A program made the translations under genes and the position numbers. Below, piece after piece: positions 1-64,000 of a stretch of 64,000 nt of DNA. This DNA comes from Minutocellus sp. GHC0000111. Lineage: Eukaryota. The DNA lies in assembly GCA_977018835.1 (NCBI GenBank), contig OZ361256.1, positions 3,162,001-3,226,000 on the forward strand, given 5' to 3'. The notes beneath the pieces are model-generated. The model saw only the letters and a list, made by a program, of their open reading frames with translations, was not told where the DNA came from and did not search any database. Position 1 is the first letter of the stretch; the number at the start of each line of letters is the position of its first letter.

Positions 1-3000
1 ATGATAACACTAACGACGTCGACGACGACGGCACCGGCGCCCATTCCGCTTCCACCGGCGAGAGCGGCAGCATCGGCTTGGGCAGCGAGCAAGAAGAGAC
101 CGCTGCGGCGGCAGCGACGGCAGCGGCGGCGGTTCGGGAGGCGGCGGTGGACCAAGTGCTGGACCTGGGAGGGCACGAGGACGACGAAGCCAACCTCTGG
201 GCGTCGAGGAGCACCGCTGCCTGTTCCGTGGAACCTTCTTCCGCCGCCGCAGCGAAAGGAGCGCCGGAAGCGGACGCCGGGACGGTCGGGACCGCCGCCC
301 TCCCGCTCGAGGGGGACGACGACGGCCACGCCGCCGCCGTCCTGGCCTACCTGCGGCAGCGGGGGCTCGACGCGGCCGCCGCCGACGTGGCGCGGTGGAT
401 GCAGGATGGGCCCCAGCCTCCTGGACCTGGACCTGCTGCTAGTAGATGTAGTAGTGCCATTCGCGCCGGTAGCGGTACGGGTCCGGATCGGGCAGATGCA
501 GACAATACATGTAATGGAAAGGACGGCGGCAATGGCGGCGGCGGTAGCGGCAGCGGCAGCGGCAGCGATGCATGTAACAACGACAACAACGACAACAACG
601 ACAACAACAACAACGACAACAACGACAACAACGACGACAACGACGACAACGACAACGACGACAACAACGACAACAACAACAACGACAACGACAGCGACGA
701 TGAGAAAAAGTTGCCAGCCAAGAACAGCAGTGCGCATGCATCTTACGACATAAGCGACGGCGAGCACGACGGCGCGGACACTCGCACCCGCCACGGCACT
801 CGCCACGGCACTCGCAGCGCCGAGGACGAGTCGGTCATGGGGTGGATGTCGGCCATGTCGTCGACCTTCGACCTGTCCCTGGCCGGTCGGACCATGGCCA
901 GCGCTAGCGCTAGCGCTAGCGCTAGCGCTGCATGTTCCGATGGTACACCGCCATGTGGCGACGACGATGGCGATGGCGATGATGATGACGATGACGATGA
1001 CGAACCTGCTCCGGCCACTGGTACATGTAGTGCGGCCGCAGCTGGAATGGCAGCCGCAGGAGCGACCACCAACGGAGGGGCCGGCGCCACAACATCCAAT
1101 GGCAGTGGCAGTGGCAACGGCAACGGCAATGGCAGTGGCGCCAGATCGTCGTCAGCCTCGGCCTCAGCGGCGGCGTCGTCATCGTCGTCGTCGGTCAAAA
1201 AGTTTTTCACCGACTTTGGCCGGTCCCTCCGCCCGTCGAAGCGAGACGGGGGCGCCAGGGATGGTGGTACCATCGGAGAGTCCCAGTACTCCAGCGGCGG
1301 GAGCGATCAGGGCCCACCCTCCAGCAGTCACCAGGCTCAGGCCCAGGCCCAGGCTCGGGCTCAGAGCGCGGTGCTCTTTCCCGGCCGACCCCCTCCGTGA
1401 TCTCGGGATTCCAAAGCCCCGGCCCCGGCCCAGGCAATGCGAGCCGTGCAGCCACCACCGCTGCATCGTCACTGCCTCCGGGCGCGTACGCCGTGAACAT
1501 TCCGGCGGTGCCCGGGGGTTACAGACAAGGTCCGCAACGGAGGAGACGGTTCAGCGGCGACCGGTACAGCCGAGCCTCGGGGGTGAGCAGTCGTCATTCT
1601 GTGTCGACCGACGACGACGGCGACGACGAGGACAGTGTTGATGTTGGCACTGTTGACACCCTCGATAGATTCCAACGCGTCATGGACGGCGATGACAATG
1701 GCGACGACAATGGCACGGTCGATAGGATGGACCGCTACGTTGGTCAGGTCCTGGAAAGAGATGCGCAGGCAGAGCGGGCAGAACTCCGGCGTTTGTCAAG
1801 CGCCAGCGGCGGAAGAATCGTTACGGTTGCCGAGGCAACGGCCGTGGAGGACGAGGTCTTTGAGGCCAGTGTCGTCGACGACAAGGACGGCATGGGTACC
1901 GCCGCGGCCAGATGGTCCAGGAGACAAAGGCATTGGTTGTGGGCGGCTTCCTTCTGCTTGTGGCTGTCATCGTTGCGCTTTCCGTGGCCGTGCCAAACAG
2001 TAACTATGGCAGCGCCACCACCGACGGCGTGGGCCTAGGGGAGGTCTGTATCAACGACGACCCCACTGTCTGCGGCTGCTACGACCAGGCAGACTACAGA
2101 GGTACCACCAACACCACCATCTCCGGCCGCACCTGCCTAAAGTGGGAAGTCCAGGAACCACACGAGCACGTGTACGTGCCATCCGAGCGTTGGCCGATGC
2201 TCGAGGCCAACTACTGCCGTAACCCCGACGGCACCCCTGGCGCCTGGTGCTACACCACCGACCCGGAAGTTCGCTGGGAGTACTGCAACATTCCCCAGTG
2301 CGATACGTCGACTGTGCCCATCACAGCATCTCCCGTCGCAGCCCCCGTCGACCCGCCGCTTTTAGACATTGGGTTTTATTGTGATGAGGAAGCCGTCCAA
2401 CCCCAAGAGGAGACCTCAGGCATCTATCTCGATGGCGAGACTGCTCACATCGCACTGACCAACACCAGTCAGGGCGACAGCGGCATCAACTTTGATGGCG
2501 GTCCTCTCACCGTCGAAGCCTGGATCAAGCCAGAGCTCAAGGTAAACTTTGCCACAATTCTTTCCAACAGAGAGGGTGGATCGGGCATGTCCGGTTTCCT
2601 TTTCTCGGTCAACACGTGGGAAGAGCAGAATGGCAAGCTGTACTTTGAAGGCACGTATGGGCAGGTAGCCTCCACAAAGAGTGTTCAATGGGGTAAGTGG
2701 CAGCACGTCGCCGTCACCTACGATGGAACCAATCCAGCTTTCTACATCGATGGTGAGCAGATACCCTATTTCAAACAGAACTATTACGGACCTTTCCGTA
2801 TCGACGCAGGATATCTCGATGCCAAGATTGGCGAGATGGGCTTGTATCACTCCAACAGCTACTACAAGGGCTCGATCGACGAGCTCAAGGTATGGGACTA
2901 TGCTCGAACAGGTGAGGAGATCCGTTCGTCGATGCATTGCGCAGGTGATCCAAATGCGGCGGGTCTTATTAGGTACTATCAGTTTGAGGAGGCCGATGAT

Positions 3001-3174
3001 GGTAGGATGGTCTATGATTCAGGCCCGAAAGGTAATCATGGAGTGATTGTGGTCGGAGAGGGCAACGAAGAGTCGGAGGATGGATTCTATGGTTCCGAAT
3101 CCTCACTGGGATACATTTACACCGAGGGCATTTCCCTGTGTACATTGTGTTCTGGTACTGGTGAAGAGGGGTAA
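1..3174 (+). CDS. Type II membrane protein: long low-complexity N-terminus, one TM helix, kringle domain and LamG/concanavalin-A-like (pentraxin-type) domain; 5'-partial, two frameshifts
   Basis: The frame is open from base 3. ORFs 78-1400, 1397-2038 and 1912-3174 join if one base is added in a C run (~1389-1393) and one in an A run (~1926). TM: ALVVGGFLLLVAVIVALSVAV. Kringle: DYRGT..TISGRTCLKW...NYCRNPDG..GAWCYTTDPEVRWEYC. LamG-like: TVEAWIKP, WQHVAVTYDG, GSIDELKVWDYAR. Confidence 0.85.
575..701 (+). repeat. Coding (AAC/GAC)n microsatellite encoding an Asn/Asp tract
   Basis: Run of aac/gac triplets giving NNDNNDNNDNNNND... Confidence 0.95.
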
Positions 3175-3304
3175 TATCAAAGCTCTTTGCCGGTGCGAGC
3201 CGAGGAGAGGAGACCAACATGTGTTGTAATGAGGAGAGAGATGGTGGAAAGATGCATACATATAAGATAAAATGGCACATAATTCCTACGATGGTACGTA
3301 GTAG

Positions 3305-4863
3305 TTATTCCAGTTCCTCGCCCGATATAAAAGCCCGAAAGCGATTGTAGTTGTCGGATCTGGCCCATTTCTGTAGGGACTTTTTGGTAATGACGAAACG
3401 CCCCTCATTCACACCACCATTTCAGTTAGCTCCAAGCCTGCCAAAATCTCGGAGAAACGCCGGTACTTTCAACTGAAGGACTGGGCCTTCTCCTCTCAAT
3501 TCAAGAGACCTTTTGCCCTTACCCGTGATAACGATAATGTTTTTGAAGGATTTGGTATCAACAGAAGATAGTAACGCATTGGCAAGAAGCATGCATGCTG
3601 GAGCTTCTCTCATACCGTGAAGGTCCCACTCCTTTGATTCTGCATCGAAAGGCGAAAGAAATCCCATCGAGACTGCCTCTTTTAATTTCTCAATCGCTTC
3701 GGGATACCGCTCGTTGTCATAACATGTCTTTGTGATGGCCGTGAAAGTGATTTCATCAGGGTCAAAACCAAGCCTCTTCATTTCATCAAAATGCCGCATC
3801 GCAACGTCAACATACTTGCCGCCGCCTTTCCCACACGCCGAAATAAAGGCGCTGAATACGACGACATTCGGCATAATACCGTGCGTTTTCATTTCAGCAA
3901 AGAGGGCAAGTGCTGTGTCAGTGTATTCAGCACCACCCTTCTCACAAGCTGATATTGTCGCGCTGTATGTAACAACAGTAGGCCAAACATTTCGATTGCA
4001 CATTTCATGGAACAACGAAAGAGCAGAGTCGGTGTGTTCCGCGACTCCCTGTTCACAAGCACTTATCGCAGCGTTGAATGTTATTTCGTTTGGTTCGATG
4101 CCTTTGTTTTCCATTTCAATCAAAAGTTTAAGGGCGTGCTCTGTTTGACCTCCCTTTTCACAAGCACTTATTGCGGCACTGAATGTTATTGCATTTGGTT
4201 CGACACCTCGACTGTGCATTTCACGGAGTAGCTCAATGGCTCTCTTCCAGTTGCCAGACTTTTCACAGGCACTAATAGCAGCGCCATAAGAGACGACATT
4301 GGGCCACAATCCATACTTTTCTTTCATCTCTCTCAAATACATAATTGCCTCCATGCCTCCATGTCATTGCCAACATGAGCACATGCATCAATCAAAGAGC
4401 TCATAATAAATTCATTCGGTGGTACTTTATTCTTCTTCATCTGGCGAAATATCTTCCTAGCTTCAGCTAGTTTTCCATCCTAGGCACATTTACTAATCGC
4501 GGCACTGTAGTGGTAGACATTCGGGATAAATCCATCTCTCTCGATGTCTTGGAGGATGTAGATGGCCTCCGTCGAATTGGCCTTCTTCAAACGCGGCATG
4601 TACTTCAGAGCCTCATCTCGAGGAATGTTTCGAATGCCCGAGAAGAATCTAACAGTACCGACACTGTGGCCGTGGCCGTGGAAAATGTTGAAGGCATCGC
4701 TACTTCCCTGATAAATCTTGACAGGCGAGAGCGACACGCCGTCATCGTCGTCGCCTACTTTCGAAAAGGACGGCACCTTAAGCGCAGCTACCAACGTTAG
4801 CACGGCGCTGCAACTACGATGACCTCCTGCGAGGTAGAATCGGGAATATACATGCCGAAGCAT
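3305..4863 (-). pseudogene. PPR-SMR protein (pentatricopeptide repeats + C-terminal Smr domain), disrupted
   Basis: 35-aa repeats (PNVVSYGAAISACEKSG...) and Smr motifs WDLHG and IIVITGKG. There is an in-frame TAG at 4480-4482, an 8-bp tandem duplication at 4347-4362 and a frameshift near 3430. The true C-terminus (NEGRFVITKKSLQKW...) ends at TAA 3305-3307. The N-terminus MLRHVYSR...RFFS resembles a mitochondrial presequence. Confidence 0.85.
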
Positions 4864-5086
4864 GGTGATGGTTTGATGACAGGTGAAGCAATGAATCGAC
4901 GACAAATGAAATCCCAACTCTCTCCTCCCGCGGCTGCCGAGATCCTTCGCCCTTCGCCAGCAAGATTTTTGGCGGGAAAGGATCTTCGAAGGCCAGACGA
5001 TCAAATTATACCCCGATTCACACACAGAGATCTTTCATCTTTCTCCTCAGTCTTCATTTTTTCAACACAAGACGTGCTGGGTGACC

Positions 5087-6101
5087 ATGGTGCTCCCCGC
5101 CAAGCGCAAGGCATCGACCAGAGCCCGCCGCTCGGCCAATGCAGCCACCGGTGCATCTGCATCATCAAATGGCACAGCTGCAGCTGGTGCAAGCTCTCCT
5201 CCAGCCGGTGCAGCCGGCGCAGCCGGCGCAGCTGCAGCCTCACAAGCCCGACGGAGCAGCCCCCGGCGCAAGCGGACGCGGCGCACGACGGCCGAGGCGC
5301 GTGCTGCTGCCGGTGCCGCTGCTGCACCAGCTGAAAGCGAGGCGAATACTGAGCAGGACACCCCCGCTGTTTCTCCATCCGCAAGGCTGAGGGGGGAATC
5401 TTCGATATCTGGTGCATCTCCACCTTCTTCACGCACTGCAAGAAATTCAACAGGAGCTCGTTCAAATGGAACAACCTCGTCGCGCGAGTCAACCGAGCCC
5501 GCCCTCCGACCCGACCGTCGGCCGGCGTTCCCCCCAACAGGAGATACGGCAGAGCCAGGACTGCCGGTGCTTCGGCTTCGGCGTCTTCACGCGCACCTTC
5601 ATCTGCAAGGTCCACTCGCAGTGCAGCAGCAGCAGCGGCCAGCTCGTCCCCTGTCGATAGCTACGCTGCCTTGAGTGCCAGGAGACTTGCGGCATCTCAG
5701 AGGGCTACTAGGCCTACAGCATCATCGCGGCCAAGTCTCAGCCCGCCCGCGGCACTCCAAGCGGCGGCGGCACGTCAACGTCGCCGCCAGATCATGGCGG
5801 AAAATCGCACCGCCCCGCGGCCCGTCCGGGAAAACATCCGCCAGCATCTGTACAACGAACGCCTCGAGGAGATCGACGCCATGTCCAACCGAGAGGCGGT
5901 CGAGGCGTGCCTGGAGCAGGCCCGGCACGACATACGGGAGTATCCCGGTGTTTTGGTGCCGGCCATTGCCGTTCGGGACGAGCTCGAGGAATATCTGGCC
6001 GACGAGGACAATGACATTCCCGCCAACGTGGTGGAACGGTCGAGGAGTCAGCTGCGGATGAGGGCGCACATTGATGCCTCGTTTAGCGACCACGAGGACA
6101 A

Positions 6102-6135
<34 letters not shown>

Positions 6136-7770
6136 GATGGTAGCGACGCCGAGCAGGACTACGGCAGCACGGCCCTGGACCGGGCGGAATTCGAGTCCTT
6201 CCAGCGGCAGGTGACGCGTGATGCCGCCGAGGGTGGGTTTCCCGCTGCGGTGTATCTGGCCGGGCTGCTCGAGCAGGTCAATCCGGACAACATCCCTCCG
6301 GCCGTCATGAGGGCCATCCGCGAGTACGACAGCGACAATGACAATGGCGGTGTCAACCAGAGCGACGATGAGGACGGCAGTGACGACGACTCCATGCCTC
6401 CATTGGAATCGGCGAATCGCGAAAATGGCTCGTCAGAGTCACCGCCCTGTTCCCCATCTCGACTGATCAATTGCGCCATCTGCCTGGAGACGTTTGACCC
6501 GTCCCGCTTGGTAACACTGCCCTGCTGCGCCGAGTCGGAATCCACCTCCAGCACCCGTTTCTGCCCGGGCTGCATCGCCGGCCTGGCCCATCACGAGATG
6601 ATTAGCTACCACCTCCCCTATGCCGAGATGGCCACCAACTTCCACAAGTCGACGTGTGCCGTGGGAGAATGTCCCCGCTGCAAGAAGCTGATATCGGTGA
6701 CCAATCGCAAGCCCCCGTCGTTCTTCAACTTTACCGACAACGGGGCAGATTTCGAGCTGAGCGAAGATTTGGTGTGGTCCGTCGATAGCCTCGGACTGCG
6801 CCTTGCCGACATGGAGATGATGGTGGAGTATGCATGCCGCTACGCGTGGCGGACAAACTACGGTCTGCAAAATTTCATGGATCTGCTGGGCTTTCTGTCC
6901 TACCTACCGTTCCCAGGTCAAATTCTCAAGCAAACGCTGGAATATGTCCATGACAGCACCTCCGAGGTAAGGCGGATGACGACCCGTCTTGTGCAGTGGG
7001 GATTGTTGAAGCAGGTCGGCCTAGATGCGTACTGCCTCTCGGATGAGCAGCAGGCCGAGCTGAGAGAGGGTCGTTACCGTCAGCTCATGAGCCACCCGAG
7101 TGGACGTCTGCGACCGCTCGGTCACAAGTATTTCAGCCACTACGCCAAGTTTGTTCCTTGGAACATTGAGGTCGATGAAATGAGCAGCGGCGCCATTCGC
7201 TCATTCCTTTCGTTTTGGGAAGGTTTTGCGAACTGTGTGATGGTTGCCGGTTATTTGCTCCTCACTCTGCCCATTCCTCTTCTGGAGTTCAAGATTGTGC
7301 AATTTTTCCGGGTCCTACGACAAACTATTGTTGCCTCGGCGATGTGCATGGGTGTGGTTCCCGGGAGAGTCGGACCAGTATCCATCCCACAACAAATTGT
7401 GATTTCGGTAGTCATGACGCTAATCCTCTACCTTCTCTGGAGCATTATCAAGACGATTGTGTGGTGCACATTTGTTGCCTACATCGCCATCTCTCTGAGC
7501 AGGTCACTTTACTCCTTGCAGGCAATGTCGCGGAATGGAACAGCCGCCATGTTTCTTTTGTTCCATGCGTACTCTCACCGAGAGAGCTCACTGGTTTTTG
7601 GCTTAAATCTCCTTTTGTGGTGGCCGCTCTTCAAGACGCTGAGCTTGCCGCGCAAGTTTCTTTCCTTTTACTTCTTCCAGATGTTGCTTGGCGACGAGGG
7701 TATTCGTTTGCTATTATTGCGCAGCCTGACTGGAGGGTCTCCATACATTTGTGTGTCTGCGACACATTAA
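5087..7770 (+). CDS. RING-like Cys domain protein with C-terminal multi-pass TM region (putative membrane E3 ligase); one frameshift near 5490
   Basis: CAIC..LVTLPCC...RFCPGC...GECPRC motif, basic/Ala-rich N-terminus and several hydrophobic C-terminal helices. Paralog at 15918-18767. Confidence 0.7.
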
Positions 7771-7830
7771 CTGCGGTAACATAAATGATATCTATGAATT
7801 TGTGATATAGAAGTAAAGATATTGTGTTTC

Positions 7831-9421
7831 TCAACACATATCAATGAGCCAAGCAGCACCAGCCTCAGCTCCTCCAGCATCAGTGTCTCCCACCTCTCCA
7901 ATAAGGACCTTCGAAGAAGTATCATCAATAGAAATAATATTGCCAAAAGAGTCGTCTTTGTACAGTCCTGGAGGAACGATCATTTTGGTTTGGGACCAGG
8001 TATTGCCACTGCGAGAGAACTGAAATACCGCACCAGCTTTGTTATCATGGTGGATCGATAAAAAAAACAGTATTACCGTCTGCAGATATAGCTACGGCAC
8101 TCCCGAATCGTCTTTTCTCCCTCGTTTCTTCATCAAGTCGAAGCCTTTGCTGAATTTTCCAAACACCATTTGCGCCTGAATGGTGCCGTCGTCAGCGTGG
8201 CTCTTCCAGGATCCAATTACAATGGTTTCGCCAGACTCATCCACGTCTACCGCATTTCCAAACTCGTACCCATAACCGGCTTCGCTTTCCGGTGGGAGGA
8301 GCTTGGAATCATAAACCCAAGTGCCATTTCTTCTTTCGTATACATACGCTGCACCGCTTGCCTGGTCAAATTCACTTGTTTTTTGCGCACCAACTACAAG
8401 CGTGTCGCCCCGCATGGCCAGGAATCCACCAAATTTATCGGAAAATTTATATTCTTGGCTTCCTTGAAAGATGACATCGTTCTGCCATGTGATTTGGCCA
8501 TCGCTGTCAGGTTTCGAGAGCGTGTAGAGATAAACAAGACCTCCTGTGTTGCGATCACCGGCACCAACGGCAAGCGTTACTCCATCGGTACCAATCGCAA
8601 CGGAATCTCCAAAACGGTCACCTACTTGGCCTTCTTCAGGCGGAGGGTCGATCCGGCCACTCCAAGTCCATCCACCAGAGCCATCCTCATCCTTTGTGAA
8701 CAAAAACACGCCCCCAAGAGTTGCGTTGTGTGTGTCCGCCCCAAGGCGAGGAGAGTCCCATTTCGACCAACTGCGACGGAAACACCAAATTTCGACTCAA
8801 GCTGAACACCGGGAGCCAGGATTTTTGTCATCAAAGTCCATTCCTCAGCAACCTTTTCGAAAACATATGCCGCCCCTCCTTTGGTGATGTTGGCCTCAAG
8901 TTGGGAAGGATCCGAATGTAAAAAAGCCCCAACCACTGCCACTCCTGAATCAATGGCAACCGCCCGGCCAAATTTATCTTCCTCTGCCCCATCTGCAGCC
9001 ACGAGTTTAGTAGCAGGGCAGTCAAGTACGACCGGGCGTTCCTGGTCAGTGCCGAAGCTAGATACTTGGGTTTCGCCACCAATCTTGCCCGTTTCGGCCA
9101 AGCTCCCAACAACAATAGCAACGAGCGCCAATACACGAGGACCGCGCCGGCCAGCAATTTCCATGTATGAGTTGGCAAATTGAAACCGCATACGGTTTTG
9201 GTCTTTACGACCTCTGCCGTCCTCATGGGTATAATCACTGGGACCGTGCTGTCATCCTGTCCCCTTTCAATGTCACCATCCTCCTCCACCACAAAAGCTT
9301 CGGGGATGAGCACATCTTTGTTGGACTTGGTGCTGGACTTTAGCGAAGAGTTGATGGAGCCGCAACTTACTTCTTTCATGCCTCCGGCAGTTGCGCTGGC
9401 TGTGAGTTTTGTGAGTGCCAC
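7831..9421 (-). CDS. Type II membrane FG-GAP repeat (integrin-alpha-like beta-propeller) protein; multiple frameshifts
   Basis: Repeats FGRAVAID..VVGA...GAAYVF, FGDSVAI..LAVGA, FGNAVDV..IVIGS and FGSAVAIS lie across ORFs 8831-9421, 8622-9191 and 8092-8709 plus a further segment ending ...GAAWLIDMC-TGA at 7831. TM near 9100-9150. Start uncertain (ATG 9379 possible). Confidence 0.8.
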
Positions 9422-9595
9422 ATCGACATAATAGCCCTTTCCGGGTTGCTTTTGAGCAGTCGGCAGTCGTAGTCGCAGTCGGCCTTGTCCGAAGGGCCGC
9501 GGTGTGTTCGGCAGGCGGCAGGCGTGTGCGTTTCGGCTCGGATCTGCCCCCTGACTGGCCGGCCACCCGGCCCACGCAACTGTTCCGCCAGCAAG

Positions 9596-10918
9596 ATGAA
9601 TAACAGTCTCAATAAGAGATGCAGCTCTGCCATATCAACGGTGAGCTACGCCAGTACCAACGCATCTGCAAATGATGGCGGGACACAACTGCCCTTCCTC
9701 ATCGGAACACCCGAGCTTCACGCGCAGCGCCAGTTTGACCGTCGGGACAAGGATCAGATACTGACCTACGAGCCGACTGCCGGATGGACCAAGCCACCTG
9801 CACGGGCGTGGATTCCGGAGTTGAATCGTGATGTCCTGGTGGGATGCATTTTATGGAACGCCGTCGTGGCCATCCTGGCGAGGTTCACCGGCATGTGCGG
9901 TGTTCCACCGCCGGACGCTCCGAGTTACGTCCTTTGCGGTGACAGCGACGAGTGGGTTATGGGCGAGGTGGCTGTCTACAACACGTTGGGTGTTGGCATG
10001 TTTCTCCTCCTTACCTTCCGTGCACACGAGGGATATGGACGATTTTGGGAAGGCCGCAAGGCATGGGGCAGAGTGCGAGAGTGCTGCCGTGATCTGACGA
10101 GGCAGATATGCTACGCTATTGAAGTTGGCGAACACTATAATCATCAGGAAGCATGGATGGAGCGCCGCCGAGCTGTTGGTTTTGTCGGGGCGTTCGCTTC
10201 CACACTGAAGCTGACCTTACGAGGAGAACGAAACCCTGTGCCCGAGCTTGGTCAGACCCTATGCTTTCAGGACATCCTTAACATCGAGAAGGCCCGCAGC
10301 ATGCCATTGTTTTGCCTGGACGTGCTATCCTACTACGTTAACAAGATGCAACGCCAGAAAAGACTCGGAGAGATCAGCGTAGCCACCATAAACGCCACAT
10401 GCATCTCTCCTCTCAACGATGCGTACGGAACATGCGAACGGATCCGCAACCAGCCCATTCCCCTTTCCTACAGCTTGCACCTTCGCTTCATCCTCCTTCT
10501 TTGGCTACTGCTATATCCACTCCATTTGGTGTCTTTTTACGGGTGGTTTTCCATCGTCCTGGCTGGCTTGATTGACCTTGCCGTTCTTGGCATCGAGTCG
10601 ATGGCGTGCGAAATTGAAAACCCGTTCCTATACCACAAGAATTGCATTGATCTTTGCAGTTTCTGCAAGGGTATTGTAGCGGATACGCAAGAAATATTGG
10701 CAAGGGCGGAGCATCGGGACGCGGAGCTGGTGTTGGATGGTGCCGAGGTTCGCAAGATGAATGATAGGCTTTTTCAAGAGGCTTCCAAAGATCCAACTAA
10801 CATGCAACATTTGGAGGATATGGCCGATCCCGAAAAGAATTTCTTTCGCAAAGACAGGGGTGCAGGATGGTGGAGTTGCAGTGCATTCACTCGAAACGGA
10901 GATTGCAATGCCTCATAG
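9596..10918 (+). CDS. Bestrophin-like anion channel (UPF0187/YneE family)
   Basis: Motifs LLTFRAHEGYGRFWEGRKAWG, CERIRNQPIPLSY and LGIESMACEIENPF, with four hydrophobic segments. First ATG at 9596. Confidence 0.9.
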   Translation: MNNSLNKRCSSAISTVSYASTNASANDGGTQLPFLIGTPELHAQRQFDRRDKDQILTYEPTAGWTKPPARAWIPELNRDVLVGCILWNAVVAILARFTGMCGVPPPDAPSYVLCGDSDEWVMGEVAVYNTLGVGMFLLLTFRAHEGYGRFWEGRKAWGRVRECCRDLTRQICYAIEVGEHYNHQEAWMERRRAVGFVGAFASTLKLTLRGERNPVPELGQTLCFQDILNIEKARSMPLFCLDVLSYYVNKMQRQKRLGEISVATINATCISPLNDAYGTCERIRNQPIPLSYSLHLRFILLLWLLLYPLHLVSFYGWFSIVLAGLIDLAVLGIESMACEIENPFLYHKNCIDLCSFCKGIVADTQEILARAEHRDAELVLDGAEVRKMNDRLFQEASKDPTNMQHLEDMADPEKNFFRKDRGAGWWSCSAFTRNGDCNAS

Positions 10919-11010
10919 GCAGCGACAAATAAATGGCGGTAGGGTTGGGGCAAATATGGTGGTGTTCGTCCCGCTAAGTATAGCTTAAATCTATCTATCG
11001 TAATGAAAGA

Positions 11011-12276
11011 TTAGAACCCAAATTCGATAGAATAGGTAGCCTCATGCAAGGCTATTTCTACGTCATCGGCAGTGAACGGCTCTAGACAGTCCCCACCGTC
11101 GTTCCCGCACTCGAGCATGTTGTATTCCGCTCCATCGCAATACCCATCTCCAACCCACGAGGAAAAGCTGACTTGGCAATCCGGATAGCGCTCATCAAAC
11201 TCGAGGCAGTCCATTGTCATAGCCGCACTCGGGGTTGTTGTATCCCTCTCCATCGCAGTAACCGTCACCAATAAATGTCGGGATGACGTTGGTGCAGTTG
11301 GGGTAGGTCTCCCAAAGGAGTTCATTGGCCTCGATGCAGTCACCTCCATCCCACCCGCATTCAGCGGTATTGTGCGCACCTCCGTCGCAGTAGCCATCCC
11401 CAAGCTGCCAATGTTGACGCCGCCTTTGCAGTCCGGGTACGTCTTCCAGAGCATTTCGTTAATCTTATCGCAGTCCCCACCATCCCAACCGCACATTTCG
11501 GTGTTCGACTCGTATCCATCACAATGCCCATCTCCAATCCATGAGGGGTAGTCGTACTGGCAACCGGGATATTGTTCATTGAACTCAATGCAGTCTCCTC
11601 CGTCGTAGCCGCACTCTTCAGTGTTTTGTGCTCCCAAGCTCTCGCAAGAGTAACCGTCGCCAACGCTCTCCGGGTAAAGACCTTCAATGTCGCAATTTGG
11701 ATAGGACTGCCGGACCACTTCGTTGGCCCGTGTGCAGTCCCCGCCGTCGTAGCCGCAAGCAGCGGTGTTGAGCTCCCCCCCATCGCACTGGCCATCTCCG
11801 AGCCATTCAGCGTGGTAAAGAGCAGGACAAGCAGGATAGGAGCGCCTCATTCGTATCTCTCTGCCGGCATCCGTGGCCATGAAGAAGACGGCGAGGCCAA
11901 CGCCAAGTCCAAGGCAGACCGCCAAGGCGACGCCGAGGCAGATACGGCGCCGCTTGGTGTAGTCGGGAGCAGGAGCAGTCGCGGCATCGGCAGGGTTAGG
12001 ATTGCCAGTCGAAGAAGTGCCGCTGGCACCATTACCACCGCTCTTGGCCTCCTCCGCCAGCTCCGGCTCGGCTAGCCCTGTGGCATCGGCATCAGCATCG
12101 GCGACGGCGTCGGTGACGACGGGCAGCACCGTGGCCTCGGGAAGATCTTCGACGGGACAGTCCAGCAACCCGTTTGCATCGGCAGCGCCGGTGGGGACGG
12201 CGGTGGCAATGCCACTACTGGCATCGGTAGCTACATGTGCCGCTTCGTCGTCGTTCTCGCCTGACTTCAGGGTCAT
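11011..12276 (-). CDS. Type II membrane protein with six LNR (Notch/Lin-12) repeats
   Basis: TM ICLGVALAVCLGLGVGLAVFFM followed by repeats of YPxC...GDGxCD...NTxxCGxDGGDC. Repeats 4-5 lie in a shifted frame between ~11400 and ~11215 (compensating indels). Confidence 0.88.
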   Translation of the reverse strand: MTLKSGENDDEAAHVATDASSGIATAVPTGAADANGLLDCPVEDLPEATVLPVVTDAVADADADATGLAEPELAEEAKSGGNGASGTSSTGNPNPADAATAPAPDYTKRRRICLGVALAVCLGLGVGLAVFFMATDAGREIRMRRSYPACPALYHAEWLGDGQCDGGELNTAACGYDGGDCTRANEVVRQSYPNCDIEGLYPESVGDGYSCESLGAQNTEECGYDGGDCIEFNEQYPGCQYDYPSWIGDGHCDGYESNTEMCGWDGGDCDKINEMLWKTYPDCKGGVNIGSLGMATATEVRTIPLNAGGMEVTASRPMNSFGRPTPTAPTSSRHLLVTVTAMERDTTTPSAAMTMDCLEFDERYPDCQVSFSSWVGDGYCDGAEYNMLECGNDGGDCLEPFTADDVEIALHEATYSIEFGF

Positions 12277-12659
12277 CTTACTTTCATGGAGAGGAAATTA
12301 GAAAACTATGAGCAGCAAACCGGGCTCTTATGCTCTCAAGTATCTCAAATAAATGGCTCTCGCTGCCCTTCTGAGCAGAGCGAATACATATGTCGTCTTT
12401 GCTCACGTCGCTCACAGTGCGTCATGGCTAACAGTGCTACGCTATATGTACCGCACAGGAATTCCTACATGTACAATGGCCGCCGCTTCGCTTCTCAAAA
12501 TTGGAAAAATCAGAAATCTACTACGTTCATGTTTTGCAGTACATGTACCTAGGTACACAAATTGACTCCCGGCCACTCACAGGCCACTGCGACTTGGCGC
12601 TGTGAAGGACTCCTTTTCAGACAGAGCAGTCAAAGCACAACACATTGCGCAGCTGGCGG

Positions 12660-12735
12660 CTCCCTGCTGTGTGATTGACATGATGCCATTATCAGCGCTC
12701 CCTGCTGTGTGATTGACATGATGCCATTATCAGCG
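12660..12735. repeat. Perfect 38-bp tandem duplication
   Basis: CTCCCTGCTGTGTGATTGACATGATGCCATTATCAGCG at 12660-12697 and 12698-12735. Confidence 0.95.
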
Positions 12736-12886
12736 TCTCGGCAGTCCAGAGGCATGCTGTCCATGCTGCTAGCCTGTATGTAAACAGGTCGGACCCCTAC
12801 ACATGCTGTTAACAACTAAGCCGACACATGTAACAACAGCAGTTCCCACATTATTAGGAATTCCTACACAATTCCTGCTACTTACG

Positions 12887-13162
12887 ATGATTGGAAAGGA
12901 GCGAAGTGCCAAGCTCCAGAAGCTTGTTGAGCAAGGCAAATGGAGTGAGGTGAACGCCCTCATCAAAAGTGACCACGATCAGCTTCTTGTTGCCAGTTCC
13001 TCGCTTGAGACGCTGCCGGTGCATGGTGCCGTGCGGAAAGCAGCTCCTCTCAAAGTGGTCAAGCGGATGGTCCAGGCTGCTCCCGACGCGCTTCGCCACA
13101 TGGACAAGATTGGTCGCATCCCATTGCACCATGTGTCCTCACGGCCGAACCACGCGCGTTGA
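12887..13162 (+). pseudogene. Degenerate ankyrin-repeat-like fragment
   Basis: ETLPVHGAVRKAAPLKVVKRMVQAAPDAL..DKIGRIPLHH resembles algal ankyrin repeats (G.LPLH). It is short and truncated, and lies in a TpA-depleted island. Confidence 0.55.
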
Positions 13163-13760
13163 CCATGATCGGCGGTCTCGTCGATTGCTTGTTGAGTTGC
13201 GACAGCAGCACCAGCAAGGTGAGAGACGACGTCGATGGCAACCTTCCTCGTGCTGTCCGTCTGAACGGCATGTGTCTTCGTCGAGGTGAGCAATCTGATC
13301 ATGACCGTCCACGTCGTTGTTGTTGGCAATGTCGCTGTCGGCATCGCAGCCGTCGTGGTGTTCCTCTTCGTCATTGTTGTAGCTGCCGGAACTGCCTTCT
13401 TCCTCGTCCGGTTCGCTTCGCACGGGAGGAGTGAGAGGTCACCCTTCGGGATCGCACGGAGTCAATCCTTCCGGCGTCTCAGAGTCGGGCTCTACGTCTT
13501 GGCACACTGGAGGTGGCTGCCATCGATCTCGCATTCTTCGCACTGCGTGTTGTGGTGGAGTGATGTGTCGTGACCGGGGCAGTCATCGTTGGTCGTGTCG
13601 TCCATTGGCACTGCCTCCTCTTGCCAGTCGTTGCCGAGCTCACCCTCGTCGTCTGGGACGCAATCACCACACTCATCGGCGTCATCCCAGTGGTCGCATG
13701 CGTCCTCGGCTCCCCGCACACATGGTCCTCGGGAACATCCTCCCCTGACCACACATCTTC
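13139..13760 (-). pseudogene. Degenerate acidic low-complexity ORF remnant
   Basis: Broken ORFs 13492-13752 and 13139-13423 are D/E-rich with regularly placed C/H (EDACDHWDDADECGDCVPDD). Confidence 0.45.
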
Positions 13761-14197
13761 AATGTAACGGTCGTCGACGAACACATTCGCACGACGAATG
13801 TCAATCAGAAATCGTCGATTTCGGGCCGATTTTGACCGTTCGAGCTTTGAGTTTTGCTCGAAATCCTTTTTTTGCAGCAAAAAGGTTGATTCTCGTGTAC
13901 CGTGCGTAGAGAGTTTTGGTACAAAACTACCCACCCTACCAACAGATACGCAGGTTCCGGGGCATTTCCTGGGGAAAATCGCTCCCCATACACCTCAATT
14001 TCACTAGCAGCTCCGTGTTATTTTTTTTAGCCAATGTCGCACACAGTGTTGTTACCGCGTCTCAGGAGGCAACTTGCCGTTGTGGCGTTGCTTGGCGGGC
14101 CCGCCACGCCTGTCCGTCAACCGCCTATCATCGTCGTCGGCGTAAGGCAACCAAAATACCATTGGTACAAGAGGCAGCCGACTGCACCGCCAGTGCC

Positions 14198-15824
14198 ATG
14201 AGGGCTAGCATGTTTGTGCGCGTGGCATCTCGTAGATGCACTCATGCATTTGGCTTGTCATCAGATTTTCGCCTGCCAAGTTAAAGCGTCAGATTTTCGT
14301 TTCATGCTCGCTCTCGGATCAATCGCATCATGCCTCCTGCTGCCTCGCAACCGGCCGCTACAATTGCATGGCCCTCAATTGGCACACGGCACTTTTCCTC
14401 ACACCAACGACCAATCCCCAAAAAGATTGCCCACAAATACATGAAAGAGCTGAAGCAAACAAGATACTGGAGGGATGCCATCGAAATTATCGATGGCGTC
14501 GAAAAGGCTGGTTTTGTACCCAATTTGTTCCTCTTCAACGCGGCAATCAATAAATGTGCCTACAAAGGTAGGTGGAGAGAGGCGATGCGATTGTACGAGC
14601 AAATGACGAAGAATAGAATACAACCCGATGCATTTACATTCAGCACATTAATCAACACCTGTGGACGTGGTAGTCGGACGGATGTGGCACTTGCACTTTG
14701 GGACGAAATGCACAAGAAAAGGGTCAAGCCCAATGAGTTTGTCTACGCGTCTCTTATTTGTGCTTGTGAGAAGGGTGGGCCAAAATATGTCGATGCTGCT
14801 CTGCAGTATTATGCTGATATGTCGAAGTCTGGACTCAAAACCAAATTTGATTGCGCTGAGTGCAGCCATTAGCGTATGTGAGAAGGGTGGCAAGAGATAT
14901 ACCGTTATGGCTTTACGTTTGCTCGATGAGATGAAACATCATGGCTTGCAACCAGATGTGATTGTTTATAGCGCGGCGATTAGCGCCTGCGAAAAAGGTG
15001 GCACGGCCAAGTTTACTGAAAACACTTTGTCTTTATTCCAAGAAATGAAGCAAAAACAGCTCGAGCCAAATGTCTATACATACAGCGCACTGATTTCGGC
15101 ATGCGAGAAGGGAGGGGAAGAATACACGACGAGGGCTCTCGATTTGTACAAAGAAATGAAAAGGGAAAGGATCGAGCCAACTTCAGTTACTTTTGGTTCC
15201 TTGATCAGTGCGTGTGAGAAGGGAGGCGAGACATTTACAACCCAAGCTTTTGAGTTGTTTGTGGAGATGAAAAGGCGGGAAATCAAAGCTGGAGTAATAG
15301 AGTATACCGCTCTCATATCAGTCACCGAGAAGGCCCGTCTACCAAGCAAGGCCTTTGATCTGTTTTGTCAGATGAAATCCGACGGAATAAAACCAGATTT
15401 TGCCGCGTATACTTCGGTTATCAAGTCATTGTTTGATGCCAACAAGTATAGCGACGCACAAGAGCTAACGAGAGAAGCTGTCACTCAGGAAGTGTTTCAG
15501 GAGTTGCAAGGAAATAAGTGGGATTTGCATGGCCTTTCCGAGGCTACTGCTTGCATGTTGCTCGTTCATAGCTTGGTGAAAATGGAGAATGGTTCAGGTC
15601 TGAGCGATATAATTGTCGTAACGGGAAAGGGACTAAATACGGAAGATCCAGATGGGCCGGTGTTACGAGAGAGGGTTCCCTTATTTGTCAAAACTGTGAT
15701 TGGCATTCCGCCAACTCCCGTTGAAGGAAACGAGGGCAGATTTATCATCTCTAAAGACAATTTCGAGGATTGGAGAGAATCGAAGGTGTATCAAGAATTC
15801 AAGGGCAAGTTTTTACTTAGCTAA
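14198..15824 (+). CDS. PPR-SMR protein, probably mitochondrion-targeted; frameshifts near the 5' end and at ~14837
   Basis: PPR repeats (PDVIVYSAAISACEKGG), Smr motifs WDLHGL, IIVVTGKG and GNEGRF, and presequence-like MRASMFVRVASRR...GTRHFSS. An extra A in the AAAA run at 14837-14840 separates ORFs 14330-14872 and 14661-15824. Confidence 0.88.
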
Positions 15825-15917
15825 CGGTTAGATACTCTGCTCGCCTACCTAGACTAGTAGTAGATTTTTCCCGCTAGTAGTCGAAACATGGATGATGACA
15901 AAGGTACCGCTACCTAT

Positions 15918-18767
15918 CTAGCGAGGGGCACCGGCAAGGAGAACGGCTGCACTTACCACCGCGGTCACAATAAAGTACTTTTTGCCGAATCTGACAATGC
16001 CTTGGTATAGCATGAAAAGAATGATGGCAAATGGAGAGAGCTGGGCAAGGACAGAAGCCGCGAGGCCAGGACCCCCAAGCAATGCAACGGCAATCTTGTC
16101 CGCTGATTCAGTTGCCGCCTTTGCGAAGGAATCGGCAAGATGATATGTTGTGCCATGGACGAATGTCGCCAGGTCCAATAGATTGAATTTTGGCACATCC
16201 GGATACAAATGGTATCCAACAAACAACTCCAAAAAGGTCAAACCATACAGCCAATAAGGGCATTCGGACGTCCATTTTTTGGGCATAAAATGACCCCACA
16301 GCGTGTGTAGGACTAGATACGAGACATAGCCAACCGATGATTTCGTCTTCTTGTATGCGTAGAATAGCACCAAGTCCAACGCCCATCGATTGGGAGGCCT
16401 CTTCGAAAGAAGGGCACCGGGGAGAGCCACGGCAATGATGGCCAAGGGTAGCGATCGCAATGCTTCGCGAAGAATGCCAAACACCCCACGAAGCACCAAA
16501 TAGAGGAAGGCCGCGTTCATGACAAAAGTAATAGCTCTCTGCCACTGCGCAGGGGGTGGACCATTGCGACCGGGTATAACACCCAGGGCCATCCAAAACG
16601 TCGTCAGGCCCTGATTGGCAACCCAGAGAGCCATGTACGGGCGCAGCCTGAGCAGACAAATCAACGCCTTGCCCATGCAATTCATCGAAATGAGAGCAAG
16701 GTTGACGGCGGCATCCATTTCCTGCGGGGTGTCCAACCCTGCAAGGCCGGGGAGTACCTCGAGTTGTTGAAGCCGCTCGGCATTCTCCCGTGCCCGATCA
16801 TTGAGGGTGGGATCGAACAGCACCGAGGGCATGGCGTCGCGGATGAGTTCCTGGGTGGTGGCCACGGGTTGGCGGAGGGCGTACACCTTGTTGCGTCGGA
16901 TTTCGGTCAGGATGCCCCACCGGACCAGCTTGGGAAATATCTCGTCCGCGGTGCTCAGCGACACCATGTCGGCGGGGATGTAGTTCGGGCTGGGCGTGTG
17001 GGCCAGGAAGCAGAACAGACCGTAGTATCGGCCGGTAGTTCCGTTGGGAGCTCCGGCCTGCTGGGCATTCCGGGCAGCAGCAGCAGCAGCTGCTGCGGCT
17101 CGGGGAGCTCGACGGCCAGCTCCAGCGCCTCGGCCGTCGGCGTTTCCACGTCCATCTCCACCAGGCACACCACCGCCCTCGTCGCCAGCTGGTGCAGCAC
17201 CGGCCATGGCGGCGACGTTGCCTCCGGCATCGACAATGTCGACAATGTTCTCCATCATCTGATTCTGGAACATGCGGTGCTGAACACGCTGAGCCTGGCC
17301 ATTGGCATCCCTTCCACCTCGATTTTGCCCACCGCCGTTGCCCGCAGCATGGTTGCCCTGCCCGTTCGCATTGGCGTTGAACTGGCCGATATTCCCACCA
17401 CCACCACCACCACCATTGCCACCACCAATGCCACCACCACCACTTGTACCGCAGGCATACCTCACAATCTCCCCCAAGCTGGCCTTTTTCAACACCAGAT
17501 CCTGCACCGTCCAACCAAATGCGGCGGTAACTTCCTCACTGAATTGCGATCCGTTGCCAGTTTCCACGGTCGGACGACGGCGCATTGAAATATTGGCCAC
17601 GGTCAGGACGTGGTGACATCGGGGACATTCGCCTATGCGGCAGTGCGTCCGGGACAGGCCTGATCCCAAGTTGGAGTTGGGGTGGGGGTGGGCGGTGCTA
17701 CCTGCCAGGGTGGTCATGGTGGTCACCTTGGGGATGGTCACGTAGGCCGTCTGGGGATTGTCGGTCCGTGTCGCCAGGGTGACCATGCAGGTGGGGCAGA
17801 AGCGGGTGGTCGACGACAGTTCCCGGCTGTTGTTGCTGTTGATACCGTCCTCGTTGATAGCTGCTACTTCTTCTGCTGCATCGCCCTCATTGGTCTGGAC
17901 AACCCCGCAGCACGGCAACGTGACCAGCCGATCTGCGGCGTAGGTTTGGAAGCAGATGGCGCACGAGCAGCTACTAGTGCCGTTGTCCGCGTCATCTGTA
18001 TCACCCTTGCTGCTGTCCGGCGAACCAACAATCGGTTGCGATGCCATCTTGCGAATATTTCCATCGTCTTCCTCGTAATCGTCATCGGAGGAGGTATCGG
18101 CCAGCTCCTCATAGCCATCCCGATGCTTCGCATCTCCATCTCCACCCTCCTCTTCCTTCTTGTCATAATCACCCTCCTCCTCCTCCGACGACGAATCCAC
18201 CTCCCGCTCGGCAAACTCCGCGGCGCTCTGCACCGTGCCCGCCTCCCTCCTCCTTCTCCCGGCCTCCTCGGCTTCCGCTTGCGCCCGTTCGGCTTCCGCG
18301 CGACGGCGGGCCCGGGCCTCGGCGGCCCGGCTTTCGAGGATGTTGCGCCACTCGGCCTTGGTGGGCAAGATGCCCAGGAGGCCGTGCCGCTCTCGGTTCG
18401 AGGTGGAGTTTGAGTTTGTAGCGGCAGGGGCAGCAGCAGCAGCGGAGCTGGCGGCGGCAGATCCGTTGGCAACGTTGCCCACGGAGGGTATGCCGCCGCT
18501 CCTTTCCCTGCTGGCGCTGCTGGATCTTCTGGCACTGGCACTGCCGGTACTGCGCGGAGACGACGACGACGCGGAGTTGCCCCCTGGGTTGCTGCTGCGG
18601 CTGCGGTTGCGGTTCGGAGCCCGCTTCTTCTTGGCCGGGCGGTTCGCTTCTTCAGCTGCTGGTGAGGCGGCGGCATATGCAGCAGTACCGGTAGCAGCGG
18701 CGGCCGCGGCAGCCTTGCGCTTCCGGCTCGGGGTATCGGCACCGGTATCGGCGGCAGTACGGACCAT
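15918..18767 (-). CDS. RING-like Cys domain protein with C-terminal multi-pass TM region (paralog of 5087-7770)
   Basis: Intact 949-aa ORF with CAIC..RLVTLPCC...STTRFCPTC...GECPRC, LVRWGIL, GVIPGR.GP and a hydrophobic C-terminus. Confidence 0.8.
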   Translation of the reverse strand: MVRTAADTGADTPSRKRKAAAAAAATGTAAYAAASPAAEEANRPAKKKRAPNRNRSRSSNPGGNSASSSSPRSTGSASARRSSSASRERSGGIPSVGNVANGSAAASSAAAAAPAATNSNSTSNRERHGLLGILPTKAEWRNILESRAAEARARRRAEAERAQAEAEEAGRRRREAGTVQSAAEFAEREVDSSSEEEEGDYDKKEEEGGDGDAKHRDGYEELADTSSDDDYEEDDGNIRKMASQPIVGSPDSSKGDTDDADNGTSSCSCAICFQTYAADRLVTLPCCGVVQTNEGDAAEEVAAINEDGINSNNSRELSSTTRFCPTCMVTLATRTDNPQTAYVTIPKVTTMTTLAGSTAHPHPNSNLGSGLSRTHCRIGECPRCHHVLTVANISMRRRPTVETGNGSQFSEEVTAAFGWTVQDLVLKKASLGEIVRYACGTSGGGGIGGGNGGGGGGGNIGQFNANANGQGNHAAGNGGGQNRGGRDANGQAQRVQHRMFQNQMMENIVDIVDAGGNVAAMAGAAPAGDEGGGVPGGDGRGNADGRGAGAGRRAPRAAAAAAAAARNAQQAGAPNGTTGRYYGLFCFLAHTPSPNYIPADMVSLSTADEIFPKLVRWGILTEIRRNKVYALRQPVATTQELIRDAMPSVLFDPTLNDRARENAERLQQLEVLPGLAGLDTPQEMDAAVNLALISMNCMGKALICLLRLRPYMALWVANQGLTTFWMALGVIPGRNGPPPAQWQRAITFVMNAAFLYLVLRGVFGILREALRSLPLAIIAVALPGALLSKRPPNRWALDLVLFYAYKKTKSSVGYVSYLVLHTLWGHFMPKKWTSECPYWLYGLTFLELFVGYHLYPDVPKFNLLDLATFVHGTTYHLADSFAKAATESADKIAVALLGGPGLAASVLAQLSPFAIILFMLYQGIVRFGKKYFIVTAVVSAAVLLAGAPR

Positions 18768-19214
18768 CGTTCCGTTTGTTCAGGGTTGGAAAAAAATGAG
18801 CAGGCGGAATGGACTGGAAGCGAAGAGGAAATGCCTGCAAAAATTATAAAAATGGTCGCGACTCAAAATGTACAAGGAGTTTTTGGCGCCAGTGCCACCA
18901 AGACGGCCAAGACCCAAGACGAGGACGATCCAAAGCCCATGCGCGGCTGACGGCTCTTTTCCTCCAGTCCAGCCACCCGTTTCGTTGGTACACGGAAGCA
19001 ACACAATCCGAATGAAACGAACGGAAGGAAGGGAGGAAAGAATAGCGCGTATATATTCATACCGGCAGGTAGGTACATATCATCAGGAGATGCTGTCTAC
19101 ATCTATCTGGCCACACATTACATGGACTCAATATGCCTCTTCTACTTTCCTACTTTCGTCATTGAAGCAGCGCGCAGCAGAGTCAGCCAAGTTGCCAACA
19201 GGCCCAACAGCACT

Positions 19215-19975
19215 ATGGAACCCGACGGAGTGTACTACGGAAACGAAGAGGTGCGGGCGAAGAGCCATGCTCATCGCCCAGAGCCATCCGCACCGCCAAT
19301 CGATCAGGAATGTCTCCTCTCGCCGGCCAATTCGCTGGATCCGCCAGAAGAGGACATGGCCGCACTCACCAAGGCCAATGGTTCGAGCGGAAGGGCCCAT
19401 AATTTGGAGCCATTGGGCCTCACCGACGATAGTTTGATGAGCCCAGTGGCTGCAACACACACCATCCCAAGCATTACTGACGCGAACCTTCCAGTTGCAT
19501 CTGCAGTTCCAATTATTACTGATGCAGTCGGTGCTTCTTCTGATACATCAAACGAGGCAGCTCCTTCTTCTGGAAGGAAGAATTCTACAGCGCCCAATAC
19601 CGGCAGTAGTAGAGAAACCACCGGATCACTTTCAGAGCTAGGTCTGCAACGACAAGAAAGGGAGCAATCAAGAGCTCCAAACCGTGGCGCCCCCTCGCCC
19701 TTGACACTGATTGAAAATCCTCGGCTAGACGGCCATTGTTCTACATCAGAAATGGAAGGCTCGCAGAGCCCCAACCTCCAAGGGTCCTAACCCGAAAGGA
19801 AAAGGAAAGAAAATATACTATGGAGTTCAAAGAGCGCCAGAAAAAAGAGAAAGAACGCCAGAAAAAGATTGCCGAGGCCAAGAAGAAGCGTGCTGCCTTC
19901 AAAGCAGCAACAAAAAATAAAATGCCTCAACCACAGACAGAACAGAGGGATAGATTTCTAAGATTTGACTATTAG
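19215..19975 (+). CDS. Hypothetical disordered protein with Lys-rich coiled C-terminus; probable frameshift near 19785
   Basis: ORF from ATG 19215 continues into ORF 19736-19975 (RKEKERKY..KKEKERQKK). Confidence 0.45.
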
Positions 19976-20020
19976 ATAGGACCCGACAAACACATTAGCA
20001 GGGTGCCTCTATAAAGTAAT

Positions 20021-21397
20021 TTATTGCATCATCTGATACAGCTGCGCCTGAACCTTTGTAAATGTATCTCGGACCAGATTGTTGTGCGCCACAATCACTG
20101 GAACACGAGGGTGCGTGTCGACATCATACGAGTTGGCCCTTGCCGTGAGTTCATCAATCAAAGCGATTGTGCTATCCACGTTCTGCGTGAGGGCCTGATG
20201 TGTGTACTGGAGATACTGCTGATTCAATGCCTTGGATGTCTTTGAGTCCTTGTTTCGCACCGCATTCAACAATACCTGTGCATTCGGATCGTTGTTGTCC
20301 TTCAGAAGCTTGTACAGGAACAGATTCCACACCCGAGATCCAATTTCGCCTGTTTCGGTACCAAACAGAAGCTCTGTAAAATCATATCCCAATTCTTGCA
20401 TCTCCTGTTGATGATCCAACGCCTTGCAGAACACGCCGGGGCAGTCATCGTCGAGAAATCCATATGTGGCAAACAGTGGGGATGGATTCGATGCATCTCC
20501 AAGAGTAATGGCCAGTTGGGATTCCGCCGGAATATCTCGAATAGCTGTCACAATGCAATTCCCTTCTCCATCGTAGGCGATTTCCACATTCGGATACGTG
20601 CCATAATTAATCATATCGGCGAACGGCGCAATCTTCTTTTCCACCTGTGGTATCACCACCTGGTGCCTCGTCAGGGCCACGTTGTAAGCCCACCTCACCA
20701 AGTTATCGTCAGCCGTTGTGTCTGGACTCAAGGGAACGTTGCCGCGAACCAACGCACCATAAAAGTAGGCATAGTTGTCCCTCTCCATGGAAGCCAGATA
20801 AGACACGTACGGCGGGAGGCATTGAAAGCACGCGTCAGTCATGGGCACGCCGTTGTAGAATATCCGCGGCATGGCGTTGAGCCAGGGATAGTACGGGCTC
20901 TGTTCGTCCTTTTCATACTCGTCCAAGATCTTCACCATGAGACGGAAGAGGGGCAGGCGGTCCGTCACGCCGTGCTGGGCCAATATCTGCTCGGCCTGGT
21001 CCAAGCTGCCACCGAACTCCTGCTGGATGCCAGACGAGGACAGCACCAGCTGCGCGGGGATGAACATGACGGGCGACCCCTTGGCGATGGGCTGGGCGGT
21101 CCTAACGCCGAAGTTCCGCGGGTTGTTCGGGACGACCGGAACGATTTCCACGCCGGGGGCGGTCTGGGCGCCGTAGCCGAGGCACCACTCCACCATGGGG
21201 GAAACGCCCCGCTCTCGGGCGAGCATACCGCGGGAGCTGGAAGCTCCCGGGGACATGGTGGACATGCTGCATTGCGTGATAGAATCGGAAGCCTGCCATC
21301 TGGTAGCAGCGGCGGTTGTGACGTGTGAAGGTGGTTGAAACGCCCAAGCCGTCGAGGATACTAAAATGACGCTCAACAAACCAGGGAGGACCTTCAT
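20021..21397 (-). CDS. Plastid-targeted SET-domain protein (Rubisco LSMT-like lysine methyltransferase family)
   Basis: Signal peptide + AWAF motif. SET-like motifs FGVRTAQPIAKG, SPYYPWLNAMP, WAYNVALTR, IAPFADMIN, AIRDIPA and LFATYGF. Confidence 0.85.
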   Translation of the reverse strand: MKVLPGLLSVILVSSTAWAFQPPSHVTTAAATRWQASDSITQCSMSTMSPGASSSRGMLARERGVSPMVEWCLGYGAQTAPGVEIVPVVPNNPRNFGVRTAQPIAKGSPVMFIPAQLVLSSSGIQQEFGGSLDQAEQILAQHGVTDRLPLFRLMVKILDEYEKDEQSPYYPWLNAMPRIFYNGVPMTDACFQCLPPYVSYLASMERDNYAYFYGALVRGNVPLSPDTTADDNLVRWAYNVALTRHQVVIPQVEKKIAPFADMINYGTYPNVEIAYDGEGNCIVTAIRDIPAESQLAITLGDASNPSPLFATYGFLDDDCPGVFCKALDHQQEMQELGYDFTELLFGTETGEIGSRVWNLFLYKLLKDNNDPNAQVLLNAVRNKDSKTSKALNQQYLQYTHQALTQNVDSTIALIDELTARANSYDVDTHPRVPVIVAHNNLVRDTFTKVQAQLYQMMQ

Positions 21398-21784
21398 TCT
21401 TCTACTCTTCTCTGGTTGGAAATGGGATATGCGTTTCTCTGATGGTGCTGGGATCTATTGACTGTGCTTTTCGCTGGCACGTACGTCACAAGTCGCCTTG
21501 CCTTCTTCAAAATGAGCGGCGGGGGGGGGGGGTTCGCGGCAGCAGGCGGCGCGCGCGCGCGCCTGTGTGGAATGCCCGCAGACGAAGATTAGTCGCACCT
21601 CATTATCCAGTGGACATCTCCATCCGAAAAAAGTGAGCAAGTAGCAGGCGCCGAAGATAGACGGGCCAAGATTAGAAACAGATGCCTCATTCTGACTGGA
21701 CGCAATGCGAAGCATCCGATAACTAATCAGCTTTCAACCGCACAAAAGCAACAACAGCATATCAACCGAAAAAAGGCAAAGACA

Positions 21785-22558
21785 ATGTCTTTATCTGCAA
21801 TGGCAAAGATTTGCATCGGCTTCAAAAGCGACTGCTTTTCTTGTGCTGATGCTGGGCACTGTTCTTTCTCACCCGATTACGTCAAATTTGGGACCTGCCT
21901 GCCCGATTGCGACATGGATCTGGTCAAAGGAAAGTGCTACTCTCCACCCAAGTTCAACAGGAAGATGTGTCAATTGTGGGGAACAGACTGCGAGGCGGAC
22001 TTTGACACGTGTGAGGCTTGTCTAAGTAGCGGTATCTGCGTCTACAGCCCCGATACCGGCAAAGCCGGCAGCTGCCTCCACTCTTGCAATAGTGCCGTTG
22101 GACGATGCTTCAAGAAGGGATCATCCCTTGGCGTATGTACAACAGACGAGCCGTCAAAGACACCCTCGCTATCGCCAACCGAATCACCGACGATGAAAAC
22201 GCACGAAGAAATTCCGACCTTTGTCCCCGTGCCGACCATCGAACCTGCCGATGTAATGCTTGACACAAGCTCATCCTCTCCCACCTTTGCCGGGCCAACT
22301 CCCGAACCTACCTTTGCCGGGCCTACTCCCGAACCTACCGTTGCCGGGCCAACCCTCGAACCAACAGAATTCACCACACCCGATCCCACCAGCGCCCATG
22401 ATGCGAGGGACGATTCTTTGGTTCAAAGCTTACCCGACTTCAGTGCTTCGTACATGTCTATGTACTCTGCTCCCCTTAGGAGAAGGATGGAAAAAGGTAA
22501 AAGAAAAAGCCTCCGGAAGAAGCATCAAGCAAAAAGGCAGGAAAAGGAAAACGCCTAG
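21785..22558 (+). CDS. Cys-rich repeat protein with Pro/Thr mucin-like stalk
   Basis: Two C..C...G.C.(F/Y)SPD....G.CL..C modules followed by TPSLSPTESPT and three 27-bp FAGPTPEPT-type repeats (~22280-22365). Confidence 0.65.
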   Translation: MSLSAMAKICIGFKSDCFSCADAGHCSFSPDYVKFGTCLPDCDMDLVKGKCYSPPKFNRKMCQLWGTDCEADFDTCEACLSSGICVYSPDTGKAGSCLHSCNSAVGRCFKKGSSLGVCTTDEPSKTPSLSPTESPTMKTHEEIPTFVPVPTIEPADVMLDTSSSSPTFAGPTPEPTFAGPTPEPTVAGPTLEPTEFTTPDPTSAHDARDDSLVQSLPDFSASYMSMYSAPLRRRMEKGKRKSLRKKHQAKRQEKENA

Positions 22559-23053
22559 ATAGATTTGTTAGTACCGCTGGAAATCGATGGTATCTCAGCC
22601 CGTCATTCGAGCAGGGAATACGGATACTACGAGCAATTGGGAGGTTACAGGATTGGCCCTGAATATCACTACGAATAAGAAAGAAGTAATTTGCACGGTG
22701 AATTGCCTTGGCCCTAATGATTTTACTCTCAAGACGACAATTTGCTAAACGTAGATTCTACTTGTGCATGTAGAAATAGCATCTAGTCTACGTAAACGTT
22801 TCTTAAATCATGTACTTGTATTAGCTAGATCTAAAATACTTATATAATAACGACCCTGACGCATTTTATATTTTTTGCCCGAGGGCGGTTACATCTAGAT
22901 CTACCCTCCTGCTACATCAAATGGCGATGATCCATTGTCAAATGATGGTGGTAGGCTAGACTACGTAGACGTCTAGCTAGTTAGCTACTGCCTACATACC
23001 TAGCTAGGCATATGTAGACGTACATGTACCATGATAGCTGAATTTAAATGGAT

Positions 23054-24477
23054 CTAATCATCCGACCTAGAAAATACGTTGTAAATATTGCCGCAACTTC
23101 CTGTGCGGTACTTGCCTTTGCCTCTGGCACCCGTGTCACCAAATGCACCCTTTGTCACTAAAGCCAAGTCACTATCATACAAAACCATCCAGTCCATTAT
23201 GGACTGCTTCATCACGTCATGACTGAATAAACCCACAGCCTTACCATTTTCTTTTCTGTGAAGTTTTTTTTCAATGAATTCCTTTGTGCAGGCAGAGACG
23301 ACCTTATGACCGCTAGTTGTTGCGTTATTTGATAAGTACTTTGCCAGCTCGACATCGTCTGATACCAACCACCACACTTTAATTTGTGTGTAGGATGCGA
23401 GGCAAATGTTCAACAATTCGGAAAACCGCTCCCTGCTTATTTTCAGCCTTCGGATGTCACCGACTCTCGTCCGAAGGTGGATGCCACCATAATGTGTCGT
23501 GTTTACGACACGTTCTCGTCGCTCATTGTGCAAATACTGGCTCAAGACGGTTGGCTGGTACATTGCATTTTGGAGGTGGGTTAAAAACTGATCGTTGGGG
23601 CAGTTCCCAATTCAATCTGGCGGAATTTCGCTTCGGCCGTTTGTAATGTGACTCCAAGCAACCCCGTAATTGGGACTTAGCAATATTTTGTACCGGGTGG
23701 TAGCATTCAAAGCACCCCAATCTTGATAAGCAGAGTCCCAATTCTCTGTCTTTGTCAAAGGCAGCACATGTTCATAATGTATGTATTTATCAAAAACGTG
23801 GTGCCCGGGAAAGTTTCCAGGCAATTTTGTCACTGCGTCTTCTATGGTTGGTATGTGCTGCTCAACGGCGGCCGTATCCCAGTTGTAGGAGCCAATGTTG
23901 ATGAACGATCTCCACGTATAATAGGGATCACGAGGTCCGTAGTCGACAATGCAGGGCCGGCCTAGCGCGGTCGCAAAGTAGCAGGTTTTAACGCTTTGTT
24001 GGATCGGCCTGCCAAAGCCAGAGCCCGCGTGTAAAGCGTAGTGGTACACGGGTGCAGACACGTTGCAGTCTGGATTGTGACGAAAACAGTCGTTAGTACT
24101 GTGCACCTTGACCATGATAGCGGAACACCGCTCAGCGTCCGATTGGGGAGTCGATTTGATCAGTTTGCCAGCAGACCAATCGACCTCGGGGTCGGCGGCT
24201 GCCCCAACACCACCAACTTTGTCAACGTATGCGTGCGCGGAGCCACCTTCTTGATGGATGTCGGGTGATTCACGCTTGCTGTTGCTTCTACTGCTGAGTA
24301 GGCAACCTCGACGAGTCTCTTCTTCGCGTAGCAGCTTTGTGACCACGGCTTCTTCTAACAGGAATGCCTGCACGCCGAGAAAGGCAAAAAGTGATATCCA
24401 CAGCCCATACGAGTTGGGCGCCGAACAGTCCCATGCGATGGATTTATTTGCTTGCTTGATTCAATTCGTGTCGGCAT
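23054..24477 (-). CDS. Type II membrane glycosyltransferase of the alpha-fucosyltransferase (GT11/23/37-like) fold; frameshifts near 24415 and 23600-23650
   Basis: TM YGLWISLFAFLGVQAFLL. Motifs GSGFGR, GGIHLRT, WLVSDD and IMDWMVLYDSD....GAFG match the three fucosyltransferase-superfamily motifs. Confidence 0.65.
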
Positions 24478-24764
24478 CTGTTTCCACGTTAGTCCTTCTT
24501 CCTCGCTTCTATCTTTCTTCTGGTATCCACGGTACATGTACCGTAGATTTGTGCTTGGGCGCACTTTGTTGCCGTGGTGCTGCCACAATGGCCACCATCC
24601 GGAAAAGATTTGTTTGGCAATTTCCATCGGAGCACGGATTGCATTCTACTTGGTTGCCTTGGTTTGGTGATGGCGCCGCCAATATTGTGTCGCCAATCTT
24701 GGTAGCAAAGGTTCGCAGCCACTGGTGCCGGTGAATGGTCTGCGAACCCTCGTCTCATGGGCTA

Positions 24765-24947
24765 CAGTCCGTTCTCACCTATAGGCCTAAGCAATTGGTA
24801 ATTGCTTAGGCGAGGGCTGAAATTCTGAGCATATTGCTTATTCTAAGAGCTAATTGGTACCTCAATCGCATGTTATTCCTTATTCCAAAATAAGGAATTT
24901 GAGACCTCGGGCCCGAGACTCAATTGCTTATAGGTGAGAACGGACTG
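24765..24947. mobile_element. 183-bp MITE of Tc1/mariner (pogo-like) type with TA target-site duplication
   Basis: Perfect 19-bp TIRs: CAGTCCGTTCTCACCTATA (24765-24783) and TATAGGTGAGAACGGACTG (24929-24947). Flanked by TA at 24763-24764 and 24948-24949. AT-rich non-coding interior with repeated AATTGCTTA motifs. Confidence 0.92.
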
Positions 24948-25439
24948 TACATCTACATGTAAAAAAGAAAATGTTAATAAGTAAAATCTACGTAGACATT
25001 TATCGAACTGTCATCTTGATCTTCCTTCACTCGCCTTTACTCGTAGTGATATTCAGGGCCACCTCTGTAGCCTCAGATGTACCGGCACATGTAACAATAA
25101 CCCATGCCTCTTCCTGGAGCTGCCAAAACAAAATAGCCATTGCGCGCTGAACTCGGCAATCAGCATGCCCCGAGATGAAGAAGGATCCGAGCAAGAAAGC
25201 CTTCTGCCTGTGGATACATAGTAATGTGTCAAACAGTATATTGCATGCCATGTACCGTTACCCATCACACACTTCTTTCAGTGCAAGGAAGGTGCTGCCG
25301 CATCTCATGGGAATGAACTCTGAACATGGAGCGCGCGCCAAACTCGATGACTTTTGACTACTTGTACTAATAGGCCCCTTAGCACAATTATCTAGCAGGT
25401 GCAAAGCATCCATATTATATTTCTTTTTTTCGTCTCAAA

Positions 25440-25746
25440 ATGACGCACTGGGCCAGCTATGCACTATGGGTCAATTCTATGCCAAGATGCCGGAGATTCC
25501 CCCCCGACACTTGCGGGAAGAGCACGTGTGACTGCATCAACAGTGCCCGAACTCAGCTATGTGTCTGTGAGAAGGGCAAGGGCTTCAATAGAAAGTCAAT
25601 GCCAACCCATTCTGACCCCAGAAACTACTCCTTTTCCTACGATAGAATCCATCAACAACCTTAATTGTAAAAAGGACTTCGATGCCTGCACAGGTTGCCT
25701 TAGTAGCGGCACTTCTATTGTAATGAATTATTTTGTAAGGTTCTAG
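25440..25746 (+). pseudogene. Degenerate fragment related to the Cys-rich gene at 21785-22558
   Basis: CKKDFDACTGCLSSGT resembles CEADFDTCEACLSSGI and is preceded by TPETTPFPT. Confidence 0.5.
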
Positions 25747-25787
25747 CTAGCTAAGGTATGTAATGTACAAAAGTTGTCAGTCACATC

Positions 25788-27531
25788 TCAAACGCTCAAC
25801 CAATCCGGCTGAAACTCGAGGCGACCCTCGTCGGCGGCCACCTGCAGCTTCTTGAGGGCCTGGCTGCACAGCCGTCGACCGTACTCGGCCGACACGGCCA
25901 TGTGCCGTCCGACCTCGGCGAAGCTCATGGCCTCGCCCCATCGTCCTCCCTGAGCCGAAGATACAGAGGTAGTCGATACTTTTGATGTTCTTGTTTGGGC
26001 TTTGTCAGCCTTCTTGGCGGACCGTTCGGATTGGATAGCTCGGGCGGTGGACGGGAGAGGATCGGCCGAGTAGGAGGCCAGGAGGCCCTCCTTGCCGAAC
26101 AGATCCTCCAGGGCCTCCTCTTCGTAGTCCCTTGCCGGAGTAGCTTTGGTCGCGGTAGCACTTTTCGCGGTGGCTGTAGCTGTCACCGGTTCGGTAGCAG
26201 CAGCGTCGGCATCGTCGATGGCCTGATTGAGCCCATACCTCCAACTGAGAGCCTCCAACTCCTTGGGCTTGAGGTGCTCGGACAGCACGCGGCGGATCTC
26301 CGCCACGTCGTCGGTGGTATGACCCGACGGGGCGATGGCCGTACCGGTAGCAGCACTAGAGGCAGCGGTAGACGTCACCGCTGCCGCATTGCCCTTGCTG
26401 GCCTTCTTGCCCAACAGCACATCCTGCCACCCACCCTCCAGACTCTCCAAGCTGGTGTATCCCCCGCCCAGTCGGCGTCGCCGGACCTTGACCGCCTCGA
26501 CCAGCTGCCGGTCGGACAATCCGGCCTCCTCGGCCAACATCCGCGCCCTCTCGGCCTCCCTCCACGCCGCCCTGTTCGACTGCCTCCCCGCCACCCCTCG
26601 CAAGGCCGCCTCCTCGTCCAGATCGATCCCCAACCGCTGCGCCGCTAGTGTCAGCTTGCGCACCCCCTCGCTGACGTAGACGGGCACCTTGACCAGATCG
26701 TCCCGCTCGGCGATGCACCGCAGGACGGCGGCGCGGATCCAGTACACCGCGTAGGTGGCGAAGCGCGCGCCGTTGGTTCCCGTGGGGTCGTACTTGTCGA
26801 TGGCCCGGGACAGCCCCAGGCCCCCCTCCTGGATTAAGTCGTCGCGCGACAACGAGTTGAGCTTCACTTGCGCCTTTTGTGTCTTTTCCGACGTGGACTT
26901 GCTTTTGGTGAGGCGAGGGTCGGGCCCGACGATGGAGTTGACCACGTGATGCACCAGCGCCATGTTGCGCGTGATCAGCTCGTCTCTTGCCCTTTGTCCG
27001 TCCTCCAGCGCTGCCTCGTAGGCTTGGACATCGTCGCCGTATCCGGCCGCCTCGACCCGCAAACTGAGCCGGGGAGGTTGCAGCGTCGGACTGGCCAGGG
27101 CCAGGTCGCGATCGAGCTGGCGGAGGCGGAGGTATTCCACCGCCAGGGTGAGGAGGTCGACTTCCTCGTCGGGCGTGGGCGGGGAGATGCGGGTACGTCG
27201 ACGTGCGGAGGGAGTCGGAGCTGGACGCCATGGAGAGGGCGGTTGGGGCAGCGGCATGAGCGTAAGATGTAGAAGAAGAAGAAGAAGATGTGCCGGTTTG
27301 GTCGAACGGAGACACATGCACGGGAGAATTGCCAAGACAGCGCACGCCTTGAAAGGGTGGCGAGGGAACGACAAACGCCTCGGCCGCGAGCATGCTAGAA
27401 GATGAGCCCATGAGGAGGACCGAAGCGGCGGCAGCTGCGGCGGCGGTAGCGGTGGCGGCAGTCCGAGTCGTCCGGCCGACGGCCGACCGAGGACGGCGGC
27501 GGCTGGTGGGGCTGCTCGAGCTCATGCTCAT
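25788..27531 (-). CDS. Nucleus-encoded plastid RNA polymerase sigma-70 family factor; one frameshift near 27180
   Basis: Presequence ending MLAAEAF. Region 1.2-like TPDEEVDL; region 2 RDELITRNMALV, DLIQEGGLGLSRAIDKYDP, RFATYAVYWIR; region 4 LSWRYGL...MSFAEVGRHMAVS..ALKKL. Confidence 0.9.
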
Positions 27532-28638
27532 GGTTGGCCGTCGATTGTTAGTGGAAGTGGATGAATTTGTGCAAGTAGTAAGACTTGGATTAGCTGCGTT
27601 TGCAAATGCGTGGCTGCGTCGTGGTATCAAATACAAGTACGAGTATTGATGGGTGCAGCTTTTTGATGGCTGACTTGGAGCGAGATGTGCTGATTGCCAT
27701 CTTTCTCCGCGTCAGAAGGCAAAAGAAGTCAGAGGAAAAACCCGCCACGTCATCGAACTAAAAAGCGGGACCAAGGACATGGACAAATCGGGATCAACGA
27801 TGTGGGAGCATGAAGAAGTCAAAGGAGAGCTTCCAGTCTCAAACAATTTCTTTTTTTTGCATGGGAAAATTTTAACTCGGCAGCAGCACGTGTCAGGAAC
27901 AAGGCGGCCTCGAGCATTGACCTAATCAACTACTTCTGTGACCGACTGTCTCTCTGCAATCAAGACCAGCTGGATGCCGAGCCTCCTCACAAACACAGAG
28001 AGAGAGAGAAAAAAAAACACTCTCGCACAGCAAGTGACAACCGACACCAGGCACCATCGGCGGCAGCAGATGGTTCTCCGCACGACTGCACTCAACAGTG
28101 TGTTAGTAATTAAAGCTATCAAAGGACAGGATCAAAGAAGAAAGAAAGATAGACATGAAGAGCAGTTGCTCTCTCGAACAACACAACAAAGAAGACTTGG
28201 CAAAAAACAACTAATTGCAACAACAACACATGGGGACCCGGAACTAAGTCCGGCGAGGAAACATCTGGTAGAGAAGCGCAAACGCTTGTGCCCAACACCC
28301 GAGGATGGGGCCGCAGCATGCAGGCGACCGAGTGGCACTCCCCTCGACAATGTGGCTGCCATCATGGGTGCTGCCTGCCATCATCAGCACTCTTCTTAGA
28401 GTCCGAACGCCAGAAACTCAAAATGGCTTGATGAGAGATTCATGGATGGCTGATTATGTTTCGATTGGATTGTTTCCTGAGGAGATTTCGACCCGCACGA
28501 CAAGACGATTTTTCCCGAAAAATGCGGCGGTGCGGGCGGCAGAGGGCAAAAAGTCCCAACGCGGTGAAAGTTAAGTCGAAAATTTCATCGCGCCGGCCAG
28601 GCCGTTTCCGCAGTTTTTTGACTTGAGCGACTGGTAGT

Positions 28639-28837
28639 GGAAGAACAGGCGAGATCAAGGTGTTTCAGAGAAATCTTGTAGCAAATGCTAGGCCAAGAGG
28701 CCTCAAGTTCATGCATGTAACTGCAAAAAATCCGTCCAAAGAATGGTTGGATGGAGGAGTCGGACAAAAAAGTGACGCGGAAGAACGGGCGGAGTTCAAG
28801 GTGTTTCAGAGAAATAATGTAGCAAGTAGGCCAAGAG
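28639..28837. repeat. Imperfect ~60-bp direct repeat with 140-bp period
   Basis: GGAAGAAC.GGCG..TCAAGGTGTTTCAGAGAAAT..TGTAGCAA..TAGGCCAAGAG at 28639-28699 and 28779-28837. Confidence 0.85.
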
Positions 28838-29078
28838 TCAAAAAATCGGCATGCTAGTACCTAGGCCTAGGCACGTTCGCGCGCGTGCATGCGGCCGATT
28901 CTAGGCCGGGATTGTGCACAAAGAGAACACACAAAGAGAACACGACCGGCCTCACGCAGGCCTGACGCGGCCTTGGACGCTACTACGTAGAAGAGTGTGG
29001 GTGGTGCATCATCAAGCCATCTCCTAATTCAGTCCACAAAAGTCAAAAGCAAGCAAAAAACAATTCAGAGAAGACGAC

Positions 29079-29600
29079 ATGAGCATGGAATCCAGCAACC
29101 AAGAGGCCAACAAGGTTGGCAATGACGGCATCAACATTGATGATGCCGCTGCTGTTGCCGACGGCAACGGCAACGGCAACGATGCACAAGAAAGAGCCAG
29201 CCAGCGACCTGGCAGCAGCAGCAGCGACGAAGTCAACGCATCATTGCCATCCTCAAAGAGGCCAAAAAATTGCCATTCACACTTTCACCGGGGCAAGAAT
29301 GCCGCCGCACCCGTCGACTTCTCCGGCCTGCCCGTCGTTGCCTACTACGCCAATCTCATGGATGCAGACGACGACGAATCTCCCAACCGCGAGGAGGATA
29401 CCGGCTGCTCCTGTCGCCGGTCGCGACGAGCTGGCCCCGTTAGACGACGACGCCCACGCAACCAGCCGGGCGACGAAGAAGAAGCGTTTTCCGATGTCTT
29501 CGCACCCAAGGCCAAGGAACTGCACGTCCTCGAATTTGCGACGAAACTGCTGAGCATCATCGACGCCGCAGATGCCGTCAGTGATGAAGAGGCGACATGA
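29079..29600 (+). pseudogene. Hypothetical ORF in TpA-depleted repeat-like region
   Basis: 173-aa ORF with coding-like composition. KNCHSHFHRG and GCSCRR suggest Tyr>Cys/His decay. The 3' end is tandemly duplicated. Confidence 0.4.
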
Positions 29601-29787
29601 ATAGATCAGATCTGTCCGCAACAATTCTGCAATTCAATGCGCTAAGTCAGACCAAGGAACTGCACTCTCTCGCCTTCGCGACGGAACTGCTGAGCATCAT
29701 CGACGCCGCAATTGCCATCAGTGATGAAGAGGCGACGTGAGTAGATCTGATCTGTCCGCAACAATTCTGCAATTCAATGCGCTAAGT
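29512..29787. repeat. Diverged tandem duplication, 140-bp period
   Basis: CCAAGGAACTGCAC...CAATTCAATGCGCTAAGT at 29512-29647 and 29652-29787. Confidence 0.93.
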
Positions 29788-30432
29788 AGCTAAACTCAAT
29801 GTAAAATAGATGACCAAGCGGTATATTACGTAAAGGTGTGTTAGAGTAGACCACAAACGAAAACCATATTTTTACTCAGGGTGACACGCAGCATTTTACA
29901 TACATGTAGTGGATCTACATGACATGGACATCTACATGTATCTACTCTACTCTACCAGGTAGCCACGGTCTTTTCAAGTATCTGTCCCCATACATCATAT
30001 TTCAGCTATACAAAGGCCCATGAATCATAAACCAGGCAGCACAACTGAACAGAAAACTGGCTACATGTGGTCTACCGGTGCACACAGCTACGTAGCAAGC
30101 CGATATTACTGGTTGTCGAACAGTTATTTACCACCGTCATGAACGCTACAACGCCAGGTCCAATGCGAGCTCTAGTACCGGTAGGATGCCAAGGGCAACA
30201 ATACCCCAAAACCCAAAGAACAACACTTTCTGGGATTGCCATGTCACTCCGGATCCTCTTTGATGCTGCCCTGAGAAATAACCACATGTAATAGCTAGGA
30301 AATTCTTTGCTAATTTGTAATTTGAAGGATAAAATCGCTTTGAGCTGAGCGCAATCTATCTTAGCTCGTAGGCATGTGTTTTTTTGGCATAATCTACTAG
30401 AGGGTATCTACTAATCGAGGGAAATAAACAAA

Positions 30433-31357
30433 CTACAGGTCGAGGGCCAACTTGTAGATGAAGATGTCTTCCGGAAGCAGGCGCTTGGTTTCTTCGTCGA
30501 CGCCATCAACGTCAAATCCTCGAACAAGAATGCCACGTTCTTTCGTTGCTTTGAAGAAATCATCTTCCACTGCTGGTATCCTGGGCTCATGGCTGAGCCA
30601 AATGTCAACGACGCAGTCCCCTCGGTCTTGAGTGCGTGTATAGTCCGCCGTTTCACTTTGATGCTTCAACATCACCTCATGTATCTGCAAGAGCCGTGTA
30701 AGCACCAGAGTTGGACGGAAAGATTAGATCACTCCCAAGCACAATATCAAATGGAACGCCCGTCCTGGCCTTGATCAGCTTCTGTATAGCATCCCCACTC
30801 CATGACAACTCTGCTACCTCTACTCGTCCGCCGGTCACTTCTGCATTTCTGTCGACATTCCTTCTCAGCAATGGCAGTGCAATGTCTCGCTCAGTCACAA
30901 CAACGTTGGCGCCCATTGCTGCCAGAGCCATCCCAACCAATCCGACGCCAGCACCCAGTTCCATCACATGTTTGTCAGAAAGATCGGTATCGGCATAGTG
31001 GTAGGTTAGAAAGTTTGTAAGTGCGAGGGAGCTATCCCAGAGGGTGGCGTCATTGCCACCAGCGAGGGAACCGGTGGGATCTTCCAGGAGGGTGAGTCGC
31101 CGAGTTGTTCCAGACGAACCGCATCTTATTTCAACGATTCGTTCAATCAAGTGGTCTTGAGATGTTGTATCGACACTGTTGTCACCGTCATTAGCGGACG
31201 AGTTTTCCATGCTCCTCGACATACATGTACCATCAGATGGAGGTGGCGGTGCCGGCGCCGACGAAACTTCTACCGGCGTCGTTGTTTCTGACACATCCCA
31301 AGCGATGCCCCCGCGTCTCTCCTCTCTTAGACGTTTCATCAACGCGAATGCGTTCAT
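30433..31357 (-). CDS. METTL21/Efm-type (Methyltransf_16) protein-lysine methyltransferase; frameshift near 30680
   Basis: Motifs LWDSSLAL, VMELGAGVGLVG, VVTER, ELSW and DIVLGSDLIF. The C-terminus (WLSHEPR..EDDFF) is in ORF 30433-30705. Confidence 0.85.
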
Positions 31358-31444
31358 AGTTTCAGTACTAGTAGAGTACCGTTCTGCTCCCCACAACCCC
31401 CAAGGACGATACATACGGACGATGTGCTGTTGTTGAGGTCGCTG

Positions 31445-31523
31445 AGGTAAGCATGGTCCCGGTAATGAACTTCATTACCAGATTGGCCGGGAACAGCCCA
31501 ACATCGTTACAAAACCCAGTTCG
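31445..31523 (+). repeat. 79-bp dispersed direct repeat, copy 1 (probable transposon end)
   Basis: AGGTAAGCATGGTCCCGGTAATGAACTTCATTACC...AAAACCCAGTTCG, with one mismatch to the copy at 33203-33281. Confidence 0.93.
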
Positions 31524-33202
31524 CAAGTTCGCATCTGCGAGTCAGCCGATCCATTTTGAACATAAAAAATGTTTGAAAATGAAAACATATATAAGCCGGC
31601 CGGACATGAACGGACAAGATATGAACTTCTTGTAAATGAAGTTATCATTACCCGAGGAAGCTGCTAGCATTTTTGGCTTGCTTTGGCACGCATCTTACGG
31701 GGTGTCAGAGTTCGCATCGCGCCGGCCCAGCCTGTTGAAAAATGCATAGAGAACTCTCTGGAACCGCGAGTACGAGTCGAGCGATCTTTGACGCGGATGC
31801 GATGATGCCTTCATTCGACACCCACATCGATGGATGGCATCTTGCGCTCGCCGCCGCAACAGACATCTTGATTCAAAATGAACATGTAGTTGCTCGTGCC
31901 ACCGCATGGGCCGCTGCATCACCCCGCGTAATTTTCTTCGTCACATGCCAGAGCCGTGGCGGTTTGTGCCGCAGCAATCTGCATCCTGTGTGCCAGGCTC
32001 AGATGGAGCACGACATGAACATCGACGACGTGCCGGCGATGATGCTGTGTTCGAATTGCCTCTGCCGAGCTACAGGGGATAAGTGGAACGACGATGAAGC
32101 GGCCGGAATCCTCCAGGAGGCTCAAGGTGGCATCACGGATGCTGGATCTGCTGGAATTCTGGCTGAAGCAATAACGACACACGGAGCATGGAGAAACGAT
32201 CGCACCTTCAACATGTACCTGAGTGACTAATTGAGAAACATGATGGCCATGCACGCAGTATTTGATTGGATTAGATATGTAAATACATAAAGATGCATAT
32301 TTGAATTCATGAATGCATGTAAAAATATATTAGATCTAGATCTACTGGTACTTGCTTTGAATCTGTTATTACATGTATTGTTATTATTTATTATTCTACT
32401 GTACATAGCATGTAAAATAGCACATTAACAAATAGATATTCAGCATGTACAACATGCTTGGTCGGATGGAATACGGTAGACCATCATGCAAGTCATCCTC
32501 AAGATGCGGTCTACCGAACCACGCAAACAGGCACAAAGCGACGACGCTACATTTGCTGTTGCTGGTGCATTCGTCCTCGGCTATCAACCTCGAATATGCG
32601 CAAGACAATCTGCCACAGCCGCAGACACAAATCCATTTTTGTCGAGCGCGAGACTCTTGCCGACACTTGTGCTTTGCGCCGCTGCATATCAAAATCAAAT
32701 GATGCACATAAAAGTAGGCGTTCCACGGCGGCGGCCGACGATGTGTGTGGATCGCCCACTCCACGTTGGCAGCGCCAGTGACATGTGCATTCGCCTTCGA
32801 TCGTTTCCGCACCTCAGCAGTGCATTTTGCTCGCTTCGACGGCTCCCGAACGAGAATCGCGCGCGGCAGATGACCCGCCTGTTGTGAGTAGCCGAGGAGG
32901 ACGAGGAAGGAGCTACCGCGTGTTTAGTCACGAGTCGAGGCGGCGAACCTTCGCCGTATGGCAAGCGCTGCGCAAGAATCTTGCAGCAAACTTAGCATAT
33001 ATCGTGGTCAGAGATCTGCTTGCTTCCTTTTTGTGTGTGTTTGTTCTGGTTGACGCACCGGCGGCCTGTCAGAAGGCGCCGCAAAGCCGGCCATTGTAGC
33101 GGCCGGATTTTGAGACTGAGATTTGAAAGTGCTCTTGGTAATACCATGACGGGGGTCTTTGGTGCTGTAGTCAACATCATTACCAGAGGGGGTGATAACT
33201 AC

Positions 33203-33281
33203 AGGTAAGCATGGTCCCGGTAATGAACTTCATTACCAGATTGGCCGGGAACAGCCCAACATCATTACAAAACCCAGTTCG
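33203..33281 (+). repeat. 79-bp dispersed direct repeat, copy 2
   Basis: Near-identical to 31445-31523. Confidence 0.93.
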
Positions 33282-33821
33282 ATGGTGCATGTGTCATTTA
33301 TTGGGGGGGGGGGGGCTGTCGTGGATGTTTCGCCGGATTTCGGGATGATGTCATCCAATTTCCCCAGCACAGCAAGATGTCTCGAGACACTCCCGCACCA
33401 AGGTGCTCCCGTGCCGTGTGTTGTTCATGGCGCCCCGTTTCAGATTGATGTTTCATTGACGCGTCGGGGAAACCATGCTGACAGGCTGAACTCCTCTATC
33501 CCGCCAAACTCGGGCGCACACGAGAACACAAGAAGAGCCAGATTGGCAGAGTGCCAGTTGTGGTAAAAGGCGCATTGGCGAGGTGCTGTGCAATCTTTCA
33601 CTGTTTGTTTGTGCATCGAGTGATCTTCACTCGGGACAGATCCACCATCTCCACTCCAACAGCACTCTGATCGAATCGATTCGATCGAAGATGCTACGCC
33701 ACACAAGATCCTTTCCAGAGCGACATCAACCTCCTCGCGCGCTCTCTCTTCATCGCGCGCCGCACAGCCAAAAACACACAAGGCACACAAGCAGAATCCA
33801 AACTCGACAAGTGTTCCAACC

Positions 33822-35099
33822 ATGGTGATTTCACATTCCTCCTCCGAAGGCAGTCTCTACCAAGACGAATCTTCTACCTCCAAAAGATCTTCCTCCAGAC
33901 GCACAAGGAACGCTCACCGTTCCTTCGATGATCATGTTTGTGATGGCGACAGCATCAATTCTTCCGCCGACGTCACCGATGACGACGATGACTTTAGGCC
34001 TTCGTCCAAAACAAGTGCTGGTCGCACGAGGAGATCCACAGTTTCTTCTTCTAAAAGGAACACCAAGAAGAACATGGCCCCATCTTCCACCATCACCTCT
34101 CCCAAGGGGCAGGCCAACGGTGTCACCGAGACATTTCCTGTCAAGCTCCACAGGATGCTCGAGGGCAACGCTGCCAATGGGTTGGAACATGTCGCCTCGT
34201 GGCAGCCACACGGCCGATGCTTCATCGTTCACAAGCAGCAAGACTTTGTCGACTTGGTCATGCCAGATTATTTCGCGCAGTCCAAGTGCCCATCCTTTCA
34301 GCGCCAACTGAATCTACACGGATTCAAACGTGTCACCAAGGGACCAGACCGCAATGGACATCATCACCCCAGCTTCCTTCGAGGACATCCCGAGCTGTCC
34401 GACACCATGGTCCGGATGAAGGTCAAGGGCACTGGCGTTCGGAGGCCGACCTGTCCCGACGAGGAGCCCGACTTCTACAAACATCCGGATCTTCCTGCCG
34501 CAGGCTATGATGTCAAGCCCAGTTCTAAGACCAAGACCAAGACGTCCAAGAAGTCTACCAAGCAGCAGCCCAAACTTCGCCGCTCAGGGCCTGGTCTCAA
34601 GCTCATCAAGGCCAGTGGAACCGGTAGAGGCAAGGTCTTATCCATGAAGCATTCCAACGATGCTGTGGAAGAGAAGGAGAAGGACCAGCGCACCTACCAC
34701 TGTTCACCCAACCGCATTGTCACGCCTCCAATCTCTCCAGAGGCCTACGGCCGTCCTCAGGTAGACATAATGGACGTCCTCGACAATGCGCTTCTCAATG
34801 GTTCTACCGACGATGAAGTGCTGCTAGCCACAGCCGGCAGATCCATCTGTCCTTTCCTGAGCCTCCACTTACCGGTGCCGCATCCGCCCAGCTACACAAC
34901 AATCAGCAGTTGGATGGTGCCGATCACAACAAAATGGAGTTCGAGGCTTGGCCCACATCGGCCACGACCTCAACACGCATCACTGCAGTCTCGGAACCGG
35001 ATCCCGATGTCTGTTTCTTCTTTGGAAGACCTTTCCACTACCTCGAAGCCATGCACGCCTAGAAAACAAGGGCGAGGCATGAATCCACTTACAGATTAG
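33822..35099 (+). pseudogene. Heat shock transcription factor (HSF DNA-binding domain), hypermutated
   Basis: FPVKLHRML...SWQPHGRCFIVH...YF.QSKCPSFQRQLNLHGFKR..GPD..GHHHPSFLRG. Positions normally Tyr are Cys/His, and the 3' part looks frameshifted. Confidence 0.88.
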
Positions 35100-35251
35100 A
35101 GTCAACTGGGGGGCAACACATCGTGTAAATGCGCCCACATTATTCGATAAGCACATAAACACAGTTCCAAACAACGGCACTAGACTGTGCAGCATCGGTG
35201 ATTCGATTTGTCTATTTTAAGTAGCAAATAATTTCATTTCTCTCGAAGAAT

Positions 35252-36976
35252 CTAAGTTATCTCCCTCATTTGCATGCCCGGAGACCCGACTCCTCCCTTG
35301 TTGTCTGTCCACTCGTCATCTTCATAATCGTCATCAAATCGCAACTCCGTCGCATAGCCATTGACTCTTTGCACGTCCAATTGTGGGAGCGGGGTCGACT
35401 TGATTCCAAACATGCGCTTAAACCAAGAAGGCTTGGGTCCCAATTGTTGCTCTCCCATATCATAAGAGTCGTCATCGTTTTCATTCTCATCGCCCTCTCC
35501 AGCACCACATGCAATGCCATCGTCAGGACCAAATTCGCTCGAACTCCCGGACGGCGAAACTTCGGATTCATCATTGGGCAACTTGAGCATGGCAAGGCCC
35601 GTCAGAAACCAAAATACAATGGCACTGATTGGACTGGATGATCCTTCAGCAACCTCGCAGTCTCTGTAAATCTGTCCATAAGTCTCCTCCATTCGCTTAT
35701 TGCCACACATTCCCGCCTGAAATATTAGTAGCGTCAACCCTTCGAAAGCAGAGCAAAGGATAAGTGCGACGGTGACTGCATGCTTCAGACCTCTGCCCTT
35801 GAACTTTCTTCTGCTCCCGTCGCTGCTTTCAATGACCCGAACTTTGATAACTCCCATCCATAAAATAACCACGGCCACAAATCCCACAGAAACGGCGATG
35901 ATGCCAAATGCCCTTGCGCAATTGAACATAGGATCAAGCCAAAAGATCATCCCCTCCTCCACATCAAGCATGTGATACGAACAAGTCGTCAAGCGCTCTT
36001 CCTCTGATGCGATGAAGGACACATCGTAATCTGTGCTGGCATGATCCTCGAGCTTGGTCGAATAGCTCCACAGTCCAAATGTTAGCCTAATCACACCGTC
36101 GCCGTCTTCATCTCCTACTTTCGAGGCATCTGCAAGAAATCGTTCCCCATCTATCTCACCGTCTTTGGCAGGCACCGTCGCATTTGCACTGCTGCCGCCG
36201 TCCAAATATTCCAAATGCTTCTCTTCATCGACGATGGCAACAATCGTGGCCAAATCACACAGGAACAGTGTGCCCAAGCTCAACCCAAAGGCTTTGGTTA
36301 CCAATGTTGACGGCAGTAACCGCCAGAAGATGGCCGGTCCCTCCCTCCTCGCAATATCTACTAAGCTAAGGAACGGACACATGAAGGCCATGAGGGCATC
36401 CCGCTTGACATTGCGCTGACCACCACCGCTACTGCCGGTACTTCGTGCCGACGGGGATCGCATCTCTTCTGGGTGTGGCAATGACGCCTCGGCCCCCACC
36501 GCTGCAAATTTTATTCCACCTGTTTTGCTTCTCGGACTTAGCTCTCGTCGCTCTTCTACCACGGCGACGTCGTTTTCATCACCGCCAAACCCTCCCAGGG
36601 CCGACCGCAGTGTCTCCAACCCACTCTTCCTGCTGCTGTTGCTGTGACTGCCGCTGCTGGCATGGCTGTGGACACTAGGACTTGACACCACACGCCTTGG
36701 ACTTAGGTCCAGCGTTTCATTGTCACATGTGTCGTTTTCGTCATCTGTACCGATAGTGTACTGCTGCCGCTTCCGCTGCCGGCGGCACCGCTCGGCATTG
36801 CTTCTTCCCGATTGAGACGATGCTCTGCTGGCATTGTCGTCGTCTTCATCTCCAATGGTGAAGGACGACGACGGCGGTGACGACCGCGGCGATAATCGTG
36901 GAGAAGAACGAGACGGACGATCCGGATCTCGGGTCGGCACGAGGCTCTTTCGCGCATAGTTCGTCTTCCGGGACAT
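35252..36976 (-). CDS. Four-TM membrane protein (claudin-like topology) with long Ser/Arg-rich N-terminus
   Basis: Intact 574-aa ORF with four hydrophobic helices, an FGLW motif and paired cysteines in the loops. Confidence 0.65.
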   Translation of the reverse strand: MSRKTNYARKSLVPTRDPDRPSRSSPRLSPRSSPPSSSFTIGDEDDDNASRASSQSGRSNAERCRRQRKRQQYTIGTDDENDTCDNETLDLSPRRVVSSPSVHSHASSGSHSNSSRKSGLETLRSALGGFGGDENDVAVVEERRELSPRSKTGGIKFAAVGAEASLPHPEEMRSPSARSTGSSGGGQRNVKRDALMAFMCPFLSLVDIARREGPAIFWRLLPSTLVTKAFGLSLGTLFLCDLATIVAIVDEEKHLEYLDGGSSANATVPAKDGEIDGERFLADASKVGDEDGDGVIRLTFGLWSYSTKLEDHASTDYDVSFIASEEERLTTCSYHMLDVEEGMIFWLDPMFNCARAFGIIAVSVGFVAVVILWMGVIKVRVIESSDGSRRKFKGRGLKHAVTVALILCSAFEGLTLLIFQAGMCGNKRMEETYGQIYRDCEVAEGSSSPISAIVFWFLTGLAMLKLPNDESEVSPSGSSSEFGPDDGIACGAGEGDENENDDDSYDMGEQQLGPKPSWFKRMFGIKSTPLPQLDVQRVNGYATELRFDDDYEDDEWTDNKGGVGSPGMQMREIT

Positions 36977-37489
36977 GGCTGGCCGACGGCACGTGGGAAT
37001 TTTTACTATGTGCCTGCTTCCCTCAAAAGTTCCACTTGTCCAGCATTTATTTGCACAATGTGTGCTACAGCAAGCGCCTGCACAAGTCGCCCCTCTTGAG
37101 CAGCTCTAGCAACTGTGCTCTTGACTTGGAACAAAGTGCGACTTTGGCTTGGCCTCTTGCATGCGCTCCGCCGGGGCCCCTCTGATCAAACGGAGTGCGT
37201 CATCTTTACTTTGTGCGTTGAAATCGAGCTGTCTGTCTTTTTTGGTGGGGGCGACGGGGTTTCTTTGCCGTCATCAAAGCATCATAACTTGTTCCCGCAA
37301 GCCTCTGCTCTAGCTCTGCCTGCTCTCTCGGCCGGCCGACGCCGGACCGATCATCATGGTCCACAATGACGCAGTAGAGAGGCTCTCGCGCCTTTGCAAA
37401 GCATGCAACACGGCACTACGTAGTAGTCTACCTATTTCAATTGTTGCGTAGCTAGAGGGTGACCCTCACTGATCCAAACGACAGTCTCA

Positions 37490-39015
37490 ATGACCACGTC
37501 CAGTCCAAAATCAACACAACATGAGCCGCCGCCGCCCTCACCCAACGACCACCACAATGCCGACGCTCGACCTGCACAACCATCGCCTGACAACGGCCAT
37601 CAGTTCCACCACGTCGACTCGTTCAACGCCACAATGCCTCCTGTTCCTACGCCAAGTCATCCTCTGGCGGCGGCATTGGCAATGCCGGCAAGCCCGGCAC
37701 GTGCAGCTGCACCGTCCACTGCATCATCGTCACCGGGTCCGGTTCGCACTCGTCCGACGGGCCCGTCCTCCGCTCGGCGATCGACAAGCTCCTCCAGCAC
37801 CCATCACATCACCCCGCACAGCGGGAGGGGCAGCTTCACGGTCGACGCCAACAGCGGCCACGAGCTGGTGTGTCACGACGAGGGACGGACAGCAAGGTCG
37901 TCGTGGCGAGGAGCCGGGCGGCGGCGCTGGGGCAGGAGGAGTGGCCGGACCTGCCTTGCACTTCTGGGGGTGGTGCAGGGAGTGTGAAGCGAATGTCATC
38001 CACCGCCTCTGCGGCGGCGAGGAGGCACGATCCCAATGCATGCGTGGGTGCCGATGGTCGGCAGCCGCTTTCGTTCGTCGGTGGTGGCAGCAGGAGCAAC
38101 AGCAGGAACATGGGGAGCCGTCAGTCCAGCACTGCCAGCAATTCCAATGTCGGCGGCGGTGGGGGTGCACCTGCCGCACAAGATCAGCGAGTGAGGCCAA
38201 ACAACCAAGGGGAACAAAACGACGAGGACGAGGAGGCATTGGACGTGTTCCCCCTCCCCCGGGAGGTGGCGGCCGACGATGCCGTCCTATCACGTGTCAA
38301 GCAGATGAGCGCTTCCGAGGCGGCCCAGCGACGGTCGCAGGCCATCCGTGAGCGCAATGCGTTCCAGAGGGCAATGGAACAGAGCGCTGAGGACGAGGCC
38401 AACCGGCGGCAGGAACTGGAGGGGGCCGAGGCCGAGCAGATGGCGCAGGCCCTTCGTCTCAGTCGGGAGGAGAGTCTGCGACTCGAGATGGAGGGCACCC
38501 GCAGCAGCGGCACGTCGATCGAAGAGATGGACGACAACGAGTTTGACCGGTTGGTGGAGGCCAGTGTCCGAGAAGATGAGGAACGGCACCAACGAGGAGA
38601 GGATCGGGAGCAGGAAGAACTGGAGCGGGCGCTGCAGCTGAGCCAACAGATGGAGCACAATGCCTCGAACGGTGGTAATGTCGACAACGACGAGGAGGAT
38701 GAGGAATTGCAGAAAGCATTGGCATTGTCGAAACAGGAGAGTCGACGAAGTAGCGCCATCGGCAGCACAGATGATAACGAAGAGGATGACATAAAGCGAG
38801 CGATGGAGGAGAGTCTGGCTATGGCATCAGAGGACAGCGCGGTGGGCCTGGACGGGATCTCGGGTGCCGGCCACCTCGACGACGACGAGGCGGAGATGAT
38901 CCGTCAGGCTATGGAGCTGAGTGTCAGGGCCGAGGAGGAGCGAAAGATGTTGCATGGTGCGTTAGGGGATAATGATACGGGCCAGAGGGGCGGCGTGTGT
39001 TCTGGGCATGTGTGA
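37490..39015 (+). pseudogene. Multi-UIM (ubiquitin-interacting motif) protein; Tyr-free and frameshifted near 37885, possibly a hypermutated copy
   Basis: UIM-like repeats EQMAQALRLSREE, EELERALQLS, EELQKALALSKQE, DDIKRAMEESL and EMIRQAMELS. ORFs 37490-37987 and 37870-39015. Confidence 0.7.
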
Positions 39016-39272
39016 CGAATGGTTGTTACATGTGTCAGTCATCGTTTGACACAGCTTGGTGCAAATTCTGGGCATTCTGGGACATGTAGGCCTACCTGGT
39101 TATAAGGACAACGGTGGGGGCTTATTGCTCTCTAGGTAGCTAGTCCCTCTTGTGTGTCCCTTTTTTTTCTTCTTGAGGTCGGCTTTTAGATGTGATATTT
39201 TCGGTGTGCTGATGCAGACTGGAGAACAGAATAGGGGTGTGCATGTAGGATAAAATCGACAAGTTAGCTTGG

Positions 39273-40248
39273 TCAAATAATGGGGCTGATTTTGACATCA
39301 TCAGCCAACTTATCCTCAATTTTCTCGAGGTACTTGTAGGCCTCCTTCCGGCACTTGTGGTCAAGTTTACAGTTCTTCGATGCTGCCTTGAGCCACTTTT
39401 CGGCCTTTCTGTAGTTCCTTTTCACGCCGTGGCTTCCATCGTAGCGCCAGACACCAATTCTGTATGCAGCAATGCCACTGCCCTCCTTGGCAGCTTTTTC
39501 TAATAGTTCCATCCCTCCCTTAGGATCATGGGGGGTCCCTAGCCCTTTGACTTGGCATTCGCCGGCTTTTTCCATTCCTCGTAGATGGGAGTGCTCATCG
39601 GCAGCCTTCTTGTACCACAGATACGACTGGCAAGGTTCGTCACCAGAGAGCATCCGAGCAAGTTCTACCATTGCATCAGGATTATTATCAGCCTTTGCTG
39701 CCGCGGTAAGGTCAAATATCTTTTTGGCGTTCACCTTGCTTTTCTTGTCGCGGTGAAGGTCAGCGTGGTGGTCTTTGATGAGTTTTTTTGAAATCATCAT
39801 CAATCTCCTTTTCTGGGTGGACAGCATGTCTACGAATGATTTTGACCATTTCTTTTGTAGTGTCATCAGCAAATGCCACAGCCTTCTTGTCTGTGGCAGA
39901 GGCGGAAGGAGAACTCTTGAGCTCTTAGAGTTCTCCGCATTCTTGTCGTTCCATTCTTTCTTTCTTCTCGTCATCAAAGATGACTACAACTGGGTCGACG
40001 AAGAGTTTTTTTGTTCGTTTGTTGACGAAAAGTTCGAGAGACTTCTCAAGGTAAAGGCTCATCTTAACACACCTATCAGAATTATCACGTTCGTCATCAT
40101 CTGCTGAGATAACTGCGCGTTTTACGTTGTTGGCTGGCGCGGTGGCGAAAGTGGCGATGTTGTTCTCCGTTTTGAGCCGCTTGCTCTGATCATTGATCAG
40201 AACAGGACGAAATACCAGCACGCTTTTTGGTGCTGTTCGGGGAGTCAT
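39273..40248 (-). CDS. Sel1-like repeat protein, possibly with a degenerate U-box-like N-terminal part; frameshift near 39950
   Basis: DAMVELA..WYKKAAD, GECQVKGLG..D...GMELLEKAA and AAYRIG..YDG..GV..N...AEKWLKAA; KKLFVDPVV upstream. Confidence 0.75.
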
Positions 40249-41266
40249 CGGGGTGGTTACTCATTTTGATCGAATCGGCCATATTGGGATGTACGTAGTT
40301 ACTACTTTCGCATGTAAAAGGTGCGTTATATATTGGCATGGCAATGGTCAGACAAAAAAGAGGTGCAGATTTGCAGTATTTGCAGACACCGTCTACTACA
40401 CGCGTGTATTGATAAATATGGTACTACTTATGCAGAAAATGTATGCGCGCCTATCAACGCCCGCGCAAATGCAAACAAGAGGATTATCCGAAACACACTC
40501 ACCGACGAGAGATGTGTTCTGCGGAGCGGAAGGAGGAGGAGGATGCGTTTGAGAAAGGATAACAATTCAGCAATTCAGCAAAGTGAGCTCGAAAAATCGA
40601 GAAGTGAGCAGAAGCGGACCCTCGGAATGGTGTGAAAGTGCACAGAATTCTGACGCCCTGGCGATGACGCACGTGGGTTTTCACGACCAGAATTATGCAC
40701 ACAAGATCTTTTGACCTTCAAGTTGGGCCAGCTGCCGAGAACAGATGGCGGGCCAACAGGAACAAAATGTCAAAACTCGAGACGAGAAAGAACTTTCTCG
40801 AGTATGAGGCACCCTATCCTTATTGAGAAGTAATGTAAAACAAACAAAAGCCTTGTGTCCGCCTCACGTCAGCGACTTTCTGGTCGAAAAGACGCCCATC
40901 CACCAAGCAAAACTGGAACAGATTTCGCCAACCTCTCCCACTGTCACCGTTGCATTGGTCTAGCCTACCGCCTGTCGATTGCATCTGTCCGAGATTGCCG
41001 CCACCAACCATCATACTTCCGAGGCATCAGCGGAATCAAAGAAAATTCGCTGTTGCCGAACCCATTTAACTTCCCTCCAAGCTCATAATTGTGGCACAGT
41101 ACCCTCATCTCAAGAACTGACCAAACTTTCACGACCGCTCCGCCCTCTTCTCCGAGAAAGACATCGATCGAAGAAAGGTAACTCATCGCCGGCAGCAGCA
41201 GGCTTTGTGCATGGCATTGGCATTTGTGCATCGCCCCAAATCCGCCAATAAGTGCGTCCTCCCAAG

Positions 41267-43023
41267 ATGATGCTCCTTAACCAATGCACGTCGTCGTGCG
41301 GGTACGTCGCCGCGTTCGTGTCGTGTCTGTCATTTGGTAGCTTCGCCCTCCCAATGAAGAGCAAGGCCGCCAAGGAGTGCGACGTCCACCCGTTGGTCTT
41401 TCAGACCTACAAGACCCTCTGGTGCTTCCTCACCAGATTCTCGGTTCTCTTTCTGGGAGTCGACAAGCTGGAGTTTTCTCCGTGGGGCCTCGTCTCCGGT
41501 CTGTTCTGGATTCCGGCCGGTATAACGTACGTATGCGGCATCCGGACCGCCGGTCTTGCCATCTGCCACGGCACGGCCGCATCGCTGATCGTCATCGTCT
41601 CCTTCAGCTGGGGAATATTTGTTTTCGCCGAGCGAGTCCGGTCCATCACCAGTGCCCTCTTTGCCATATTCCTCATGATCTGCGGCATCTTTGGCATGAG
41701 CTTCGCCAGCGCTCCGCCGTCCAAGACGAACCCAAAGACACTGGCGGACGGACCCGTGTTCGCGCACGCGTCCGATGCCCAGGCGTCCCAGAACGCCATC
41801 TTCTGCTTTCGGAGTGGATGCCTGGGCGATCGGCTGCTTACCTGGTCCGAGGCCAGAAGCGACGCCGACGCCAACGGTAAGGGCAAGAAGAAGAGGAAGA
41901 TTAGCAAGCTACCGGCTCCTGACAAGTTTATGAAATCCGATGATGAAGGGAGCATGGAAGGTCTGGAGGACGAATTCGCTGACGAAGAGCAGCCGCCGCT
42001 TCCAACTCCGCAGCATGGAATGGGGACACCGCGGGTGTCCAACAGCACCAAACGATCAAGTCACATCGAGTGCAGAACGCCATCCAAAAGTGACCTGGCA
42101 CACATTGTTCCGACGAAGCTGCCCAATGAAAGGATAACTCCACCCCAAAGGAAAAACATCATACCACCACGGAGACAAATTCGAATGGCCTCCACACCAA
42201 CATACCCCCGCCGCCGCAGTTGGCACCGTCACCAGTGCCCACAATGTGTGCTGCCGGGGCCTCTCCACCAGCGGTACAATCGCGAAATAATGGCCGATCT
42301 GAGTCACAGGAACACCACGACGCAGTGAGACGAAACGAACACGAAATAGACATTGAGAAGCAAGATCCCAAGGGTCTGAAGAAGGGCCTCAAGGTCATCC
42401 CGGTGCCGGGCAGCATCGGTTCCAACGGTGGAGCCGAGGCGATTGTAAATAGCATGTGCCGGCATCTCCGAATACATTACGGCATTGACATATCAACGAG
42501 GCAGATGGGCTTGATCATTGCCGGCTTTGGATCCATGTGGGGTGGTTCCGTCATGGTACCTCTGCACTTCGCCGTAGAGAAGGCACAGGGTCTGGGCTTC
42601 GTATTTAGCTTTGCCATTGGTGCTACGACAGTCAATATCTTGGTGTGGATTATTTGTATATTGGACGCATTGCGGCGACATGGGTGTGACTGCGTTGCTG
42701 CGTTCGCCTCCCTGCCACCGTTGCATTTGTCCAAGTTGTTCATCCCGGGCAGCATATCTGGAATCCTCTGGTCCATTGGCAATATGGCGTCCATGATTTC
42801 AGTGACTTATCTGGGGGAAGGTGTGGGCTACAGCATGACTCAGAGTGCAATGCTTGTCAGTGGATTGTGGGGCATCTTTCTATTCAAAGAAATAACCAAC
42901 CCTGCTGCCATCCGAGGATGGCTGGCCAGTGCCTGCCTGGCGATTGCCGGAATATTGTTGTTGAGCAGCAACCACCTTCCACCACCAAGTGCCCCTGCCC
43001 CCGTCGTAAAGCACAGTTTTTGA
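41267..43023 (+). CDS. TMEM144-like drug/metabolite transporter superfamily protein; frameshift near 42210
   Basis: Two five-TM halves (FGSFALPMK, FSPWGLVSGLFW; SGILWSIGN, GVGYSMTQ..LVSGLWGIFLFKEI) separated by a long hydrophilic loop. Confidence 0.82.
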
Positions 43024-43285
43024 GAAATAATTCATAACATAGTACAAATTGCATCACATTGAGTCTACGGGAACATGGTAGAAGTGGCAAGAGAAGGCAA
43101 GGAGCCAGGGTTCCACGTGGCGAAGGATTTTGACTTACGTAAAACGATACACGTAGGAATTCCTACGTACAATTCTGAAAGATACGGCAGAGTCCAAGAG
43201 AGCCAAGGCGAACCCACAGATAATTGCCCCGCCATTGATCCCCAAGTCATCGCTGGATCTCTGTTCGCTTATCTAATCCAATTAT

Positions 43286-44806
43286 ATGATCCACATCGAT
43301 CCAAAGGAGGCAGAGAGGGGGAGCCTATCCTCCATCACTTTCACCGACGCCTACGGCTCGACAACGGATGGCGTCGGAGCCAACCATCACAATCGAACCA
43401 GAACTGCTTCGTCGGATCTCGCCCATGGTTCGGACGCTGACGATGAGGAGCAGCTGCAGAGATACCAGCTAAGCAAGGCAAACGCTGCCAGCGCCAGTGG
43501 TAGGGTCTTGCCGCCTCGGCCTCCACTGCAGGAACAAACCAAGAAACGGAAGGGACACAAACGTCGCCGTCGACAAGCTGTCGATAATGATGCAGGCGAG
43601 GACATGTATAATGAAAATCTCAATGTAAAGATCGAATTCCCATCGGAGAGTGACGGGATACTGGCACCGGGCAACAAACCTCCATCGTCTATGATTGAGC
43701 AGGGTGATTTGGACTGTGCCTACATCTGTACCTGTTTCCTGCTGATATTGATATTGCCTATTTTGGTCTACTTTTACACCAACACATCGGACTCATGGCG
43801 TCTTCACACGGGTGCTTCTCGGCACGTAGTGATATCAACAACCTTTTCGAAGTCTGTTTCCATTACACGCACCCCACCGACGCAAGAGCACGGCCACGAA
43901 AACGAGGTTGATACTGGGGGTCAATTCTTGGCATATCATATCGACGGCGGATGTCCACCATTGACTGGACCAGAACTCACACTTGAACACAGACGGGATC
44001 TTCATTTGGAGGCTGGTGCATATGATTGGAATCGATATTATCTCAACCCTGGATCGGTTCTGAATGTGACAGTAACGGCCAATTCTGGGGGCGTCAAAGC
44101 ATTTTTGTTTCGAGGTAAAACTGCCTTTGAAAGTTGGAGACGGGATCCGTCGGAATACAGCTCGTTCTTTCGTCGGGCGCACACTTACGAGGGCTTGGAT
44201 CCGGCCGTAATCTTGCACGAAGCTGTTATCGCAGAAGCATTTTATGCCGTTTACAGTAATGCCTTTCGATGGAGTGCCGATGTGTCAATCGATGTTGTTC
44301 GAACGCTCACTACATTCAATTTGTCTGGGGTTGATCCATTACCAGCCGAGGACTGTCACACTGACGGGACTGCATGTACCATTCCATTGAAACCGTGGCA
44401 CTTGGCATGCATTGTCGTTGAAGCGCAAGACCCCCCACGGAGATATCACAACGCAAACGAAACGTTCGCGACGAGGAGTGTAGACGAACATGGTAACGTT
44501 ACGAAGCAGTCGTACACCACCTCAGACTATGCTGTGGCCGAGCAAGAAGGTCACTCAACATTGGATGCGATTGTTTATGTCGATGTAGAGGGACAGCATC
44601 GATGGGCGGCGATTCTTACCTTGGTGTTGATACCAGCAATTCTGTTGTTTTGCGTGACTGATTGCGGCAAAGGGAGGGATAAGGATGGCGACGAATCTTC
44701 CTTTGAACAGAGACGAAATATCCGTAAAAGAGCAGGAAATGGCCAAGCGGTAGCATTAGGAGAGCAAGTACCCTTAAAGGCCGCCGCTGCTTTCGCTGCC
44801 GTGTGA
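43286..44806 (+). CDS. Two-TM membrane protein with luminal domain resembling the APD1-4 (DUF4792/4793) family
   Basis: Intact 506-aa ORF with TMs ICTCFLLILILPILVYFY and WAAILTLVLIPAILLFCV, plus motifs CPPLTGP and YYLNPGS. Confidence 0.6.
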   Translation: MIHIDPKEAERGSLSSITFTDAYGSTTDGVGANHHNRTRTASSDLAHGSDADDEEQLQRYQLSKANAASASGRVLPPRPPLQEQTKKRKGHKRRRRQAVDNDAGEDMYNENLNVKIEFPSESDGILAPGNKPPSSMIEQGDLDCAYICTCFLLILILPILVYFYTNTSDSWRLHTGASRHVVISTTFSKSVSITRTPPTQEHGHENEVDTGGQFLAYHIDGGCPPLTGPELTLEHRRDLHLEAGAYDWNRYYLNPGSVLNVTVTANSGGVKAFLFRGKTAFESWRRDPSEYSSFFRRAHTYEGLDPAVILHEAVIAEAFYAVYSNAFRWSADVSIDVVRTLTTFNLSGVDPLPAEDCHTDGTACTIPLKPWHLACIVVEAQDPPRRYHNANETFATRSVDEHGNVTKQSYTTSDYAVAEQEGHSTLDAIVYVDVEGQHRWAAILTLVLIPAILLFCVTDCGKGRDKDGDESSFEQRRNIRKRAGNGQAVALGEQVPLKAAAAFAAV

Positions 44807-44984
44807 TACAAGCATTGGCACTATCTTCTTGTTCAGTCGCCTGATTATAAACGTTTATGTAGCAAATTATCAGACATGTAATAGTGAATACTCATTTGCA
44901 CTATGTTAGGGATGTGCATGCATCAAGTATCACGCCGCTTCATGTCAATTATTATTGATTCAATATACAGCACTCCTCGTGCGT

Positions 44985-45641
44985 CTAATTCAACAAAATT
45001 GTCGCCAAAGACAACACAGCAAAGGCACCGGCACCTCTAAGTACACGAACCGACGAAGCCCCGGAAGTTTCACCCATGCCATCATCGCCTTCTCCGCAGC
45101 TGCATGTGCTGTGAAGGCAATGCCACTGAGGACCACCTTCAACTCCGTATCGGCTCAGATCGACGCACGCGCACACGGCGGTGAAGTCACCACCCTCATC
45201 GCAGTTGGAATAGCCACACACCTCATCACCGGGATGGCCACCGGGATGCATCTCCATGTCGCAGTCCATCTCTCCCGCCTCTCGCAACTCTCGGATCTCA
45301 TCGGCGGTAATGTCAACACCATTCACGACAGGTACTGGGACCTCGGCCGGACATGTCTTGGGACTAACCGGACCAAAGGTAATGTTGTCACCGCACTGCC
45401 ACAACCACTCTCCGAGACGCTCCTCGCCGTCAATTTCCGGACCGCAGAAGCAGTTGGCCTCGGAGTTGTCGTCAAGGGCACAACCGGTGGGACCTGCCAC
45501 GCGGTACTGTCCCTCGAAGCTATCATTGAGAAAATCGGAGGACAGGACGCCGCAGGTATCAAACTCTTGGATGGCCGATGCTGCACCCGCCGCGCTGATC
45601 AGCGCTGCGATCCGAAGAGAGGTCGATGCCGTCTTGACCAT
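44985..45641 (-). CDS. Secreted Cys-rich, probably GPI-anchored surface protein
   Basis: Signal peptide MVKTASTSLRIAALISAAGAASA, two C-x-C...W-x-C modules, and C-terminal SGAS + hydrophobic tail. Confidence 0.75.
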   Translation of the reverse strand: MVKTASTSLRIAALISAAGAASAIQEFDTCGVLSSDFLNDSFEGQYRVAGPTGCALDDNSEANCFCGPEIDGEERLGEWLWQCGDNITFGPVSPKTCPAEVPVPVVNGVDITADEIRELREAGEMDCDMEMHPGGHPGDEVCGYSNCDEGGDFTAVCACVDLSRYGVEGGPQWHCLHSTCSCGEGDDGMGETSGASSVRVLRGAGAFAVLSLATILLN

Positions 45642-46097
45642 GGTTCCAATCGAGTTCAGGTCACCACCTGATGATGAGAAAGCAGCCAGCACGAAATGGG
45701 TGAATGACGCAGAAAGAGCGCAAGCAGTCGGCGGAATTCGAACGGCGAAGTTTTTAGTCCGGAGCACTGGATTTGATGGCCACAAAGGGCAAGACTGTGG
45801 AAGAGTGCGCCAAGTTGAGAGCTGCGGCACAGCCGACGGGGCGGAATGGTACACCGGAGGAGGTGGTAGATGCTGCTCTATTTTTGGCCAAGCTATCTGA
45901 CGGGAGAGCTCATGAAGGTGGATGGCGGATTGCATTTGTCGAGCTGGTTCAATCGGCCGAAAATTACCAAGGAATTTGTCGGTGGGACGGATTAGGTCGA
46001 GGCTTCATACATTGTATCTGCGCATTAGAAATTACCAATATTTGCATTAGAATGACCTTACATGTATTTCTACTTCTGGAGCGCTCATTTGAAAGCT

Positions 46098-47184
46098 TCA
46101 ATCCTTGAAGCCGGCGCCTTTGATCATTTGCTTCAGCTCCATAACCCTCTTGCATTCCTCACGATGCCCATCGTCCGAGGCAGCCCAGTGCAGCTTCTGA
46201 CATTCAATGCTACAGTAGCAATGGGTTTTGCACCCCTTGCAAAGCTTCCGGGATTTCGTATCCAAGGGATCACCGCACCATTTACAATGCTTCCTCATTT
46301 CGCGCAAACGGGCCTGTATGTTGGGGGTTATTCCCGGTGGCCTGTCGTCGGGGTTTTGCTTCATACCACCAATTTTGCCTAAATTCATCCAAAAATTTGC
46401 CTCAGACACCCGATCCAATATCCAGCAACAATCCATTGCGCCATACGCGACTCTGTAGTCTTTTACGCCGCCGAAAAAAGATTAAGCGTACCATTTCAGT
46501 GCCAGATGCATTTGGTCCGTATTGTAGTATGCATCGCCAAGACCACACTGCGCCAAAGCAAGGGAGGCCTTGGCCAAAGTCACACCATCTTTCGCTAGAG
46601 GCACAAAGACTGCTATCGCCTTTTCGAACTGGCGAAGACGATTGAGAGCAACGCCAAGATTCAACAACTCTCTACCATGGCTATCAATAAGTCCAGGGTC
46701 GATCGCCAGCGCTTTCTCTGCGCATTCCACTCCCTTATAGACGTCACGAGCACACCCTTCACCACTGCAAAGGTGACAGCTCAATTCGAGGAGCGCAGTG
46801 GTGTGGCCCTGGGCCGCTGCCTTCCGATACCATCGAACAGCCTCGAAATCCGACTCGGTTACTTGATTTCCGCAACGATAGCGCTTTGCGAGCATGTGCT
46901 GTGCCCATGCATGGCCTCTCTTTGCCTGCTTCTTGTTCAAAACGACAAGGTTGGTGGCCGTGGCATGACAGAACGGACATCGGGTAGCATTCGCGTCCAA
47001 GTCCAAGTTCGCATTGTCTTTTATCACATTGATCACACACATCTTTACCGCAGCACAAGTTAATAGTAGTGACAGATCCGCAATGAATTTTTCGCGGGCA
47101 AGCTGCGCAGCGGAAGGGATCGTCATTGGTGTTGAGGATGCCCTTGAGCAAGGCGGACGGCTTTGGTGCCTCGGTATCCGTCAT
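46098..47184 (-). pseudogene. RING-like + Sel1 repeats + MYND zinc finger protein, disrupted
   Basis: CAAC..LCCGK.VC..C..CPFC, AVRWYRKAAAQGH, and MYND CKWC...CKGCK..YCSIECQKLHW..HREEC. Frameshift near 47015 and in-frame TAA at 46482-46484. Confidence 0.75.
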
Positions 47185-47463
47185 TCTTTTTTTTCTTATT
47201 TGCCGTTGAGTGTGACAGATGCGTAATCAAATCAGCTAGCGGTCGAAGAGTTCGATTTAATATCGATGCAATGTTGGTAAAGGTATTTGCGGGCGACAGT
47301 AACTCCTGGCAGTAGCAACGACCGTGGCAGTAGTAACGCCTATTCCCTCTCTCGCGCCAGTCTCGCGCTCCTTGGAAATGAGATCGGCGGTCCCGCCGCG
47401 GGACCAGCTGCTTGACCATTGCCGCTGCTGTTGCTGCCATGCGTATGCATTTCAAAATGCACG

Positions 47464-48605
47464 ATGAGGGGCAAGAAGCGGCCGCTCTGCTCCTTGCTAC
47501 TGGCGGCAGCCGCGCCTAGCACAGCAGTAGCATTCTCATCACATGGCCGTGCCATATCTTCTTTGGTGCATCCACGTTCTGCGGTACTTGTACGTCCAAC
47601 ATGCCTTCATACATCATCATCATCGTCATCGTCGTCGTCATCCTTCTGCAACAGCACTGACGAACCAGCAAATGCCGACGAATACGGCCCGTATGACTTT
47701 GCGATAACCGATAGCACTAATCTCGACGATGCCCTGCGCCCAACACCTCTCGAGGCGATATCCAATCCACGCGATTTGCTGGCCGTCCTTCTGCTATCGT
47801 GTGGCGTGGTGGTATCCGTTTGCAACATTACCGGTCGGTACGACGAAACCTATCGGCTTTGGGAGCAACTATCAGTGGCATTAGGCTTTACGTCGTTTGT
47901 GGCAGCACTAATCCAACTGCGACTGGGTACGAACTCTCTCCCAGACCACGAAGGGGAGTGATTGATGACAGCTGCATGAATTTGTACGCCGGGCTGTACA
48001 GCGGATTCGTTAGCTGGTTGGCCCTCCGTGCCTCCAGCTTTTGTCCTGGCTGGGTAGAGCGCCTGGACGTGGTATTGCCGTGGGTCTTCTCTCTGGCTGC
48101 ACCGATTATTACATTGGTTGAGAATGAAAGCGTGGGAAGTTTGGATACTGCCGAGCAGAACTCGAGTATCTCCGGAACAATCACCAGACTTGCCAGACGA
48201 TGGACGGGTCTGGGCGCCGCAGAGGCAGATGAGCTGAGAATACCTCCCGCTCTGTCAGATACAGAACTGTTCCGAACCAAGGGTTTGCTGGCAATCGGTG
48301 TCCTCGGGTGTGTCTTCGTTCCCGACTGCATCAGCTTTGCGATAGGGTCATCTGCCTGGTGGGATCGGGTGACTGCCATACATCCCTCTCAGCGATTGCT
48401 GGAAAGCAGCACGGCCTTGTTTGCGCTGTACAGCACCGAGGCCAGTATGGTGGCAACGAGAGCAGCCAACAAGGGAGTAGCCGAGTATAGAGTCATGGTG
48501 CCAGTCTTTGCGGGAGTATGCCTAGTGCTTGCTATTATTCCTTGTGCGTGCAGCTTGTACTGGTTGGGAGATGATGTCTCCTTTTTCTCGTTCTATCGGG
48601 AGTAG
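47464..48605 (+). CDS. Putative plastid-targeted multi-pass membrane protein of unknown function; frameshift near 47925
   Basis: Presequence ...LLLAAAAPSTAVAFSS plus Ser/Arg-rich transit peptide, and several TM helices over ORFs 47419-47961 and 47799-48605. Confidence 0.7.
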
Positions 48606-48868
48606 AGTTTGCAATGAGCACATTTTTAGAATGTAACATTCCTTCGCCCAAGTTCTACTATTGACTGTTAGCTACGAGTAGAAAAACTCTCTCTTCAAAG
48701 TATGGTATTTCAATTTCTAATTCAGTTATGTCTCTAAATGGCGGTGGCTATCATATGCTCCACTAGACACGGGACAAAGGTGTTCTCTATGCATTGCTCT
48801 TCGTTTCTTCTTTAGCGCATTTATAAATATCAAGTGCCGACTTTTTCGTTGAATGCACTCTCTCTTGC

Positions 48869-49471
48869 TCAAGCGGCGGCTGCCTTGTTCTCTCTGGCGG
48901 TGAGAATCTCGGTTGCAACCTCTAAGGTTCTTGTTTTGGGTGCCAGAATGTGTAGTTCTTCGGTGATTTGAGTCGAGTTGAACATTTCGCCGAGCTCAAC
49001 CGTTGGGCAGCTGTTTGCTCGTCGGTGGCGATGACCATGGTTGTGTGTTGGGGTGTTGTTGGGGGGAGGAATCGAGCGTTGCGCTGTGGCGATCGCAGCA
49101 GCAAAGGTGGCCGCATCGGTTCCTCGTCGTAGGCCGAGATCAGTATCGTTGGTGGTCGTATTCTGAAATTTGTATCTGTGGAAGGAGGATGTCACGTCGG
49201 TCGAAGCATGCTCATCCTTGATCCTTCCCAATTTGATGTGTTTCGACATTAGTTTATCCTCAACGCGTGCAGAAGCTGCAGATAGTTTGGCGTAAATGGT
49301 GCTGGGTTCGAGTTCATCATCCTCGGTGTCGGTATCGCTGTCGCTGTCCTCGAAATCGTCGTCGTCAAGGATGAGCTGGCTGAACCATTCCAGCGCCGAA
49401 GCTTCGTACGAGATGGGGCCGTTGCTGGAGGTCTCGTTCCAGAGGCAGCAGCTGCTTTCGTTGGCGTGCAT
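48869..49471 (-). CDS. Hypothetical protein
   Basis: ORF of ~200 aa with an acidic tract and an HRRANS motif; no recognisable domain. Confidence 0.5.
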   Translation of the reverse strand: MHANESSCCLWNETSSNGPISYEASALEWFSQLILDDDDFEDSDSDTDTEDDELEPSTIYAKLSAASARVEDKLMSKHIKLGRIKDEHASTDVTSSFHRYKFQNTTTNDTDLGLRRGTDAATFAAAIATAQRSIPPPNNTPTHNHGHRHRRANSCPTVELGEMFNSTQITEELHILAPKTRTLEVATEILTARENKAAAA

Positions 49472-50216
49472 AGTTGTTCGTCTGTATCTCTTTTGGAGTT
49501 GATACTGGTTGGCTTGGAGAGTCAAGCTTTATTTATCCAAGAGTTGTGACGTGCCGGGATGGACTCGACTCTTGGTGCACAAGGAGGTTGGGATTGTGTG
49601 GGTTGGTTGACTTGGCTACCGTGGTTGGTGGTTATGGTTGGTGCCGCGAATTTGCGGTGTCAATTTATGAGGTCCATTTATGACGCCTGCCTCAAGACAT
49701 GCCAAGAACGGGCGACTTTCTGGGCTGTCCTGATTTTCAGAAATTCTTGCTGCTATCAATGAGACATGCGTCCTCCTTCTCCGTGCGTGCGGTCGAGTGC
49801 AGTCAATGTATGCGGCCAAAGCAAAAGTGTGATCAAAATTCAAGGCCGAGTTTCAGATTTGCACTGTGTCTGCTGTTTGCATGCGGACTCTGCATGCGAA
49901 CCCTCACTGCGAACCTCAACGGCAAGCCGTTCGCCGCAAGGTGGCGAGAATGAACACGCCAGTAGATCTCGATCTAGTAGAGCTCTAGCTAGACTAGTCC
50001 CTACTACATGTACAAAGGCTAGTTGCAATGGCAGGCGTCTTCGCTAGTAGATCGTTCTACCGGTAGCACATCATACATTTCAATTCATCTCTTTTTTACA
50101 TACACCAACATTATTTGTGCTCTTTTCGTCGAAGAAAGACAACACTGGACTGGGTGGTACAGCCCTTCAGTCGGCCAATGCTCTGCCGCCTTCTCTTTGA
50201 TTTCAGATGTATCTCA

Positions 50217-51266
50217 TCAAAACGATGCAGCGCTATGCGTGCACGCCGGCTCACCAAAGTTGTACGGCCAGGCCCCGCTCCAGGCGCTGGACTCGGCCTG
50301 CCACCATCGAGGGTCGCTGACCTCCCACGTGCCGCCGACGGCGTCGTGGATCTTGCCATCGGGACAGGCGCTGGCGACGGTGTAGCACTTGCCACCGCAA
50401 TAGGGACGGAATTGGAGCGGGCAGTAGTATGCCATGCGAGATGGCATGACTGCTGCCAGGCATGGATCCGCGTTCGAGCATTGGCCGAACTTGACGCCGA
50501 AGAAGGTCATGTCCTGATCGTCACCGCCACCACCCTCGCAGGACATCATGGGGACGTTGGCAAGGGAGGAGGCACCCCCGGATGACGTGCTGCCCTCGGG
50601 ATTACGGCCGACCTGGGAAGGGTCCTTGACGGTCCACGTGTTGAAGTTGTTCTCGGTGTTGGCGCCACTGGACGTGCCCTTGTAGTATCCATTGGGCGAG
50701 GTGTAGCCTGTCATTCCGGGAGGGAGCGTAAATGTCTGTCCATTGCATGTGCCCGTAGTGGAAGTGGAAGTGGAAGTGGATGTCGTAGGCTTGGTGGAAG
50801 TATTGGTGGAAGTAGAAGTCTGCTTGTAGGTGCCCGCCGTGCTGGTGGTCGGCTGCTTCGCTTCCTTGGCCTGCTTGTCGGCGTTGTTGTCGTCCTTCTT
50901 GTCCTTGTCGCTGTCCTTATCATCGTCGTCATCATTTTTCTTCTTGTTGCTTCCACCGCTACCGCCGCTGCTCTTCTTCTTCTTTTTGCTGTCCTTCTTC
51001 AACTTGCGATCCTCCTGGCGACGGCCGGCCTTGCGATCTTGGATCATGTCGTCGACGGGATCGGCCTCCGCATCGATGACATCGGGAGTAGCTGCCGCGC
51101 GGAGGCTGGCACGACGACGACGCTGCTGACGCTGCTGCTTGGTCGTCGGTAAATGACCGTCCGTATCAGAGTTGGCGGCAGCGGCCGATGGACGTGCCGC
51201 CGAAGCGGACGTCGCCAGCAGACCGACGAGGAGGACGGCAGATTTGGGAAGCCACGACGATACCAT
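50217..51266 (-). CDS. Secreted protein with RKL-type processing site, Lys/Asp- and Thr-rich tracts and Cys-rich C-terminal domain
   Basis: Signal peptide MVSSWLPKSAVLLVGLLATSASA and EDRKLKKDSKKKKKSSGG; intact 349-aa ORF. Confidence 0.75.
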   Translation of the reverse strand: MVSSWLPKSAVLLVGLLATSASAARPSAAAANSDTDGHLPTTKQQRQQRRRRASLRAAATPDVIDAEADPVDDMIQDRKAGRRQEDRKLKKDSKKKKKSSGGSGGSNKKKNDDDDDKDSDKDKKDDNNADKQAKEAKQPTTSTAGTYKQTSTSTNTSTKPTTSTSTSTSTTGTCNGQTFTLPPGMTGYTSPNGYYKGTSSGANTENNFNTWTVKDPSQVGRNPEGSTSSGGASSLANVPMMSCEGGGGDDQDMTFFGVKFGQCSNADPCLAAVMPSRMAYYCPLQFRPYCGGKCYTVASACPDGKIHDAVGGTWEVSDPRWWQAESSAWSGAWPYNFGEPACTHSAASF

Positions 51267-52069
51267 GATTGTATTTCTTTATTCGTTGATCTGTTGATCT
51301 GCTGTTGTTGTTGATGATGATGATGATGAGCTGGAGGATATCAAATGAATGAATTGAATTGTAGGACGAAAGTAGAGTGGCATGGAATGGCAATCTCGTG
51401 TGTCGAACCGGCAATGGAAATGAATTGTGGAGGAGGCGGGCAAGTCTTTTGGCAAACAATTATTTTGGTCAGACAGCACAAATCCGCAAGGCCACGTACC
51501 ACCGCCATGGATGCGAGTGGGTCTAAAGGACAATGATTTGTTGGTAGCTGCGCGCACCTGATGGCTTTGGCGGGTTCCAATGTTCATTTTCGAGGAGGAA
51601 TTTGGACGATCAAGTGGCACAAGCCGAAAAAATGACTTGAAAAAAGGGTTTCTGTGTCGTCATCATGTCATCGACATCGTTCAAAAAAGGGCCTGACCTT
51701 CCTGGACGCCGACGACGGAACCAGCCAACCATCATCTTCGCAAGGAAGACGAAAGCCCAAGAGTAGGATTCCTACATCTTGGTTGGATTCAACAGCAATA
51801 CTGGGCGCCGGCACTCTGGACTTGCAGTCTACATTGCGTCGATTTTTGAGTGACTGGCTGGTCCTGTTCTCGGTTCCTCCCTTAAAGGAGCTTGCTGGCT
51901 GATCGATCGTGGCGGGTTCTTCGTTTCGGGGTGGGAAGCACAGACTTGAAGAAGAACAATAAGTCAGTCAAGAGAGTGCAAGTGAAAAGTGCTCTTGCCG
52001 AGCAGGCAGACGATCGCGTACCATTTGAGAGCATCTGGGCCATATCAGCATATACAGTGGGGATTGATC

Positions 52070-55000
52070 ATGTCCTCGTCGACTGGCGGCGAAAGTGGTA
52101 ACGGGGTCCCATCTTCGGCGGCGGGCAATAATGTTCCGTCAGCAGCCGCCGCGTTGGCGCCGGCACCTCCTGCCTCTGCAACCGCCGGCAGCACCGCCGG
52201 CAACAGTAATAGCAGAATATCGCTCACCCTCCCGGGCAAGAAGAAGCGGAAGCGCCGGCGGCTGCTGGCCCACCACCCGTCGGCGGCGCATGCGCACGGC
52301 GGAGGCGGTGGGGGGGGCAACAGCTCCGACGGGGGCAGCTCCTCGTCGGGCTTTTCGTCGGACGAGTACGCCTCCGATGACAACAACAACAACATCAGCA
52401 ATATCAGCAATATCAGCAATGCCAACATAGCTGCGAGTGTCGGAGGGCTGGGCGGTACGGCGACGATGAATGCAGCCAGCGCGCAGCACGATCCTGCCCT
52501 CTTGTCGCCGCAGCAGGCGGCGGCTGCATCGTCATCGGGCGGTGGCATTTCAAATAATATCAACCCAACAGGCACTGCAGCAGCATCAGCATCACCCGCC
52601 GGCGACGCCGCGTCGGTTGCCTCCGCATCTGCTTCCGTCGCCTCCGCCTCGTCGGCCACCTCGACCGACCAGAACAAATGCCAGGCCAAGGAGATTGCTC
52701 GCGATACCATCGGCGTCGGCGAGGCGCAGTGCTTCCAGGGGATGAACCCGCACGAGGTCGTCATGGTCGACGGGCGGGCCGTCAAGGTTTCGGCCAGGCC
52801 GGTCGTGGCGTCTACTTCTGCTGCGGGTGCTGCTGCTGCTGCGGCTGCGGGTGCTTCCAATAGTGCCGCAGCCGGTGGTGCTTCAGACGAGGCTCGTGGT
52901 ACTGGCGTTGGTGCCGGTGACAACATGTCTTGCACGGATCTGCTTACTGGTGGCGGCAATACCAGTACTGACAACGATGGTGGTGGCGGAACCAACACCG
53001 CCGGCAGCGTCCAGGAGATGATGCAGAGGGTGGCCGCGCAGCAGCTCGTGGCGCGGCACAACCAGCAGCAGCATCGCCATCCACAGCACTACCAGAACCA
53101 TCATCATCATCACAGCCACGGCGGCAATTCCATCGAAGGGACGACGAATCACAACAGTCACAGCCACGACGAAAGCGACCTCGTCATGGCCGGCTCGTCG
53201 TCGTCCATGAAGGATTCCGTGGAGTCCGACTCCAACGGCATCGGTAGCGGAACCGGATCCGACCAGCAGCCCGACGGGTGGAGGGTCAAGCTGTACCGGC
53301 TCAATCCCGACGGGACGTGGGACGACTGCGGGACGGGGAGGATCGTTTGTCTCATCCATGGGAGGCACGACGGACCGCCGTACAAGAAGAAGCGGCGGTT
53401 GAGCAACGGTAGTGGAAGTGGTAGTAGTGGGAACGGAAGTGATGCGGAGAGCACAGCATCAGCAACGGTGGCAGAGCCGCATGCGGCAACGGCGGCGGCG
53501 ACGACAGGCACAGCGACGGACCCACCGACGACTCTCGAGGGGCTGTACTCGCATCTCGGCGAACCGACTCTCCTCATGAGGGCGGAGATCAGTCATCATC
53601 CGCACGGACAGCATCAGCATCATCAACACCACCATCGGCATCACACCGGTCAAGAGGGGGGCGCAGGTCAACCGGAACACGATGCAGGCGTCGAGGCCGA
53701 CGGTGCCAATTCGGCTTCGGCGGCGGCGGCGGCGGCAGCGCAGCAGCATCCATCTCCTACCGCCACGGTCGTACTCCGAACGCGCGTCCTGCTGAGCGGC
53801 GACGCGTATCAAAGGCAGGGAGAGAACATCATCACGTGGTCCGAACCATGCTTCGGCGATGAGGGGAGCGAGTCCGGCGCCTCCTCGTCGGATGCCGAGA
53901 GCGCATCTGACACGTCCGATAGCGAGGGCGAGTCCGGCGGTACTGGCGGTGGCAGTAGCAGCGGCGGCGTAGGGGGAGGAGGCAGCAGCAGCAGCAGTCC
54001 GAGAGTGTCGCCCAAGTCCAAGAGCGCCGAGGAGGGTGGTATATCTGCTTCGTCTGCCGCCGACGATGACGAGCCTCCGCCAGGGGTCGATCTGGCCCTG
54101 TCCTTCCAGGACAACGCAGGTTGTTTGGACATATGGAGCAAAATCACCAACGTCCAGGCCAGGGCAGTGGAGATTGTCAACCACAACTCGCACGGTGGTC
54201 GGCCAGGTGCGGCCCGGGGCCTTCTGGATCCGGCCGGCCACCATGGAGATCATCATCACAGACATGGTCATCATCATCACCGCCACGGACATCATTCACA
54301 TGGACACGGCGGCACCCAGCGTTCGCCCCTTCTGGATGGCATGGACGCCGACGAGCACGATCATATCGGTGACAAGCAACATCCTTCGCTGCTGGACCAC
54401 TTGGCGGACGACGATGGCGAGACCCAATCGGACGACGTAGTGTCCAAGCTTGCCGCGGCAGCTGCGGCGGCTCGAGCGGAACCAGGTGACATCATCGATC
54501 GACACCAGGAGGGTGGTGGACAGGATCTAATGTCGCTTGGTGGAGCGCACGGAGACCACGCATCAGCCTTAGCATCAATGGCCGAGATGGGCGATGAAGT
54601 CGACGGCGTCTCCTTGCCACCACCGACGGCGGATAATTTGCCCAACATAACAACGACGCTTAGCACGGTGCCCCTGCCCTCCCAAAGAGAATCCTATGCG
54701 ATATTCCTGTCTCAGAATGAGTGCGCCTACCTTCGCAATCTGCTGTCATTATTTAACCCTGCCGAGCAGCGAGGCGATTTTCCGACTCTCGCCACACTTG
54801 CAGCCTGTGTCAAGACGGTCCTTCTTCTCAACGATGCTGCCATCATTGAGCCCATTATTGAGTTCGGACCTCTCTTTGAGGATGTTTGCGCCGCGTTGGA
54901 GTACGATCCAGACCTTCGAACAAAGGCCCGGCATCGTCACTTTTTGCGAAATTGCACCAAGTTCCGTACAGTCATCCAGATGGACGAACGCGAAGGTGGT

Positions 55001-57346
55001 CCTGACAGAGAACTCATCGAAGCCATCTTTCGCAGTTTCCGCGTTGGATATCTTCGAGACACGATTTTGCGACCCACGATGGACGAAAGCAGTCTGTCTA
55101 CGCTGAGTAGTCTAGGCTCTTTCATCAGCACCGATGTTGTCCGCGGCGTCATGGTTCCCCCTAACGAAGGTATTGAAGGCAGCTACCTCAGCAGAGTCCT
55201 GAAGGTCCTCGCGACGGAACTTATTGAAGTGCGCAAGCTGGAGCACCAAAGCGCCAAGGAGAATGGTGGTGTCCTACAACCTCTGATGAGCAATACCGCA
55301 CCACCTACAGCGCAGCCGCCTCCAGGACCATGGGCACAGCATCTATCACCTCAGGATTTATCGTTAGCCTCACGCCGGACGCGACGATCAGACTGCCTCC
55401 GGTTTTTACGTGAGCTTTTTAGCATGGTCCGGGAGAATCTCCAACAGAGCGACAGGGATGATTTCTTCGAGACCATGTGCATTATGGAGGTACCCCTGGG
55501 ACATGACGCGGACCAGACCACGGAAAATACCGCCCAGATGGATTCAGACGGCGATGGCATCAAACTCCTTTCTCTATTGGGTTGCATCCTTTCAGATCCC
55601 AACGCTACTATATCGGAAAAGTCTGCCGTGTTAGAGATAGTGAGCAGTATTGCAGTCCATGATCCCTGTTTGGTCCGTAGGCATTGCCTGGAAGAACTCC
55701 AAAAGGATCTTCCCAGCCGGCCAACCCCCGATAACAACTCGGCAGTAATCTTTGTTCCTCGGAAGCCTGATCTACTTCTCTCCCTTCTTTCCTCACTGGC
55801 AGTGGAAGTTGATGCTGGACTCCTCCTCCAAGTGAGTGAGGTTTTGAGGATTGTTCTGGATACAGACATGGCTCACACCGATATGGTCGGTGGCGAGCTG
55901 AATGGATTTGGCGCATCCTCCGGTGGCGGCGGACTCGGCCACGGCGATGGTGGTAGTGGTTCATCGTTCCTTGATAATGAAAGCGGAACAGGACAGGGAG
56001 GTGGCGATAATGGCGACACCTTTGGCGATTCGTCGTCGTCTGGACAAGGCGGCATGATAGGAATGGCGCTTGACGACTCTCCCGATGCCCCTCAAGGTTC
56101 GGTCGAATCGGCAATCAAGGAAGAAAATCGATTCCTCTCCTTATTTTACGAGTTCTACGTTGCTTGGCTTGTGGCTCCCTTTCAGTATATCATCCTCATA
56201 CCAAGCATTGCGCCCCTCCTGACCGAATCTGCTCAATTTGCGTCGCAGCAATCCGAAGTGGAGGTTGTGACAATGAAAACGGTGCCGCCATGCGCTGTCC
56301 GGGCATCATTTGCCATTGAGATCCTTAGTTTCTGCGTCCGTGCACATGTCTACAGGATGAAATTCTATGTTCTCCGAAGCCGCGTCCTTGGCACCATCCT
56401 TGGACTTCTTGGTCCTTCTCCCAGTATGAACGGAAGCAGCAAGCGGTCATATTCCTCCCCTCGGTCCGTCGACCGATGCCTCAAGCTGTCCGCTTTGCGC
56501 TTCCTCCGAGCAGTACTATCGGTTCGTGACGAGTTCTACCATCGCCACATCATTCAACAAGACCTCTTTCAGCCGGTCTTTGATGCCTTCCGCGAAAATC
56601 CTGTAGGAGATAATCTGGTATCGAGTGCTGTCATTGAAATGTGCGACTACATCCGGATTGAAAATATTCGAAGCCTCGTTGAATATGTCGCCACCAGACA
56701 TTTGGGAGGAGGAGATGATGGTATCAACGGCGAGAATGCAGGCAGCAGACACCGTCGACAGGTCAGCCTGGAAGAAGTAGCGGCGCCCCATACCGATACC
56801 CTTGAGCAACTGCGGCAGAAGTACGAAGAGAATCTACTAACGGTTGGCGGTGGAAGTAATGTTGGGGGTCGTGGACAAGAAGGTCCAATGGACGAGAATC
56901 AACCCCCTCGATCTCGATACTTTGACGACGATGATAGGAGTGCCAGTAGCAGCGCGTCCGGTCCAGTGGGCGGTAGAGTTGCCATGAACGAACGGGCAAG
57001 AGAAGATCAACGAAAGTTCCGAGCACTTGAGGACGAAGAAGCATTCTTTGCCGAAGGTGACGACGACGATGAAGAGGACAACAACGTAGATATGAGAGTC
57101 ATCCGCCCAAGTGGTGTTGCATCACCTCCACCTCCGAGCGGCGCGGTTTCGTCCGCTCTTCCCCCCGCTCTTCAGCAGTTGCAAGAACTTGAGAGTCATC
57201 GAGCCTCGAGCGCAGCGGCGGCGGCGGCACCGTCAGAACTCAGTAACGAAGGGATGGGAAGGAGTAGCGTTGACGATCGATCGCTGATCACGCCAACACC
57301 GCCCTCCAGTGATGGAAAGAATCAAGTTGCCTCGGACGCGGCATAA
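52070..57346 (+). CDS. PP4R3: Serine/threonine-protein phosphatase 4 regulatory subunit 3 (SMEK/Psy2)
   Basis: EVH1-like [30 protein letters not shown] and [19 protein letters not shown]-1 region LEYDP..HRHFL and [10 protein letters not shown]-terminal [20 protein letters not shown] and [11 protein letters not shown]. Confidence 0.93.
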
Positions 57347-57484
57347 GGATAATCTGACGTTGACGCATGATTATTATATAGTATTATCTCTTTCAGTTTG
57401 TTTGAACTGGGCTCAGCCTTGCATACCAATTGGTACAAATAGCACAGACTGTCTCCCACACACACTCACCTCCAAGGACAACAA

Positions 57485-60078
57485 TTATACATTTCCTCTT
57501 ACCAATGAAAACAAGCCGGGAATGTCGATGATCCTGAGGCCGGACTTATTTTCGCCACTCATGATGATTTGTGCCGCCTGGTATTTCTTCCCGCTCTGGA
57601 CGCTACGGCCATCATCGAATTGACCTCCAACAACAAGATAGTTCGTTTTTCCACTGACGGCGCCTCGGACCAAGCCACCGCAGTCTTTGATGAGCTTTTC
57701 GGCAGCAGAGCGGGAGTATCCCACAGGCTCACCTGTGAGCACAAATGCAATGCCTTTGAGGGCATTTTCTTTGAGAGCGGGAGGTGCGGTTGAAGTGGAT
57801 GAATCGTTGGGAGATCGGAAGGAAGGCGCCGGCACGCCAGCGGGCTGGACATCTTCTGGCTCGTCCCATCGGTTAATTGTGGATAAGTCGTTGGGGTTTG
57901 CATAAAATGCAAGTGCTCGTTTGTCGGCCCGGACAAGACTAGGCTGAAAGTTCCTTAATTCAAGGCCAGATTCATTGGTAGCTCTACTCAAAGCAACATA
58001 CGCCTGAGCTTCGGTGAACACCCCTTTTAAGTCGGCTTTCACATAATCGAGTGATAGTCCCTGTGATTTGTGCACAGTAATAGCCCACGCAAGCTTCAGA
58101 GGGACGGCCTTGCGGACGCAAGTTCCCAGACCGACGATTCTGGATTCAAATCGCACCGGACGGATGACTCGTCGGCGACCGCTGCTGAATTGAACGATGG
58201 GATAGCTTTGGTCGTCATCGTCGGAATCGTCGTCCTCATAATCAATATCACACTCATCACCACTTTTTCCGCCGCCGGTATTTGTAAAACCAATAATCTT
58301 TCCTCGTGAGCCATTGACGAGGCGATTCTTGTGGTCGTCCGTCTGTTCGTTTTTAATCAACATGACTTGGGCACCTTTCTTGAGATCCAATTCAGCCTCG
58401 GCAAGACATTGGCGGTAGAATCCATTTCGAAGAAGCTGACTTTGGGCCCAGTGAGGAGCGTCGTCTTCAGGCTCGGCAAAATCTTCTGCTTCATACGTCA
58501 CTTTTTTGCCGGCAAGTTTGTTCAGATGCATGTTATTTTCAGCTGTGACGTCCTTGTTGGTAGCGTAGAGCTTTGTGGCCTCAATACCATCCTTGTTGGG
58601 CAGAAGGGGACGATTGCAGCGCTCGAGAAATTTGAGGGATTCGGGTGACACCTTCCCGAAGCGGATTTCGTGTAGCACCGAGATGAAATCGCTATTCTTC
58701 TGACGAAAGACCTGATCCAACTGAATAACCTCGAATCCGGCATTTTTCCAGGCTTTGGACTGGAAGGCGAAGCCTCGATCTTGGTGCAAATCAGCAGCAG
58801 ACTTGCCTTGGCGGGCAAGCGCATTTTGAGCAGCCTCCACCTTATACTTGCTCTTGGGTATAGGTGGTAACTGCAACATGTCACCACAAGCAATGAGTTG
58901 GATGTTGCCGAATGGCTGGCTGCTCGGTGTGCCGCGGACTTTGCAAACGACGTTGGACAAGCGGTCGAGGAATTCACCACTAATCATGCTTACTCTGCAA
59001 TAATGACGAGTGAGTGTGGGCAGAGGTTAGATGAATGCAATGCAATACATACAACACACATACAGAAGCACAGTTTGTAAATCTGCCACACTTACTCTTC
59101 AATCACCATCACATCCAGATGACGCCAGTTCTTCTTTTTGTCCCAAACCTTCTCAAAATCTTTGGCAGTTTCCGGAACGCCACAGCCGGCGAAGGAGTGA
59201 ATTGTTTGGCCACCCACGGAGATGGCGGTAGGACCAGTTGGAGCCACAGCCACAAATTTGTTCGGATTCGACCTGTATTTGGTCTTGAGATGGTGCATAA
59301 TATGGCTCAACACGACGCTCTTTCCCGTGCCGGCAGGGCCGGTGATGAAGATGTTATCACCCCTTTTGGCGGATTCGATGGCCTTGGATTGGAGAGCATT
59401 GGGAGTTTTGAAGAGAGAGCCAAAGCCAACTCCAGGTCCACCACCCTTTGTACCAGGACGGCCGACAGCCTCCAGAGGCGAGGCTATGCCCTGCGCGGCC
59501 TTTCCAAGGCCCTTACCGGCCGTGTGGCCCATTTTGGACATCATTTTATGAGCGAATCTGGAGTAGGATGCCGACGCCGACGCTGATGAAGATGCATGCA
59601 CATCACCTGCAGCCTCTTCATCGGACGAATCGCATAGATCCACCGGCTCGGATGGAGCAGTAGCTGAACCCGCAGTAGAATTGGTACGAAATGCCGAGGG
59701 CTTCCGATCGTCGTCCTCATACTTTGCTCTCTTGTTGCTGTTGGCAGTGCTGCCGGTCGTGTTGACGTCGTCGCTCTCCTGGGAGCACAAATCGACGATA
59801 CCTGCCGACGCACCGTGTGATGACGATGCAGCACCCGCAGCGGCCACTGCGGCACCAAACCTGCCCGTATCCGACGAGGCATGCATGTACGTGCCAGCGT
59901 TGGCACCACTATTACCCTCCTTCACCAAAAAACCTTGCGCCTCTGTCCGCGTTTTGAAGGACTTGTACCTGGCGCCCGGAAAGCCGGTGACCTGGGCGGA
60001 GCATTCGTCCCACGTATCGTAGATGGCCGGCCCGGAACGACCCCTGGCGACGGCGTAGTGCTTGCGTTTGCCGGCCAT
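57485..60078 (-). CDS. PIF1: Pif1-family helicase fused to RNase H1 N-terminal hybrid-binding domain, G-patch and C-terminal BRCT; two exons (60078-59096, 58994-57485)
   Basis: HBD HYAVARGR..AIYDTWDEC..QVTGFPGARYKSF; G-patch KMMSKMG..GKGLGK..QGIASPL; helicase FITGPAGTGKS, TIHSFAG, CGDMLQLPP, VFRQ, PLKLAWAITVHKSQGLSL, QAYVALSR; BRCT FVLTG...SR..AEKLIKDCGG.V..AVSGKTNYLVVG. Confidence 0.92.
58995..59095 (-). other. 101-nt spliceosomal intron in PIF1
   Basis: GTAAGT donor, CTAAC branch point and TTGCAG acceptor. Splicing restores VMVIEE-VSMISGEF. Confidence 0.9.
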
Positions 60079-60616
60079 GGCTGCTTGTGGTTGCACGAGT
60101 GGATGGCTGAGTGGCAGTTGCCCAAATGTTCAAATAGCAAATAAAGTTTGAGCGGCAGCAGCTGCAGCATTAGCAGGCAGCAGCATCATGTTGAGCGAGA
60201 GCGGAACGAGCAAGCCGCTCTTTCCCCTAAAATTTTCTTCCTTCTTTCTCCATTTCCCTCTTTATTGTGCACATGTCATTTCGAAAAGAAATTGAAAGCC
60301 GCCTCGTCATCCAAAAAATGGTGCCGAAGGCATTGGCCCCCGACCGCCGTTGACTGTTATTGGTACCACAGCAACCTCGTCGACGCCGTCTCTTGCCGCA
60401 GATTGACGCATTCGGTGTCCTTCCATCCGTATCTGGTGCTGGTATCTTCCTTCTGAAGCCCATTCGGTGAAGTATCGCTCCCAACACATCTCGTGCCGGT
60501 TTTGTGTGGACTACGTGGCGTGGACAAGAAAGAACCCATCAGTTAGTCAGTTGAAGTCAGCCCCAGAGCGCTGTCTCCTTCTCCCTCTGAGTGCCCAAAA
60601 ATAACCGCGCAGGAAA

Positions 60617-62911
60617 ATGGCGAAGCGATTAGGTCTATCTTTTCGGAGACGGGCGGCGGTGCAAGTCAGTGCCAGCAGCGGTGGTACCAGCAATAAGCGA
60701 GGCCGCAGTCGATCGGCGTCGGACAAAGCCAACAAGGCAAAAAAGCCCCCCGTCGTCGTCGCCGACCATCGGACCCCTCGGGACCTCGGCGAGATCACCA
60801 CCACCATCGCCAAGGGCAGCCTCGCTCCCGCCGCACAGCCAAGTCCCCGAAAGAACGGCAGCGCCACCCTCTCGTCGGCCCTCGATACGGCCGACATGTC
60901 CAGCCAATCCTCGTCCAACATGACTCCCGCGGACCAAATCCCCTGGGTGGAGGTGCCCGTCGACGACCCCAATGTGGACGGGGAGGCCCTCCTGGTCCGC
61001 CGGGTGCAGTCCATCCCGAGTCCGCAATACACCAACGATGCCGACCCGTACGGTGACGTGCGGAATCGGTTGGAACAATTGAGTTTGCGGGATAAGCTGA
61101 CGCATGCCCATCACACATACATTACACCCGACAGTGCAAATAATAGTGGTGGCAGTGAAAATGGAACCATGATCATGGCCACGGGCATCACCACCAGCTC
61201 AGCAAATAGCAAAAAGAGGAAGAAGAAGGTCCCGTCGGACCCGAACAAACACGACCACAACCACATCCCCTTCTTTGCCGCCATGACGACGTATCTGGGC
61301 TACACCGTCCTCATCTTCATTGATTATGTGAGGGATATCTGTGCCAGTATCTTCCGTTCCGGGAGGTACTACCGCAACAACAAGAATGCGCACAATGCTG
61401 CTGCTGCTGCTGCTGCTAATAGCACGCCATCGAGGGCAACTAACAACTCACAGGCACATACACAGGCACAAGAGCTTTCCAAAGCCACTGGGCCATTCCC
61501 TTCGGACAACCTGACGCTGTACGCACCCCTCCTCAAATCGTGGGAGGACTTTTACACCCGCCGCCTCTACCATCGCATTCAGGACTGCTTCAACCGGCCC
61601 ATCGCCTCCCGGCCCGGGGCTGCCATCCGCGTCCTGGAACGCGTCAGCTGGGACGGCAACAAGACCATGGAGGTGCTGGGATCGCTGGACAACCTCGAGA
61701 CCCTCCAACAGCGACACGAGTACACCCGCGGAGAGCACTTTGTCCTGAGCCAACCGTCCGACCGGGTCAGCCGGGCCTGCCTCAATCTGGGCAGCTACAA
61801 CTACCTTGGGTTTGCCGATGACTGGTACATCACCTGCCGTAGGGGGGTGCTGTCCAGCCTCAACCAGCTGCCCATATCGCCGTCCTCGAGCCGGATGGAG
61901 TACGGCACCACCTCCCTCCACGTCGAGGTGGAGCAGATCGTGGCCAAGTTCCTCCAGAAGGACGACGCCATGGTCCTGAACATGGGCTTCAACACCAACG
62001 CCACGACCATCCCGGCCCTGATGGAGCGGGGGGACCTGCTGGTGTCCGACGAGCTCAACCACACCAGCATCGTCAACGGCGCCCGGGCGTCCGGCGCTGC
62101 CATCCGCACCTTCCGGCACAACGATGCCGACCACCTCGAGGAGATTCTGAGCACGGCCATTGTGATGGGCCGGCCCCGAACTCGTCGTCCGTGGAACAAG
62201 ATCATGGTCATCGTCGAGGGCATCTACAGCATGGAGGGCGAGTACTGCGACCTGCGCAACATCGTTGCCGTCTGCAAGAAGTACGGTGCCTACCTGTATT
62301 TGGATGAGGCGCACAGCATCGGCGCCATGGGCCCCACTGGACGTGGGTGCTGTGAGTACACCGGTGTCGATCCTGCCGATGTAGACATTCTGATGGGAAC
62401 CTTTACCAAGAGTTTCGGTGGGATGGGTGGCTACATTGCCGGCAATAAGGATGTCATTGCCTACCTCCGGAAAAAGTGTGCCGGGTCGTCCTTTCACAAT
62501 TCGCTTAGTCCGGTCGTTTGTCAGCAGATTATTAGCAGCTTCAAGGTCATTATGGGCGAGGATGGGACCGATATCGGCAAGAGGAAGCTCACTGCGCTTA
62601 GGGATAACTCCAACTACTTCCGAATGCGGCTTATGGACATGGGCCTGCACGTTCTTGGTCATTTTGACAGTCCCATCATCCCGGTGATGTTGTACAATCC
62701 TACCAAGATTGCCGCATTTTCTCGGGAATGTCTGAAGCGCGGCCTTGCAGTTGTTGTGGTGGGTTTCCCCGCTGTTCCGATCCTAATGTCTCGAGCTCGG
62801 TTCTGCATTTCGGCTGCTCATACCCGTGTCGAACTCGACCGGGCTCTGGTAGAAATTGAGGAGATTGCCACACTGCTCAAGCTGAAGTACAATAAGTCCA
62901 TCTGTGGTTGA
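60617..62911 (+). CDS. LCB2: Serine palmitoyltransferase subunit 2 (long chain base biosynthesis protein 2)
   Basis: FYTRRLYHRIQDCFNRPI, CLNLGSYNYLGF, SDELNHTSI, EGIYSMEG, DEAHSIG, PLP motif GTFTKSFG, RARFCISAAH. Confidence 0.96.
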   Translation: MAKRLGLSFRRRAAVQVSASSGGTSNKRGRSRSASDKANKAKKPPVVVADHRTPRDLGEITTTIAKGSLAPAAQPSPRKNGSATLSSALDTADMSSQSSSNMTPADQIPWVEVPVDDPNVDGEALLVRRVQSIPSPQYTNDADPYGDVRNRLEQLSLRDKLTHAHHTYITPDSANNSGGSENGTMIMATGITTSSANSKKRKKKVPSDPNKHDHNHIPFFAAMTTYLGYTVLIFIDYVRDICASIFRSGRYYRNNKNAHNAAAAAAANSTPSRATNNSQAHTQAQELSKATGPFPSDNLTLYAPLLKSWEDFYTRRLYHRIQDCFNRPIASRPGAAIRVLERVSWDGNKTMEVLGSLDNLETLQQRHEYTRGEHFVLSQPSDRVSRACLNLGSYNYLGFADDWYITCRRGVLSSLNQLPISPSSSRMEYGTTSLHVEVEQIVAKFLQKDDAMVLNMGFNTNATTIPALMERGDLLVSDELNHTSIVNGARASGAAIRTFRHNDADHLEEILSTAIVMGRPRTRRPWNKIMVIVEGIYSMEGEYCDLRNIVAVCKKYGAYLYLDEAHSIGAMGPTGRGCCEYTGVDPADVDILMGTFTKSFGGMGGYIAGNKDVIAYLRKKCAGSSFHNSLSPVVCQQIISSFKVIMGEDGTDIGKRKLTALRDNSNYFRMRLMDMGLHVLGHFDSPIIPVMLYNPTKIAAFSRECLKRGLAVVVVGFPAVPILMSRARFCISAAHTRVELDRALVEIEEIATLLKLKYNKSICG

Positions 62912-63072
62912 GTGAAACGAAACGCATGGGTGTAATCATGCATCGCTCCATACGACATGTGGCGAGGCTTTCACGTCTATCTATCTTTATATCTTAACAT
63001 GTTAAGTGTTATTTGTCAACAAGTCAGATTCGTATGTCCAGGTATGTAACTACATCAAACTGACCATGATTT

Positions 63073-64000
63073 TTATCCAACAGTAGCGATTGTTCCGACG
63101 ACGGCCATGCCGGTGCCACCAATGATGAAAAGCCAATCAAGAGCCTTCTCCCAGAGTGGAAGGCGCCCGCCGAACAGAACGATGTGGGCACCAGCCGGGA
63201 AAATGACGGAGACAATCATTGTGCAGATGAGGCCAACCAATGAGCAGAGGAAACTGAATGATGGGAAAAATATGGCAACCGCCAACGCCAGGACAATCAA
63301 AATCAGCTTGATCAGGGACGAGGCGACCTCCATCGCGGTTTCGCTTGGAACATACGGGGCCACGATTTCCTCAATGCCCAGTGCAAGAGGAAACATTGTC
63401 AGCGTAAACTTCGAAAAGGCAGTCAAAATCATCAACCACGTCAACATATCCATGGCAAGCTTGGGAGCTGTTCCCGCGGTGGCCAAGGAAATGGTAATCT
63501 GATCCTCGACGAAAGAGCCAAACATGTAGTAGCCGCTCACAGCGACCAAGCAGCAGCACGTAATGACAATCGAGAAGGTGAAGGTGACCATAGGTTCAAA
63601 GTCTTGCGGTCTCTTCATTGACGAGTAAATACTGGGAACGATGGCATGGCCACTAAAAGCATATGCGATCAATCCAAGAGCCAAGGGCAACCCAGATGTT
63701 CTCCACAAAATGTGATGCGGTGTGTCTTCAAGTCGGCCGTATCGTTCGGCGAGAGAATCGGTTATATCACCAGCAGATACAGCGGAAGCAACGACCGACA
63801 GCACAACTGCCACGGTGGCGAATGTTCCGACGGCACTTAGATACGACAGCAACCTTGGTGTTCGGAGCAGAGCCGTGGGAATTGTCAGGACGATTGCAAC
63901 TGCACACATGTGCTTGCTTTGGCTTATCTCAGGGAAAAGCGTGAACAAGTGATCGAAGCGACTCACAAAGAAAATGGCCAGGCACGAGAACAGCTCGAAA
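63073..64000 (-). CDS. Amino acid transporter (Aa_trans / AVT1-like vacuolar family), 5'-partial
   Basis: Multi-TM protein with AFSGHAIVPSIYSSMKRP, GYYMFG..VEDQIT, SKFTLTMFPL and PSFSFLCSLVG. The frame is open to the window end. Confidence 0.92.
   Translation of the reverse strand, partial: FELFSCLAIFFVSRFDHLFTLFPEISQSKHMCAVAIVLTIPTALLRTPRLLSYLSAVGTFATVAVVLSVVASAVSAGDITDSLAERYGRLEDTPHHILWRTSGLPLALGLIAYAFSGHAIVPSIYSSMKRPQDFEPMVTFTFSIVITCCCLVAVSGYYMFGSFVEDQITISLATAGTAPKLAMDMLTWLMILTAFSKFTLTMFPLALGIEEIVAPYVPSETAMEVASSLIKLILIVLALAVAIFFPSFSFLCSLVGLICTMIVSVIFPAGAHIVLFGGRLPLWEKALDWLFIIGGTGMAVVGTIATVG

Follow-up and report, generated by a model that had tools for sequence, protein, structure and literature searches.

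At the centre of the window, by which we mean the whole 64,000-nucleotide stretch of diatom DNA that we analysed, lies a block in which three host genes, encoding an HSF-type transcription factor, a 574-amino-acid protein and a UIM-repeat protein, are covered by a single tract of altered sequence next to a multicopy element. The features on which our analysis draws are as follows.

22641-25074: element of 2.4 kb with 38-bp terminal inverted repeats and ORFs at 23054-24115.
31447..33204, plus strand: multicopy transposon-like element of 1758 bp that starts GT and ends AG, recognised from depth and repeat structure.
33205..33281, plus strand: truncated second copy of that element, its first 77 bases, in tandem, recognised from a 79-bp direct repeat.
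33282..38974 (about 33.2-39.0 kb, ~5.7 kb), no strand: hypermutated tract, TA>TG/CA with RTAY preferred, defined by RTAY density and comparison with the sister copy.
33290..34500, no strand: island of the first-pass annotation, comprising the HSF upstream region and the 5′ half of the gene, assessed by TA and RTAY counts.
33822..35062, plus strand: HSF-type transcription factor gene, mutated copy; its sister protein P0001 (413 aa) is intact.
34134..34415, plus strand: HSF DNA-binding domain (PF00447, E 1.8e-19, 70.5 bits against a cut-off of 22).
34191, 34288 and 34317, plus strand: domain changes I124V, Y156C and Y166H, from run and protein comparison.
34332, 34359 and 34386, plus strand: domain changes I171V, Y180H and Y189H, from run and protein comparison.
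34818..34819, plus strand: one base absent relative to the sister protein, a candidate frameshift (real change or assembly error).
35252..36976, minus strand: gene for a 574-aa protein with hydrophobic stretches; sister protein P0123.
37993..39015, plus strand: UIM-repeat protein gene, which together with its upstream region is free of RTAY up to 38974.

The first-pass annotation had reported about 10 TpA steps in ~1.2 kb, and a direct count bore this out, finding 11 TA steps left in the 1211 bp of 33290-34500, where the sister copy has 31. The observed/expected ratio for TA was 0.17 in this island, compared with a window median of 0.58, which puts it in the lowest 0.5% of windows of equal size. 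The island is therefore real, but its extent had been drawn too short, as the tract reaches about 38975. Across the left, middle and right parts of the tract, RTAY occurs at 0.0, 6.1 and 0.0 per kb, versus 10.4 per kb outside it; none remains in the left 2.2 kb or the right 2.2 kb, and the loss in the middle is partial, with nine sites surviving in 35457-36760. The corresponding RTAY-free gaps run from 33141 to 35457 and from 36758 to 38975, and a gap of 2316 without RTAY was reached in none of 5000 shuffles that held TA positions fixed. Relative to the reconstructed sister copy, which is only partly known right of 35150, the window had lost 34 of 44 RTAY sites (left 18/18, middle 11/20, right 5/6).

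Two smaller RTAY-free stretches lie elsewhere in the window. The intergenic, TA-poor stretch at 27643-28857, whose flanking genes have sister proteins on different long contigs, is a candidate second tract at a junction, and 12776-13897, whose broken reading frames encode many His and Cys, is a candidate older tract; one piece of the latter resembles what we take to be an ankyrin-like repeat, and the fragments at 12.8-13.9 kb had no Pfam match at E 0.1. At a uniform rate the chance of these gaps is about 3e-6 and 8e-6, respectively, each uncorrected. With local TA density held fixed they lose significance, as 64% of shuffles gave a gap of at least 1121, and no sister DNA was seen for either stretch; both were left out of the tract count.

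To define the substitution spectrum we included every one of the 31 single-base differences between the copies over 33285-35150. Of these, 25 were A:T>G:C in the window, 3 were G:C>A:T and 3 were transversions. TA steps held 22 of the 25 A:T>G:C changes, compared with a background in which 106 of 879 A/T bases (12%) lie in TA (p = 1e-17), and AA/TT steps and TC steps held one of the 25 each. Right of 35150, the 40 listed rows out of 88 contained 21 differences, 18 of them A:T>G:C and 14 at TA. Enrichment of TA>TG/CA relative to the closest intact copy, which had been proposed as a check, was thus found, and the target, although confirmed as TA, proved narrower than all TA: 34 of the 36 TA changes read T-A-Y on the A strand, which is R-T-A on the T strand, with T-A-C at 11 of the 36 changed sites. 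Within 33290-34500, losses amounted to 13/13 for RTAY, 6/15 for sites with the motif on one strand and, by transition, 0/3 for YTAR, such that palindromic RTAY exceeded the expectation for two independent targets derived from the one-strand sites (Fisher p = 8e-4). By strand, the changes split 24:21 over 45 sites (36 from sequencing runs, 6 inferred from proteins and 3 from a loose contig end), and they were interleaved, with 21 strand runs versus 23.4 expected (P = 0.28). Both the spectrum and the strand split agree with the earlier description of a localized process that is symmetric between strands, specific for TA and, in turning A:T into G:C, runs counter to RIP.

We then asked which copy had changed. 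When the first 330 residues of the HSF were compared with 10 outgroup HSFs, 10 of the 11 sites favoured the sister residue and the remaining one was split; Y38, I124, Y156, Y166, I171, Y180 and Y221 were common to all 10 outgroups. In the 574-aa protein, compared with up to 8 outgroups, the majority sided with the sister at 12 of 13 TA-loss sites and one site was uninformative; two of these sites rest on a single outgroup, and M172 was decided 4 to 2. At M507, a site unconnected with TA, the outgroups agreed with the window. Judged by these residues, it is the window that has changed at nearly every site covered by the outgroups. TA losses were concentrated in the tract: against sister proteins on long contigs, 24 of its 31 residue differences were TA losses in the window and none was the reverse, whereas eleven sister proteins from outside the tract (3506 residues, with stretches below 70% local identity dropped) had 3 TA losses among 59 differences and 4 in reverse (p = 1e-12). 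Sister proteins were found for part of the genes, in 19 of 30 look-ups.

The HSF domain, which also matches solved HSF1, HSF2 and HSF4, carries the clearest consequences. The codons that had been singled out, TGC at 34287, CAC at 34317 and CAT CAT at 34359-34364, are present as described and lie inside the PF00447 domain, and the orthologues have Tyr at the replaced sites rather than a native Cys or His. The CAT CAT pair had been counted as two changes; the first (34359) did change, but the second His of GHHHP is native, as the sister and the nearest orthologues read GYHHP and no run variant occurs at 34362. Further changes of the same type, absent from the earlier list, were found at 33834, 33933, 34017, 34191, 34332, 34386 and 34482. 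Y166 corresponds to the Tyr of RQLNxYGF in the solved HSF4, and all 120 homologues listed out of 910 matches have Tyr at this position and at that of Y180. Loss of HSF function is predicted from Y166H and Y180H. The base absent at 34818..34819 was present in all 3 covering runs, and its absence shifts the frame of the C-terminal 80 residues. The named HSF homologues were all from diatoms, the top-ranked among the matches listed being from Extubocellulus (59%), and no relative emerged when metagenome contigs were scanned with the intact HSF.

In the 574-aa gene, whose product had no Pfam match, 13 of the 18 residue differences from sister P0123 were TA losses in the window and none was the opposite. 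The UIM protein showed no differences from P0125 and P0126 and so gives no polarity. Around its gene, TA-restoring variants were found in sequencing runs at 37414, 37492, 37872, 37984 and 38866, and for this part of the tract, which has no outgroup, we infer from the rest of the tract that the window is derived. Contigs of RNA runs from two studies covering 37380-39500 have the window's TA-lost letters around the UIM gene. Because of these contigs, the mutated copy there is probably still transcribed; they are uninformative on expression level and strand.

The first-pass annotation had recognised that raw reads showing TA would count against it. Our search of public sequencing runs listed 24 runs, of which 20, from 7 studies, contained part of the region, and we compared six in detail. 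Over 34258-34416, each of the runs X1, X2 and X3 yielded a pair of 159-bp contigs, of which one matches the window exactly and the other has TA intact in cis at 34288, 34317, 34332, 34359 and 34386. The window and intact versions had depths of 121.9 and 118.9 in X1, 64.6 and 73.5 in X2, and 8.89 and 5.79 in X3, and over the same interval X13 had the same letters as the window. The Illumina RNA run X6 had the window letters at the TA-lost sites 33603, 33607 and 33611 (at a depth of only 3.5), and X6 and X9 both had them at 37492, 37872, 37984 and 38866. The assembly may have been built from X1 and X2, so these two do not count as independent of it; X3, X13, X6 and X9 come from three other studies. 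The runs therefore contain the mutated letters beside an intact version, and we regard it as virtually certain that the signature is real. Because the HSF and the 574-aa protein each have one partner, on one contig, as genes outside the tract do, the mutated and intact copies of the block are considerably likelier to be alleles than paralogues.

The left edge of the tract coincides with the end of the truncated element copy. This end is the junction at which the sister copy runs into other sequence and at which the tract starts; loose contig ends lie at 33280 and 33294, and comparison with the loose end revealed three additional TA>TG changes at 33287, 33291 and 33293. The sister flank beyond 33280 had no match above chance within the window, and no listed run contig crosses the junction at 33281. 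The direct repeat of 79 bp pairs 31445-31523 with 33203-33281, and over 32000-33254 the element has a depth about 15x that of neighbouring genes, while at 33203 it adjoins several different flanks. It belongs to no recognised family, its ORFs had no Pfam match at E 0.1, one of them had no Atlas match, and there was no Rfam match across 27-40 kb. It is intron-like in beginning GTAAG and finishing CTACAG, with repeated CATTACC-like motifs near both ends, and the multicopy sequence (31447-33281) is present in contigs of RNA runs. Two further loci suggested by a 22-base piece of the element, one of them a match of just 24 bases, were both dismissed as chance.

None of these repeats shows the erasure seen in the tract. 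The multicopy element retains 23 RTAY (13.1 per kb) and has a single TA loss, at 33164; the inverted-repeat element at 22641-25074 is TA-rich, with 15.6 RTAY per kb; and a 140-bp tandem pair at 29509-29787 has no TA pattern. The repeats in the window are not the targets. A role in defence against duplicated DNA, which had been suggested earlier, has so far found no support, given that two mobile-like elements are spared and that the intact partner of the block occurs at 1:1 depth, like an allele.

The sister proteins of the window's genes fall on four long contigs.

Window 5.8-27.3 kb: sister proteins on a long contig of size 653,968.
Window 29.1-31.4 kb: sister proteins on a long contig of size 1,879,304.
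HSF and 574-aa gene: sister proteins on a long contig of size 701,987.
Window 42.5-60 kb: sister proteins on a long contig of size 2,746,326.

This distribution over four contigs within 64 kb (5794-60078) suggests heavily rearranged haplotypes, and from a block map drawn on contig sizes alone, presuming that the contigs belong to one assembly, we infer that the haplotype has probably been rearranged, with the tract as one block, although misassembly is a possibility. Frame shifts relative to sister proteins occur in seven genes (at 17100, 27180, 30700-30774, 34818, 42175, 44250 and 47000) and may reflect indel errors in the assembly, introns or haplotype decay. On the minus strand at 57485-60078, two adjacent ORFs look by eye like what we presume to be halves of a PIF1-type helicase, with parts that we take to be RNase H1-N-like, G-patch-like and BRCT-like.

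A dedicated local process probably lies behind the tract, the evidence for which comes from one locus. Because the changes are almost purely transitions, at an A with T on its 5′ side and a pyrimidine on its 3′ side, adenine deamination fits them best, hypoxanthine being read as G. The reading that we prefer, that a putative adenine deaminase acting at T-A-pyrimidine in locally marked DNA rewrote one copy of the block, has as a whole a little less than an even chance of being correct, and adenine chemistry by itself about an even one. More tentatively, we propose that diatoms may possess a natural DNA adenine deaminase that turns RTAY into RTGY or RCAY in chromatin flagged at transposon ends or in rearranged, unpaired DNA. 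The block would have been marked, likely because it lies at a transposon end and a rearrangement junction, and the putative enzyme would convert the adenine of T-A-pyrimidine to hypoxanthine on either strand. Because hypoxanthine templates C, a hit would become fixed as TA>TG and a hit on the opposite strand as TA>CA; a fixed hit would destroy the motif, and repeated rounds would drive RTAY to zero without double changes. Targeting would follow a local chromatin state spreading about 2 kb inward from each end of the block, a spreading mark suggested by the RTAY losses, which are complete on the left (18/18), partial in the middle (11/20) and leave no site on the right. The T-A-Y motif matches the preference of TadA-derived editors, whose activity, in the part of the source available to us, is highest on an A that follows T and precedes C and is lower when another A comes next (PMC8989541). 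Against this explanation, the adjoining element itself is nearly untouched, and a simple single-strand deaminase would need an extra preference because of the RTAY excess over one-strand sites. Plain ApT 6mA was also considered and is unlikely, as 11 of the 36 sites are T-A-C; 6mA is described as having no obvious mutagenic effect in the portion we saw of one report (PMC12695648).

Each T-A-Y reads as R-T-A on the complementary strand, so the motif fits damage to either base, and adenine and thymine chemistry cannot be told apart from sequence alone. We consider it rather unlikely that thymine was the damaged base, with a TET/JBP-type dioxygenase oxidising the T of R-T-A to 5-hydroxymethyluracil (5hmU) and then 5-formyluracil, and with this silencing mark turning into C, much as TpG arises from methyl-CpG. 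Such a route would accord with enrichment between purines and with the T>C miscoding of 5-formyluracil; a purine precedes the changed T at 34 of the 36 sites and an A follows it at every one, and a symmetric heritable mark would account for the extra weight of palindromic RTAY. On the other hand, 5hmU mostly pairs with A, and TC, which is also preferred in dinoflagellates, is barely changed here (1/25 over 33285-35150). Dinoflagellate 5hmU, as described in the accessible part of the source, is a product of TET/JBP enzymes that favours TA and TC and shows enrichment in repeats (PMC11572971), whereas our literature search, which saw its sources in part, found no 5hmU or thymine dioxygenase in diatoms; the parts of PMC4738411 and PMC9423628 available to us contained no statement of T>C miscoding.

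A separate alternative bears on what set off the changes and would suit either chemistry: the block is or was a duplicate, and homology pairing provoked the changes as in RIP. The 1:1 depth also fits two paralogues, and in X1 one contig beyond 39.2 kb has a depth of 135, near that of one copy. However, the HSF and the 574-aa protein each match exactly one partner, located on a single long contig, and genes outside the tract show the same arrangement; the partner copy shows no TA losses relative to the window in 31 residue differences; and the ~15-copy element, the 2.4-kb inverted-repeat element and the 140-bp tandem pair all lack erasure. We therefore view duplication as a fairly doubtful trigger.

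Error-prone synthesis, by a polymerase eta-like enzyme with its WA motif during the break repair that moved the block, could produce a kataegis-like cluster. Polymerase eta favours A>G at TA, and the tract starts at the junction and is strongest near both ends. The scarcity of changes at AA/TT steps (1/25) and of transversions (3/31), the loss of all 18 RTAY in the left part and the absence of strand coordination make this explanation improbable. Three further readings are still less probable: that the polarity is reversed and ordinary CA>TA RIP struck the sister copy, that GC-biased gene conversion was at work, or that edited RNA was copied back into the genome. The UIM part of the tract has no outgroup to oppose reversal, but for the HSF and 574-aa genes motif, strand and outgroups refute all three, since the outgroups side with the sister at 10 of 11 HSF sites and most 574-aa sites, gene conversion has no dinucleotide target, and RNA editing predicts one strand whereas the changes lie on both, in upstream regions and in three genes of two orientations. 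An artefact of base calling or assembly at modified bases in the window's source is in practice refuted, for although several window frameshifts suggest indel errors and the records of X1, X2, X3 and X13 give no library type, both versions form separate contigs in three runs of two studies and the Illumina RNA runs X6 and X9, of two more studies, agree with the window letters.

If adenine deamination were responsible, the tract would represent a eukaryotic genome-defence mutator acting on A:T pairs, a natural counterpart of engineered adenine base editors, and such an editor could spill over into ordinary genes and ruin one of their alleles. Whether the chemistry is that of adenine or of thymine, so clean a tract of A:T>G:C changes at RTAY points towards a DNA-modifying enzyme that is new. 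Since ordinary host genes are within its reach, the process may influence GC content and the divergence of alleles in diatoms, and RTAY erasure would escape RIP indices. The locus is also unusually testable, since mutated and intact versions co-occur at similar depth in samples of two studies.

Among known systems, kataegis and somatic hypermutation by polymerase eta produce clusters near breakpoints and A>G at TA, but those clusters are strand-coordinated or spread over WA with transversions, and the tract is neither (runs test P = 0.28; AA/TT 1/25). ADAR-type editing would be confined to one strand and one transcript, whereas here both strands and three genes in two orientations are affected. 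The tract resembles dinoflagellate TET/JBP 5hmU in involving the T of TA, in an alga, and in the tie of that mark to transposon silencing, yet in the available part of the source 5hmU is described as a mark rather than a mutator, extends to TC and is not shown in diatoms (PMC11572971); of the two contexts, T in TA is changed here and TC accounts for 1/25, in what is a mutation pattern rather than a modification map. It resembles TadA/ADAT enzymes and adenine base editors in the A>G change with T before and C after the A (PMC8989541, seen in part), and 34 of the 36 TA changes have T before and a pyrimidine after. Natural members of that family act on tRNA and their DNA activity is engineered, and no natural DNA adenine deaminase was known according to the portion of a 2023 review that we could consult (PMC10661471). 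RIP, as described in the part available to us, depends on RID and changes C to T at CA within repeats (PMC12730594). Like RIP in Neurospora and other ascomycetes, the tract consists of dense, kilobase-scale transitions on both strands (24:21 over about 5.7 kb) at one dinucleotide, TA, and can disable genes. Unlike RIP, it is A:T>G:C at RTAY, in a diatom, in genes with one intact partner at 1:1 depth, and with nearby repeats spared, although a past or homozygous duplication is possible. Because the direction of change is wrong (25 A:T>G:C versus 3 G:C>A:T, by outgroup polarity), the tract is not RIP. Our search found no published description of TpA hypermutation in diatoms, among sources seen in part and mostly outside subscription journals. 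To our knowledge, the targeted genomic hypermutators (RIP, APOBEC/AID and methyl-CpG decay) all start from cytosine. The mutator signature described here changes A:T to G:C; it is real, local and aimed at RTAY, and a putative enzyme would lie behind it.
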